Assembly (NCBI GenBank): GCA_964106645.2
Contig: OZ067039.1
DNA: 64,000 bases
DNA from: Podarcis pityusensis
Lineage: Eukaryota
Strand: one strand, 5' to 3'
The notes under the pieces were generated by a model. That model was given only the letters and a program-made list of their open reading frames with translations. It did no database searches and had not been told where the DNA came from. The position numbers and the translations under genes are program-made. Below are positions 1-64,000 of the stretch, piece after piece; position 1 is the first letter of the stretch; every line of letters begins with the position of its first letter.

Positions 1-20
1 TGTCACATGCCACCTAACTA

Positions 21-511
21 CCGTATGCACTCATGTATAAGCTGACTTTTTCAGCACATTTTTTATGCTGAAAAAGCCCCCCTTGGCTTATACTCGAATG
101 AGGGTCCCACCTGAGCGCATTTTCAGCAAGCCCTCGTCGGAGCAAGCGGTTTGCTGCCGCCTCTCGTGCTGCCACTGCTCTGCCAAGCACGGCTCCTGTG
201 CCTGCCCTTGCGAGCGGCAGAGGCTGTTGGTGGTGGAGGAGGAGGAATGAGCAGCCTGAAAGCAGCCCTTTTGGGCTGCTCGTTCTTCCTCCGACGCTGC
301 TGCCACCAGCCTCTGCCTCTCGGCAGCACCCTAGGGAGGCAGAGAGACTGGAGGGGCTGGGGGAGAGAGAGAAGCCGCTCTCCGGCCCACTAGGAGGTTT
401 GTGGTGTGGTGAACCGGCTTATACTCGAGTCAATAAGTTTTCCCAGTTTTTTGTGGTAAAATTAGGTGCCTCGGCTTATATTCAGGTCGGCTTTTACTTG
501 AGTATATACGG
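21..511. mobile_element. Non-autonomous Tc1/mariner-pogo MITE
   Basis: TA|CCGTATGCACTCATGTATAAGCTGAC ... GTCGGCTTTTACTTGAGTATATACGG|TA; imperfect TIRs, TA TSD, GC-rich interior. Confidence 0.8.
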
Positions 512-790
512 TAATTGATTAGACCAATTGTAATTTGACAAAAGAGGAAGCAGAATATTTTGTGAGGCAGACCAACTTGAAGTTTGTTCCCAGAAATATG
601 TATGTTCTGCTTTGTCTCTCTTGGTAAGGCAAAGGTTTGCATCGGTGTTGGTTTGTATGTCCAAGGACCTTCTTTTCTATGCTTCCCTTTTCATCACAGC
701 TTAGCAAGAGTTGCACATTGACCACCCCATATGTGTATTTCAGATTAACAATAATAAAACATGTCTTGCTTACTGCTTTTTTATTCTTAG

Positions 791-910
791 GGTGACTGTT
801 GGATCTGTATGGAGCTCATGTCTACCTCGTTTGATAAATTTTACAAATATGTATATAGTGTATTAGATGACGTTATTCCAGAAGAAATTCTAGGCAAAAT
901 CACTTTAGCT
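791..910 (+). CDS. MAP2K4: MAP2K4 coding exon (human exon 5 equivalent), kinase hinge region
   Basis: ttcttag|GGTGAC...TTAGCT|gtaagt; 120 nt; GDCWICMELMSTSFDKFYKYVYSVLDDVIPEEILGKITLA. Confidence 0.97.
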
Positions 911-1518
911 GTAAGTATTCTTTCTATTCTCACTGCTGCCTTTTTTGTGTGTGCACACTTCTGCTTAGATTTTCAAATCCAGGATCTAGGCGGGAGATGA
1001 TTTGACTTATTTAGGCTTGTTGCTGTGAAACCTAATGGTTTACCATATACTGCTCAGTCTCTGCCAGGGCGGCTTCAGAATTTTTTTTTCTTCTGGTGGT
1101 GGAGGGGCACAGAAAGTACAAAATATACTTCTAGGTGGGTGGGTTGTGTCTCACATGCTAAGATCTCTGAAAGAAAAATAGCAGTATATGCCAATGACAG
1201 GAGTCCAGCAACGGGGAGGCAAGAGTGGGGGTGAGCTCCTTGGTTGGGGAGTGCACTGCCCCCTATCCCAGCACCACCCATGGCCCCTGCTAGCACAAGC
1301 GGGAAACAAACCATGGTCTTACACAACCATTTCTATCACATTTTGTTTGCATTAACTACACTGTAACATGGTATAGCTATTAAATGTTTAAAGGGATGCG
1401 TCTGCATTTCTGCCTTATAAGCTGTCTGAGATGCATCTTAAATTGTTTGGCTTTGGATTGTGTAATAGGAGGCATTTTATTATTTTTGTTCTCAATAAAA
1501 TTTCTCTTTCTCTCCTAG

Positions 1519-1570
1519 ACTGTGAAAGCACTAAACCACTTAAAAGAAAACTTGAAAATCATTCACAGAG
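1519..1570 (+). CDS. MAP2K4: MAP2K4 coding exon (exon 6 equivalent)
   Basis: ctcctag|ACTGTG...CACAGAG|gtaggc; 52 nt; TVKALNHLKENLKIIHR(D). Confidence 0.97.
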
Positions 1571-2259
1571 GTAGGCTTTTCTGGATTTGTCTTTCTTACT
1601 GTGTGGTATGCCTGTCACACGCAGTTCTTCCTGAGCATGCCTGTAGATTATGCAAAATACATTTGTGAGCCGACTATTTGGGGTATTCCACATGATCATT
1701 TTATGTTTCACTATGTCCGTGTGAGTTTTGGTTCTCTTGGGCTACCAGTTGGAGGCTGACATTAGGACAGAGCCAATTGACAACACTCATTGGGTGTTAC
1801 AATTTTTAAGTCACAAGTTTCTGTGTGCAGAACAGGGTCATAGTCCTATGGGAGGGGGTTTCTCCCATTTAAGTCTCTCACACACCAAAGCTGCTGCCAT
1901 TGGTTGGTTGGTTGCTTGGCTGGCTGAGGTGCCTAGTTTGTTACTCCTTAACAAGCCAGGATTTGTAAGCCAACAACAAACCATGGTTTAAGGCTGGCTA
2001 GTGATCCTGGTTTGTAAGGGAGCAACAAACCAAGATCCTGAGCGGATATCATGGGAAGCAAGCTCGAATCCAGGTTCCTGATTTATTTCTCCTGTTAATT
2101 CCAGAGGGGGAGTGACTCTAGTTTCTGTGACATGCAGTTGCTGTCTTTAGTCGTAACTTTGTGTCTGACGCTATGTAACTTTCAGCAGTTAGAAGCTGAA
2201 GTGCTTTGGTTGCAGCTTATCTGCTTAAATATGTTTCTGTTTGCCCACATCTGTTGCAG

Positions 2260-2387
2260 ATATTAAACCTTCCAATATTCTTCTGGACAGAAACGGAAAT
2301 ATTAAACTCTGTGATTTCGGCATTAGTGGACAACTTGTAGACTCCATTGCCAAGACCAGAGATGCTGGCTGCCGGCCCTACATGGCA
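2260..2387 (+). CDS. MAP2K4: MAP2K4 coding exon (exon 7 equivalent): catalytic loop, DFG and SIAKT activation loop
   Basis: gttgcag|ATATTAAA...ATGGCA|gtaagt; 128 nt; (D)[42 protein letters not shown]. Confidence 0.98.
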
Positions 2388-3933
2388 GTAAGTGGGATTT
2401 GAAAACTTATATGTGATGGGTGAGGTGCGAATAGAAATGGAATCCTTTCTTTTACTTGCTTTGTTGTAAAGGCAGAAGGTAAATATTTTGTACATGAATG
2501 GCTGAGGTTGAAATCATTCTTCAGCTTCACAAGCTAAAACTTAGATGAAGTTAGCTTGATGTGAGGCTTCTCCAGCTTAATCTTAGTACATTACATCACT
2601 GCACACCCAAGGTGTGAACAGCTTTTCTTGCAGTAATCAAATCTCTTTCATGCTTTAGTAACCTGGTCCCTCTACTGGTGAAGGTATTGGAAGCATCCAT
2701 TTTCTATGTGTTTGCATTTAGATGGTCATTTGTAGGAGGAATCTGTAATGAGCTAGTAAAACCCTGTGGCTCCTACCAGAGCTTTTCCTGGGAAGAAGAG
2801 GCTCGGGAACAGAGTGAGGACATTTTGGGCCATGATGGTTACCATACAAAGGTGCAGGGAAACGGGGAACATACAGTTCAGTGAAATTCCTTTTGAGTAA
2901 ATTAAGTCTGAGAATTGCTTAGTAACATTCTGATGAGGATGTTGGTGCCTTGTGGTAGCACGGATCAATAAAATACAGCTTTAGTTCCCAAATGTGGCAG
3001 AATAATTGACTAGTCTAAGAGGGATGCCCCCTATTGCCATTTAAATAACAGACATATGGTTACACAAGATTTCCAAAAATACAGATTCTTTTGCCATTTG
3101 TTCTTAGTTGGATGTGTTAGTTTTTTTAAGGAGAAGTGATGCCAGATTCAAAGCCACAGATAACAGGGAAACAAAGCATATTCTTTCAGAAATACTGGCC
3201 CCAGCCAAGTGAGACTAATACACTTGAGTTGTGACATTAATAGCAGATGCTTTTGCCAAGCAGAACCAGATTGAACAAAAGTGCTGCAAAAGATTGAATG
3301 GTTCAGTACAATCCTAACAATACAACATCATAAAATGCACAAATAAAATAAGAGGGTAATTTTATATAGAATAATATCTAGACTTTAGGCACCTGAAACA
3401 TTGAAATACGTTTAATACTTCACCGTGATGAAACTTGTATATAATAATTGTCCATGGCTTCCAAGCGGGAACCATGGGATCTAATTATCCTGAGAAGACT
3501 CATATTAAGGGCTTTCAGTTCAGTCTCCAGATTCAGTACTTTGGAAAACAGTCCGCCTCAGTCAAAGATGCTTAAGGGGCTGCCTAATTTGGCTCAGTGT
3601 TTATCCAAGTCCAATTCCTTCCTACCCCTTCACTAGTGAGAAATCAAAAATTTCAGAAGGATAGCTGCAGTGATTTCCCCTCAAGGCCAGTCTTTGCAGT
3701 TTTGGGGTGGGTAAAAAAGGAATCTCTTAAATCTCCCCTAATGTTTGCTTCATTTGCATAATTCATACCCTGTTGCAGGATTCTGATTTGCTTTAAATAG
3801 AGTACATGCAGCCCTGCATTAGGATTAGGATCATGGAAGGGACAGTTGGTGTTAAATGAATCCTTCTCCATATCCCACTTCAGTAAATTCTTGCCTTTTT
3901 CTTATATAACTGATATTCTTCCTCTAATTTCAG

Positions 3934-4011
3934 CCAGAGAGGATAGACCCCAGTGCATCCAGGCAAGGATATGATGTCCGCTCGGATGTCTGGAGCTTAG
4001 GGATTACATTG
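3934..4011 (+). CDS. MAP2K4: MAP2K4 coding exon (exon 8 equivalent)
   Basis: atttcag|CCAGAG...ACATTG|gtaagt; 78 nt; PERIDPSASRQGYDVRSDVWSLGITL. Confidence 0.97.
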
Positions 4012-4633
4012 GTAAGTGAGAAATGCTAAGGGCTTTGCATGCTGCTGGAGATAAAACCCTAAAGCAGCTTGTGAAGCAGCTTTAGGAGAAGTAAAAGCTA
4101 AACTGGCATTACTCTTGTGAACATGTACGCTGTGATAGGGCCTGCATTGCCTCCCTGAATAACAGACCTGGCTCAGCTTTCCTCTGCTACGCAGTTTGGC
4201 TTCCGTGGCTACTTTTTATCAGCAGTGACTTTACTCTGTTACTAGGGGGCAGCAATGCATGCTAAATCTCAAAAGAACCATGCTTTAAGCTAGGAAATCT
4301 GTTCCTTGCTGCCCCTTTAGAGCCAGTGTAAGCCCAGCCTTCCTAGGTTTGGACCACTGAAGAAAGCAAACTTAGTAGGAGTGGAGAAGAGTGTATTGAA
4401 GCAGAAAGGTAGAAACCAAGGGTTTGGTCTAATCAGAGACAATTCCAGATTCGAAGGGGCTGGCACCCTCTCTGGGCACATACACCCTTAGCATTAGCCT
4501 AGTAGTCACCCCCAAAGTGGAGCTGACTAGGGGTGGGGACAGGTGGCAATGGTATCGAAGGGGGAAACCAGGAACTCCCGCAACCACCTCCTTCATTTCC
4601 CTGGAATGCCTCTGGGCCCTGCCCTAGCATGTA

Positions 4634-4874
4634 CAGTGGACGCTCGGGTTGCGAATGTGATCCATGCGGGAAGCACGTTCGCAACCCGCAGCATCCGCAA
4701 CCCGCAGCGCTGCATCTGCACACGTAGAAGTTGCAATTTGGTGCTTCTGCACATGTGCAAAGCATGATTTAGTGCTTCTGCGCAAGCACTGAAACCCAGA
4801 AGTAACCTGTTCTGGTACTTCCGGTTTTGGCGCAGTGCATAACCCAAAGCTTCTGTAACCCGAGGTATGACTAG
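4634..4874. mobile_element. Tc1/mariner-pogo (Tigger-like) MITE
   Basis: TA|CAGTGGACGCTCGGGTTGCG ... AACCCGAGGTATGACTAG|TA; related to the element at 14688 but in the opposite orientation. Confidence 0.7.
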
Positions 4875-5613
4875 TATGTTTATGAGGAATGGGTAGACAT
4901 TGTTTCCACTGCTTTTTTTATGGGAAGGTTGAGGTCCGTCAACCGGAGACAAATGCAAAATAGGGGCTTGGGTTAATGCAGAACACACACACACTATTAT
5001 TTCATGTGTTTTAAAGGTCAAGTGCTTGCCTGCTGTTTTGTGAACATTTTAAATTTAATTGAAGCAGCTGGTAAGTTGCCCACTCTGTCTCCCCAGCAAT
5101 TGCCTGCACACCTCGTATGATTCTTCTTCTTTTTAACAAAAGAAGTGGAAAGCATTGCAGCTGTTCTACAGCAGCAAGATAGAATTTCTCCCCTATCTGT
5201 GGAAAGCAGACTTGTGGGCTTTTCACAAATGGTAAAGTGTGTTTAAGGGGCTCTTCATCTGAATACATCCAGCTGCAAAGACAAGGAAAAAAAGAATGTT
5301 TGTGGGGAGCAGGGGGGATTAGGATGCAGAGGGTTGAGCTCTTTTAAGTTGCTACTATGTCTGGGAATCTCTTTTGAGTACCGGAACTATTATTTCTCAG
5401 GTACAAGCCATCTCCTGCTTTCCCCCAAGCTTTCTTGATTTCAGCTGGCTAATTTGGGAGGGTTGCTATTGTTAAATCATAAGGAGTTGGAAACCGTGCA
5501 CAGACCTTCTGCTGGTGGGGCTTGTTTGGAGAATCCTCGCTCCCACCCTCCTGCCCCCATGAACTTTACAATGGCTAATCTAGCCCATGTTGTTCCTTTT
5601 TCTTTTGGTGTAG

Positions 5614-5762
5614 TATGAACTGGCCACAGGACGGTTCCCCTATCCCAAATGGAATAGTGTATTTGATCAACTGACACAAGTAGTCAAAGGAGACCCACCA
5701 CAGCTGAGTAACTCAGAGGAACGGGAGTTCTCCCAAAGTTTTATCAACTTTGTCAACTTGTG
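5614..5762 (+). CDS. MAP2K4: MAP2K4 coding exon (exon 9 equivalent)
   Basis: ggtgtag|TATGAA...TTGTG|gtgagt; 149 nt; YELATGRFPYPKWNSVFDQLTQVVKGDPPQLSNSEEREFSQSFINFVNL(C). Confidence 0.97.
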
Positions 5763-6681
5763 GTGAGTATGCCTCGCTCTGGGGCTCTTCAGGGCATTAG
5801 TAAGTGGTTCTGGCTCAGGCTTCCAACTCTGTCCCTCAGCAACTTGCATGTGGCAGCAACATCCAAGAGTATTCATGTTGCTGGAAATGGTGCATTTTTC
5901 CTCCACTGAGGATGAAAGTGGGTTGGGTGGAGAAAGCTGCAGTATGAAGAGCCACTTGCAAGCCTTAAATTAATGCCACATTTCCTGCATGTGTGATGGA
6001 AGTGGTGGCTTGGAGAGATTTAGACATGTCCTTCCCTAGTTGAGTTGCCACTCAACGTGAAGGCAACGCAGATCTTCCTTACTGACTTCTCACATTTGAC
6101 AAATAGCACTGGGATGGTAGGGAGGCCTTTCCTCAGGCTGTGTCTGTAGCAAGACCTTTTGTAGCCCCTAATTACATATTGGAGATCCGTTTGTTGTTGC
6201 CTCCTCGATATATGATAGAGGGAGCAGCGATTGCATCAAATAGAGTGCACACTGTAAACTGCAGAATATATCTTTGTAGTGCCTCCTGCTGGGAGTTTGC
6301 CTACCTGCAGGTTTGTAGCTGTGATATTTTAAATGAATGTTGATAAGCTGTGTTTGCCTCATTGCAGCACAATTATTACATTGTCCTGTGGATAAAACGA
6401 AGTGGATCTGAGTCGGTTGCTCTTGTTACATTTAGCACACCAGAATGGGCTAAGGAAGCGTTATGTGAGCAACTTAACATCGTTTAGTATATTAGTGGTG
6501 ATTTGGAGCCTTGCAGGAGCTAGAATAGTTAAAGATACCTTTAAGATGAAACAGTTGCCTTTGAGGCTATAATCACACAAAAGAGAAAGCGGAGGAGTGG
6601 TATTTAAAGGAGAATGATCAATGTACATTTTACAAACTGATTAAAGCAAGACAGTGGCTTCAAATTCACTACAGTGTTGAT

Positions 6682-6716
6682 GTGCTGCCACCTGTTGGTT
6701 TGACATTTTTCTGCAG
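6682..6716 (-). promoter_or_regulatory. CTCF-like site with upstream module in a MAP2K4 intron
   Basis: The minus strand reads CTGCAG-aaaaatgtcaaa-CCAACAGGTGGCAGCA: a near-consensus core with TGCAG 12 nt upstream. Confidence 0.55.
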
Positions 6717-7623
6717 TGTTTTTAAAATGCAGTTAATTAGCCTCTTGAGCTGATTTCTTAGAGGCAAATGGGCAGGACCAGACTGTCTTTAGTTCAGTGA
6801 TGTGCTTTCCTCCTTAGAAAGGTGGGGAGCAGGTTTTGTGTTAAGTAGACAAGGCCCTTGAAAAGCAACTGTGGCATTTTCCTCTCTGCTGAGCTCTCTA
6901 TATTCATTTATGGCTGTTTATGGTAGTGCAAGAAGGATCTTTTTTAAGAATCCCCCTGTGTTTGTTTATGAAGGGTTAATTTCATGCTGCACAGGTCTTG
7001 AGAAAGAAGGAAAAGGAAACTTCCCTGATGCCAGGAAGTTGTTGAAAGGCTGTGTACTTCCTGCATTCAGAATTTTAAAACAATGGAGTGAGAGACGTAT
7101 TGATAGGTTGCAGACTTCAGAGTGCTTCTGGTTATATTGCAGCATTTTCTTGGTTACCTGCAGACCAAGAACAGTCCTGGGATTCCCAATACCTACAACA
7201 TACTCTGAACCTAATAGGCAATACAAAGGTGAAAATACAGTGTCCAGGGCTTCTGCATAGTTTGGTAGAAAGAGGAATTTCAATAGTGCATCTTGTCTTG
7301 CGTGGCTCATCTGCTGAAATTCCCACTCCTATACAGCTTGCAGAAGCCCTGTCCTCTTTTTAAAATTTATTTCTTTACCTGATTGCCCTGGGTGAAAGAG
7401 AAGGCAGGTCACTATCACTGTATGAGTTGGTTTTATAGCCACAGCCTTTGGACAGAGAGGTGACTTAAATGACCATTAATGATCACCATCATCCATATAG
7501 GTGCATTCATGCGATAGAATTGCAGACTCTGACAGTGTGCAGTGTCTTAACTGCCCAACACTTAATTTCAGATGTTTTTCTGCTAATGTTCTGTCACCCT
7601 AATCCTCTTACTGATCTTTTTAG

Positions 7624-7669
7624 CCTTACAAAGGACGAGTCCAAAAGGCCAAAGTATAAGGAGCTTCTG
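7624..7669 (+). CDS. MAP2K4: MAP2K4 coding exon (exon 10 equivalent)
   Basis: ctttttag|CCTTAC...CTTCTG|gtgagt; 46 nt; (C)LTKDESKRPKYKELL. Confidence 0.96.
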
Positions 7670-7759
7670 GTGAGTATGATGGGATATGTGAATGCATGAG
7701 ACTAGAACTGGCTAAGACTTTAAGGACTTTAAAGACTTTTAACTCTTTTGAAGCTTGGT

Positions 7760-7832
7760 ATTATTATTATTATTATTATTATACCCCACCCATCTGACTG
7801 GGTTGCCCCAGCCACTCTGGGCAGCTTCCAAC
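7760..7832 (-). mobile_element. L2-like 3' end with an (AAT)n tail
   Basis: (TTA)n ATACCCCACCCATCTGACTGGGTTGCCCCAGCCACTCTGGGCAGCTTCCA; an L2-type tail with a short tandem repeat also occurs at 63810-63868. Confidence 0.5.
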
Positions 7833-8340
7833 AGATATTATTAGGCATTCTGTAACAGCACCCATTGCTATTCCCATTTTGTGAGATATGAGCTGCATTC
7901 TACCTGTTTAGTGCAAACAGTGAGGCTGGGCTTGCTATTTTGTCTTTTGCTGTGGTGAGCAATGAAGCAAGCCCACATTTAGTTCATTCAGGGGTTGTGT
8001 TGTGTATCTAGAGAATTAAAGTTTTTTTGCAATTGCACAACATATTTAATTGGTATAATTAAAATTTGATTTTGGGATTTGTCTGCTTCACCAATTATCC
8101 ATTTCCTCCCAAACGTAAGGCCAAGGGATGTACTGTACCCCACCTGCCTTCTCTGTGTGTATATGCCCATGTTGATGCTTGGACCCCTTCTACTGAATCT
8201 TGTGAGTTGGTACCTCAGCGCAGCAACTCATAACACCTGTTAAGTTGCATGGAAGTACCTTTGGGAGCTCACACGTCTTCTGGAGACACCTTCTGTGCTC
8301 CAAAAGTGAGACTATATTTTGTTCCCTTCTCTTCTACCAG

Positions 8341-8454
8341 AAACATCCCTTCATCCTAATGTATGAGGAGCGAACAGTGGACGTTGCGTGCTATGTTTGT
8401 AAAATCCTGGATCAAATGCCAACGACTCCGAGCTCTCCAATGTATGTCGATTGA
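8341..8454 (+). CDS. MAP2K4: MAP2K4 last coding exon with stop codon (C-terminal DVD docking region)
   Basis: ctaccag|AAACAT...GTCGAT TGA; KHPFILMYEERTVDVACYVCKILDQMPTTPSSPMYVD*. Confidence 0.97.
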   Translation, partial: KHPFILMYEERTVDVACYVCKILDQMPTTPSSPMYVD

Positions 8455-11400
8455 TACTGCTGCTACATCAAAACTCTAGTGCAAATGCTGAGAAAAAGCA
8501 AGATGTACAGAATCTCCACCCCGTATTGCAGTGTTTTAACGCTCGCCCAGACACCATGTGCAATAATGTTGGTGTTTTTCTTCCATTCTGTCTGTATATT
8601 ATTGTCACTTATAAAGTGCATCCATGTAATAATACCTGATCACAGTGTTAGTGTCAGTCAAAGAGAGACCTCATTTTGCTCTTTTTGTGGACATATTCAT
8701 AAAACGTGGAAATAAGTAACATTTTATTTGTTGACCATGATTGGATAGCACCTAAAGTTAATTTCTAGACTCAGAGACTTCTCAGCAGCTACTGGAATAA
8801 TTTTATTCTCTCAAACTCTTCCAATTGTTACAGATAATATAAAAGAAAGAAAGTTAGGCATTGGCCTATCTGATTCTGAACATAAACTGCTTGGGGAGAA
8901 AGAAACTTTTATGCAGCCAAATGAGCTACTTTTACCTTCTGAAGCCAACAAGGGCAAAGAGGGGATAATATATAAATATATATATAAATATATTTCTTCA
9001 CAAAGTGCAATAGATTAATTGATTTGAAATTCTGTTGCTTTTCAGTCACAGTATATGTTTTGAAGACAATTGTGGCTCAGCAGAACTTCATATTTCGGAG
9101 GGAGAAAGAAGTGATCATGTAAAATGGACTATGTCTTTACCAAAAAATAAAAATAAAAATGCATTGCATTGCATTGAAAGGAGCTAACAATTAAACTCAT
9201 GAGAGTATGAGTTTGAACTCATGGAGAATAATGTATTGTTTCATTTTCCAAGCAAGCCACTCTTCAGTAGAACTAGGTGTCCTGTAAATTGTTACCTGGT
9301 GAGATAAGACTTTTACCTGAGGAATTATTAAACTACTCAGTTGAATTTAACTGGCTTGTGACCCCTGATTTCCAACTCATGGCTAAACTTTCACCATTGA
9401 AAGGGTACGGGACAGTTCGCAGTTGTGAAGAGCTATTTTACATTGTTAATAATTATTTGTAATTTATCTCCATCAAACTTTTCATGTTTTCCAGTTGCAT
9501 AGAAACTTCCCACAGAGCTCCAGGTATGACTTGGATTTCTGATATTAACCCTCAGATCAAATAAGCTCCCCATATCCCCATCAGTTGGATAGTTGGGCTT
9601 CCAAAATCATTACAAAGAGGATGCTAAATATGTTTGCTTTCATTTTGTGGATGAATTCGTTTATTAGAAGAATTTCCTAACACAACGGTAACTAAGAGAA
9701 CTGGAATGTTAAGTTCTTAAACGCATGTGACAGAAAAAAGGAAACCCAGAGGTTATATTGCCAGACCGGGGGGTGGGGTGGGGGAGCCCTTTAAACAATT
9801 ATATTGTCATCTCAACTGCATCCAGTATGATCTTATCTTCTAAGTCACAAGGGGGAGGAAGTGGTGTTTTTTAAAATCCAAAGTTATTTGTAATCTCAGT
9901 AACTGTCACTATTTAACATGTAATACTAGAATTGTAAGAGAATTAAGCTTTACCATTGAGTGGGTCAGCGATAACAAGACCCTGTTACTATAACCAGTTA
10001 ACTTAATTTTCTCTAGTATACCAGCTGATTAATAGGATTTGGGGGCAAAAACTTGGTCAACACCATAAGAGATAATGTATTGAAATGGGAACCAGTTGGG
10101 ACCAGGGCCATTCCAAGACATTTTGCTGCCTGAGGCAAATGACAAGTGCAGAAGCTGACCAAACTGCCAGGTAAGCACCCACCACCTGAGCGGCTGTTTC
10201 ACTTGCCCAATGGTAGGCAAAGTCCCTGGTTGGGACTGTATTAATGTAGTAATTATTCATTGTAATCCACTCAGGTGGAAGATTTTCAACCTCATCCAGA
10301 TGTTCCCAAACTCTATATGCATATCTCCTGGCTTTTCCTCTTTGTGCCTGCTGGAAATTGAATAGTAATTAGAGCCCCCTTCATTTTGCATTCTATTCTC
10401 ACGTACGTTAGCAGCGCATTTCCATTCGGTCAACCGCAAATGGAGGTAGCTCCTTTTCAGGCTCAGTGGATGTCTGAGAGAAACTGACTGTTCTAGCATA
10501 TTAATCATAGATTGATATATTAAGGGTGCAGCATTTATATTACAGTATATGTTTATAAAGATGTATAGTGTTCAGAAGCTGTGAAAATAGTGTAAGAACT
10601 GTACATTGTGAGCTCTGGTTTAATTTTTTTCTTGTACCATAGAAAAAAATGTAAAGTTTATTGAGAAGCTGATGTGCAGGGGATATTGCCTTATTGTCTG
10701 TAAGTAAAATGGAGTTTGACAACATGATAGCTTCTAAGAGCTTCCAACTATTTTATCCTCTCCTGGCTTGACATCCTCTTCTATTTAAAATACTCTACAT
10801 GGAATCAAAGTGTTAATGTAATAGGTTCTCCCCCACCCCCCGCCTGCAGGTCAGTTGTAATAAATCAAGGATCCGAATATGATCTTGCTATAAGGTCAGA
10901 CATGATGATGGGGAAATCAATAAATGCAAAATGAAATTTAAAAATGCCATCTTTCTCTGGCCAAGTTTTCCTATTTATTGATGTTTGCAAGAAGGACCAA
11001 AAGGGATGGTGGGACTTTGAGGGGGTGCCCCTGAGATACAAGAGGCTCAGCTGATCCTGACCATTGTTTGACCTTTAAACAATTTTTTTACTCCCCTGAA
11101 CAAATTACTTTGTTTGCTGTCTATGCATTTTACACAGTGGTACCCCCATGCTGACTGCAAGCTTTTTAATCTAGCAGAGCTTCCATCAGTAGAATGGGGA
11201 GGGGTGTGCTTTTTGTTATTCCCCCGCAGTCTCTTATGCCATCTCACGCACTGTTCTGAAGGGTTCCCCCAACCCTATGGAATATGTTTTGGGGGACTTC
11301 AGGTTGGAAGGAGGAATTGCCAAAAATTGCCTCTTACCCCATTCTGCTGCTGGAAGCCTTTGCTGGATCAAAGAGCTTTCTATCAGCGTATGGGAGAAAT

Positions 11401-11710
11401 CATTGGATAATATTTTTCATCTTTAGCTACTACTGTATTTGAGGTCTGACATTACCACATGAATGACCCAGTTACTTGGGTCATGCATGGCGTATAACAC
11501 TTGTGCATCCTAGATTTGAATTTGCCTTTTGGGCAACAGCATCACGTTGCTGATTTATGTTATATTTGTAATTTAACACAAAAGATATTTCTCATGAGTA
11601 GCCCTGCCCAACAAGGTAGCTGCCATTTGGGACTTTTGTTTCTTGTTCCATCTGTTTTGTATTTTTATGTTACTGGTTTCAATAAATTCATTGAAATCAT
11701 TTTGAACTAA
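8455..11710 (+). other. MAP2K4: Putative MAP2K4 3'UTR (end approximate)
   Basis: Follows the stop codon, is free of recognisable repeats and is AU-rich. AATAAA occurs at 10859, 10919 and 11681. The proximal ~300 nt resembles the mammalian MAP2K4 3'UTR as I recall it. Confidence 0.6.
11681..11686 (+). terminator. Candidate MAP2K4 poly(A) signal AATAAA
   Basis: AATAAA preceded by the U-rich tract tctgttttgtatttttatgttactggtttc; alternatives at 10859 and 10919. Confidence 0.5.
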
Positions 11711-12137
11711 ATTCTCATACGTTCTCCAGACCATTACCAGCCTCTTCCATTTCTATCATTTGGGGTGGGGGGGGAGGCATTTTTTAAAAAAAAAGATTTT
11801 ATTTTGTAGACCAGAGGGGGAAATTGCATTTTTCACTTCTACTTTAGCAGTTAAATGACAAGAAGCTGTGATATGACGTGTCTTTGAAGTTCACTGAACA
11901 AATTATTGACTTTCTGCCTAACTTTCTGCACATAGTGGCTTGTAAAGGTGAAATGAGAGATAAACTAGTCCAGGATGGCCAGGCTTTATGGATAGAGCAC
12001 TGAAGAAATCTTGGAATATCTACTATTGTTAAAGCTTGCACATGACACAATAACTGCAAAACAAGCACTCAGTGTGACATCACAGGGAGTCTTTTAATTA
12101 AGTACGGCAGTGCTGATCACAGAGGTAAGGCATTGTG

Positions 12138-12143
12138 TTTATT
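12138..12143 (-). terminator. Candidate MYOCD poly(A) signal AATAAA
   Basis: The minus strand reads cacTGTAAATAAAcacaatg (UGUA/Pumilio-type TGTAAATA overlapping AATAAA), then an ATTAAA near 12095 and a GU/U-rich tract; another AATAAA lies at 11798-11803. Confidence 0.5.
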
Positions 12144-14687
12144 TACAGTGTGGTTTTTTAATATATATATATATATAGTTGACAGCATCCCTTTAAATAA
12201 GGATAAAAAGCCCTGTACCGCATGGCAGTGTAGCACCTAAAACTAGTCTGTATTCAAGTGCTATTAAAAAGCCTCAATGGAATGACTTCTAACTTTTTGC
12301 ATATTAAAATTAAGTAAAAGAAAACAAGCATGTGAAGGATTGTTCTATCCTACCAGTGCACTGTGTGAACATTTGTACAATAGAAAATTCATGCTTTAAA
12401 TAGTGACCTTATAAAAAAAAATTAACATTTTTTTATACAACATGCAGCAATATTAAAACCAGTTGTTCGTTCTTCCCCTACTTGACCTCAGAAGTTTAGT
12501 CACCCTAGTGAGGCTGGAGTTCTACACATATTGAGGTCTGCAGAGACAGCTCTCCTGGTCCAGGCTGTTCTTCAGCCAAGAAGACACACGAGGGCACGTG
12601 GTCCTTTTTGTACTGTCTTGATTTCCAACAACTCCTTCCAGTAACACAATATTAAATACACTCATTTGGTAAATAATTTTGTAATTAGCTTTGGTTTGCA
12701 ATACTTTTACACAGTTTCAGGAAATGGCCAGATCCGTCCAAAGCAGCCACAAACTGTTTCTTACACATGCCCTTCCATACTGTGCGACCCTTCTGAATTG
12801 CAGTGCACAGAGGTTTACAGAAGAAATAAAAACACTGATGAATTGGCCAGTACTGCAAAGTACCCAGCTAGCCAAGAAGAACAAGCTCCTCCTCTTTGGA
12901 TGTGGATTCATAGCTGTTCTCTGGAAGACCTTGCATGGGATTTTCACTCTGCTCCCTGCACTACAGGTGAGGCTGGGCAGGAAATCCAGAAAAAAGCAAT
13001 GGCTAAGGCACGAAGATACTGTGGTCTTGAGCATCCTCTGCAGTTAGTTCTGTGTCACAATACTGTAAATGGGAGCTTCTTTTCACAAGCCTTAGGCAAT
13101 TAAAAGGTTGAATATGATGTCAATGAGGCTGCTGCTTGTGTAGTGTAGATCACAGACAGGTGTGTTGAAGGAAAGGATGTCTTGAAAGAGGTGCAGCACC
13201 ATGTGAAGGAGGCAGTAGAGGTTTATTTTTTAAGGCGATTCTTCTCACTGGTATTGTGTGCATTGCAAGGTATCTGTTTGGTTCAGTTGACTGCTATTGT
13301 CTTGCTGTTCGGAGGCGCCATTCTGCTGTAGTAGAATGTGCTTTGTGATGCTGCACGCTTCCATGCTAGGTGTTTTTGGCTGAATGCTTCACGCTTTCTG
13401 TGGGACATCAGCATGATGTCATCAAATTATTATCCTGTTTTTCCTTCTGTCTCTTCATACCATTTTTAAAAGAGAACAACAGTACGATCCCCATAGCTGT
13501 AGATCACCATAGTACTATTCTATCCTTTTTGTGTGGATTTTATGTACACTCTGACATACTGGGCAGGTGAACCTGTTGCTAGTCATCTACTTCAGCACAC
13601 CATCCCTATTAGTTTTTCCATTTGCACAATTTTGTAAGTATGGTTTTTCAAAGCATCTTTTATTTGTGCTAGAACACTTTTGCCTATTTATTAGAATTGA
13701 AATAATCACACAATTGTACTTACATGAAAAACAATTTAACTCAAATTTTAAGAATTGAAATTGCTTTAAAAATTGTTGTTTTCTTACCATTATCTTAATT
13801 TAAAAAGTGCTGTATTTTTTAAGAAGCCATAAAAGTAAACCATATAATAGAACTTTAAAAAAGTGGTTTGTTGTAAATTAAAGAATTAATTTGGCTTGTT
13901 CAGAATGGTCCCTTTCCCACTTCCATGCCTATGTCATATCTAGTGGTGCAGATTACACATAAAACAAGTACTATATCCTCAACTCTGAGTGTGGAAAGTT
14001 TTTCTGTATGGAAAAGACTTTATGGAGAGTAATGATTGTGCACAACTAAGAGTTGCCAATTTGGAAGTACCTATATAAGTACCTGCCCTCCCCTTTCAAC
14101 ATATGTCTCACCACCTGCTTAAGCTGTATTAATTTATAGCACCGGTATAGTTCAAGCAAAGTTTCACTCAAGGGCCATAAACATCATAGCAGACTATTGT
14201 TTTAAAGGCTTATTCACCTCCTTAACTAGTATTTTGAAGCATGATGCACCTTTGACAGCAGCTGCCATTTTCAGATTTGGTTGCAACAGGAAGCAGAAGT
14301 GATTTTGTTTTTTAAAAATAAATTAATAAATCCTGACATATAGGGACCGGTTTAGTTAAAATACGCTTTCCATCACTGTGGATACAGTAGTGTAATTTGT
14401 TTTAAACTACCACCTAGCTTTGAGCCAAGTAGGATACATTTTAAGTGCCGTTGGGACTTTTGCTTCTACATTTCTTTTGTCAGTCTCATAACTAGACTCA
14501 AGATTTAGCCCCCAGTCAACTATCTGCTTCCTAGGCCCAACCACTCAGCATTTGGTCTATAGGCAAAAGTAAAACTGAGGGGAATGTAAAGGGTTTTGAA
14601 CTTGCTAGAATGAAAGATAAGAAGGTATGTGCAAGAAGACAAACGGTAAGCTCACTGGGCATTAAGGAAATTATTAATAATCATTTA

Positions 14688-14910
14688 CAGTCATACCTTG
14701 GGTTGAATGCGCTTCGGGTTGAGCATGTTCAAGTTGCGCTCCGCGGCAACCCGGAAGTAACGGAGCGTGTTACTTCCAAGTTTCGCCGCTTGCGCATGCA
14801 CAGACGCTCAAAATGACGTCATGCGCAGACGTGCCATTGCTAGTTACGTTTGCTTCTAGATGCAAACGGGGCTCCGGAACAGATCCCGTTCATATCTAGA
14901 GGTACCACTG
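14688..14910. mobile_element. Tc1/mariner-pogo MITE inside the putative MYOCD 3'UTR
   Basis: TA|CAGTCATACCTTGGGTTG ... AGAGGTACCACTG|TA; CpG-rich interior. Confidence 0.75.
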
Positions 14911-16762
14911 TATAGGTAAATTATAACATTCAATTGTTACTGTGGACATTCAGCGGTATAGTGAGGATCTGTTGCTCAAGTGGATCTGAGTATAGTTTGG
15001 AATTGTGGCTGAGGGCTGGGCCCTCACTTTGTGGTATACAGGGAGAACTATGGTTAAAACGAATAAAGGGTAGATATCTCACAACATAGTGCTTTGCTCA
15101 TTACCCAGACTTTGTTTTTTATATGTAGCTTTGGAGTCATCACCTGGGTGAAGCCTACCCACATGTGAACAAAGGAACCCTACCAGGCTGGCAGCATTTG
15201 CATCTTCTTTTAATGAGGCAACATATTTGAGTGATACATTGCAATATTCTTGTCTGCCCTCAGGAAAGCGATGGTTAGGAACATAATGAGTATCTGGTGC
15301 TTGGTATGAAGCCTTTGGGCTGGGAATTGGTTCCTGTGTAGCTGGGCCTGCTGTAGTCCTGCCTTGTACCAGCTAACCTGACCTTGCCCTAGATGAAAAC
15401 CTGGCAGCCTCCTTTTTGGGGTCTGCCCTGTGCAGTAACAGGTGTGAGCATTCTAGCAGCAGCTTGATGGTCATGTATGATACAGCATACAGATCTGTTG
15501 CGACATGTAGAGAAAACCCAGACTGCGTTCTGTACCATCACTCACGGACTTAGATCTGGCAATATCTTAATTTAAAGATCGACAAAGGCCATAGGTTTAG
15601 GCTACAACAGTTGCCCAGTTTCTTCCACCGTGGTAGACTTAGTCGTAAATTTGCAACCTTCACTTGTTATGCTGATTAAACTTTGTCACTTTTTCAGATC
15701 GGCTCTGGGCAACATATTATTCAATATTATCAATTTATTCAAGACTGCCTGTTTATTAAACTGAATAAATTATTTGGTATATGAGGAGGAATGTGAGTCC
15801 TTCGAAGTGTTTTTGGAATTTGAAACAGAATTTAAATTGGTAATCCTTTCCATTTTTATAAGTTACGATTACTTTATTGCTTCTTGTAAATTTATTCATG
15901 ACGATCTGATACACTCACAGATAATATTTATATCATATATAAGAATATTGTTGGTTTTAATAGTGTGTTGAAATGCTATAGATTTATCTATATCAAATTA
16001 TAGATATGTTTATATTTTTAATTTAATTAAGAAATGAGCAAAGTACTTATGAAGGGAGGAATGTACCCTGAAACAGAAAATTGATAGAAGTCGCCCCAGA
16101 CCTCTAGTCAATTAAAAGTCCTTCATTTATGTACTTGCTTTTTATATTATTCTGCATTCTTTTCAAGCTGAGTGCCCACCACATAAACAAGTCAGATTGC
16201 TTTACTTCTATTTCTAGTGCCTTTAAAATTGGTAAGACAGGGCAGAGGGAGAAGTGTTTAGTGAAAGGATGGCTTGGAGGTTACTGGTCTGACAATGGCT
16301 TCTTCGTGAGCTGACTTTTTTTTAAGTCTTCATGTATAGAATCAGGAGGAAAGGCAGTGGCTGCCATGCAGTGTGTTGCAAGCTGTAAGTGAACCAAATT
16401 TTTCCCCACAGTAGGTAATAAGAGACAATATAGCAGAACCTGATCTGGATGATAGATATGTTAGGGATGAAATGGATGTGCATACCAAACATAATTCTGC
16501 TGCAGAGTGAGTCTTTCTTGGAAGCTACTAAAGTTAGCTGTGCTTGCTGAGGAGGAGACTCCTGCGCCAGAGATTTGCTTTGTGGTGTGTGGGAGATTAT
16601 CTGGCAATTTCATTTGTAATAGGGGAGGGGAATGTCCTGGGAAAACTGACTCCAGTTTCTTCTCCCTGGCTGTCACCAGAGCTCTCTGATAAAGTATCTG
16701 AGTCTCTTTAATGGAAATCTGTTTGTGTTCAGCTGCATCCCCACACATAAGGCTTATTCTGT

Positions 16763-17331
16763 TCACCACTGTTGTAAATGCAGGTCCATGGTACTGTTCA
16801 AGTTGAGATCACTAACATCTAAGAAATCAATGTTGAAGATGCTGGGCCCAGTGGTGGTGAGGGAACCGAAACCGTTGGCTGAGCTAGGCGGAGTGAGGTC
16901 CAGCCATTCCATTGTTTCCCAAGGAGACTCTGTGAAGCTCATGTGCAAACCAGTTCCTTCCCCAGAAGAGGGAGACAGCTGGGTCTCCATGGGCGACAGG
17001 GGAGTGGGCAGGATCTCGTGGGGTGTCAGCAGTTCATCGGCAGCTTTGTTGGAAAATCCTTCCATCACCCCTTCAAAGTGTGGTTCTTCACCCACTTTCA
17101 GTAGGGTGATTTCACTCGACCGCCCCAGAGGGCTGTGGGAATTTAACAAGATTTCCAGATGACTGTTGTTGCTGCTAGGGCAGTGTTCAAAGGACAGCTG
17201 ACCTGAGGGGCCTTGCTCAAATGAAGCAGATGTCTTCAGTAGCGAGGAAGTGCCGGAGGTCCCCGAAGACACTGTTATCTGAGGCACCTTCTGAAGGCAA
17301 GGGCGGTCCTCTTTGGCATTTGCAGGCATTT
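16763..17331 (-). CDS. MYOCD: MYOCD last coding exon (transactivation domain) with stop codon
   Basis: caaacag|AAATGCCT...CAGTGG TGA; (E)MPANAKEDRPCLQKVP...ESPWETMEWLDLTPP...FNIDFLDVSDLNLNSTMDLHLQQW*. Confidence 0.97.
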
Positions 17332-17859
17332 CTGTTTGCAAACAAAAAAGGCTCATCAAGAGCAGATCTACAACTTTACTATGCCATGCACCCCAAGCCA
17401 CCCTACAACTTGAAATGTTATAAAACATCTTGCACATCAGTGATTACTGCCTGTCAAGACGGCAGACTCCTTTGTCTACAGTATGAGATACCCAATGGAG
17501 CACATCGTAATTCACTGTTGCTGTCAGAGAAGTGTGTCCTACTTTTCTTTTGGTTGGATATAGCTTTATGTGATGCTATGCTAGAGTAACTTGGCATACC
17601 AGGAATCTACTTTGTGGTTCTGTGAGCCTGTAAGGTGTAACTAGGAATGCCTGGGTGAGAAGAACAGAAAGATCGCAGAAGAGCCAACAGCAGATTGTGG
17701 TCAGGGAACACAGTAGGTGCTCCATCCAAGGACCGCAGGAAGGAAATCAGTAGAAGAAATTATCACTAAGTATATGTGTGTTGGCAAGAACTTGTTAAGA
17801 GGGAAAAAGATGAGTGGATGAGTATGGGACATCCTACAGCAACTAGAATCTTAATATTT

Positions 17860-18075
17860 CACCAAACCATTATTAGGCATTACAAGTATAAAACATTGAT
17901 ATATAAAATTTAAAATATATACAAATAAATAGACATGTAAACTATATAAAAATGGGATTTCTTCCCACTAAATAGTGCCATTCACCACTCTAAGAGATAC
18001 TGTTGACCAAAACTCAGCCACCCTTGCAGTTACTTCCAGGTTAATGTCAGACAGATAGATTCCTGTATGCTTATA
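17860..18075 (-). mobile_element. Short 3' fragment of the same LINE family as 23400
   Basis: Aligns by eye to 23414-23620 (CTAAATAGTGCCA..CACC.CTCTAAGAGATACT..TGA...AGCCACC.TTGCAGTTACTTC...TGTCAGACAGATAGA). Confidence 0.7.
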
Positions 18076-18352
18076 TCAGATTCTGATTGTTAAGACCACA
18101 CAATCTATTTTAGTGCAAGGGTGGCTAAACTGTGGCCCTCCAGATTTTGGGCTTCATCTCCCATCATTGCTGACTGGGGTTGATGTGAGTTGGGGTCCAG
18201 TGACAGTCTGAGGGCCACATCTGGTTGCTTAAAATAAGCCCATCAAGAAAATGCACTTTGGGAGCGGCACTTTCTTTCATGGGCTATGACCATGGCTACA
18301 TTGAGCAGTAGGCATTGGGCTCAAATTATGGCTTACTATGACTAGGGGGTAA

Positions 18353-18706
18353 GGACGCAGGTGGTGCTGTGGGTTAAACCACAGAGCCTAAGACTTGCCA
18401 ATCAGAAGGTCTGCAGTTCGAATCCCCTTGACAGGGTGAGCTCCCGTTGCTCGGTCCCTGCTCCTGCCAACCTAGCAGTTCGAAAGCACGTCAAAGTGCA
18501 AGTAGATAAATAGGTACCACTCCGGCAGGAAGGTAAACGGCGTTTCCGTGCGCTGCTCTTGTTCGCCAGAAGCAGCTTAGTCATGCCAGCCACATGACCC
18601 GGAAGCTGTACGCCGGCTCCCTTGGCCAATAAAGCGAGATGAGCGTCGCAACCCCAGAGTCGGCCATGACTGGACCGAATGGTCAGGGGTCCCTTTACCT
18701 TTACCT
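18353..18706 (+). mobile_element. Full-length Sauria-type SINE (tRNA-derived head, ACCTTT tail)
   Basis: GGACGCAGGTGGTGCTGTGGGTTAAACC...GTTCGAATCC (B box)...GGGGTCCCTTTACCTTTACCT; TSD TATGACTAGGGG at 18337 and 18707. Confidence 0.9.
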
Positions 18707-18890
18707 TATGACTAGGGGAAATTCTCTGAAATTGCCATTTTGGGTACCACCCTTCAGGCAATGAAAAGCATTGGGGCTAGGGGTTAGTGCAGACACAGCG
18801 ATCACAGTGCACCCTCTTTGGGCAGCCGGAGACTTCGCTCATACTTACTTTGACCAGAACCAACAGTCTTGCCTTAGGGATATCACCTAC

Positions 18891-18948
18891 CTCCAGTTTC
18901 AATAAGCACATCCAACAGTTCATCCATTTGCTGGCTTCGGGTCATCTG
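18891..18948 (-). CDS. MYOCD: MYOCD exon 12
   Basis: gctgcag|CAGATG...ACTGGAG|gtaggt; 58 nt; QMTRSQQMDELLDVLIETG(E). Confidence 0.95.
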
Positions 18949-19812
18949 CTGCAGCAAGAAAAAAGCAAGGGATGTTAGGAAGTTGGTACTGGAGCCACAC
19001 ACTACTATACTAGAAAAATCAGCTTTGATGGATATTGAGAGATGCTTTCAAAAGAAAGCTGAAGCCTCAGACATATAAGGATGATAGAATCTCCTAGACA
19101 GGCATGTTAAATAAACAATGATTCCTTAGTAACTAGTTGAAACAGGTCTCCTACAATACTTGAGCAGTTTTTTGTGCGTATAGTAGGCTGTTATGTATTA
19201 CAATTAATACCATTATAGTTCATAAAAGCCTCAGAGAAGCAAGATCAATAGCCCTCCCAAAGTGGAATGAAAACTCCCTCCTTCACTCAGATGTTCAACC
19301 TGTAACTAATGTTACTTAGAATAAAATCCCACCACATTCATTGGTACTTACTTCCTAGTAAGTATGCTTACGTTGGCTCCTGTTAACCCACACAAACTTT
19401 GTGTGACCCACTGCAATTACCTCTTTAGGGGCCATCCTGCAGTGCTCTTGTGTGTACTTTTTTGAACCAAGTGTTCAGCTGTAGCTTGCAAACTTAGTTC
19501 ATTCAGAGATCATTCTGTTTCTTCTAAAAATTCAGATGGCCCTTCCAACAGAAGTCACCTGAATCACTTCAGCTGCTTATTCAATGTCTGAACAAATAAG
19601 AGGTTGAATGAATTTGCATTTGCTTTTAATCCAATTGACTGTATATAACTCTTTCGACAACAATAAATTCAGTTTTCAAGGCTGTCGGTAGTCATCTGCT
19701 TTCACTCATAGGTCACACAACACTCTCAAATCTGCAGTTGGCTTTGATGTACATAACAATCAAAGCAAGCTATCTGCAGCCAAGCATAGCCTACCAAGCA
19801 CCAGCCTGTTAC

Positions 19813-19926
19813 CTGTTTCACAGCATCAGCGTAGGGTGGTGGCTGCTTTCCATCTGGGAGGGCAGCATTTGACTTGCAAAAGCCAGGAGACAGAATGGAA
19901 TACTTCTGACTACCTTGTGCTGGCAC
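19813..19926 (-). CDS. MYOCD: MYOCD exon 11 (contains a PPxY motif)
   Basis: cacacag|GTGCCA...AAACAG|gtaaca; 114 nt; VPAQGSQKYSILSPGFCKSNAALPDGKQPPPYADAVKQ. Confidence 0.92.
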
Positions 19927-20233
19927 CTGTGTGGAACCAAAATCAATCACAGGGATCAAGCCAAACTTGGGCCAAGACTGCTATTCAGCAGTTGCCTCCA
20001 TAAATTTACCTCTTGCACATGGGAACAAATCAACAGTCAATGAGGTGATCTCATTGCAAATCCAGTGGAAGCATGAGAAAAAGTCAAGGCTCCGGAAGCC
20101 CATCTCCCTTGCTGTAATAACAGTTTTGCCATTGATAATGGCACTTACAAAGTTCTGCAAAGGAATTTTGAAATAATATTGAATTCCCCCACCCACTAGC
20201 AGAAAACTGCAGTAAAGGCTGCCTGGTTTAGGG

Positions 20234-20483
20234 CAGGGGTGAGCCAACTTTTTCAGCAGGGGGCCGGTCCACTGTCCCTCAGACCTTGTGGGGGGCCGGA
20301 CTATATTTTTTTGGGGGGGAATGAATGAACTTCTATGCCCCACAAATAACCCAGAGGTACATTTTAAATAAAAGCACACATTCTACTCATGTAAAAACAC
20401 ACTGTTTCCTGGACCATCCGCGGGCCAGATTTAGAAAGCGATTGGGTCGGATGCGGCCCCGGGCCTTAGTTTGCCTACCCATG
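20234..20483. mobile_element. hAT-type MITE
   Basis: CAGGGGTGAGCCAACT ... AGTTTGCCTACCCATG; degenerate 8-bp TSD GTTTAGGG/GCTTAGGT; same family as 45208, inverted. Confidence 0.75.
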
Positions 20484-20937
20484 GCTTAGGTGATATACTT
20501 TCTTTTGAATGGGCAGGAGAGAGTTACAGGGTCACCAAGGGTGGTAATAAAGCTGTATATGTGGAAGAGTGGGTAGTGTCCAGTTTCTTAATGACTTCTG
20601 AAAAAGTTGAACCTACTCTGCTTATGTGTATGCCACCATCCTTGAAATGCCGTTCTGCAACTTGAATGCAAACCAACAGATGTATATTTTAATCACTGGA
20701 AGATGGGCAATTAAACTCCTCCTTTCCTGTTTGGTATTTCATCAACTGAGAAGCAATAATAGCTACAGTAGGTAAACTGGGCCTGGACACATGGAACACA
20801 GCCTGCCAGTTTTGAAACATTGCACTGCCCCCCAGTCTGATTCTGGGCACAGTTCAAAGTGCCTTTGAAGCTCTGAGCAGTTTGGAATCTGGATAGAATG
20901 GGAGCTGCTTTAACACCCTCCCCTAACTCTGCACCCC

Positions 20938-20977
<40 letters not shown>
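20938..20977. repeat. (AAT)n microsatellite 16 nt past the MYOCD exon 10 donor
   Basis: About 13 perfect units. Confidence 0.95.
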
Positions 20978-20980
<3 letters not shown>

Positions 20981-20993
20981 GTAGCTTTCTTAC

Positions 20994-21944
20994 TGGAGCT
21001 GTGCGAAGATGGCTGCTGGGCTGTGGAGAGCTGCTGCGTCCTTCTCCCTGAGTGCTGGGGGACACAGAGAGGAGGTAATGGCTGTTTGGTGAGGGTGGAA
21101 GGCTGATGTGTTGCGGACTCTTTGCTGCCTCTAGTGGAGAATGCTGGGGAGAGCACTGTGGGCTTAGGAATGTGGAGGACAGTATGCCGCTCTGTCCTGA
21201 CGGTTCCATGCAATGGCTATTTACAAGATGGGGCAGCTGAGGTGTCCCACAGTTTCTCAGTGTGTCCGAGTTGCTAGCCTGGCCTTTCAAGGAAGCTTGC
21301 TTAGAGGCAAAGGGACAACTGGACGCTGGGTTTTCTTGCTTGATCGGAAAGCCGAAGAAGTGTGGAGAGGGCTGCTTCTCGTCCAAGCCGTGGCTCCTTT
21401 TGCGCTTCTGCAGCTGCATCCTCAGCTCTTCCACTTGCCTCTGCTCTTGCTGCAGTTTCCAGGTCAGCTCATTGATGACCTTCTGCTTTTCCACCAGCAT
21501 CTTGTCTTTCTCTGTGTCAACCCTTTCCACGTCGAGCTGGATGCCAGCGCCGTTCATGCTTCCCATCAGGCTTTCTTCACACCCGCCTTGCACAGGGGAA
21601 GGGTGCAGGACAAAATGGGGGGAAGACATTGGTCCTTCGTTGAAACTGTCTGGCAAGGAGCCATTCACCGATAGGTCTGAGGAAGCTGGGGAGATGGGGG
21701 GAGTAGAGCTGGTGCTGCCAAAGTGGTAAAAGCCATTGGACAGCAGGCTGGCCGAAGACTGCGACTGGTAGCTGGAGAGAGAGTTGGTTGGTGTCACTGG
21801 GAAGGTGACGGTGGTTATCTCATTGAAGCTGGGCACAGAACCCCCGCTGCACTCCTGGAAGGGCCTCAGGCGTTCCATCAAGGCCGTTTTCGTACCTGAT
21901 ACAGGGAGGCCCCTTATTCGGAGCTGCTGCCTCAGCTCCGACAC
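20994..21944 (-). CDS. MYOCD: MYOCD exon 10 (SAP domain, leucine zipper)
   Basis: attccag|GTGTCG...GCTCCA|gtaaga; 951 nt; VSELRQQLRIRGLPVSGTKTALMERL...KDKMLVEKQKVINELTWKLQQEQRQVEELRMQL...HLRTAP. Confidence 0.97.
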
Positions 21945-22263
21945 CTGGAATGAAAGCCGTTTAGTCAGTGGCAAGGTCGCTTTTCAGTTCAACTTTGTGG
22001 CAAAGTAGCAACCTGCTTACAGTGGATCCTGACCCAAATCTAAACCAGAGATTATTTGCACGGACAAAGAGTTGGGCTGGGTAAAGTTTGGGCTCCAAAA
22101 TGGCTGCTATTAATTGGACTGGATATGTCAGTTTGTCCCTGTGCTGCTTAGCACAACATTACTTGGACATCTCTAATTATTTCTATTGCCTTAGGTGCTA
22201 TGCTGTTCAAATTAAAATTATGCAAGTTGTAATAAGCCTGGAGTGGGACTGAACGTCTGCACC

Positions 22264-22390
22264 CAGGGCTTATTTTTCAGCCGGAATTCAGTTTCAGCAC
22301 CTCTCAGGTGAGCTCCGTTGCCATTCTAAGAGAACAAGGGAGACATTCATTGTGAGTTCTGGCACCTCTTTTTCTAGAAAAATAGCACTG
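22264..22390. mobile_element. Short hAT-like MITE
   Basis: CAGGGCTTATTTTTC ... GAAAAATAGCACTG; 6/8 TSD match TCTGCACC/CCTACACC. Confidence 0.6.
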
Positions 22391-23176
22391 CCTACACCTA
22401 ATGAATTTGTGGCTGGTTTTAACCTGGGCTGCCCTTCTTACATTTTAGATATAGACAGAGCAGTGCTTCTTGAGAAACTTGGGGGAAAGAGAAGGCATGC
22501 TTTCCAGTCAACCATCATTACTCCTGAGGATACTCTCCTGTCCCTGCTTAGGAGCTGCAGCCCTTTGGGCACAAGCAAGTCCTCCAGGTGAAGACTAGGC
22601 AGAACATCAGAGCTTGTTGAACTTCCCATTACTTTGCTTCCTGTGGATGGCCTATATTTTCAGCAACAGCTGCCTGAGGTTGTGCCTCTGGCACATGCCT
22701 GTGTGTATATAAGTGTTCGCTTAGGGAACTTGGTTTCAATTGATATCTTAACGTATGTTATTTTTAATGCTTGAGGTTTTTTCTTGTTCCAGGGTTGCCT
22801 TTGTGTTAATTTTGTTTTAATTTAGTGTGTTAGTAAAATAATGGTTTGCATTCTTAAACAACGAATATTATTGAAATAGAACTGGCTCTGCCATCTGTTT
22901 TTAAACAAGCTACGATGTCCGATTTTATTAGTTCTAAGTCAGCTTTGGCAAATAATAATTTGGTCTCTTCTCTACAGTCCACTGACCCTAGTTGGTCTGT
23001 TGATCTTATGGTGGTGGTTGACTGCTTCAATTTATGTGATATTTGAATTTTGATTAATTTGGGATATTGACCGAAGTGCATGTGTTAACCATGTGTTTGC
23101 TGGAGGAACACACTGCCTCCACATGTAGTTTCAGAAGGTTTTACACTTTTCATCAACTTTTGCATTCAGTACTCAC

Positions 23177-23330
23177 TTTTAAATCATCCAGGTTGGATGG
23201 GAGAGGACCTGGCTTGAGAGACGAAATGCAGGATTGCCCTGAAAAGCTTCCCTTCCCAGGGGAAAGAGGGCTGTTGGCAACTGTCGATGGGGAAGAGTTT
23301 GAGGTTTTGGCCATTTGCTCATTGGGTTGC
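23177..23330 (-). CDS. MYOCD: MYOCD exon 9 (start of the SAP domain)
   Basis: tttacag|GCAACC...TTAAAA|gtgagt; 154 nt; QPNEQMAKTSNSSPSTVANSPLSPGKGSFSGQSCISSLKPGPLPSNLDDLK. Confidence 0.96.
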
Positions 23331-23399
23331 CTGTAAAAAATAAAAGTGCAGAACATTTTCCCCCTTTTGTTTTCTTCTTCTTTTTAAATATCAGTATTC

Positions 23400-24465
23400 T
23401 TACTTACTTCACCAAACCTTTATTAGGCACTACAAGTACTGGCCATCATAAAACATCCATATATACAAATAAAAGCCATGTAAAATATATAATTACAAGA
23501 ATTATCATTGGGATTTCTTCCTGCTAAATAGTGCCAGTCACCGCTCTAAGAGATACTATTGAGAAAATCTTAGCCACCTTTGCAGTTACTTCTGAGTAAG
23601 TGTCAGACAGATAGAATCTGATATTTTCATTGTGCCATGATGTTAGACTTCCCAAAAAAGGAGATAGCACGTGTTTACATAGCTGGTTGTACAATGGACA
23701 GTAGAAAAGGATATGTTCCACAGTGTCTGGCACGTTCAAATAACACCTGCAATGTCTATCATTTCTGGGGATGTTTAAATATCTGCCTTTGACAAGAGCT
23801 GAGGGGGAAATGTTCAGCTGGGCTCACATAAAGGCCCTGCGTTGGGCTGGAATTATTAATTTTGAGATTTAAGTGACCCTGTTATCTGGTGTATTTAAAC
23901 CATAGAACTTGGGGGAGCAAATTTTATTTACAACTGATTCGATGAATGTCCCTTAATCTAGTTTGAATATTGCAATAAATATATTGCTCACTTGAATTAT
24001 ACCAGGATTCCAAGTCAATACCAATAGATCTAATTTTGCTATGTAAGAGCTGGAACGATCTGGATGTATAAGAGTTCTTAAGCAAGTCAGAGAGCAGACT
24101 CAAAGGTTGGCAGCAAAAATGGCAACGCAGCCAGTATTTTATAGTGCTAGCCTTCATCCAGTATTCCATCACGTGTACACCTAGTTCTGCATACATCGTC
24201 TCATACTCGATTGAACTTAGGAGCCCCAGGATACATCTCAAGAAACTTGAGTGTATCTTATCTAAATCACTATTATATGCTTCTATCCATATTGGGATCC
24301 CAAAAAGTAGCTGGGATGACACTTTAGCTTGAAAAATCTGAATAGCAGCTGGTATAATTTGGTCACCTTTCTGAAAATAAAAGCAAGCTATTGCTGAGGA
24401 GTTACACTTTGCCTGTTTTATAGCACTTGTGCGATGGGTTGACCAACCTGAGTTGCTCTGCAATA
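23400..24465 (-). mobile_element. Decayed non-LTR retrotransposon 3' fragment (C-terminal RT region, Cys/His motif, 3'UTR) in MYOCD intron 8
   Basis: Broken ORFs ...IFQAKVSSQLLFGIPIW...FLRCILGL...MYAELG...KYWLR and C.C....DTVEHILFYCPLY; ends in AATAAA plus a short (GTAA)n tail; clade not determined. Confidence 0.75.
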
Positions 24466-24678
24466 AAATTTACTGCATCACCACTGTCGTCCTGAAGGGT
24501 ACAATCCTGCTGAAGTTTGGAAGAGTTGACCACACTTAAAAGGGAGAGGCCTATTTAAATTAACAGAGCTTAAAAGTGACTAATGGGCTGGAATGTGCCC
24601 CAAATTGACTGCGGCAAGAAATCAAACCTGGGTAAGGTGGAAAGGTCACTCTAGGAAACCTTTCCGTTACCAACTCAC

Positions 24679-24935
24679 TTTAGCTGCATGGAATGGGGCC
24701 CCGGATAGTTGAAGTGCTGCTGGTGCCGGTGCTGCTGCTGCTGGCTGAGGATCTGGAGCTGCAGGAAGAGCTGCTGCTGCTGCAGGAGCCTTGCATAGGC
24801 CGAGTCCATGGGCGGAGGGGACTTTTCCGCCTTCTGGTCTGGGGGAATGTACTGGTGGTACTTAAGCTTCTTCACTTTTGGCTTCATCTCCTTGGGCTTT
24901 TTGTGGCGATTCTTGCTATCGCTCGATGGTTTTGA
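24679..24935 (-). CDS. MYOCD: MYOCD exon 8 (basic SRF-binding B1 box and Q-rich domain)
   Basis: catttag|TCAAAA...CTAAA|gtgagt; 257 nt; SKPSSDSKNRHKKPKEMKPKVKKLKYHQYIPPDQKAEKSPPPMDSAYARLLQQQQLFLQLQILSQQQQHRHQQHFNYPGPHSMQLK. Confidence 0.97.
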
Positions 24936-25610
24936 CTAAATGGGGCACAAATAAAAATTTCAATAAGATTATCTGCAACATGGAGTAACTGAAGTTAGTT
25001 AGAAAGTTTAGCAAGCTCCCGTGCCCAGGGCCTGTCAGCCTGCAAGTCAGTGGAGATAGTATCAAGACTGTGGGAGGTCATAATAGATGTCCCTTCTCAC
25101 TAGGGTTGTCGAAGGAATCCACTGAAAACAGAATATCAAGCAAATTTCCTTTAATCTGCCCATTTTATCCCCACTGGCAGAGACACTCGCTGTGGAAACT
25201 ATTTACCTTAATTATCTACAACGAACTTAAAAAAAACCACACCACATGAACATGTTATGTGTAAATAGATATGTAAATTGCTTTGCTATATATATTATTT
25301 ACATCATCATGTATACAGGTGCCTCTTTACTGTCCATGTTTCTAAAGTGTTGTTCTCACCCTAAGGCCACCTATATGCACTAATATGTTGCAATCCCAAC
25401 AATGTCTACTCAGAAGTAAATCTCACTGACTTCCAAGTACGGTTACAATTTCAGACTTAATCTGTATCCTCTTGTGTATTTTAAAGCCAGTGGAATGCAT
25501 TGCTCCTTATTCTTTTCACATGGAAAACCACACTTCCTGGGGTTACCTTGACTTACAACTAAACTGTTCCTCCCTGATGCCAGAGTGAAAAAAGCAAGAT
25601 AGGATGATCA

Positions 25611-25727
25611 TGTAGCGTAGCTGGTTAGAGCATGGTGCTGATAATGCCAAGGTCACTGCATATTCCTGCATTGTAGGGGGTTGGACTAGATGATCCTCAG
25701 GGTCCCTTCCAACTCTGATTCTATGAC
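25611..25727 (+). mobile_element. tRNA-Ile-headed, CR1-tailed SINE with an internal deletion
   Basis: TAGC..AGCTGGTTAGAGCATGGTGCTGATAATGCCAAGGTC (like the 5' half of tRNA-Ile) joined to GGGGGTTGGACTAGATGATCCTCAGGGTCCCTTCCAACTCTGATTCTATGA. Confidence 0.7.
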
Positions 25728-27382
25728 AAGTTTATATTGAACTGTGAAATCAAGGTAGCAAGAAGTAGAAGACTCTAGTTTTTTTGCTGCAAAATACTAA
25801 CATGGTCCCCCCCGCCCCCCACCCCAGAAAACACAAGGAATGTAACTCATTTGTAAGTTATCTGTTGATGGCTGAGATATATGTGTCTAATGTGTGCTAC
25901 ATAAAAAAAAACGTTAGAAATTACAAGTATTTCCACATCAGCAGGCAATGAAACAGCACACAAACTTTTGCAAAATAAACCAATTGCATAGGAATGGAAA
26001 ACATCAGAAGAAAGTGCAAATGAATATTACAATTGAGACGTGTTTGTACATCCCTTCTTCCCATCTGACCTTCTGTAGTTGAGTACAAGGAACAAAATAT
26101 ACAGGCACCACATCATTTGTAAAGGGCATGTTTATATATTTATTAGCCACACATTCCTTTTAAAACAGTCTGAAGCAGCAATCTGGTCCTTACCCAGATG
26201 ACACTTCCAAGAATTTTAAAATGATATGTATCTAATAATATACTAATGCATGTTTTACAATCGTCACAGTACTGGTGTATTTTGTACTTGGATACTCTGA
26301 CCCAAATATAAAATCTCAACATGTAACGCAGCCTTAAGATAGGCCTGCTGCCCCCACATCATGGGGCAGTCCTCGGGTCACCTCCCCGGTGACCATTTTT
26401 AAACATTAGGTGTGTTTGGAATTACAACTCCCGTTATCCATAGCTAGCATGACCAGTGCTCAAGGGTGATTGGAGCTGTAGTCTGTAACATGGGCAGGAC
26501 ACCATGTTGCCCATCGTTGCTTTACGGCTTTTAAATATTTCTTTCATTTTTAACTTGGGCAGCATCCAGCTATTCCCCTTTCCCCCAGAATGCCTCTGGG
26601 TCCACCTCCATAGGAAAGGAGTAAAGAAGGAAAGCTATAGGGCAGTGCTTTGCCTTCCAACTTCTCTCTAAATATCATAAGAAAAGGGACGGAGGGCCCT
26701 CTTGTTGCCCTAGAGGGACAAGGGAGTATTTTGTCTGTTTTGAAGGGCAGAGTTTCCCTAGATGTTTTGGGAAGAGATACGTGCATAAGTGGTTGGTCTG
26801 TTACTTAGTGGTTTACATGGAATATTAAATATACATTAAAATTATCCATAAAAGTTAAGCAACTTTTTTTAAAAAAAAAATCAAAATATAAATGGAAATT
26901 AGTAGTTTAAAATATACCAGTGTTTGGTTTGGAGTATGCATGGATATTATTTCTGTTGTCTGGGGCAATATTTCTGAGTATTGCCATTTTCCCTCTCTGA
27001 AATGGGTATTTTGTAGTGCCCATGTCAGCTTCATAGAATTCCACAATTCCTGAGACAGATGAATGAGCCATCTAACACAAGGTCCTGTTGGCGCTATTGT
27101 TGGAAACAGCTTGGCTTCAACAGATCATCAAGTCTCAGCTTGCTCCTTTTGCAGGTACTTTCACCCCAGAATTCTAATGGACCCAGTTTTGTGACACAAG
27201 GAGGTACTGTCTGGGTAGTTCCTAGCGACTCCCATCTCCAAGCAAAGCCAACACTGTAACTCACCTCCCCAAACACCTAAAACCAGCCCCCCCCCACTCT
27301 TACTGCAGATGAGTGCTGTTGTCTAGCCAATAAGCCATGTTAACAATTTTTCTTCCTACGTAGTGGGAGGTTAGGCTCATAC

Positions 27383-27508
27383 CTTTGCAGATGTGGTAAC
27401 AGTGCCAGGAGGTGTTTGTTGCCCATTCTGTTGTTTAGGACTTTCTGGCTGGCCATTCCTCAGAGATGTCATATCAGCCGTATCATTTTCAGAGCCAACG
27501 GAATGATC
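27383..27508 (-). CDS. MYOCD: MYOCD exon 7
   Basis: attccag|GATCAT...GCAAAG|gtatga; 126 nt; DHSVGSENDTADMTSLRNGQPESPKQQNGQQTPPGTVTTSAK. Confidence 0.9.
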
Positions 27509-28887
27509 CTGGAATCAAAATAAATACATGGAAATTAATAAACATCAATATGCACATTTTCAAGAAGCCTATCCACATGCAGGCAGCTTACAGGCTATTG
27601 CAGAAATGGTCCATGCTAGTCTTGCTCAGGACCAGTTATCTTGACCTTGTTTGGAGCCTTAACTAGGACTGGACTACATGTTATCACTTTTTTCAACTGA
27701 CATCTCTCCATGATCTGTATTTAGAGCAGCATAACATGGTAGTTTCCTTGCCAGCATCAGATGCTCCTGGAAACTATGTGCACCAGCCTTCAACAACCTA
27801 GTGACCACCTGATGTTACTGGACTACAACTCACAACATCCAATGGGGATTGTAGTTCAAAGCAAGCTTTAGTGTATTAGGCTGGGCAAGGCTGCTCTATG
27901 CAATCAAGAGGATCTACGGTAGATGTTAAAGCAATAGCATGGATTGCCGACAGAAGACAGTCTTCCATAGGGATAAGGTTCCATATAAAATGGGCTTGAC
28001 ACTGAAGTAGGTAAAAGAAATGGATGACAAGCTGTGAGAGCAGTGAACTACACTCCTAAAATCACTTGATCTTAAAACGGCTAGCTAGCTAAATCCAATC
28101 CACCAACTGATAAATGCAAAGTTCCTCTGTAACGGACATTCTATAAATAAATGGTTTTTTTTTTTTTTTTAAATAAAATTTACCTTGGAGGCCCCCAATT
28201 TCTCAGTCTCCATCATAATCAATCAGCATATTTTGCTGGTGACTCGGGACTCCCTGCCATGGCATTTCTACACAGCTGAGACCAATCGCATTTATCAGGC
28301 TAGTGTTATTAGGGAAACCAAATGGACGAATCGTTGGGCTCTGTGCCATAAGTGCTTGGAAAATGGAGGTGCCCCATGCCAAGTACACTGTGTAACAAAA
28401 CTGCCGGAATGGAGGAGGGCACTCCAAGCCAAGAATATGTCGTGTTCAGGTTAACAGTGGCTCAGGATCCTTTGCAGGACACCCCCATGTTTTATGTAAC
28501 CACCAGAGGCTGACCTTACAGCTGGCTTCCTCCATAGGCTACAGTGCCCTCAGAGAGATCTTGGCATGCATTGCATCTTTTTACCCACAACGAGTTCTTA
28601 TTCCAGCCCCGAGGAGAGGAATATGCTTCCTCTGGCATCAGACATTTTTTCCTAATAGAAGCTCTTGTACTCATTGTCCAGTACTGGATGCTGACGGGGG
28701 GTGAAGACAAACGTAAAAAGTTTATAGCAGAGGGACTGATTTGGAAGCACACTCACTGTGCTGAATCCAAGCGCATGTTTTCTGACCTGGATTGAGCTTG
28801 TGGGAGGTGGGTGTGGCTTGGTTCTGCAAATTTAATCCAAAGTATCAGGACGTCTCATCTGTCCAAAAGTAAGAAATACCGTTTTAC

Positions 28888-29063
28888 CTGAGTTGTCCCT
28901 GACATTGTGGGTAACGTTGCTTCTGAAATTTTGATTCCGGCTGCTGATTCTGTGGATCCCTGGGAATCCTCGCTTCTGATCTGCTCTGGGGACAGCCCAT
29001 CATTGCTACTATCTTCTTCAAAAGCAAAAGCATCTGAGGATTTAGAGAAGTTTGCTTGGTTAC
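28888..29063 (-). CDS. MYOCD: MYOCD exon 6
   Basis: gccacag|GTAACC...ACTCAG|gtaaaa; 176 nt; (G)NQANFSKSSDAFAFEEDSSNDGLSPEQIRSEDSQGSTESAAGIKISEATLPTMSGTTQ. Confidence 0.94.
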
Positions 29064-30325
29064 CTGTGGCAGGAAGGAAGAAAAAGACTCAGTGATAGAT
29101 GATTCTGAATGGCAGTAAGTTTTTAACAAGTGTACATGTAGCAAAGCAAACAAGTGATCTTAACACACTACAGTATTCACAGATGTACACTTTCTTGTTC
29201 CTGTCAGGTAGGTAAAGCTGTGATTTATTTGTGCTTAAAGGCAAGTACCAAAGCAGCAAATTCAGTATGGTTGACAAACATTCAACTGAGAACTATTATA
29301 GAAAACCACTAATGAAGCAGTGGTTCGATAACATGTAAATGGTGTGCTAATAAAATCTGAATTCAGCAATTGGTTCCACTGGCTCTGTTGAAGGTCCAGC
29401 TCCACCAGGCCTTTCTCCATCATCCTGGGAGCAGTCATCCCACCTGAGTGCATCAGACGGAGAGATGGGAAGCATGACTATTGAGAGGGACTAGCTCCTT
29501 GACTCCTCTCCCTGAACTGTTTCCACACCAGCTGGCCCTTATGAACATTTTGTAAATTTAAGAACTGCTGCTTCAGCTTGCTTTCCCCCTCCTCACTCCA
29601 TCCTTTCCTCCTTTTGAGTTCTGCATTTTAGATCAGAAGCCTGAGGGTTCCCATGTTTCTTAATTGCTCTATAAGCTGCTCTGGAATCATTTTCAGCTGC
29701 AGAATGGGATTACAAATGCTTTAAATAAATAAATAATTCTCAAACATTGGTTACTGAAACTATCTGATTTCCCATGAGGTTCTGATTCTCCGTGGAACAC
29801 ACATTTTCAGGATTGTTACTATTTTACTGGGTTTTGTTTTTTAAAAAATGAGGATCTTCTTTCTTTTCAACTGTTTTTGAAGATGTTCATGATTTTGTTT
29901 GAGGCACTATATTATATGTGCCACAGCTTGCACCCATCAGTCTTCAGACCCTCCCCCCTGCAAGATAGCAGATCTTTAATAAATCCAGAACCTTCAAGGA
30001 TAGCATCATTAGAAGGCTCTTGTTTTTATCCCAAAATTTCACAACTCTGCAGAATGCAATCGTTATCCCATTTCAAATTGCATCGTCTCTGTATTAGTTC
30101 AGATTATTCGTTTAAAAATGCAAATTTGTTTTTAAATGCACATTTCAAAGTGGATGTGGCCAAAGTGTAAAAGTGGACAGGGTCATTCTATTTTTAAAAA
30201 ATATAGGGCACATTTTAAGAGTCTTGGAGGTTGGGGTTACAAAAAAACCCTTTTGACATTCTGGAGTCACAGCTGGGAATTTGTGGGAGTGGGGAAATAG
30301 AAGCAATCAATTTTTTAAAAAGACA

Positions 30326-30327
<2 letters not shown>

Positions 30328-30370
<43 letters not shown>
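30328..30370. repeat. (TG)n microsatellite
   Basis: About 21 perfect units. Confidence 0.95.
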
Positions 30371-30371
<1 letters not shown>

Positions 30372-31082
30372 TTGGAAGCCCACAAAAAAAATATTGGGGG
30401 GTCAAATGCTGCTTGTGCACCATGGTGAGAATACTCCAAGAAACTCATCAAGAATGTGCCCCCAAACAATTCACCAAATTAATAGCTTGCATGGTTTTTT
30501 CATCCTACAACCTCCTTTGAGAAATGCTGCAAAGATGCGACCCATTTTGCTTCTCCGCGCATCAATGTGGCTTATGCCAGATGATGCTTGTCTGCCACTC
30601 AGCATACTCAGTGGGTTCTGGAAAGTGTTCCTGTGCAATATCCCGCAAACTAGCAGGCAAAAGCGCTTGACCCTTGGCTTTTGCTGATAAGTAAAGTGCT
30701 GGGAAAGACAGGCTCTATCACAAAAGCCCCTGCAAGGCTGGAAGACAGAGAGTAGGCAGTGGAAGGAAGGAAGATTCCTGCTACACGCTGTAATCTTTCC
30801 AGGGACATGTCTGGCTTTGATCAAGTTTCTTCCTACTCTGCTAGTGAAGAGGGATTTGAAGAGGGCAGGAATGAAGGAACCATTCTAGGGTGCTAGAATC
30901 CTGCTAGCTCTTCAACATGGATCTGTACTCTCTTATGGGAATTATTCCAAAGGCATTCCCATGGAGAAAACATCAAGAACCCTACATCACATTGCAAGGG
31001 ACCCTCTCCACAGCGAGTCTTTCGTATAGCCTACTGTGCATGGATGTTGCTATAGCACCAGAGGTGCCTTTCCTGATATTAC

Positions 31083-31244
31083 CTTTGATGGCTTCTTTCA
31101 CAGCTGAGTCAACAGGAATGATATTCTTCTCCACCAGCTCCAGAGGACCTGGCCTAAGAGCAATTTTCTCATTTAGATTGTCTGCAAGACGGGCTCTTTT
31201 CAGTTTCATCTGAGTAGCCTGGACAGACCCTTCTGTGGCTGAAT
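31083..31244 (-). CDS. MYOCD: MYOCD exon 5 (spacer 2 and RPEL3)
   Basis: tttacag|ATTCAG...ATCAAAG|gtaata; 162 nt; (D)SATEGSVQATQMKLKRARLADNLNEKIALRPGPLELVEKNIIPVDSAVKEAIK. Confidence 0.97.
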
Positions 31245-31426
31245 CTGTAAAGCCAAATGGTAAAAATATAAATTATTCCACAAAATAACCAGCCTGTGCC
31301 ACAGCTCCTTTCCTTTTATCACTTCTAAGAAACACAGGATAAATTCTATGTCAGTTCTTTCCCAGTAATTAGAACCTGAGTGTAGCTGTAACACAAAGCA
31401 TTTCTCTTGAACCATAAAACAACTGT

Positions 31427-31767
31427 GGCTTGCCAATCAGAAGGTCGGCAGTTTGAATCCCCGCAATGGGGCGAGCTCCTGTTGCTCTGTCCCAGCTCCT
31501 GCCAACCTAGCAGTTCGAAAGCACGCCAGTGCAAGTAGATAAATAGGTACCGCTCCAGTGGGAAGGTCAACAGCGTTTCTGTGCGCTGCTCTGGTTTCGG
31601 TGTTTGGTTGCGCCAGAAGCGGCTTAGTCATGCTAGCCACATGACTCAGAAAAAACTGTCTGCAGACGAACGCCGGCTCCCTTGGCCTGTAAAGCGAGAT
31701 GAGCGCCGCAACCCCACAGTTGCCTGCAACTGGACTTAACTGTCAGGGGTCCTTTACCTTTACCTTT
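31427..31767 (+). mobile_element. Sauria-type SINE, 5'-truncated, different subfamily
   Basis: Same body as 18353 (CCTGCCAACCTAGCAGTTCGAAAGCAC...GTGCAAGTAGATAAATAGGTAC) with extra internal segments; (ACCTTT)n tail. Confidence 0.88.
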
Positions 31768-32564
31768 AACCACAACTAGCCACAGAGTGCAATGATGACA
31801 GGTGTGCTTGTAGATAAGCTTTTCTCACTGCTGATATGATATGCAGTTAATTTTAACAATGCTCAAGATACACAGAAAGTATTACCTGTACATAGTTCCC
31901 TGTAGCCAAACAAAATAATTCCAATGTTCTCACCCAGTGCACCACACCCTTTATGTGCGTCTGCATACCAGCATGGCTGAGCCACAGTTTGCTGGGGAGT
32001 GGGTAGCACACAAGCAAACAATCCTTCAAATGCAATGCTGGGCATGGAATCCTATGCAGGAAAGTCATTTCTGCAAGCCCAGTAAAAACTTGGTTTCAAG
32101 AGCTAAATGAGAATTGCAAGAAGCAGTATCTAAAAGGGAATAACTTGCTTCATGAGATGTGCATTTCCCCCCAGTTGTATAGTGTGTGCCATACATGCTG
32201 GAGCAGCAATTGCCCCAGCCAGGCTCAAATAAAACCCACCCCAGATTTGTTTATAGAATAACATCATGCAAACATCATAATAAATCAGTTCGATGTTTAT
32301 TCTTGTCCCCACCCTGAAGGAACCCAAGGTGGCAAACTAACAAAGATTACAAACATTTTAGAAAAGTTTTAAAACCTAAAATAATTCATAAGCATTCCAT
32401 AAGCAGGAGATTGCTACCAAGAAGGCCTAGATTAGGGCAATAAAAGGTGCTTTTATACCTTTCCTGAAGAGGGATCAAAAGACACTGAGGCTTACTCAGG
32501 ACATGGCAGAAGTGTCTTCTGCTGTTGGCTTGCCACAACTACAAGAAGTCCAAAACATCTAAGG

Positions 32565-32680
32565 CAGTCTCCCACAACCTGGTGCCCTCTAGAGGATTTG
32601 GACTACAATTCCCATCAGCCCCAGACCACATCGTCGATGGTCAGGGATGATGGGAGTTGTCCAAAACCCTTGTGGAAGTC
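32565..32680. repeat. Old ~110-bp dispersed repeat (GGACTACAA.TCCCATCA core), several decayed copies
   Basis: Related cores near 18116-18225, 26390-26520, 27783-27895, 60892-61020 and 62765-62885. Confidence 0.5.
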
Positions 32681-33150
32681 TAGACTATTAACATAGAACA
32701 GCTCATTTGCAATTCGGTGGTGTATTTCTATACTTCCAAACATGTAAAAAGAAACCTCAAGGTTGTGATCCTCATAAAATCATCAATAAAATACACTGCT
32801 AACAACAAAATTACACCAACAAATTAGTAAATCAGAAATATACACTACTAAACTGGATCACCCTTGAGTAAACAAATGTGTTTTAAGTAGGTACCGGAAA
32901 TAGCAACACTATAGGTGCCTGCCTTACCAGGAGCTCATTCCAAAGGGCATGTGATGTAATACTGAAAGCCCTGGGTTTTTGCAGACATAAGATGAACGTC
33001 AGGAGTAAGCAGCACCTTTAAGAGTGTCTCCCCCAGGGATTGAAGTGACTGGGTAGGGATATACAAGATTAGGTGGTCCCAAAGATAATCTGGTTATTAA
33101 GGACTTTGTATGCGAATAGCAAGATCTTAAACTTATTCATTCAATCTTAC

Positions 33151-33226
33151 CCTGTAAAATGTGCATATCAACCAGTTCTGAGCGCTCAGGTCTGTTTCGG
33201 GTCTTGTGCTTTAAATAATCTTCAGT
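33151..33226 (-). CDS. MYOCD: MYOCD exon 4 (RPEL2; contains the internal Met at 33164-33166)
   Basis: tctgtag|ACTGAA...TTACAGG|gtaaga; 76 nt; TEDYLKHKTRNRPERSELVDMHILQ. Confidence 0.95.
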
Positions 33227-33369
33227 CTACAGAACATAAGAACAGAGATCATTACCTCACTAGCTTGATTTAAAGTGCATTAGGCAATGCTTCTTTAAAA
33301 GGATTCAGTCAGACTTGGTCTAACTGACGTTCATTTTAGTTAACATTTGTTCTTCTCTGGTAGGACCCA

Positions 33370-34045
33370 CACCAAAAGATTCAAGTTACAGGAAAAGAGA
33401 TTTCAGCTCAACATCGGGAATAATTTTCTGATGGCAAGAGCTGTTTGACAGTGGAACCGACTAAGCAGAAGCCATCTGCATGCTTTAGTTGAGATTGCAG
33501 GGGTTGGACTAGATCAGGGGTCTGCAACCTTTAAGACAAAAAGAGCCACTTAGATCTGTTTCTGAAGAAAAAAAACCTGGGAGCCGCAAAACTCGTCATT
33601 ATAAAAATAACTTTTTTGTCACTTTTTATTATTTCTTTGTTTGACCCCTCAGAATTACTCCTCCTCATAGAAATAAACATTAAATTAACAAGTTACCTTT
33701 TTTTGTGTGTGTGTTCTTCACTTCCCTTCAAAACAGTGACCAGCGTACATGCCCCCTTTCAATGCAGTGACCAGCGTACATGCCCCTTACAGTGTAGCAG
33801 GCGGGCGGGAAGGTGACGTCGGGGCGGTGCGTGACTAACGCACGCTCCGCCCCCATGCGACGTCACAGCCAGTAGAGTGCCCGCCACAGTGGGGAGTGTC
33901 GGGGCGCACAATGTGCCTCCTCCCCTCGCTAGTATCCGCCCCGGAGCCGCGGCAAAGGTGTAAAAGAGCCACATGCGGCTCTGGAGCCGTGGGTTGCAGA
34001 CCCCTGGACTAGATGACCCTCAGAGTCCCTTCCAATTCTATAATT
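33370..34045 (+). mobile_element. CR1 LINE 3' fragment, split by the hAT MITE
   Basis: AAGTTACAGGAAAAGAGATTTCAGCTCAACATCGGGAATAATTTTCTG...GTTTGACAGTGGAAC and the CR1-type tail GCAGGGGTTGGACTAGATGACCCTCAGAGTCCCTTCCAATTCTA. Confidence 0.75.
33515..34006. mobile_element. hAT-type MITE nested in a CR1 3' end
   Basis: Perfect 15-bp TIR CAGGGGTCTGCAACC/GGTTGCAGACCCCTG; perfect 8-bp TSD GACTAGAT (33507 and 34007). Confidence 0.9.
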
Positions 34046-35805
34046 ATCCCACAACTTTTTGTCTGGATACTGAATGTCTGTAGGCTAGGACTTGGATCTT
34101 TTAAGAGCTCCATTTGTGCAAACCCGAACTTTTGGCAGGTTTCCCAGAATGCAAGTAACTTATAATTGGCACGAAGGAATCATAATACTACACCAACTTT
34201 TAATATGCACTATATTCAGCACAATTTCAGTTTAGCTTACGGCACAGATCTTAAACATGTGTAAAATTCAGCCCTAAGTACCCAGCTGTATCAAAGTAAA
34301 TTTATTTACTTCACTAGAACTCATCTAACAGCAGCTTTGTTGTGTTTTAGCTAATAGGTATTTAAAATCCACCGCAATTAAATTGGTGTAGTTTCATGTT
34401 ATGTGTGAACAAAGATTTTCAAGTAGGCTTCCCATCAGTCCCTCTCAACCAAACTAGCTGTGAAGTGTTCTGATATTGCTTCCCCCTGCCAGCCCCCAGG
34501 CCCCTCCCCAGCTGAATAAAGGCTTAGAATATATTTTTGGTTCTACTTCTCCCTAAACGAATGTAGTTTAGGGCTTTTGACTCATATAATCCTTTTTTCT
34601 TCCAGGCAATCGGCCAGTAGAAGCCTTTGAAGGGAGACTGTGAGATATTAACCTATGCCTGAACATTGAAATATAGGGTACTTCTAAGATACTTCAGACT
34701 TCTTGAAGTGTTCTAAGCACATTTATTTTTCACAGGGGGCTATACATCCTTCCTGACGTTGGTCTTGAATTTTTGCAGGACACTCATATACAATAATGTA
34801 ACATAGGCATCTTCTACATGTGTGCAGGTTTTTGATAAATGCCTATACATAAATTTCATCAAGAGTTTTGAAAGTAAGTTAATATATATGTACACAGAAT
34901 TGTAGAGACTATAAAAGGATTCACTTGTTTGGCTTCCTGACCTAAATTTCCTCTACATATTAACTCCTATACCATAAACAGAGGAAATAAAGGATAAGGT
35001 GCACCACAAGTTCCCATTAAATGGGACAAGTTAACAGACGGCAACTACTACTACTAATACAAATTCTGAGCAAATCAAGTCATAGTTTCTAGGACATTAC
35101 AAAGTTACCATATACTATTGTCCATCTAGCCCAGCATTGTCTATTGTAACTAGCAGCATATCTCCATATCTCTTTACCAATCTTGCTGCTGGTGTCATTG
35201 GACCCGGGTCGTCATCCGTGCAAAATACCAGCTTTATGAATGAGCTATAGGCCTCTCTATATATGGATTGTATTCTTTATATAAGAGAACTGCTATCAGT
35301 CTTGGAAAAGGCTTCTCTAAGCAGACAGTTCCCCAATTTCCCCCTTTGCCAAACTGCAAAATTCAGAGAAACACAAATTTTGAAGGATGGCCTTGTTTAA
35401 GTTTGCGTATTATTTCTGAAATTGCAAATTAGGTAGGTTCGCTTTAAATGTAAACGGAATCAAATTTTTGCTCCACACCCCCCACACCCCGCTACACCTC
35501 TAGTAAGAGCCTTGGCTGGAGACTTGCAGCAGGGAAAGCTTGAGAATATCTTGCACTTTCTCTAAATAAGACCAGATCACCAGCTCTTCCACTAGTGGAG
35601 TAGGTGGGGGAGGGAACTGCCTCTTAATCTTATCTTTCTCATTAGCTTTAATTAACAGCGCCTAAACTCTCCTTGATAACTGGTGCCAGCAAGAGACAAG
35701 AGTACAGGTTAAGAACAGCCCAAAAGCACTCTGCAGTGTCACAAGAAGAGAAGGGCAATATGGTGTACTGCAGACATCAGGCACAAGGTTTCCTACTGGG
35801 GAGAT

Positions 35806-35808
<3 letters not shown>

Positions 35809-35872
<64 letters not shown>
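35809..35872. repeat. Compound (TA)n(CA)n microsatellite
   Basis: Seen directly. Confidence 0.95.
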
Positions 35873-35873
<1 letters not shown>

Positions 35874-36083
35874 CACAAAGCCACTTTCTCATGGGACATG
35901 TGCCAATTAAGTTTAGAGCCCTGTAAAGGTGTGCTAAAGGTATAGTAGTATCTGCAGAAAGGAATCCAGTGATTTTCCAACATTCCATTCACATTCCTGC
36001 ACGTGGCCACAACCTTCTCAGCAGCTAGTTAACCTGCATGATGCCATCTCCAGCCACCCCCTCTGATGCCTACCCAGGGTTAC

Positions 36084-36139
36084 CTTGGCTCTCTCCAAGC
36101 TCTTCTTTTGCTCATGGAAGGGAGAGGGGTTTTTCAGCG
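36084..36139 (-). CDS. MYOCD: MYOCD exon 3 (RPEL spacer 1)
   Basis: attgcag|CGCTGA...GCCAAG|gtaacc; 56 nt; (P)LKNPSPFHEQKKSLERAK. Confidence 0.94.
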
Positions 36140-39100
36140 CTGCAATCAGAAACAGACAAAAGCACAATAAGCACAGCGAGCAACAAGTACATTTTCAGCA
36201 TTGTGCCATTGTAACAAAGTTCAACAAAATTAGCCACACAAATCAGCCAGCCCCTTTATTGCATCAAATGAAAATGGATGAGAAATAACCAGGCCAGGCT
36301 GTGGCAGTGGAAACGAGGCAGAGAGGAGCAAAGACACAGATGGTAACTAAAGCAGGGGGAGAGCTGAGAGTTGTTTGGAGACAGCCATCTTTTTAAAGGC
36401 ATCTTAGAGGGAGGTGAGTGGCCTGGCGGTAAAGTGCAGCCTGTCCAGTATCCAAACACATTGGGTGAGAAGCTCAAGAGACAGAGCCTTGCACGTTAAT
36501 CCTAGACGCATTTGGGGAGCTTGGTTTCAGTGGGGTTGACTTCCAGCTAAAGTGATCAGTCGGGGAGGAAGGATCTAGTTATGGAGAGGACCAGCAGTGA
36601 GATTAATGTCCAGAGGAGACCCGCTAATAAAATTGAGAGTCTGAGTCTCATTGTATCACATGGGTGTCAGCAGCACATACAAAATCAGCAAGAAGGATAA
36701 ATTGCTCCATTCTGTCACACATTCTTTTCAACAATGAGCTCTCCTTCCTTCATCCATTGGCAAAATCTCCTTCTTGATATAAGAGAGTGAGCAGAATGCT
36801 CCAGTAAATTCTGATACTCTCCACCAGTGCCTGCTCTGTGTTCTGAACCACATTCCGGATATTTGTTTGGAGGACATATTTGTTTCTTCAGATTGCAGTT
36901 CCATCGAGATAAAAATAGAGGGTCGCCTCCTCCACCACCATATCTTAACGCCCTCCAGTGATGAACATGCTGTTAGGATTGAATCACAACTCTGTATTTG
37001 TCCTACAGGAATAAATGGCAGCAACGAAAAGGTAGGGGCAAAACCTGCTCCTTGAACTCCACTCCCCAACTGGCAGTCCAGCCTTTTCCTATCTGCATAG
37101 TCTCATCATGGAGCCTTTTTTCCCTCTCCCTACCATCAATGTTGGCTAGTTCTCACTGACTAGGAAATTTGTACTTCGTTGTACTCTATCACCAAGGGGG
37201 AGGCTGTCTCAGTGTGTTCACAGGCTTTGTGAAGATGACTTGGCACACAGTTCCCAGCTCATTTGGGTCTCACTCTCTGAACCATTTCTGGGTCTTGCTA
37301 TTTCTTCTGTGTCATGGGTTAAGGGCATGAGAGGAAAGCATCGCTCTTCCCAAAGCTGCGCAAAAGCTCTTTATCTCATGGCTGAATTGTAGCCTAGTTA
37401 TTTATACAGTGAAAGTTGTCCAGAATCCAAAAATAAAGATTGCGGACACAATTCTCATCTCCATTTTAATAAGTGTCAAATTATTGTTTGTTTGTTTTCT
37501 TTGCACAAAATGTGACTGGGAGCACAGTCAAACTGTGGGATAGGAAAATCAAAGGCCAAGAGAATTATATATTGTGTGATTTTTATTTATTTAAAAACCC
37601 TCTTTTTTTCAATAAAATAAAATAAACAAAACAACCCAAACTGCTTTTAACAAATGGCTTCTCTAGTCCCCACATGCCAGTTGTTACCTCCCGTCACCAA
37701 ATGGATTTATTGTCAGAGTTATGAGTCATTTTGCATTGACGCAATTGGATGAGCTAATTTATTATTTGCCTCCTGTAGTTAACTAGATCCTAAAGCACGA
37801 TAGATATTTTGTTTTATTGAAGACTCAAACCCTGCGCAACTAAAAGGCCAAACAAAAAGAAGAAGAAGATCTTAAAGTGAGTGAGTAAATAAAAAAGTGT
37901 CACAGAGCACCAAAGGCAAAGTTAGAGGAGACACCTCAGTGGTAAAAGACGGTTGTAAAACAGATTCTGGTAAACTTCATAGGGTGAAAACCATCCTACT
38001 TTCAGATATTGCAAGAGCAATCTGAGAAGCTGGTGCACCAGTGCAGAGGCCTGGTTCACAGCTAATGGGATGGTGGGAAAAGCTTTGAGAGAGCATCCGA
38101 TAAAAGTAATCTGCAAGGCAGAAAACCAGTGTTGTTCTTCTGCACAGCTCAATTAATGCACATTACAGAACGCTAAAGTTATGTAGGATCCATGACAAAG
38201 GATGGACGCAAAACAAAGGGACCTTTGCCAAGAGGATTGATGTGAATTCTGCAGACAAACCAACAGCATATGGTTGTCTGAGAAAAAATCTATGTCAATA
38301 TGGGGTTGAATGTGTTGGTTCTTCTATGAGGGAAGTCGTGGCAGTAGTGGAAGTTTAGAAGTTAAAGTCTGGAGTGAGAGTACAATGATGAAAGGAGAAT
38401 TACACACATAGGATTGTATCCAAAGTAGCATTGAGTAATATTTTCTGACAGAACAAGGATTTCCACTTGCACAGCTGGACTTACCTCCTCTCCCCTCTTG
38501 TGTGCTTCCTAAATCTGTTTTAGGGGCTCTCCAAACTCTCCAGCAGAGTAGATTTGGGGAGTGAGTTGGACACAAAGGAGGAAAAAGTCCCAATGTGCAA
38601 GCGGAAATCCTTGTGCTGATGGACCACGTTAGTTGGATACTGCCCCACAACACAGACCTGTCCTGAGTCTTCAGTTATCACAATTTTTAAGAGCATGTGC
38701 ATTGAATAATGAGTATTGCAATTAAACATAATTAACTTTCTCGTTGTGCCTGCCAGGAAAGGCTACTGCTTTTGGCCATAGGGGTGGGAAGTGTTTTGTT
38801 TTCACAGAGAAAATAAATCAGGAAATTGCTATAATTTTAAAAGACAAATAATAGATTTGAAATCTTATAGTTTATAGCCATTTTGATTTTAAAAGAGTGA
38901 CAGGAAGTTTGAATGCTCTGGTTTGAGAGGAAGGGTCCCAGTGAGAGTGCCACCATGGTGTTAAGAGAGGCTTGTCAGCTGTGTGACTTGCTTGCCAATG
39001 ATAAATAGTGACAAATCAATAATGACTAAAACCTGTGTCTATCACCCAATCATATGAATCTTTGTTCATATGAGTTTGGGTACGTTGATTAATTTATTGA

Positions 39101-41369
39101 TTAAACTTGCATACATTTGCATATGAGATAAAAACGGTTCTAAAGAAAAACGTACTTTGTTTTAAAATTATGCCCACAAGTGGCACAGTAGGCCTCATCT
39201 TTGAAGAGCTGTCCCCTGTTCTATCACACACAGAAGGACATGACACTGCTTGACATCTGAAACTTCTTTAAGTACTTATGTTAAAAACTGATAATGTAGA
39301 TATACCAATTTGGGGGCAGCTTGTCAGCTGATCAAATTAAACCTATTAACCTAACCAATTAACTGACTAAATCCTGAACCCCTACTAACACCACTAACTA
39401 ACTGACTGCATTTACACACCACAGTAAATGCTTTTGCCATAAACACAGGTAATGGTTTAAACATAAACACACAGGGGCTTCCTGTTTTGATCATTCCCTA
39501 GCAGGAAGAACAAAACATAATCCCTAGTGTTACATCTGAATTGGAGATAGCAGTTTGTTTCACTCCAAACAAAGTTTGTTCTTGACTTACCAATCAAACT
39601 TAGTTTGAGTGAAACAAATCACAATCCTTGGCTCAGATATTATTAGGGATGTAAGAAAACATCATTTTCTGTTCTGACCTCTATTTGTTGCATGCAGCAC
39701 TTCCACTGCGCTTTGTCTTCCACAAAAAACCACTTTATCTGTATTTCCATCCACTGTGTCAAATTATGTACCTTATGTAATTTACATGCAAATTATGTTG
39801 CCGTAATGTTATTCCCCCCTATTCATTTCAACGCAAAGGAAACACAATGCAAGTAGGGGTGGGGAAAAGTAATAATTTATGTATCATCTGTGGACTGAAA
39901 GCAGCAACAACAACAGGTGGATTTCCATTTTGGACATGGGATGAATAAGTGAACATTGGCAATTTCCACTCCTGTTTCCATTCTTCTTGGAATTCCGCAG
40001 CATCCCCAGATGTAATGTTAAGCCAGAGATTGTGCTCATGCTTGTAATAGGGGAGAAGCAAAGCAGGTGTGATCTCCACATTCACAACAAACCATTAACT
40101 GTGGTTTATATTAATTGTGAACTGGGCAATGAGGCTTCTATATAGGCTTATGAGCCTTGTCAATGTGAGAAAAGGCATCAAAGGAGAAGGCAAAACAAAA
40201 ACCCACCCTTAAATTAGGAGGGCTGGAAGACCTAATACTATGGACATGTGCAGAAAACATGTGATTTATTTGCTATATTTATATATGCTGCTCCTCATTT
40301 TTTGTGAGGTTCTCAGTGGTCTCCTATCCAAGTCCACACTCACTTAGTATCAATCAAGTTACATCATGTATTCCCAAGGGATTTGCTAGGCAGTGACTGC
40401 AAACGGGATGTAGTTGGGTGTAATTCTCTAACTACCTACCACTGATGAATATGTGAATGCCCAGAAACAAAAGTAATCAATGGGATCTCTTCCTACAACA
40501 TAGGAAGCATGATTATATTAAGGGCAATTACCTTGCCCTTTCTAAGTTTTGCATAAACCGATTAGGAAGGCAGTCGAGAAATGGGCAAAGATGTGCGCTT
40601 TTTGTCAAACTCACCAGACAGGTATGAGATGCATGTATTTATCATGGGTCCTTGGGCGTTTTTTATATCCTTCAAAATGCATCTAGGGAAATGTCATATC
40701 TGAAATAGCCCTAAGCACATACTAGTTGAAGCCCATGGTCAAGCACTGTGTCCTAGAAAGAAAGATGTTTGGGACTGTGGAAGAGGGGGAGATGAAATAA
40801 GGTGAAAAGTCTAGAGTCATGGTGGTAACCCATTTGCCTTGGACGCCTAAACAAATGCTGCTATTCTTGCCTCCATACCCCTTGCCACTTTCTTTCTCCC
40901 TCTCTTTGAGGAGTAAAATGCCTTTTAGGGGGTAAACTAGCAGCCTTTATGGGGTGTCAGAACATCCCCTGACAGTTGGCAAACACCAATGACACCTCAT
41001 TTTTGCAGAACATGACAGTTAATTCTGATAGTGGGATAGGATTAAACCTGCCAAGAACTTTGGGCAACGTATTAAATAAACAAGTCTATGTGGATCCACT
41101 CTGTCACACATAACATGCTGTACCTGCACTACATACACTGAAATGCCTCATGAAAATGCCAAACTGCTGCATGCACCATTCGTATGGAAGCGACAGACAT
41201 TCCATGCCAACAATGTAGAATGTTTTTCAGGAGGTGGCTTAAGAGGAAAGCAATAGCAGAGGCCAACTACAACATGCGGCACCCAAAGGCTTAGGCAGTC
41301 ACTGTGTGTGGCTCAGAATCAGTGTGATCCAGCAGAGAGAGAGAGAGAGAGGGTGGGTGCTTGGGGTGG

Positions 41370-41510
41370 GAGACCTGGATTCAGATCCTAGTTTGACCAT
41401 GGACTCACTGGGTGGCCTTGGGCAAGGTGTTATCTCTCTCAGTCTCAGTTTCCCCATCTGCAAAAAATTGGAATAACAATGACCTGCCTCATAGGGTTTT
41501 GCAAGGTGCC
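41370..41510 (+). mobile_element. MIR/CORE-SINE remnant
   Basis: GGCCTTGGGCAAG...CTCTCTCAGTCTCAGTTTCCCCATCTGCAAAA...ATAACAATGACCTGCCTCATAGGGTT resembles the MIR core. Confidence 0.65.
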
Positions 41511-42063
41511 CTACATCCTAAATGAGTTATGAAAATGATACAGTATAGTCTACTTCAGGAATAATCAAGCCCAAACTCCCTTTCCTGTGAGGCTCATTAG
41601 AATCCTAGATTTTGGGATGCATGTGTAAGTAATCTTCTAGATCCGAGTTTAACAGTAATTGCAGTAACAAGCTGAGTATGTGATGGCAAAAATTCCATGC
41701 AATCTGTAGTGCCGGACCAGTTGCTCAACTCAATCTCCTGCTTATGATTGTACCAGAAATAAATAATTTTTGCAGCAGTACAGACTTCTCAGGGTGGGCA
41801 CTATGTAAGAAGGTAACTCTCTGCCACAAATATTTCCTTCCTGCATAAGAGTTGATTCTTGCAGAGGTACATAGCACCAGATCTGTGTGTGCTAAAGTGG
41901 TGCACGTGTACAAGCCTGCTTTGCACTTCTTAGAATCAGAAACAGTCCCTAATGATGCAAAGTTGTATTATATTTATTTGGTGGTGGATAGTGTGACCCT
42001 CAGCTGAGGCTGCATGGGCCTGCTAGTGCATAAAAGATAAAAGTGAGAAAGCAAAGTACTCAC

Positions 42064-42129
42064 GTGGCATGATTCCCTGGCTGGCGAGCTGCTCTCGGCT
42101 TCTTCGCTGCTGCAGCCGCAACTGTAAAA
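42064..42129 (-). CDS. MYOCD: MYOCD exon 2 (RPEL1)
   Basis: ctcccag|TTTTAC...ATGCCAC|gtgagt; 66 nt; (V)LQLRLQQRRSREQLASQGIMP. Confidence 0.96.
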
Positions 42130-44144
42130 CTGGGAGAGAGTGCATCTTTCAGAAAGGGACCTCGAACTTCTGCCACAAATAACTCCAAACTTTTCATTTG
42201 CTAAGATACCTTCCGCTCTGCTGCTAAAGAGGGAAGGTTCAGATCTCTATCACATGCCAAAAAAAGGAGTCATCCTTGTTACAACAGCAGTGTAGATCTG
42301 ACCTATTACTGGAATGCAGGCTTTCTTATTATCTTACTAAAACTAAGCCAATTAACCTGGAGTTTGGTCAAATGACCATTTCCCTTTCTCCATCCTCTCT
42401 CCACACACACACACACACACACACACACGTTAACAACTTCATAACGCAGCAGACACAGTTGCTAATGTTACTACATTACCAAAAAGATGAAAATTTATCA
42501 AGCTATTCTAACTGTGCTGCTTATTAAGATTTTCGAGTAAATGCTTCTCTGCTACATATGTTATTTAGGGTTGAAAGAAGAGGAGCCTTTTGCAATAGTT
42601 TCCATTCTAGAGTTCACAGGAAACAACTCAAAAAAAGTTGCAAAAAAAATTGCTGCAGATCTGGAAAACATGGTCCACACGGATATGTGCTGCTCCATTA
42701 GCTTAAAGAAGGAAAGGGAGTTAAAGAAAATGAATTATCTATGATCACATTTACATGAAAAGGTAGACAGGATTTGTTTTATATGCAATAGATATGCTTG
42801 CTCTGCCAGGCGCAGCCAGGAGATGATCCACTGGACTGAAATTCTAGCTTAAACAAATTCTTAAAAATTTAGTTTGAAATGAAAAGCAAACCAGCACACC
42901 ATCTTGTGTAGGGATGAAATCGATCCTCTTGAGATTTGGCCCATTTTAATGAAAGTGATGAGTGGATGTGGCTCAAAATGAAAAACTGTCTAGGAAACTA
43001 TGGCCTAATGTACATAACAGGTCTGCCTGCAGCTATAAATAATCCAACTTAATCTTGACACCTCTGACATATATGAAGTCCAGCCTGCTCCCCCTGTTAC
43101 TGCTTCAGTTCCTAGGAGCTAGGCTAGCTGTAGGGGCAGTGAATGCCCTTCCTTCTTTGCACCTCATTGCACGATGGAGAGCCACTTGTGTTTGGCAGAT
43201 CATTAGCTTGCCCTGGAGAACAAACACTTGCCTTGTGTCTCTAGAACTGACATATTTATCAGGGGTGCAAATAAAAACAACAACCAATGTCTGCAAATTT
43301 CAAATCAAACCTAACAGTATTCTGAACATTTGATTAAAAAAAATGTGATGAGGGAAGACGGAAACTAAAGAAACTTTTGTCTGCTTTGTAGATATATGAG
43401 GCATTTAGCAGGTGAGGGTCAATTTATTCATCAAAGTCACTATAGGAGGCCAATCCAAATTGCTCCACATATTGTACATGTAGACTTACTATTCTAAAGC
43501 TGCAATCTTAGTCATAATTCCTAGAGAATAATTCATTATGGTGGAACTTGGAGTAAACATGCATAGGATTGCACGGCAACAGGATGGTTTTCACCGTGTC
43601 GTTACCAAATTTTAGATCGGGAGCTTCCAGAGTGGTTGTTTATTTAGCATGCATATGTGTGCACAAAACATATGTGGCAGTTATATGACATCACCTGCTT
43701 ACTTGGCATTCATTCACGTGCAGGTAACCCAATACCCCCAGTGACTGTTATGCAACACTTCCCAGTGCAATTTCCCACCACTTTTCTTATCACTTTCTCC
43801 TTATCAGACTTTTAGTGGTTATAAAACTAACAGCATAATTGCACTAGAAAGTGTGGAATAATAACAGTTTTTTCTGCATATTAACATCCCATCTGGAAAT
43901 GCCCTTCATCTCTATAAAACTGAACTTTTAATCAGCAACAACCCGCCCCCCCCCAAAAAACCCAAAACCCATCTCAACTTAAGCAAAGAGTTACTGCACA
44001 TTATGGCTAACCACATAATTTCCACAATGAGTGATTAAACTGGCCTCCACATGGTGAGCTTAATATATAAACAAACCCTTAACTTAATATATAAATCTGC
44101 CCTTTTAAATTTCCATTGAAATATATATATAAAGAATGGAATGC

Positions 44145-44148
<4 letters not shown>

Positions 44149-44187
<39 letters not shown>

Positions 44188-44280
44188 GTACAAAAATACA
44201 TATTATCTCAATAGGATATACAAAACATTTTGTGTGTGTGTGTGTGTGTGTGAGTGAGTGAGTGAGTGAAAGAGAGAGAG
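44149..44280. repeat. (CA)n tract followed by (TG)n(TGAG)n(AG)n tracts
   Basis: (CA)n at 44149-44184 and (TG)n from 44230 are complementary and ~45 nt apart. Confidence 0.9.
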
Positions 44281-45207
44281 TATTTCATTTCTCTTCTATG
44301 TAAAATGTATTTAAAAAGAAATCTACAATAGTGTCAGATTTTCATAACCATTCAAATGCATCTGATGCTTCATTCGTGTTGGCAATGTCCTCATCTTTGC
44401 TGGAATTAGGTCCTGTACCAGTGACTTATCAGATAATTTAAAAGACACCATTCAGCCCTTTAACAAATTAGCTAATGGATCAAAGATTTAACCTGTTGGA
44501 TATGTTAGAGGGTCTCAGCCTTTAAATCAGCAATACTGGGTTGTGAAGAACACGAAGCTTGTCTTTTTCATCAGAACAAGCTCTGAGGAACTGGGTGGGG
44601 AAACCCTCCAATTTCCACAAACAATCTCTAAGAAATGAGCACTGGAGACAAATGGCTTCCTTGGGGCACCAGCACCCTCTTGAAAAGCTCTCATGATTTG
44701 TTTATGCTTGCACAGACTTAGCACTATAGAGGGATTAAAGCATCTGTTTGCGTGCTGCTTTAATCAGGGCTAGTCAAGGAACTTGCACACTTAAGAGATG
44801 TCACTTCGGCAGGAGAACATGGGAGGAAAGAGATAGAGAGGCGGGAGAGGCAGCTCCCAAAGGTCTGGGCTTTTTGGAAAGCATGGCCTGTTTCATGTGG
44901 TCTCAGGAACCAGATGCAAAGCTTTGACGCCACTAAAACTTAACTGCCAATGCATCAAAATACTCCCCGTTCGCTGCAAAGCCCAGTATCCACAGTCTGG
45001 AAGGCAGGCTTGGATGAATGGCTGCCACCACATAATCCAATTACATCCTTTAATTTCAGTGGTTAAGAATGTCAGATCTGCACCTTAAACACATTTCCCT
45101 GGAAATAATAGGCCCCAGGAATTTCAACGGAATTTGTTTCCCAAGAAGACACACCAGAGTATTGGAATCCCAGGTGTTTAAAATGCCTGAAATGCAAAGT
45201 TGTAAAG

Positions 45208-45511
45208 CATGGGTAGGCAAACTAAGGCCCAGGGGCCGGATCCGGCCCAGTCGCCTTCTAAATCCAGCCTGTGGACGGTCCAGGAATCAGCGTGTTTTTA
45301 CATGAGTAGAATGTGTCCTTTTATTTAAAATGCATCTCTGGATTGTTTGTGGGGCTTGCCTGGTGTTTTTACATGAGCAGAATGTGTGCTTTTATCTAAA
45401 ATGCATCTCTGGGTTATTTGTGGGGCACAGGAATTCATTCATTCCTGCCCCCCAAAAATATAGTCTGACCCTCCACAAGGTCTGAGGGACAAAAAAGTTT
45501 GCTGGCCCCTG
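45208..45511. mobile_element. hAT-type MITE with an internal ~65-bp tandem duplication
   Basis: CATGGGTAGGCAAACT ... AGTTTGCTGGCCCCTG; perfect 8-bp TSD TTGTAAAG on both sides. Confidence 0.85.
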
Positions 45512-45551
45512 TTGTAAAGCATTTCTTTTTACGAATGAGTTGCTCCAATGT

Positions 45552-45685
45552 TAGGGTTGCCATATGTCCTTTTTTCCAGGACACACCTTCTTTTTCATGG
45601 GTAGAGTCGTCCTAGCGATCCATAGTTAAAAGTAGAAATCTGCAAATGTGTCCTTTTTTTTGTTCTTCAAAATATGGCAACCCTA
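45552..45685. mobile_element. Short hAT-like MITE
   Basis: 14-bp TIR TAGGGTTGCCATAT/ATATGGCAACCCTA. Confidence 0.7.
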
Positions 45686-47150
45686 CAGGTACTACTGATT
45701 TTATTTTTTTAAAATAAAGCTGATATTTAATGCCTAATTTCATGATTGGGATTTTGCTTGCAGTGTTTGTGTTCTAAAGAACAGCAAAAGTCACAAAAAG
45801 AGGAAAAACCAAGAGAGAAAGTGGGGTGGCAAAAAGAGAGAAAGGGGGATCGATTTTTGGCTCTGACCCTGCCCAGTGCTGACTCCAGCCCCACCCACTG
45901 CTGGTATGCAGACCCTTGGAAAATGTTCCTGAAGGAATGTGGCCCACAATAAAAAGATACAGAAGTTACCCAACTGAAGAAGAATGGACAAATAGGGATA
46001 AATAGCAATCACTGGAAGACATTGAACTGATTTCTTTCATCTGCTCTCAACTAGCAGGTGTGCTATCAGCCAACAGAACTAGTAACACAACTAGCAAGTA
46101 CTTCGATACAATGAAAATTAACACCAAAAACATTTAAGCACAGGTCCAGAATAAAGCCTTTTCCATATTGTATGTATTTGGTAAAGAGGTAAGTGCAACG
46201 ATATGATAGACGATTGATTGTTTTTTAAATAAAGTGCATATAGGGATGTTTCGTAGAAACTTACTGTGGATAACACTTCAGCAATAAGATGGAATCCTTG
46301 TTTATATCCACAAATGACCCACTGGCAATTACTACTGAATGGACATGTTGTGAAGATGCCCACTGGAAAATACTTTATAGATCTGGCTTCTTTTTCCTGA
46401 TGGGTTTTTAAAACAAGGCCTGTGCTTATTTCACAAACATAAACTGGCTGTTACAGAAATAGTAGGCAGGACATGCAATCATTGTTTCATTGCTTCTAGT
46501 ATGAAAAAAATACAGGCTACACTGGCATCACTAAGCTATCAACTCATAATCTCTTCATAGAAGTTAGCCTGACCCCACAGATCTGTTGGCTAAGGCAACT
46601 TGCCAGTGTGTTTGGGTAGGGAGTAAAATGTATGGGTCACTCACATTTGAAGTTTGCTCCTAAGCAACAAAGCTGCCGTACAGTTGGTCAAGCCCAGCTG
46701 ACATTTAATCCACAGCTATTTGGAGTTCGCTAACAAGGCACAAATTAACTCTTTTTGCTCAGTTAATTTCATCCCTCAGAGATCTTGTGGTGCTCCTAGG
46801 TCACAGAAGTGTGACTAATTTGGACACTCCACCTCATAATTAAGGATGAACCTAGATAAGATGCTTGTGTATATTGTTAATCTAATATGAACAAACCCAG
46901 GATCTCTAATAGCCATTACAGTAATGTATATATTTGAGGCATGAAGGTTTCTGCTTTGAGGCAAGAGGCTGGGTTTGAAAATCATCTACCGCCTTGCAGA
47001 CCAATAATTCTTTGATATAAGCTCCAGAGGTACACAAAACAAACAGGCCAAAAAAATTTCACCTTGTCCGTTCACTCAAAATTATGTATTCTTCTATTAT
47101 TAGATCAGGAGTTGAAAGAGAGAATGAATTATCAATACTTCAAGAGGTTA

Positions 47151-47409
47151 CCGTATTTTTTGCTCTATAAGACTCACTTTTTCCCTCCTAAAAAGTAAGG
47201 GGAAATGTGTGTGCGTCTTATGGAGCGAATGCAGGCTGCGCAGCTATCCCAGAAGCCAGAACAGCAAGAGGGATTGCTGCTTTCGCTGCGCAGCGATCCC
47301 TCTTGCTGTTCTGGCTTCTGAGATTCAGAATATTTTTTTTCTTGTTCTCCTCCTCCAAAAACTAGTTGCGTCTTATGGTCTGGTGCGTCTTATAGAGCGA
47401 AAAATACGG
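47151..47409. mobile_element. Tc1/mariner-pogo MITE with an internal palindrome
   Basis: TA|CCGTATTTTTTGCTCTATAAGAC ... GTCTTATAGAGCGAAAAATACGG|TA. Confidence 0.85.
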
Positions 47410-49627
47410 TATTTCTTAATTGGTCAGAAGGTGGAGGTAAGTGTGTTCTTGTGGGGTGAGCAATAGAAATCTTTAAGAATCTGTATGTAAATCCTGAACA
47501 GTATTCCAGTTGCCTTCTTTACAGTATGTGTATTTCATTCCTCCCTGTAATGTATGCAACATCTCACCACCACCAAAAAATAGCTGCACCTCCTCTTAGA
47601 TTACAGTTTTGGCAATGTAGGGATGGCTGCTACTTTTCTACATTATCTACAATACCCTCCGCACCTTATAAATCGGTTGTCTTTCTCCTTGAGCATCTGA
47701 AACAACCCTGACATAATCATGGACAAGATAAGTGGGGATAAAAAAGAAAATCAGACAAGTCTTAGCCTACCTTGAGGACCTCAATGTACTTTGAGGAGTG
47801 GGCAGAATGTATTGGGGGTGGGGGGAATCTACAGTAAGAATTCCAGTAAAAAAAATATAATTATTGAAATTCAGAGTGTAAAATAAAACCACCAACTCTG
47901 ATTTTTAGAACCCCAAAAGTGATAATTGAAAGAACAGCATTTACTCTTAACTTCACATGTTGCTCATTCTTTTCATCAGATGTCTCTAACCTTCAAATAC
48001 TGTATTTAATTGATTATTCCTCTCTGTAACATTAGAGGGATCTTTACTCCAACTACAATGTCTTATTGCTAAAAGATCCCCTACCAGGTTCGTAATTTTA
48101 AAACAAAAACTCTACATTAACCCTAGGCGTTTAAGAAGACACTTGCTCTAACATTTAACCCAAATCTGAATTGCTAGACTATGAAATCAGCACCTCCAGT
48201 TCTTACGTCTCTCCCCACTGCCTCATAGATACTCAGGCTAAAGGAGATGGAGTACAGATGTACCGGTATTTTTTAATAATTTACACATCTGTTGCACTTG
48301 AAGATGAGCATGGGAGAGCAACTCTATCATACAGGTAGACACCTGGGATTTTGCAATTTAAGGGTCACTCAAACCAGGCAGAAGCAGTAAATATGGACTC
48401 TTGTGCTGCTTTGAGCTTTCCATACGAAAACAAATTGCACCTCGTATCTTTTGCAATTACAAGTTCTAGGGCACAAAACACTCTCAGCCAGCCCTGGACT
48501 CCTAGTCTGCATTGTGCAAAATGGGATTCATAGCATAAGACACCAGTAACACCCAGACTCATTTCATTTCAACATTTCACTATCTTGATGCTCTTGAGCC
48601 ATCAACACTAAGTTATTGATATACCAGTGGCCCAACTCACCCACTTTTCCCATTATGGCTCCACTGGAAGTCAGAGATCTCTGTTATCTACAAACCATCA
48701 AGTATCACTTCCAACAAACAATCATTTTTCAGTAGAACTTTTAAGATTCTCCAGCTATTTTATGCTAGACTCTGGAGCCCCATCTCTGAACTTACCCAGT
48801 AAGGCTGAGGCAGTGGGCCTGGGAAGTGACATTTCCTTATGCAGCCAATCAGACTGTGGCAACTTACCCAACCTGTCCCCTCACTGATGGCCAAGCAAGT
48901 GAGAGATGACCTCTAAAGGAGTTTAATGACTTCCATTTACAGCACTCCAATAACATATGGATTTGTATTTTTTGGAGACACAATGCCATGGATAGTGTTT
49001 CCTGGGAAGAGTTAAACACTTAGCAAGAGAATTCTTAGGCCAACTCCTCGTGCTTTGTCCTATTTGATTTAAGGCAATTCCATTGATATTTGGAAGGCAG
49101 GCAAAAAGAATCATTGTTTCTGTGGAATTTGTCAGGATGACCTCAGGTTTGTGTATTTATCTTTGGTAAAATAGACAAAATAAACATACACACAAATCCT
49201 AGTCTCTTAACTCAGAAGGAAGTGGGAGGGGAGAACATGCCTGCAACATCGCTGAAGATTTTTGACATATTAGATTTATACTCCACTCAGAGCAGTGGCT
49301 TGTTTTACCATAAGTTTCACTTGAAGGCGCAAGTTTACAATGTAAACAAGTCTTATCTCCCCCCCCCCCCCTTTGGCAGAACGCTATGCAAAAGAGCAGG
49401 CTGGATGACCATCTAGTGGGAATGATTAGTAATAGAGTTGGACTAGTTTACCTTTGAGAACCCTTCCAACTCTGTAAAGCACATTTCCTCCCAAAGGTAA
49501 CTATAGTTAAGAGTGCTGGGAATTTCTGTTAGGCGTAAACAACAGTTCCCAGGATTCTATTTTTTTGGGGAGTGGAGGTGCTTTAAATGTATGGTATGTA
49601 TGCAACCTGTGATTATATGAAAAACTA

Positions 49628-49972
49628 TGGCGCTGTGGGTTAAACCACAGAGCCTTGGGCTTGCTGATCAGAAGGTCAGCGGTTTGAATCCCCGCAACGG
49701 GGTGAGCTCCCGTTGTTCGGTCCCTGCTCCTGCCAACCTAGCAGTTCGAAAGCACGTCAAAGTGCAAGTAGATAAATAGGTACCGCTCTGGCGGGAAGGT
49801 AAATGGCGTTTCCGTGCGCTGCTCTGGTTCGCCAGAAGTGGCTTAGTCGTGCTGGCCACATGACCCAGAAGCTGTATGCCGGCTCCCTTGGCCAAAAAGC
49901 GAGATGAGCGCCGCAACCCCCGAGTTGGCCACGACTGGACCTAATGGTCAGGGGTCCCTTTACCTTTACCTT
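49628..49972 (+). mobile_element. Sauria-type SINE, near full length
   Basis: Closely similar to the 18353 copy from TGGCGCTGTGGGTTAAACC to CCCTTTACCTTTACCTT. Confidence 0.9.
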
Positions 49973-52900
49973 ATACTTTGTTTTATTTACTTGCTGTTAG
50001 AACAACACACTTTTTCAGTCATAGGCATGCAAAACAGCTTGCAACATTCATTAAAACTATACAGGCATCATTTTGAAAGCACAAGAGCAAACCTTGGCTG
50101 CAACATCTGGTTAGCAAGGAAAGAGCGTAACCAAGGGCCCGAAATCAGGTTACATGCTAAGCCAAACCGTGGCTTATTTCAGTGTGTTATGGGAGTAAAA
50201 AAAAAAAAATATTGGTGAGGAGAAAAGTGCAAGTGAGCTCCTTTACAAGTGCCTATGTGTTTGTGTGATCCTAGTAAGCTATAGTTCGGCTCACTGTGAT
50301 GTGTGAACGAGGCTAGATAAAGCCTTATGCTTGGTAGGGGACAACCTTACCCCAGAAGATGGTGGCAACTGAAGCAGCATTTTTCCACTTTAGCCTAATT
50401 CCAGGAACAGGTAAATATGGGGGGAAACATTCCCTTTAAAATGCCAGGACCGTGTAGGTTTCTAAATGTCACAATCAACACTTTGAATTTGGCCAGGAAA
50501 CATGTAGGTAACATGCAGAGCTCACCTAGAATTAGTGGCATGGCAGCTCTGTGATCAGCCCCAGACTAGGTGAGCTGCTACATTTTAAAGCAACAGAAGT
50601 CTTAAGGCAGACGCCTACATAGCGCAATACAGTAGTTTGAGCTGAAAGGTTACCAAAGCTTACAAGAAAATGGTTACATCCTTGGATGAAGATCATGGTA
50701 ATATTCGCTGGTCTCCAAACTATAATTCAAAGGAGGTCCTCAGTACGTGCTCTAAATAGGTCACCGGAGGTAGGATTGCAATGTACACGCCTGAACTGAT
50801 GAAAGAACCACGGCTAATGGCTTATTTCAGTCTGTATACATTAATTGCCGATATTCTCATGTAGGACGTTTATGTATCATTTATATTGGCAGTAGAAATA
50901 GTCCATGATAGTAAGTCTATGATACTGTATCATACATTTTATGTACGGTAACTGTACATACAGAAACCATAATTTTTGTCACCTACAATGGTTAACGCTA
51001 GCGACAGCTTCCCACCTGTACCTCAAACAAAGGCTGCTCTCTTATGTACACTTTTTGGGGAGTAATCCCCATCAAACACAATGGTAAGAAATTCATATAC
51101 TGACTATATTTGTTATACAAAGTACTATACGCATCAAGCATTCTGCTTATGTAGTGCTACAATTCCATTTTGGAAAATTTGGGATGAAGTACAAATCGAC
51201 ATGAAGGACCTGTGCTCTATTTCCATGCTGCAGCTAAGGTCTATCCTCTTTAAACATCAAGGTTAGTGTTTGATCACCATGTGTATCATGCAAGAGACAC
51301 CAGAGCAAAGATGCTCTTATGTTTAAACCCTTTATTTAAATTAACACTTTTCAGTTTATCGCACTCAATATGCAAGTGACCCTCAAACACATCTGCCCTG
51401 TAGCTTGGGAGTCTATGGGAATATCCTTGGGATTCTAACCGTTTCCTGCTGCTGCTGTGGCCTCATTTTTAGTGCTATACTAATATTCTAAAATGCTAAC
51501 TGTAAGGATCAATGTGGACAGGTTTCTACTTACAAGAAAACGTTTTTTCATAAAAGTAGCACCAAAATAAGATGGGTAACAGTCACAACAGCACCCTGTA
51601 TTTCTTCACCCCAAGACAAAGAGGTGGTAATTAAAATGTGGGAAAGAGATTGGAAGAGTGCCCCTACAAAGCGACTCTGTTAGAAACTCTAAAAGAAACA
51701 AAATTTATGGGACTAAAAGAGTCATAAAGTTTACTTTTAGCCTAGAATCATTTGAAAAATATGCGATCCTACCATCAACTCTGTAATCTCTCAACCCCCA
51801 ACACCCCGTCTTTAAAAATAACACCGAAATGAGTCTTAAAAACAATACTGGCTCACTGTAAAAGAATGCAATGGCCTGGAGAACCATCCCCCTTGTGTCC
51901 TCCTCGCTTCAGGAAGGTGGCAGTATTGCTTTGGGATTACTGGGTTAGAGAGCAAGCCCTCTTCTTTCCAGTGAATGGCACTGTACCATTACCATAATAC
52001 ACCAATGGATTCTGAGGAATGACTTATTCTCATGAAATGTGATTACAGTGATAGAGAAACCACAGCAAAGTACTGGACCCAAACTGTGTAGAACCCCAGC
52101 CAGCCAGAGTCTCTTCATTTGTACATACAACTCTGGAGTTTTCAACTAGCTGCCAATTTTATATTTTCTAAGCAAACACTGCAAATGACCACCCAGCTGC
52201 CTCAAACGTCTTCATAAAACCCTAGTGGATTAGCAACAGTACGATAAGTTTCTGATCTTCTCGTTATCTCTGGTGTACTAGAGATCAAAAACCGCCACCC
52301 TTCCCCAAGCTGAGTGGGTGACATTCTGGAATGGGTGAAACATACAGGAGAACGTGATTATGCAGTACATTCACTGGATGCACGCAGCAACAACTCGGAT
52401 GACAAGAAAAGAGTGCTATTTAAAATAATAATTGGTATAGCCAAACCCAATAAGAATAACGTATAAACACAAGCATGCACACAAGAACACACACTATACA
52501 ATGCTGAATTTATCTAAAGTTGCTGTGACCCTAAGCTTGCAATAGGACTGATTTCTATGTGACTGTCTCCTGCCTTTATTCACTATTACTCACCTTTATT
52601 CACGTTGGATGTCCTCAAAGAAGATGCCCCTAGTGGGGCTTCAACACACTCTGGAGATCTGGTACATGTTTTTTTGTTGCAAAGCTTTAGAAAATGGCAA
52701 TCAGTCGTTTGGCTCTAGCTATATTTCTCTGGTGATGTCATTTTAAATACTTTGCATGTTCCATTTGTTTTTTGTACTTCTAAAAAAAAAATCGATGCCT
52801 TTCTGCAAATTCATGTTTGTCCAATTAGTCACAGAACCCTAAGGCTGCCTGCCTGGATGCTGGAGTAAAGCATCAAGCTAGGATATACAGGACAGCATCT

Positions 52901-53260
52901 GACTTGTATGGATGGGAGGAGATCTACTGCTTGTCATAACAGCCCTTATGGATATTTGGTCCAGTTCTCATTCAAATATGTGGAGAACTCAGAACTGTAG
53001 AGCGTTTGGGTTTGTTTGTTTTTTAGTAAGCTACACCACAGACATAAATTGTAAGTAGGGAAAGAACAGAAAGAGAGGGAGCAGACAGAAAGGAAAACGC
53101 ATTTCTTCATTTGCAGAGTTGCCTCTGTGAGAGCGAGCCCATGACAGCTTTACGACTCCCTGGTTATTTTACTTGCATGCTGCTTAATAAGAAACAGCCT
53201 CCAGCTGAGGCTTGTAGTAGAGAAAAGTTTTAGGAGAAATTCTTGCCGAGTTAGCCCTAC

Positions 53261-53315
53261 CTGATCTGAATTTGCTCCGAATCAGCATAGAATGCTCAGA
53301 CCCCAGAAGTGTCAT
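53261..53315 (-). CDS. MYOCD: MYOCD exon 1 coding part (cardiac-isoform N-terminal MEF2-interacting peptide)
   Basis: atcaccATGACACTTCTGGGG...AGATCAG|gtaggg; MTLLGSEHSMLIRSKFRS(V). Confidence 0.95.
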
Positions 53316-53680
53316 GGTGATGCCTTGTGATAATTCCCAGTGCCAGAAAGCCCCTCAACGCTCAAACCATTAACTGGCTCCAAGAAGAGAAGCTGATCAC
53401 GACCAATGAATCACAATTCATCTAGCCCTCCCTTGGAGTCTAGGTGATTGCAGAAAGCAGCAGAAGTGTAACTCAGGAAAGGTTTGGTCCCATCCAGCAC
53501 TGACCCTCCGCGAAAGCCTACTGTATGCCCTTGCACTGTGTTGGGCTAATTAACTTTTAGCTAGCAGACCCCTCCTTTCTATCCCACCCTCCCCTCCTTT
53601 CTCAGAGTTTACTATCAGCAACATCACCGGGTGTCCTGACTGATGTCATAGTCTAGCGGGGAGCAGACTATCCCTAAAGG
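53316..53680 (-). other. MYOCD: Putative MYOCD 5'UTR (TSS approximate)
   Basis: Minus-strand blocks CTATGACATCAG (53640-53651) and GCTAAAAGTTAATTAGCCC (53543-53561) resemble blocks I recall from the human MYOCD leader. Confidence 0.55.
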
Positions 53681-54000
53681 GTCTTTAGGAAAGACAGAAG
53701 TTTGATATCTGATCCGCTATTACTACCAACAGGAACTTGGCCAATCAAGAGCTTCCCTCCCTCTGACTGCAGGGGTTCGGAGCAGCTCTAAAATATCAAC
53801 AGACTCCTGCTTAACTCTTTCCAGCATACAGAGCCTGTTGCTACCAGGAATTCAAGAGGAAGGGCTCGGCTGCATGGTTCCTGCAGTGGATTTTAATAGC
53901 TCACATCCCAAGGATTTTGGATGGCATAGTGGCTGTGTGTTAGGCTAGTTTTTGCTTTAAAGTGAATCTAGTGATACAGACATCACCTATTAATAAACCC
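53680..54000 (-). promoter_or_regulatory. Putative MYOCD proximal promoter
   Basis: Immediately upstream of the leader; CCAAT box at 53741; MEF2-type YTAWWWWTAR match CTATTAATAA at 53987-53996; boundaries inferred. Confidence 0.45.
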
Positions 54001-54542
54001 ATTGATATGTCACACAAACACAAACTAATCATCAAAAACTCACAAAACTCAGACACCCTATGTGGACACAACTTTGCTGTACAACCTTAGCAGTACAAAC
54101 AACAAGAACAGAGGTCCTTGTAAGCGCATAAAGTATGTAACTGACAAAGTTCTCACCATGCATTATATCCCAAGCACCGTCACCTATATTCTGCTGACAA
54201 ATCTCCATCAAAGTTCCCAAGCTCAAATAACTGTCCTTTTAAAAAATACCTTCAAAACAATATTCCACATCACTCAGGGGCTGATTTAAAAACAGCACAA
54301 GCATCATTTTAGTTAATTATTCTTATTCATGCTTTTCAGTAAAGTCTATTCAGATATTTGAGCCCTTTTCACGTGTAATTAATGCACATGGTGGGATGTG
54401 TATCATCACAATATTTGTAATGTCTAAAAATGATCCTGATTATATAATGTTGTGCTCAGAGAACTCTCTCTGCATGGTTGGGAACCCTGGAAAAGCAGCC
54501 TTGTTGAACACACAGTGAGAGGTCTTTGCATTTGCAGTTTTT

Positions 54543-54580
<38 letters not shown>
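54543..54580. repeat. (AAC)n microsatellite
   Basis: About 12 units. Confidence 0.95.
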
Positions 54581-55832
54581 AGTTAGTGTACACCCTGTCT
54601 TTCCACACTAAGATGCCCAAGGAAACTGTACAGATGAGAATATGTTCAGATCTTACACCGGATGCACACGGATTTGGGGTGGGGACCTTCACCACAGAGT
54701 TGCCCCTCTGATTCAATTTCATTTAACACACTATAAAACATTTGAAAAGGGCTCTGGCTGTGAGCCATCAAGTGTGGAATAATCAAGAGATTTATGAATA
54801 AATGACACATACACATGTATTGACTCTCAAAGGGTGGCAGTTTGGCTTAGCGGTTCATGTATCTCTAAGGTTTAAATATGGATTCACAGAACTCAAAAGA
54901 GACCACAAAGCCACATACTGTATTCCTTTGCAATGAGGCTTTTCTCTGTTCACACATTATAATTTAAGATTTCCTCCAGTAATGAATTGTCTGACTTGGA
55001 TTTTCCCCTGGTGATGTCAATTAACATTTACCTTAAGTATCAGACTCTTCAGAACAAAATTTCTTTTCTCAGTAGCTGCTTGATCTCATTAAAATGAGAT
55101 TGAAGAAAGACAAAGTATCATATGTAAAGAAAAGAAGAAAATAAAAATATAGGATAGTGGATAACAGTATAGCAAGTGTCTTTTCGGATAGTCATTATTT
55201 TTTATTTAAAACTTACATTCTGCTTTAAAGGGGGGGGATCCAAGGTAGTTCAGAAATAAACTTAAAACAAAGCTATTAATACAAAACTAGTTTAAAAGTA
55301 CAATCAAAACCATTACAAAGCCATGTCTGGGCCCCCAAAAGTCCTCATAAGGAGTAACATCTTGATCAAGAGGGTAAAACCATACAGTGACTCTTTATTA
55401 GTATTAAGTGTTTAAAGACAAACAAACAAACAAACAAACAAACCCAGCATTTTGATTTGAGCTTTCCATGACTCAACAGACTGATCCCATTTTAAGCTAA
55501 AATTGTTGGGTCAAAACATATTTGGTTTATTTTACCAACTATTGGCATAGTTAAAGTATTAATGTATTAGGACATTAACAAAAATACTTTAATGTTTGAG
55601 TACAATAAATCTGTCTATGAAAGTAGCTGGACACCAGGCACTAGAATTCAACAAGAAACACTCTCTTTTATGTTTCATGTACTCAGAAAGACTTTCACCA
55701 GGCTTTATAAGGAGTTTGTTGTTGTTTTAACACATTTCTGTTTTAAAAACTTTTTAAGCTGGTTTCTCTGACTCCCCATAATTTATTACCTCACAATATA
55801 CATCTTGGGCTGAATTCTTGCAGAAGTGCTCA

Positions 55833-55965
55833 GAAGAAGAAGAAGAGGAAGAGTTTGGATTTGATATCCCACTTTATCACTACCCGAAGCGGCTAACATT
55901 CTCCTTTCCCTTCCTCCCCCACAACAAACACTCTGTAAGGTGAGTGAGGCTGAAAAACTTCAGCT
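55833..55965 (-). mobile_element. SINE 3' fragment with a (CTT)n tail
   Basis: (GAA)n followed by GAGTTTGGATTTGATATCCCACTTTATCACTACCCGAAG...CCCCACAACAAACACTCTGT, a retroposon-like tail; family not certain. Confidence 0.5.
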
Positions 55966-56151
55966 CTGTTTCTAACAGATAGTGGTATTCCATAATGTTT
56001 CAGAAGGCAGTGTGTCGCAGGCCCTTTATGCAGAAGGACTTCTACACCAACCTTCCACAATGGATTCAAGCACAGTGCCAAGAAGCACACTTGCAGCAAT
56101 GACACATGCAGTGGCTGGTATAGTAACCGCTTCTCCCAAATGAATTTTGTA

Positions 56152-56364
56152 CAGTGGTACCTCAGGTTACAGATGCTTCAGGTTACTCTGCTAACCGAGA
56201 AATAGTACCTCGGGTTAAGAACTTTGCTTCAGGATGAGAACAGAAATTGCACCGTGGCAGCGCGGCAGGCCCCATTAGCTAAAGTGGTACCTCAAGTTAA
56301 GAACAGTTTCTCGTTAAGAATGGATCTCCAGAACGAATTAAGTTCTTAACCCGAGGTACCACTG
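56152..56364. mobile_element. Tc1/mariner-pogo MITE (CAGTGGTACCT TIR family)
   Basis: TA|CAGTGGTACCTCAGGTTA ... TAACCCGAGGTACCACTG|TA. Confidence 0.85.
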
Positions 56365-56646
56365 TATTCCTCTACGAAGATGCCCACAATTACTACAGGC
56401 AGTCAACTGAATAAGCTTGCTTCATTCATTCATTCATGTAAGACTGAGCCAAAATGGCACCACTAATTTCAGTACTCCATCAACAAGTTTCTCATAATTC
56501 TTAAGCACCAATGGGTTCAAGGCTACCAACTCCCTGTCTTTGATTTTCAGAGGTAAACATCTGAGCTTATGTAGCCAAAACAGCATTATCCACACACTAG
56601 TCATTTGTCAGCAGACTCGGAGAATTCCCAAAATCTGCAGTGGTAT

Positions 56647-56689
56647 GAAGGAAGGAAGGAAGGAAGGAAGGAAGGAAGGAAGGAAGGAA

Positions 56690-56720
<31 letters not shown>
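56647..56720. repeat. (GAAG)n(GA)n polypurine microsatellite
   Basis: Seen directly. Confidence 0.95.
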
Positions 56721-56806
56721 ATTGAGCAGTGTGTTGGGAAACCTGGAGGGTGGTGGTGCAAAATAGCTGAATGAGGACTGAGCATGCAAAGTGGCCAATA
56801 ATGCTT

Positions 56807-56906
56807 TTTGTTGTTTAGTCGTTTAGTCGTGTCCGACTCTTCGTGACCCCATGGACCAGAGAACGCCAGGCACTTCTGTCTTCCACTGCCTCCCGCAGTT
56901 TGGTCA
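56807..56906 (-). mobile_element. BovB (RTE) LINE extreme 3' end
   Basis: Encodes ...LREAVEDRSAWRSLVHGVTKSRTRLND*, the BovB C-terminus, with a (CAA)n tail; TSD AATGCTT at 56800 and 56907. Confidence 0.85.
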
Positions 56907-58879
56907 AATGCTTACTAACCATTATGGAGGGATGGAAAACCTTGTGTTGTGGAGCACAGCACAGCTGAAATATGTTCCATGCAACAACATTTTGTGAGAT
57001 CAAACTCAAGAGTCCTGCACTTTATGACTGATTGAAAATGATCCTGTCTTAAGGCAGCAACAGTGTCCTTCTTATGCTACCTTAAGAAGTGTGGAAGGCA
57101 AACTGCAGCTATGTCTGCTATTCCTGTGCTGCTTTGCTAAAAGATTTAGGCCTGCACATGCGCAGTGGCCTCAGTATCAGGAGATGGGGCAGTGGAAAAG
57201 CCTGGCAATACTGGGAGAAGTTTCAAGTCTATGGGTGCTGCCCCTATGATCTGGATCCTCTAATGCTACTAGATCCTGTGTAATAGCTATACGATGCAGC
57301 ATCACTCTCACTGCTAAGGTAATGTCAGACCTGGCCCTCAGATGAAATGATTTGTATTTATTCCAACTCTTAAGAGTCTAAGAAAATTAGTAATTCCAGA
57401 ACAAGATCACTCCCTCCATTGGTAGCCTATGGAATGTTTTGCAATTGACAGCACTACCAGAAAATGCTTTCTCCACTTTCCTAAAGTCACTGCTAAGCTG
57501 TCTGATGTTTTCATCATAATATTTACTTCTTAGTAAATAGGCTAAAAATCTTCACTTCTGATTCAGAACTGAAAGATTAGAGAATGAAAAGAGCAAGATG
57601 ACATGGCTGTTTAAAAAGTCCATGCAAAATGTTTTCTGCCTAGCGTAAATATTTAATTGTAAAAAAGAGAGAAAATATGGCAATCTGTTGTGTTTATTGA
57701 GGGAGGGATGCAAAATGTGCACTGAGTGCAGGGTGGGGCCGGCTGGCTTTGCTACTATAGATTCCATCCCTCTTGAAGATCACTGTGTGTTCTCTCTAAT
57801 CTCCAGGCCAATGTAACGCTGGTGGGCTCATCTGAAATGTCCTCATGAGAACTCCCTGGGACACACACTGATGATACAAGAGAAGCTAGCAGGCAGGCAG
57901 GAGGATAGTTCAAATGCCGGCCTGAGTGTGCCTCCTTTCTCTAGTGCCCTCTGTGTAGCAGTGGTTATACAACTCTTGCAATAATTACTTCCATGGTGGG
58001 CGTTGGTGGAGAAGGTCTGGGATTCCGCCTATGGTGCTGGATTTTGGGGCACCAGAATTGACACACTGAAGCATGCTGTCATCCTGACACTACTGCATTT
58101 TCCTACCCTGATCTTAAGCATACCTGCACTTCCTGAGCGTCACACAGCAGACAAAGGGGAGGTCTATAAGAACAGCACGAGTGTTATGTGTAGATCCGTC
58201 AGTAGTCTCAGTCAAGAGCATCCGCATATTCAGAAGCCACTATATAAATGACAGTCCTAGATTTCTGTAAACTGAGACACACACCTCTTCTGTATAAGTT
58301 ACTGTCAAGTATGAAAGTGCTAAACTGAGCAGAGCAGCAGAGAATTACTGTGGCAAATTTGCTTCCTTATCTCAATCATATTCAGAGCAATCCTGTAAAG
58401 GTCAGTTACCATTACCCCCATTTTACAGACAAGAAATACAGCCTGAGACACAATGCCTTGCCCACAAACGTCCAGCAAGTCCACAGCTCAGGTAACATTT
58501 AAAATGAAGGATACCCAACATTTTATTGACTGGACAGCAGTGAATCTAAACACACAACACAAACAATGATCTTCTGTTGCTTAAAAGCATTGTGCAATCA
58601 AGTAATGAAGTAATCTGTGAAACAGGCACAGCAACCCAAGAGAATGTAAGCTAACCATTTTCAAGGCAGCAAAATCTCATTAACGACTATGAAACGTATC
58701 TGGGGGGAAAAAGAAGATGGGTTGATGAATTGATCAAATCTAATTCCCATATGGGGTGGTCATTTTGCTGCTGAAATGCTGAACTGGCAAAAATAGGCAT
58801 GGGGATACATTCAGTCTATTAAAAAACAAACCACACACAACCTGGTGAATGTTATGACTCAGTTTACAAGCCAGCAAAG

Positions 58880-59030
58880 TGTGTAGTAGATAGAATGTTT
58901 GACTCAGATAAGGGAGACCTGGTTTCAAATCTTCACTGAGGTATGAAGCTTACTAGGCAATCAAGGGCCAGTCACTATCTCTCAACCTAACCTACCAGAC
59001 AGGGTTATTGTGAGGATAAAAATGATAACA
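58880..59030 (+). mobile_element. MIR-like tRNA SINE remnant
   Basis: GTGTAGTAGATAGAATG...GGGAGACCTGGTTTCAAATC...GGGCCAGTCACTATCTCTCAACCTAACCTACCAGACAGGGTTATTGTGAGGATAAAATG. Confidence 0.6.
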
Positions 59031-59145
59031 CAGTATGTGTCATGCTGAGCTCCTTGGAGAACCAGCAGGAGTAAAATATCCAGCTTCAGTTTGGTCCACA
59101 GTATTATGCATTGTGCAAGAGCAAAGCAACCTCCCAATCAAAATA

Positions 59146-59371
59146 CAGTGGTACCTTGGATTAAGTACTTAATTCGTTCCGGAGGTCCGTTCTTAACCTG
59201 AAACTGTTCTTAACCTGAAGCACCACTTTAGCTAATGGGGCCTCCTGCTGCCGCCGCACCGCCGGAGCACGATTTCTGTTCTCATCCTGAAGCAAAGTTC
59301 TTAACCTGAGGTGCTATTTCTGGGTTAGCAGAGTCTGTAACCTGAAGCATATGTAACCCAAGGTACCACTG
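59146..59371. mobile_element. Tc1/mariner-pogo MITE, same family as 56152, opposite orientation
   Basis: TA|CAGTGGTACCTTGG ... CCAAGGTACCACTG|TA; the interior is the reverse complement of the 56152 copy (e.g. CCCCATTAGCTAAAGTGG vs CCACTTTAGCTAATGGGG). Confidence 0.85.
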
Positions 59372-62300
59372 TAGTTAAACAAAGATGTGCAGCTGCTTCA
59401 GAACAGGTGTTATGTGTGTTCTTGCAGTCATTACCTGGCTGCTGCATTCTGTACCGTTGAGGCTTCTAAAGTGTTTTCAACAGCAGTCCTACATAGGATG
59501 CACTGCAATAGTTTGATGTGGAGGTTACCAAAACGTGGAGCAAAGAGGCCAAGTCATCTCTATGCAAAAGGGTCCACAGCTGGTTAAACCTCCTCATATG
59601 TACTGTACTTTACATGTGGTAGAAGCATGGGAAGGGTGCTGGGGGAGCAATACGCCTAACAGAAAGAGAGAGGTGGTTGCTACAGAGATGGTCAGCCAAA
59701 ACAAGCCACAGTGAGCAGCTAGATGGTTCTGCATGTGGATACGCAACTGAAAGGCAGGCCCAGAGTAAATGAAACCTAAACGTGGGGCATGTCTACACCA
59801 CAGACTTAAACTGGTTTATAGTCATTCCTTTCCCCCAGGGAACCCTGGGAAGTGTAGCTATGAATCATTATCTTAAGAAAATTCTCAGAACAAGTATAAG
59901 AACTAAGCTTTATTTTGGGGGTGGAGGTAGCTACCCTAATAGTGAAACAGGTGTAAAACTTATATATGTTTATGGTGAGCTCACAAGTCCCTCTCATATC
60001 CCATGTCTGCCTTCTGGAAGTAATGCTTGAGTGGTATTCAGTGTTTCAGTTTGTGTTTATACCAGACCCAAACACTAAACTGTCTTCTTTTATTAACTTG
60101 TAATATAGTTTCAGCCAATTTTGAAGGATAAATGACAGGCATTACCAGAATGACCCTAAGGACGACCCATGCCATTGTATATTAGGGAAATGGACAAAGG
60201 TCTTGATATACGTTGGTTGGCTAAATGGAAGGAGGCACTATATTTTCTTGGAAAGCCTTCTGGTCTTTATTAAAATGAGACCACGGTCAATCTCACAAAG
60301 CTCATGGACCAGGCTCTGGGCCAAGGAAAAGTTCCTTCTGCAAATATTTATTTTATCATATCAATGACAAACTCCTTGGTATAAACATTTTTATTTAATC
60401 ATAATTTACCAATTATTTTAAATCAATTGTTTGCTTGGTTTCTAAACACTAATCAAGAGGACCACATTAAAATTTGCTCAGGCAGATAAGATGCATTATC
60501 TCACTGCGGCTTTGTGGTCATAATAGTCTGGCATGTTTCCTGAAGAAGGGGGCATAGATTAAGGACCTCACACCCTCTGGGATTCAATGCCCAAATCTAG
60601 CCGGCAAATGATTTCTCTCACTGCTAGCCAAAGTGGGAGATACATGTTTTCGTGGGTATTGAGACGGTAATCAACAGGAGCTTTCTGGGGATATATACAG
60701 TATCGTGACCTTTTATTGTCCAGTTTTCTTGATACAATTTTGTCCCACATCATAATTTTCTCTTCTTCCCTAGAACAAACACTAAAGCTGACTTTTCCAC
60801 TACTATGTTTCTGTTTGGACAGAAGAAGCTTTTTCAAGGATATTTAGGTCAAAATGCTGCTCTGATTACCAACTCTTGAGCCCTTAAAACCAAGGCTAAC
60901 AAACATAATGGCCTCCTGATGTTGGTGAACCACAATTTCTATCAGCCTCAGCCAGCATGGCCAATGGTCAGGGATGGTGGGAGTTGCCATCCAAAAACAC
61001 CATGATGGCTGCCCTTGCCCTAAACAGTTTGTCATAAATATACAGAGTAGAACTGTTACCGAATTGAATAACATTTAATCATAGAATTTTCAGATGATAA
61101 ATTAAATTCATTCATATTTAATCCATAAATGTGCACATGGGCAAAAATAACAGTTCTGAGGCAAGAAGCATACTTTCTTTGTTATATGATGATGCACACA
61201 TGTGCTGTGGTGGCTATTTGCTTAAAAGGGGTATTCTGCCTGCATGAGACAGACAAAGCCATACTTTTTAAAGAGGATGCTTGCCATCTCAAACTTGTTT
61301 TCTTTATCTGTCAGAACCCTGAGTCACCAAGTTAGTCTACCTAGCAGGATTCTCCTGCTGTGTTGAAAAAGCTCCTCTGCTTCACTTCAATGAAAGTGTT
61401 TTTTCTTTGTTTTTTGAGTGTTTTGCTTCTCTTATAATAGCTTTGAATCTTGGGACATTCAACACTCCTTCCAATATGTCCACTAGACAGGGTATATTTA
61501 TTCTTATAGCTGGAGGAATCCTGTGCTTCTGTTACAATGCTGAAATGCATTTGATGACTGTGCAAAATGAAACAAAACCTCTAAGAGGAGACCCCCTTCT
61601 GTTTTTTTCACACAGGAGCAAAGTACAGTGGGCAGGGGAAAGAGTCCTCAATTTGCCCATCAAAATTCAAGCACCACTCAAAATTAATATCGGAAGGCTC
61701 GGTTAAGGCAAATTCTGCATGCAAAAGCAACGGATGATGGAAGCAGAATTATCAGGCAAATTGACACACTGATTGCAAAGCTAATCTGTATGCATCTTTC
61801 CCATGCTCCCCATGGACAAATGCTGAAGTCACTAGTTCCCTGGGATATCACGGATCTCCATAAAAGTCAAGTTGAAAACATGGTTTATAACCTTGCAGCT
61901 TTGCTTGCTCAAAAAGCATCTCAGCCTCCTGTTCCTCTCAGAATCTTTGCTCCTCACTTCAATGGAGATTGCCCAATAAATTAGGTCTCTGGGGGAATTC
62001 TTTTCCCACACCCATATCTGCTTCTCATCTACTGCACAGATTTTTGATGTTTATTGTTTAAAAGATAAGGCTTCCAAGGCTCTCGTTTTCCCAGCAGAGT
62101 ACATGGTGGCTGCTTGTCCAGTGTCCCTCCCACACTTTCTCTATCCCAATTTACAGAGCAAAGTTGGTGAACCGCTTGCTCTTTCAGCAGTAAAATGGGA
62201 TCAAGTATCTAGCATTCCCATCAAAATTAGAAAGGTTACCAGCATTGATCTTTGCACCAAACACCCTTCCTACTGCCAAGAGATTCCGGGCACCATTTCT

Positions 62301-64000
62301 AGCGATAGCAAGAAACTACGGCTACTGTCAACACCAGAAACCTGAGATAACCCAGGGGAAGTCATTCACCACATTCTTGGCCATTCAGGTTTGAAATCAA
62401 CGGGAGCTTTACTTGGGTTTATCTTTCTGTCCTGACTCTGCATTTAGAGAAGGAAAAATTATTTCAGGCTAAGCTTCTACAGACACTTTCAACTTTGTTC
62501 TTTCTTCGTTAGGAGCTCTTACCTCTATGCACACACAATGTAACCATGTGGAGGCAGGTATGAAGGCAAACAGGAAGTCAAAATCCCATACTTCTGCTAA
62601 GTTTCAACTGCTGAAAATGCTAATGTTCAATGGCTCAAATTCAACATTCTCCAAAAGATTCTGCTTCCACAGTTGGCAAATTCATTTCAAGATTTAGTTT
62701 GAATACTGCTTCTGTTAGCTAGAATGTACTCTGCAGCAAGTATATGTTCCTATATCCCTGCAAGGCAGGGATGGCCAATGCCATGCTTTCCAGACAACTT
62801 CCCTAACCATTGGTCATGCTGCCTTGGACTGGTGGGAATTGTAGTCCACAATAGCTGGAGGGCACCATGTTGGCGTGGCCCTTTCCAGCACAATTTTCAT
62901 GTTATGTTGGGTTGTATCTCCAATGGTGTCTCTTGAACTGACAGTGCAAGGTGCTTGATGAAACCTCTTAGAATAAGGGCTTGAGTTACGTTTTACCATG
63001 CCTGAGTTGTTGGTGACTACTCAGTTCTCCAGAGCAGATTAGAGAGTGTGCAAGGACTACATGTGGAGCAGAAATTGCCAAAATGCAAGCGTTCCATCAA
63101 CATGAGGGACAACTGGATACGACCCATTGAATGTGGGGAAGGTTGGGCAGCATGAGCATCCATGTCTTCTTTTTTCCTGACCTCAACACATTCAGCTTAA
63201 CATGGGCATAGATTCTACATTTGTAACCATGGTATGCATGTATGTAACAAGGTATGTATGTTACAATTTATGTAACAATGGTATGTTTGTATGTATGTAT
63301 TTCTACCCAGGAAAACAAAGTTCCCAGTTACCCAGATAATCCAATAGGTGTTATATATTTATGACATTTATATCCTACCTTTCCTCCAAAGAGGTGAAGG
63401 TGGCATTAATGAGGCTGTTTTTTTTAAATCTAATTTTTAAAAGGTAAGGCTTCTAATCACGTATTCTTGTATGAGACTTTTATCCTGTGTAATATTCCCT
63501 GCACATATCGCTTTTCCCTAGTTTTCTTAGGAGTGCATTCCCATGCCTTGAATATGCTCATGGCCTGGATCCAAAGAAGTGTAGGGTGATTGGGATTTGT
63601 GTTTGTTCAACTGCAGCTCACCACATTGTGTGGCAAATTGCTTCTGAAACTGAAGGGAGTTTCAAAACCAGCTTGTGGGACAGCAGGAAGGGTCAAAGAA
63701 ATAGAGGTGAACATACCTAGGCAGCAGGCACATATAACTCCTTGGATCACACCTATGTGCCTAGTTATACATAGCAAGGAATTTCCACCACCCCCATACA
63801 AATTTAATAGAGACCTGCGGGTATAGGGCGGTATATAAATTCAATAAACAAACAAACAAACAAACAAATCCATCCATCCATCCATCTTCCCTCTCCATCA
63901 CCATCTGGCTGGCCATTACTAGAAACACAATACTAGAGAAGACAGCCCTTGGACTAATCCAGCAAGGGAGTTAATTGTATTACATAAATGAACTATTCAA

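Follow-up and report, generated by a model that had tools for sequence, protein, structure and literature searches.

Myocardin acts as a master switch in heart and smooth muscle. Reviews describe it, without naming a taxon, as a constitutively nuclear protein in which RPEL3 alone is canonical (PMC8079280, PMC8199744). A preliminary description of a 64,000-nucleotide stretch of the lizard Podarcis pityusensis (contig OZ067039.1, assembly GCA_964106645.2; hereafter the window) read a myocardin with an MRTF-like RPEL domain in it and suggested that the protein may respond to G-actin. This raises the question whether the gene is a true myocardin, whether its RPEL domain is of MRTF type and whether this could imply actin control. 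Our literature search, which did not reach key older papers, returned no earlier report of an MRTF-like RPEL domain in non-mammalian myocardin, nor did it turn up any measurement of actin binding or of localisation for a myocardin from outside the mammals.

The myocardin of Podarcis lilfordi (P0001, 939 amino acids) aligns to 13 exons of the window, ten of them at 100%; the other three fall below 100% only where the alignment overruns an exon edge. The features are:

53261..53315, minus strand: coding part of MYOCD exon 1, MEF2-binding N-terminus
42064..42129, minus strand: exon 2, 66 nt, AG acceptor and GT donor; RPEL1, non-canonical RR type
41409..41457, minus strand: candidate cassette exon, 49 nt, AG/GT; inclusion shifts the exon-1 frame, with a stop after 65 amino acids
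36084..36139, minus strand: exon 3, 56 nt, AG acceptor and GT donor; spacer 1, with F102, H103, L109, E110 and R111 retained and Asn at the ERK site S98
33151..33226, minus strand: exon 4, 76 nt, AG acceptor and GT donor; RPEL2 (RPERSEL), with 8/9 listed actin contacts retained, and basic element B3 (KHK, as in MRTF-B)
33200..33202, minus strand: Thr codon at the position of MAL I122, a hydrophobic-cleft contact; common to Podarcis and Zootoca
31083..31244, minus strand: exon 5, 162 nt, AG acceptor and GT donor; spacer 2 with basic element B2, and RPEL3 (RPGPLEL, low-affinity GP type)
24678..24935, minus strand: exon with B1 basic and Q-rich SRF-binding regions; ends approximate, from the P0001 mapping
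20994..21944, minus strand: large exon, SAP domain and leucine zipper
16763..17332, minus strand: last coding exon, transactivation domain (TAD) and myocardin-type C-terminus
8341..8454, plus strand: last coding exon of MAP2K4, a convergent neighbour

Exons 2-5 join at these signals in one open frame, which reproduces the peptide quoted in the preliminary description. The interval given there, 31083..42129, corresponds to the outer ends of exons 2 and 5. The large exon is present in 19 sequencing runs, none of which is on record as RNA; because no RNA run is listed, the splicing of P. pityusensis MYOCD is deduced from splice signals together with database models.

The gene is a true myocardin of a Podarcis lizard. 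The MEF2-binding motif of exon 1 is identical to human MYOCD at 17/18 positions and to the MRTFs at 4-5 of 18, the SAP exon shares 141/184 residues with human MYOCD against 83/184 with MRTF-A, and the C-terminus 49/60 against 18/60. The B1/Q region, SAP domain, leucine zipper and myocardin-type TAD are all present. A quick IQ-TREE search of 34 rows, with the RPEL domain left out, places the gene inside a 16-row myocardin clade (SH-aLRT 94; tetrapod subclade 99), and MRTF-A and MRTF-B are separate loci on other contigs of the genome. Both termini thus bear out the earlier assignment to MYOCD, but the synteny invoked with them does so only partly, as MAP2K4 adjoins the gene in convergent orientation. 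In human, MYOCD is linked to MAP2K4 and ARHGAP44. No ARHGAP44 motif was found in the 20 kb downstream of the lizard gene, where MAP2K4 exons lie instead; the nearest BAR+RhoGAP gene, a candidate by its domains only, is 2.1 Mb from MYOCD, and an ELAC2-family search of the genome gave no match. The human MYOCD sequence given in the preliminary description equals P0412, and the MRTF-A sequence given there is identical to MRTF-A of this genome, but the mouse crystal construct has Ala for that Ser.

Over spacer 1 and RPEL2 the lizard protein is identical to MRTF-A at 32/43 positions and to human MYOCD at 23/43, a likeness to MRTF-A that, judged from the alignment, is not due to chance. Measured against the actin contacts of MAL (PMC2583105), all RPEL1 positions are retained (L74, L78, R81, R82, R84, L87, I92 and M93, MAL numbering), as are eight of the nine in RPEL2, among them R125, P126 and L131. 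The ninth, Ile122, is Thr in three Podarcis species and in Zootoca, and we rejected an assembly error as its source on that ground. RPEL2 scores 79.4 against an MRTF profile with a training range of 65-98, while 11 placentals score 18-52, and Pfam RPEL stretches number two in lizard, bird and chimaera and one in three placentals. The predicted bipartite import signal has B3 as in MRTF-B of the same genome and an identical B2. The weak actin binding of mouse myocardin was attributed to I122G and P126S, and a helix-1 mutation of the L118A/I122A type abolishes binding (PMC2583105).

The preliminary description had called RPEL2 a canonical RPxxxEL. It does read RPERSEL and the unit is MRTF-like, but the literal motif is a weak guide, because its Glu contacts no actin (PMC2583105) and most non-mammals carry Asp instead. 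We rejected the literal match as a sign of affinity on account of this Glu and of the missing Ile122 contact. The exact RPERSEL match is lacertid-specific, and RP is retained in 11/65 placentals, so having the motif does not by itself go with regulation. Given Thr122 and the lacertid-specific RPERSEL, Podarcis is, on its sequence, a weaker case than it appears. The Thr at the cleft-binding Ile position had been overlooked earlier, as had the Asn at the ERK site; S98-P has Asn in lacertids and Ser in 29/29 birds, 8/8 turtles and 13/13 anamniotes.

For the comparison across vertebrates we used the best 120 listed of 852, 352 and 345 matches, plus cluster lists; these rows lack monotremes, marsupials, crocodilians, chicken, Xenopus, mouse and zebrafish, and their mammals are placentals only. 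Among the matches listed, all five core RPEL2 contacts are present in 43/44 birds, 6/8 turtles, 11/13 fish and amphibians, 9/14 squamates and 0/65 placentals. A residue table of RPEL1 and spacer 1, which holds myocardin rows and no MRTF rows, shows R84, M93 and a basic residue at 111 retained in non-mammals, and R84, M93 and R111 altered in 65/65 placentals; in the RPEL2 rows non-mammals also keep an aromatic residue at 117. The MRTF-like state occurs in birds, turtles, coelacanth, bowfin, eels, otophysan fish and cartilaginous fish. Because birds, turtles and several fish groups have it in common, it is not peculiar to lizards. This MRTF-like RPEL2 is likely the ancestral jawed-vertebrate state, and the alignments support the view that mouse and human myocardin, with their degenerate form, show a derived condition. 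Actin-insensitivity had been proposed as a mammalian innovation, and to this extent the proposal holds; however, RPEL2 exons are also missing from 72/72 euteleost gene models. Relative to the SAP exon, the RPEL unit evolves at 0.32x in birds, 0.62x in anamniotes and 2.45x in placentals.

Since the MRTF-type RPEL1-spacer1-RPEL2 unit is kept, stronger G-actin binding than in placental myocardin and partial Rho/actin gating are both likely. By analogy with MRTF-A, G-actin would load this unit, and the loaded actin would mask the B3/B2 import signal, favour Crm1 export and repress activity until actin polymerisation releases myocardin. We lean slightly towards a reading in which the unit is ancestral, binds G-actin more strongly than that of placentals and confers a partial Rho/actin gating that depends on the isoform and is attenuated in lacertids. 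Partial actin control likely persists in non-mammalian myocardin; for the lizard, the chances of actin binding and shuttling appear about even, and for birds they appear better. Ile122Thr probably lowers RPEL2 affinity, so the lacertid response is probably attenuated compared with birds. Placentals and euteleosts likely acquired constitutive activity independently, the former by substitutions and the latter by loss of RPEL2 exons.

It seems unlikely, though by no means far-fetched, that gating operates in birds, sharks and other lineages while squamates are losing the sensor, Ile122Thr leaving lizard myocardin effectively constitutive. Squamate spacer 1 and RPEL2 indeed evolve at 2.32x the SAP-exon rate, which cannot be told apart from that of placentals (p=0.91) and differs from that of birds (p=5e-6). 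Other squamates have lost L118, R125, P126 or L131, with contact-residue changes arising independently in Python, Anolis, Heteronotia, Salvator and colubrids; Thr122 is found in 0/92 MRTF RPEL2 rows, and S98 is gone. Against such decay, the lizard keeps every RPEL1 contact and all but one in RPEL2, its RPEL2 profile score falls inside the MRTF range, Ile122Thr is fixed in Podarcis and Zootoca without further decay of RPEL2, and multivalent actin binding is cooperative (PMC2583105).

The gating that we favour would also depend on how the N-terminus is assembled. At MYOCD there is an upstream MRTF-type first exon with a NES1-like motif, which aligns with the NES1 exon of MRTFs each time it was compared (8/8, p<=0.003) and occurs in 33 sauropsid entries compared with 0/209 mammal entries; in birds and snakes its NES1-like anchor seems to have decayed. 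It appears to be a homologue of the MRTF NES1 exon and to encode a putative export signal. The MEF2-binding exon-1 isoform is without it. In MRTFs, NES1 lies in the exon preceding RPEL1, an RPEL domain on its own shows no export activity, and export draws on several cooperating NES elements (PMC4963197). Cytoplasmic retention needs export signals too, beyond the RPEL unit. The isoform from the upstream exon would be gated most fully; in the exon-1 isoform gating would be weaker or would act chiefly as repression in the nucleus, and it would be lost if inclusion of the cassette made translation start again at a Met within exon 4, as happens in mammals. The cassette exon is likely the counterpart of the mammalian smooth-muscle exon 2a, for which we infer both tissue and orthology. 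Matching N-termini occur in database isoforms of eight named squamate genera and in Logan contigs of ~5.4 kb, and the 200 nt downstream carry a cluster of CAC pairs (7/178 windows are as high). Position and frameshift effect are the same as for exon 2a.

Rather improbable, in our view, is that non-mammalian myocardin binds actin without shuttling, being nuclear through myocardin-specific import or export, with actin a minor factor or a nuclear repressor, or with the unit kept for importin or ARP5. Export differences were reportedly described by Hayashi and Morita in 2013. The dependence of export on cooperating NES elements and the exon-1 isoform without NES1 fit this reading, as do the location of B3 inside RPEL2 (PMC2964165) and the binding of the myocardin N-terminus by ARP5 (PMC3941051, PMC9900090). 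However, bird and fish conservation covers the hydrophobic actin contacts and not just basic residues, placentals keep the basic triplet while the contacts decay, and swap experiments locate regulation in the RPEL1-RPEL2 unit (PMC2583105). That the gene is a misannotated MRTF, or that its RPEL exons were recently converted from an MRTF paralogue, is hardly credible and was rejected: spacer 1 and RPEL2 are nearer to MRTF-A/B than to human MYOCD but nearer still to the myocardin of bird (36/43) and chimaera (34/43), the tree, exon 1, C-terminus, MAP2K4 linkage and separate MRTF-A/B genes all point to MYOCD, and the state is common to cartilaginous fish, coelacanth, turtles and birds.

With actin gating as the favoured reading, the lizard gene can be set beside known systems. 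It shares with mouse and human MYOCD the MEF2-binding exon 1, exon structure, B1/Q, SAP, leucine zipper, TAD and RPEL3, and a candidate cassette exon that shifts the frame likewise lies between its exons 2 and 3. It differs in having R84 and M93 in RPEL1, ER in spacer 1, Y117, P126, R128 and L131 in RPEL2, and the upstream MRTF-type exon; where mouse RPEL2 has I122G and P126S, the lizard keeps R125, P126 and L131 and has Thr at 122. Mammalian myocardin is described as a weak actin binder that is constitutively nuclear, whereas the lizard protein may be partly actin-gated. With MRTF-A/B it shares the RPEL1-spacer1-RPEL2-spacer2-RPEL3 layout, the 8/9 RPEL2 contacts, the bipartite B3/B2 signal and the homologous NES1-type exon before RPEL1, but it is a paralogue with Thr for Ile122 and Asn for S98, and its main annotated isoform begins with the MEF2-binding exon.

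We tentatively suggest, at somewhat less than even confidence, that in most jawed vertebrates myocardin would be a third actin-gated, mechanosensitive SRF coactivator, the sole one through which Rho/actin signals would also reach MEF2 targets, with three N-terminal isoforms (NES1-bearing, MEF2-binding and RPEL-truncated) to tune it, and that the constitutive form was derived independently in placentals by substitution, in euteleosts by exon loss and in squamates part-way. If constitutive myocardin holds for placentals only, heart and smooth-muscle studies in chick, turtle and many fish concern a differently wired regulator, and the myocardin/MRTF split would be recent and repeated. Chimaera or bird, lizard, carnivore, mouse and human offer a natural graded RPEL2 series from a signal-gated to a constitutive coactivator. 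Lastly, fish MASTR/MAMSTR-like proteins, to which we take the label MASTR to apply, group as sister to myocardin in the tree and have a similar first exon, but their RPEL1 and RPEL2 are already decayed in the rows seen, a further separate loss.

MYOCD occupies the minus strand of the window from the start of exon 1 at 53315 to the end of the last coding exon at about 16763, and the myocardin of Podarcis lilfordi (database protein P0001) maps onto 13 window exons. Exons 2-5 had been placed correctly by the preliminary description, with canonical splice sites and a translation equal to the quoted peptide, and the human RPEL2 that it gave matches P0412. A genome search with exon 5 gave three matches: MYOCD here and two loci on other contigs, the exons of which read as MRTF-A and MRTF-B (labels by sequence likeness). 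In a 34-row quick tree without the RPEL domain, in which the MRTF rows are representatives labelled in this analysis, the gene lies within the myocardin clade, human MYOCD included (SH-aLRT 94), and the tetrapod subclade has an SH-aLRT of 99. Among the regions, spacer 1 plus RPEL2 alone shares more identities with MRTF-A (32/43) than with human MYOCD (23/43); the myocardins of a bird (36/43) and a chimaera (34/43) match it better still. The gene is a known one.

According to PMC2583105, RPEL2 contacts actin through L118, K121, I122, R125, P126, R128, L131, I136 and L137 (MRTF-A numbering). E130 makes no contact and E130A is without effect, P126A weakens binding 16-fold and a double alanine mutant of helix-1 abolishes it. 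The same paper states that the RPEL1-RPEL2 unit sets regulation and that mouse myocardin RPEL2 carries I122G and P126S. Our sample holds one row per species or genus from the best 120 of 852, 352 and 345 matches and is not exhaustive; its mammals are placentals, with monotremes and marsupials (and likewise crocodilians, chicken and Xenopus) outside it, so that the loss may have happened at any point on the mammalian line leading to placentals. Among the best matches listed, L118, I122, R125, P126 and L131 are all retained in 43/44 birds, 6/8 turtles, 11/13 anamniotes, 9/14 squamates and 0/65 placentals, where one placental row is out of register by a one-residue insertion and fails by eye too. 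The 11 anamniotes are four cartilaginous fish, coelacanth, bowfin, three elopomorphs and two otophysans; the exceptions are arowana and one caecilian. None of the 65 placental rows listed has I122 and 11 retain P126, while R84, M93 and R111 in RPEL1 and spacer 1 are altered in all of them. All 64 non-mammal rows among these matches keep R84 and M93 and have Arg or Lys at position 111. On this distribution, the intact RPEL1-RPEL2 unit would by parsimony be ancestral. Pfam marks two RPEL stretches each in the lizard protein and in those of bird, chimaera, anole and python; three placentals and a sea bream have a single one, and two MRTFs have three.

As known from gene models, RPEL2 is absent from all 72 euteleost entries (53 genera; P0121-P0216, P0451-P0484). 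Exon 2 is joined to exon 5 in 23 of these models; the other 49 also lack RPEL3 and B2, so that the known import signal would go too. Exons 3 and 4 together measure 132 nt, exactly one 44-residue repeat. Isoforms of badger (P0430) and mink (P0431) skip exons 3-4 in frame, with the same join as in euteleosts. In the long MASTR-like proteins of lungfish and fish (P0244, P0249, P0272; 700-890 aa) RPEL1/2 have decayed, and an RPEL3-like motif remains. The MRTF-like RPEL feature noticed at first is real, and it is better described as an ancestral actin sensor with repeated losses than as a lizard peculiarity.

The lizard motif looks identical to that of MRTF-A because R128 is present, a residue found in 1/14 squamate rows (His in most). 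Position 122 is Thr in Podarcis and Zootoca, and in 92 MRTF RPEL2 rows it is Ile in 81, Leu in 7, Met in 3, Phe in 1 and never Thr; the pattern that selected these rows fixes 125, 131, 136 and 137, making those columns circular, and leaves 122 free. S98 is replaced by Asn. On an MRTF RPEL2 profile (65 distinct MRTF rows, range 65-98) the lizard scores 79.4, 11 squamates 45-80 and 11 placentals 18-52. Parsimony changes per site in spacer 1 plus RPEL2 were compared with those in the SAP exon, as amino-acid counts on FastTree topologies and not codon-based; the ratio rises from 0.32 for birds (29 rows) through 0.62 for anamniotes (12), 1.10 for turtles (13) and 2.32 for squamates (14) to 2.45 for placentals (60). 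The squamate and placental rates are statistically indistinguishable (p=0.91); birds (p=5e-6) and anamniotes (p=9e-7) each differ from squamates. Thr at 122, the rarity of R128 among squamates, Asn at 98 and the squamate rate weigh against the case for this lizard, and the profile score and the two Pfam stretches speak for it.

In MRTF-A, actin on RPEL2 hides B3 and competes with importin (PMC2964165), and export requires NES elements beyond the RPEL domain (PMC4963197). Non-placental myocardin would likewise bind G-actin via RPEL1-RPEL2 and be gated thereby, presumably most fully in an NES1-bearing isoform and more weakly in lacertids than in birds. From this analysis, actin gating of this lizard's myocardin seems slightly favoured; in birds and cartilaginous fish we judge it to be higher and fairly probable. 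Birds are the better test system.

Full-text searches (titles and abstract starts, with most subscription journals outside their scope) found no report on where non-mammalian myocardin is localised or how far its RPEL domain is conserved. Publications on chick and Xenopus myocardin probably print alignments showing the intact motif. Myocardin is called weakly actin-binding or constitutively nuclear, with no taxon named, in passages of PMC8079280, PMC8199744, PMC3941051, PMC9900090 and PMC3928398; those of PMC9343278, PMC9287330 and PMC4048911 contain nothing on non-mammalian myocardin RPEL or localisation. The sequences have long been public, and the ancestral-sensor reading appears unreported within the searchable literature.

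Two further exons were found:

G000:C2:39045341-39045494, minus strand, on the contig of the window and 45 kb beyond the window end: alternative MYOCD first exon
41457-41409, minus strand, in the window: candidate cassette exon of 49 nt with AG/GT splice signals

The alternative first exon has a GT donor and the correct end phase, and it aligns with the exon preceding RPEL1 in 8/8 MRTF-A/B rows (p<=0.003, 2000 shuffles); the alignment takes in the segment assigned to NES1 in MRTF-A (PMC4963197). Judged by this alignment, it is homologous to the MRTF NES1 exon. It heads 33 entries from lizard, snake, turtle and bird and none of 209 mammal entries, a set biased by the query towards exon-1 isoforms. 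Its NES1-like anchor appears decayed in birds and snakes.

Inclusion of the cassette frameshifts the exon-1 frame, with a stop after 65 codons. The cassette opens on an ATG that shares the frame of exon 3; this ATG lies inside the upstream frame, and its use therefore needs leaky scanning. A restart of translation at the exon 4 Met, known from mammals, is no less likely; the resulting protein would lack RPEL1 and RPEL2. The cassette product occurs in database isoforms of Podarcis, Zootoca, Anolis (two species), Varanus, Candoia, Crotalus and Thamnophis, as well as in Logan contigs some 5.4 kb long with the spliced coding sequence; the exon is conserved among lizards and snakes. Its sequence appears to resemble a MIR-type SINE. 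A CAC-pair cluster lies downstream (7/178 gene windows are equally high), and such a cluster is described likewise for the RBPMS-activated mammalian exon 2a in PMC6613909. Two isoforms from New World monkeys (P0558, P0566) and three from songbirds (P0087, P0094, P0102) likewise open with an additional short exon ahead of exon 3.

The 3' exons of MAP2K4 lie at about 800-8454 on the plus strand, in convergent orientation to MYOCD, and a distance of 2.1 Mb separates MYOCD from the nearest BAR+RhoGAP gene. This suggests a local inversion relative to the human gene order. RhoGAP matches resembling one BAR-RhoGAP family occur on all three contigs with myocardin-family genes (G000:C10:29.94 Mb, C14:24.24 Mb, C2:41.06 Mb), with BAR matches beside them on C2 and C14; their presence on all three is consistent with an old paralogon. 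Within an intron, 23527-24469 (minus strand) holds two long frames with likeness to a LINE/CR1-type element fragment, and short repeats recur near 18400-18800, 31440-31760 and 49500-50000 of the window.
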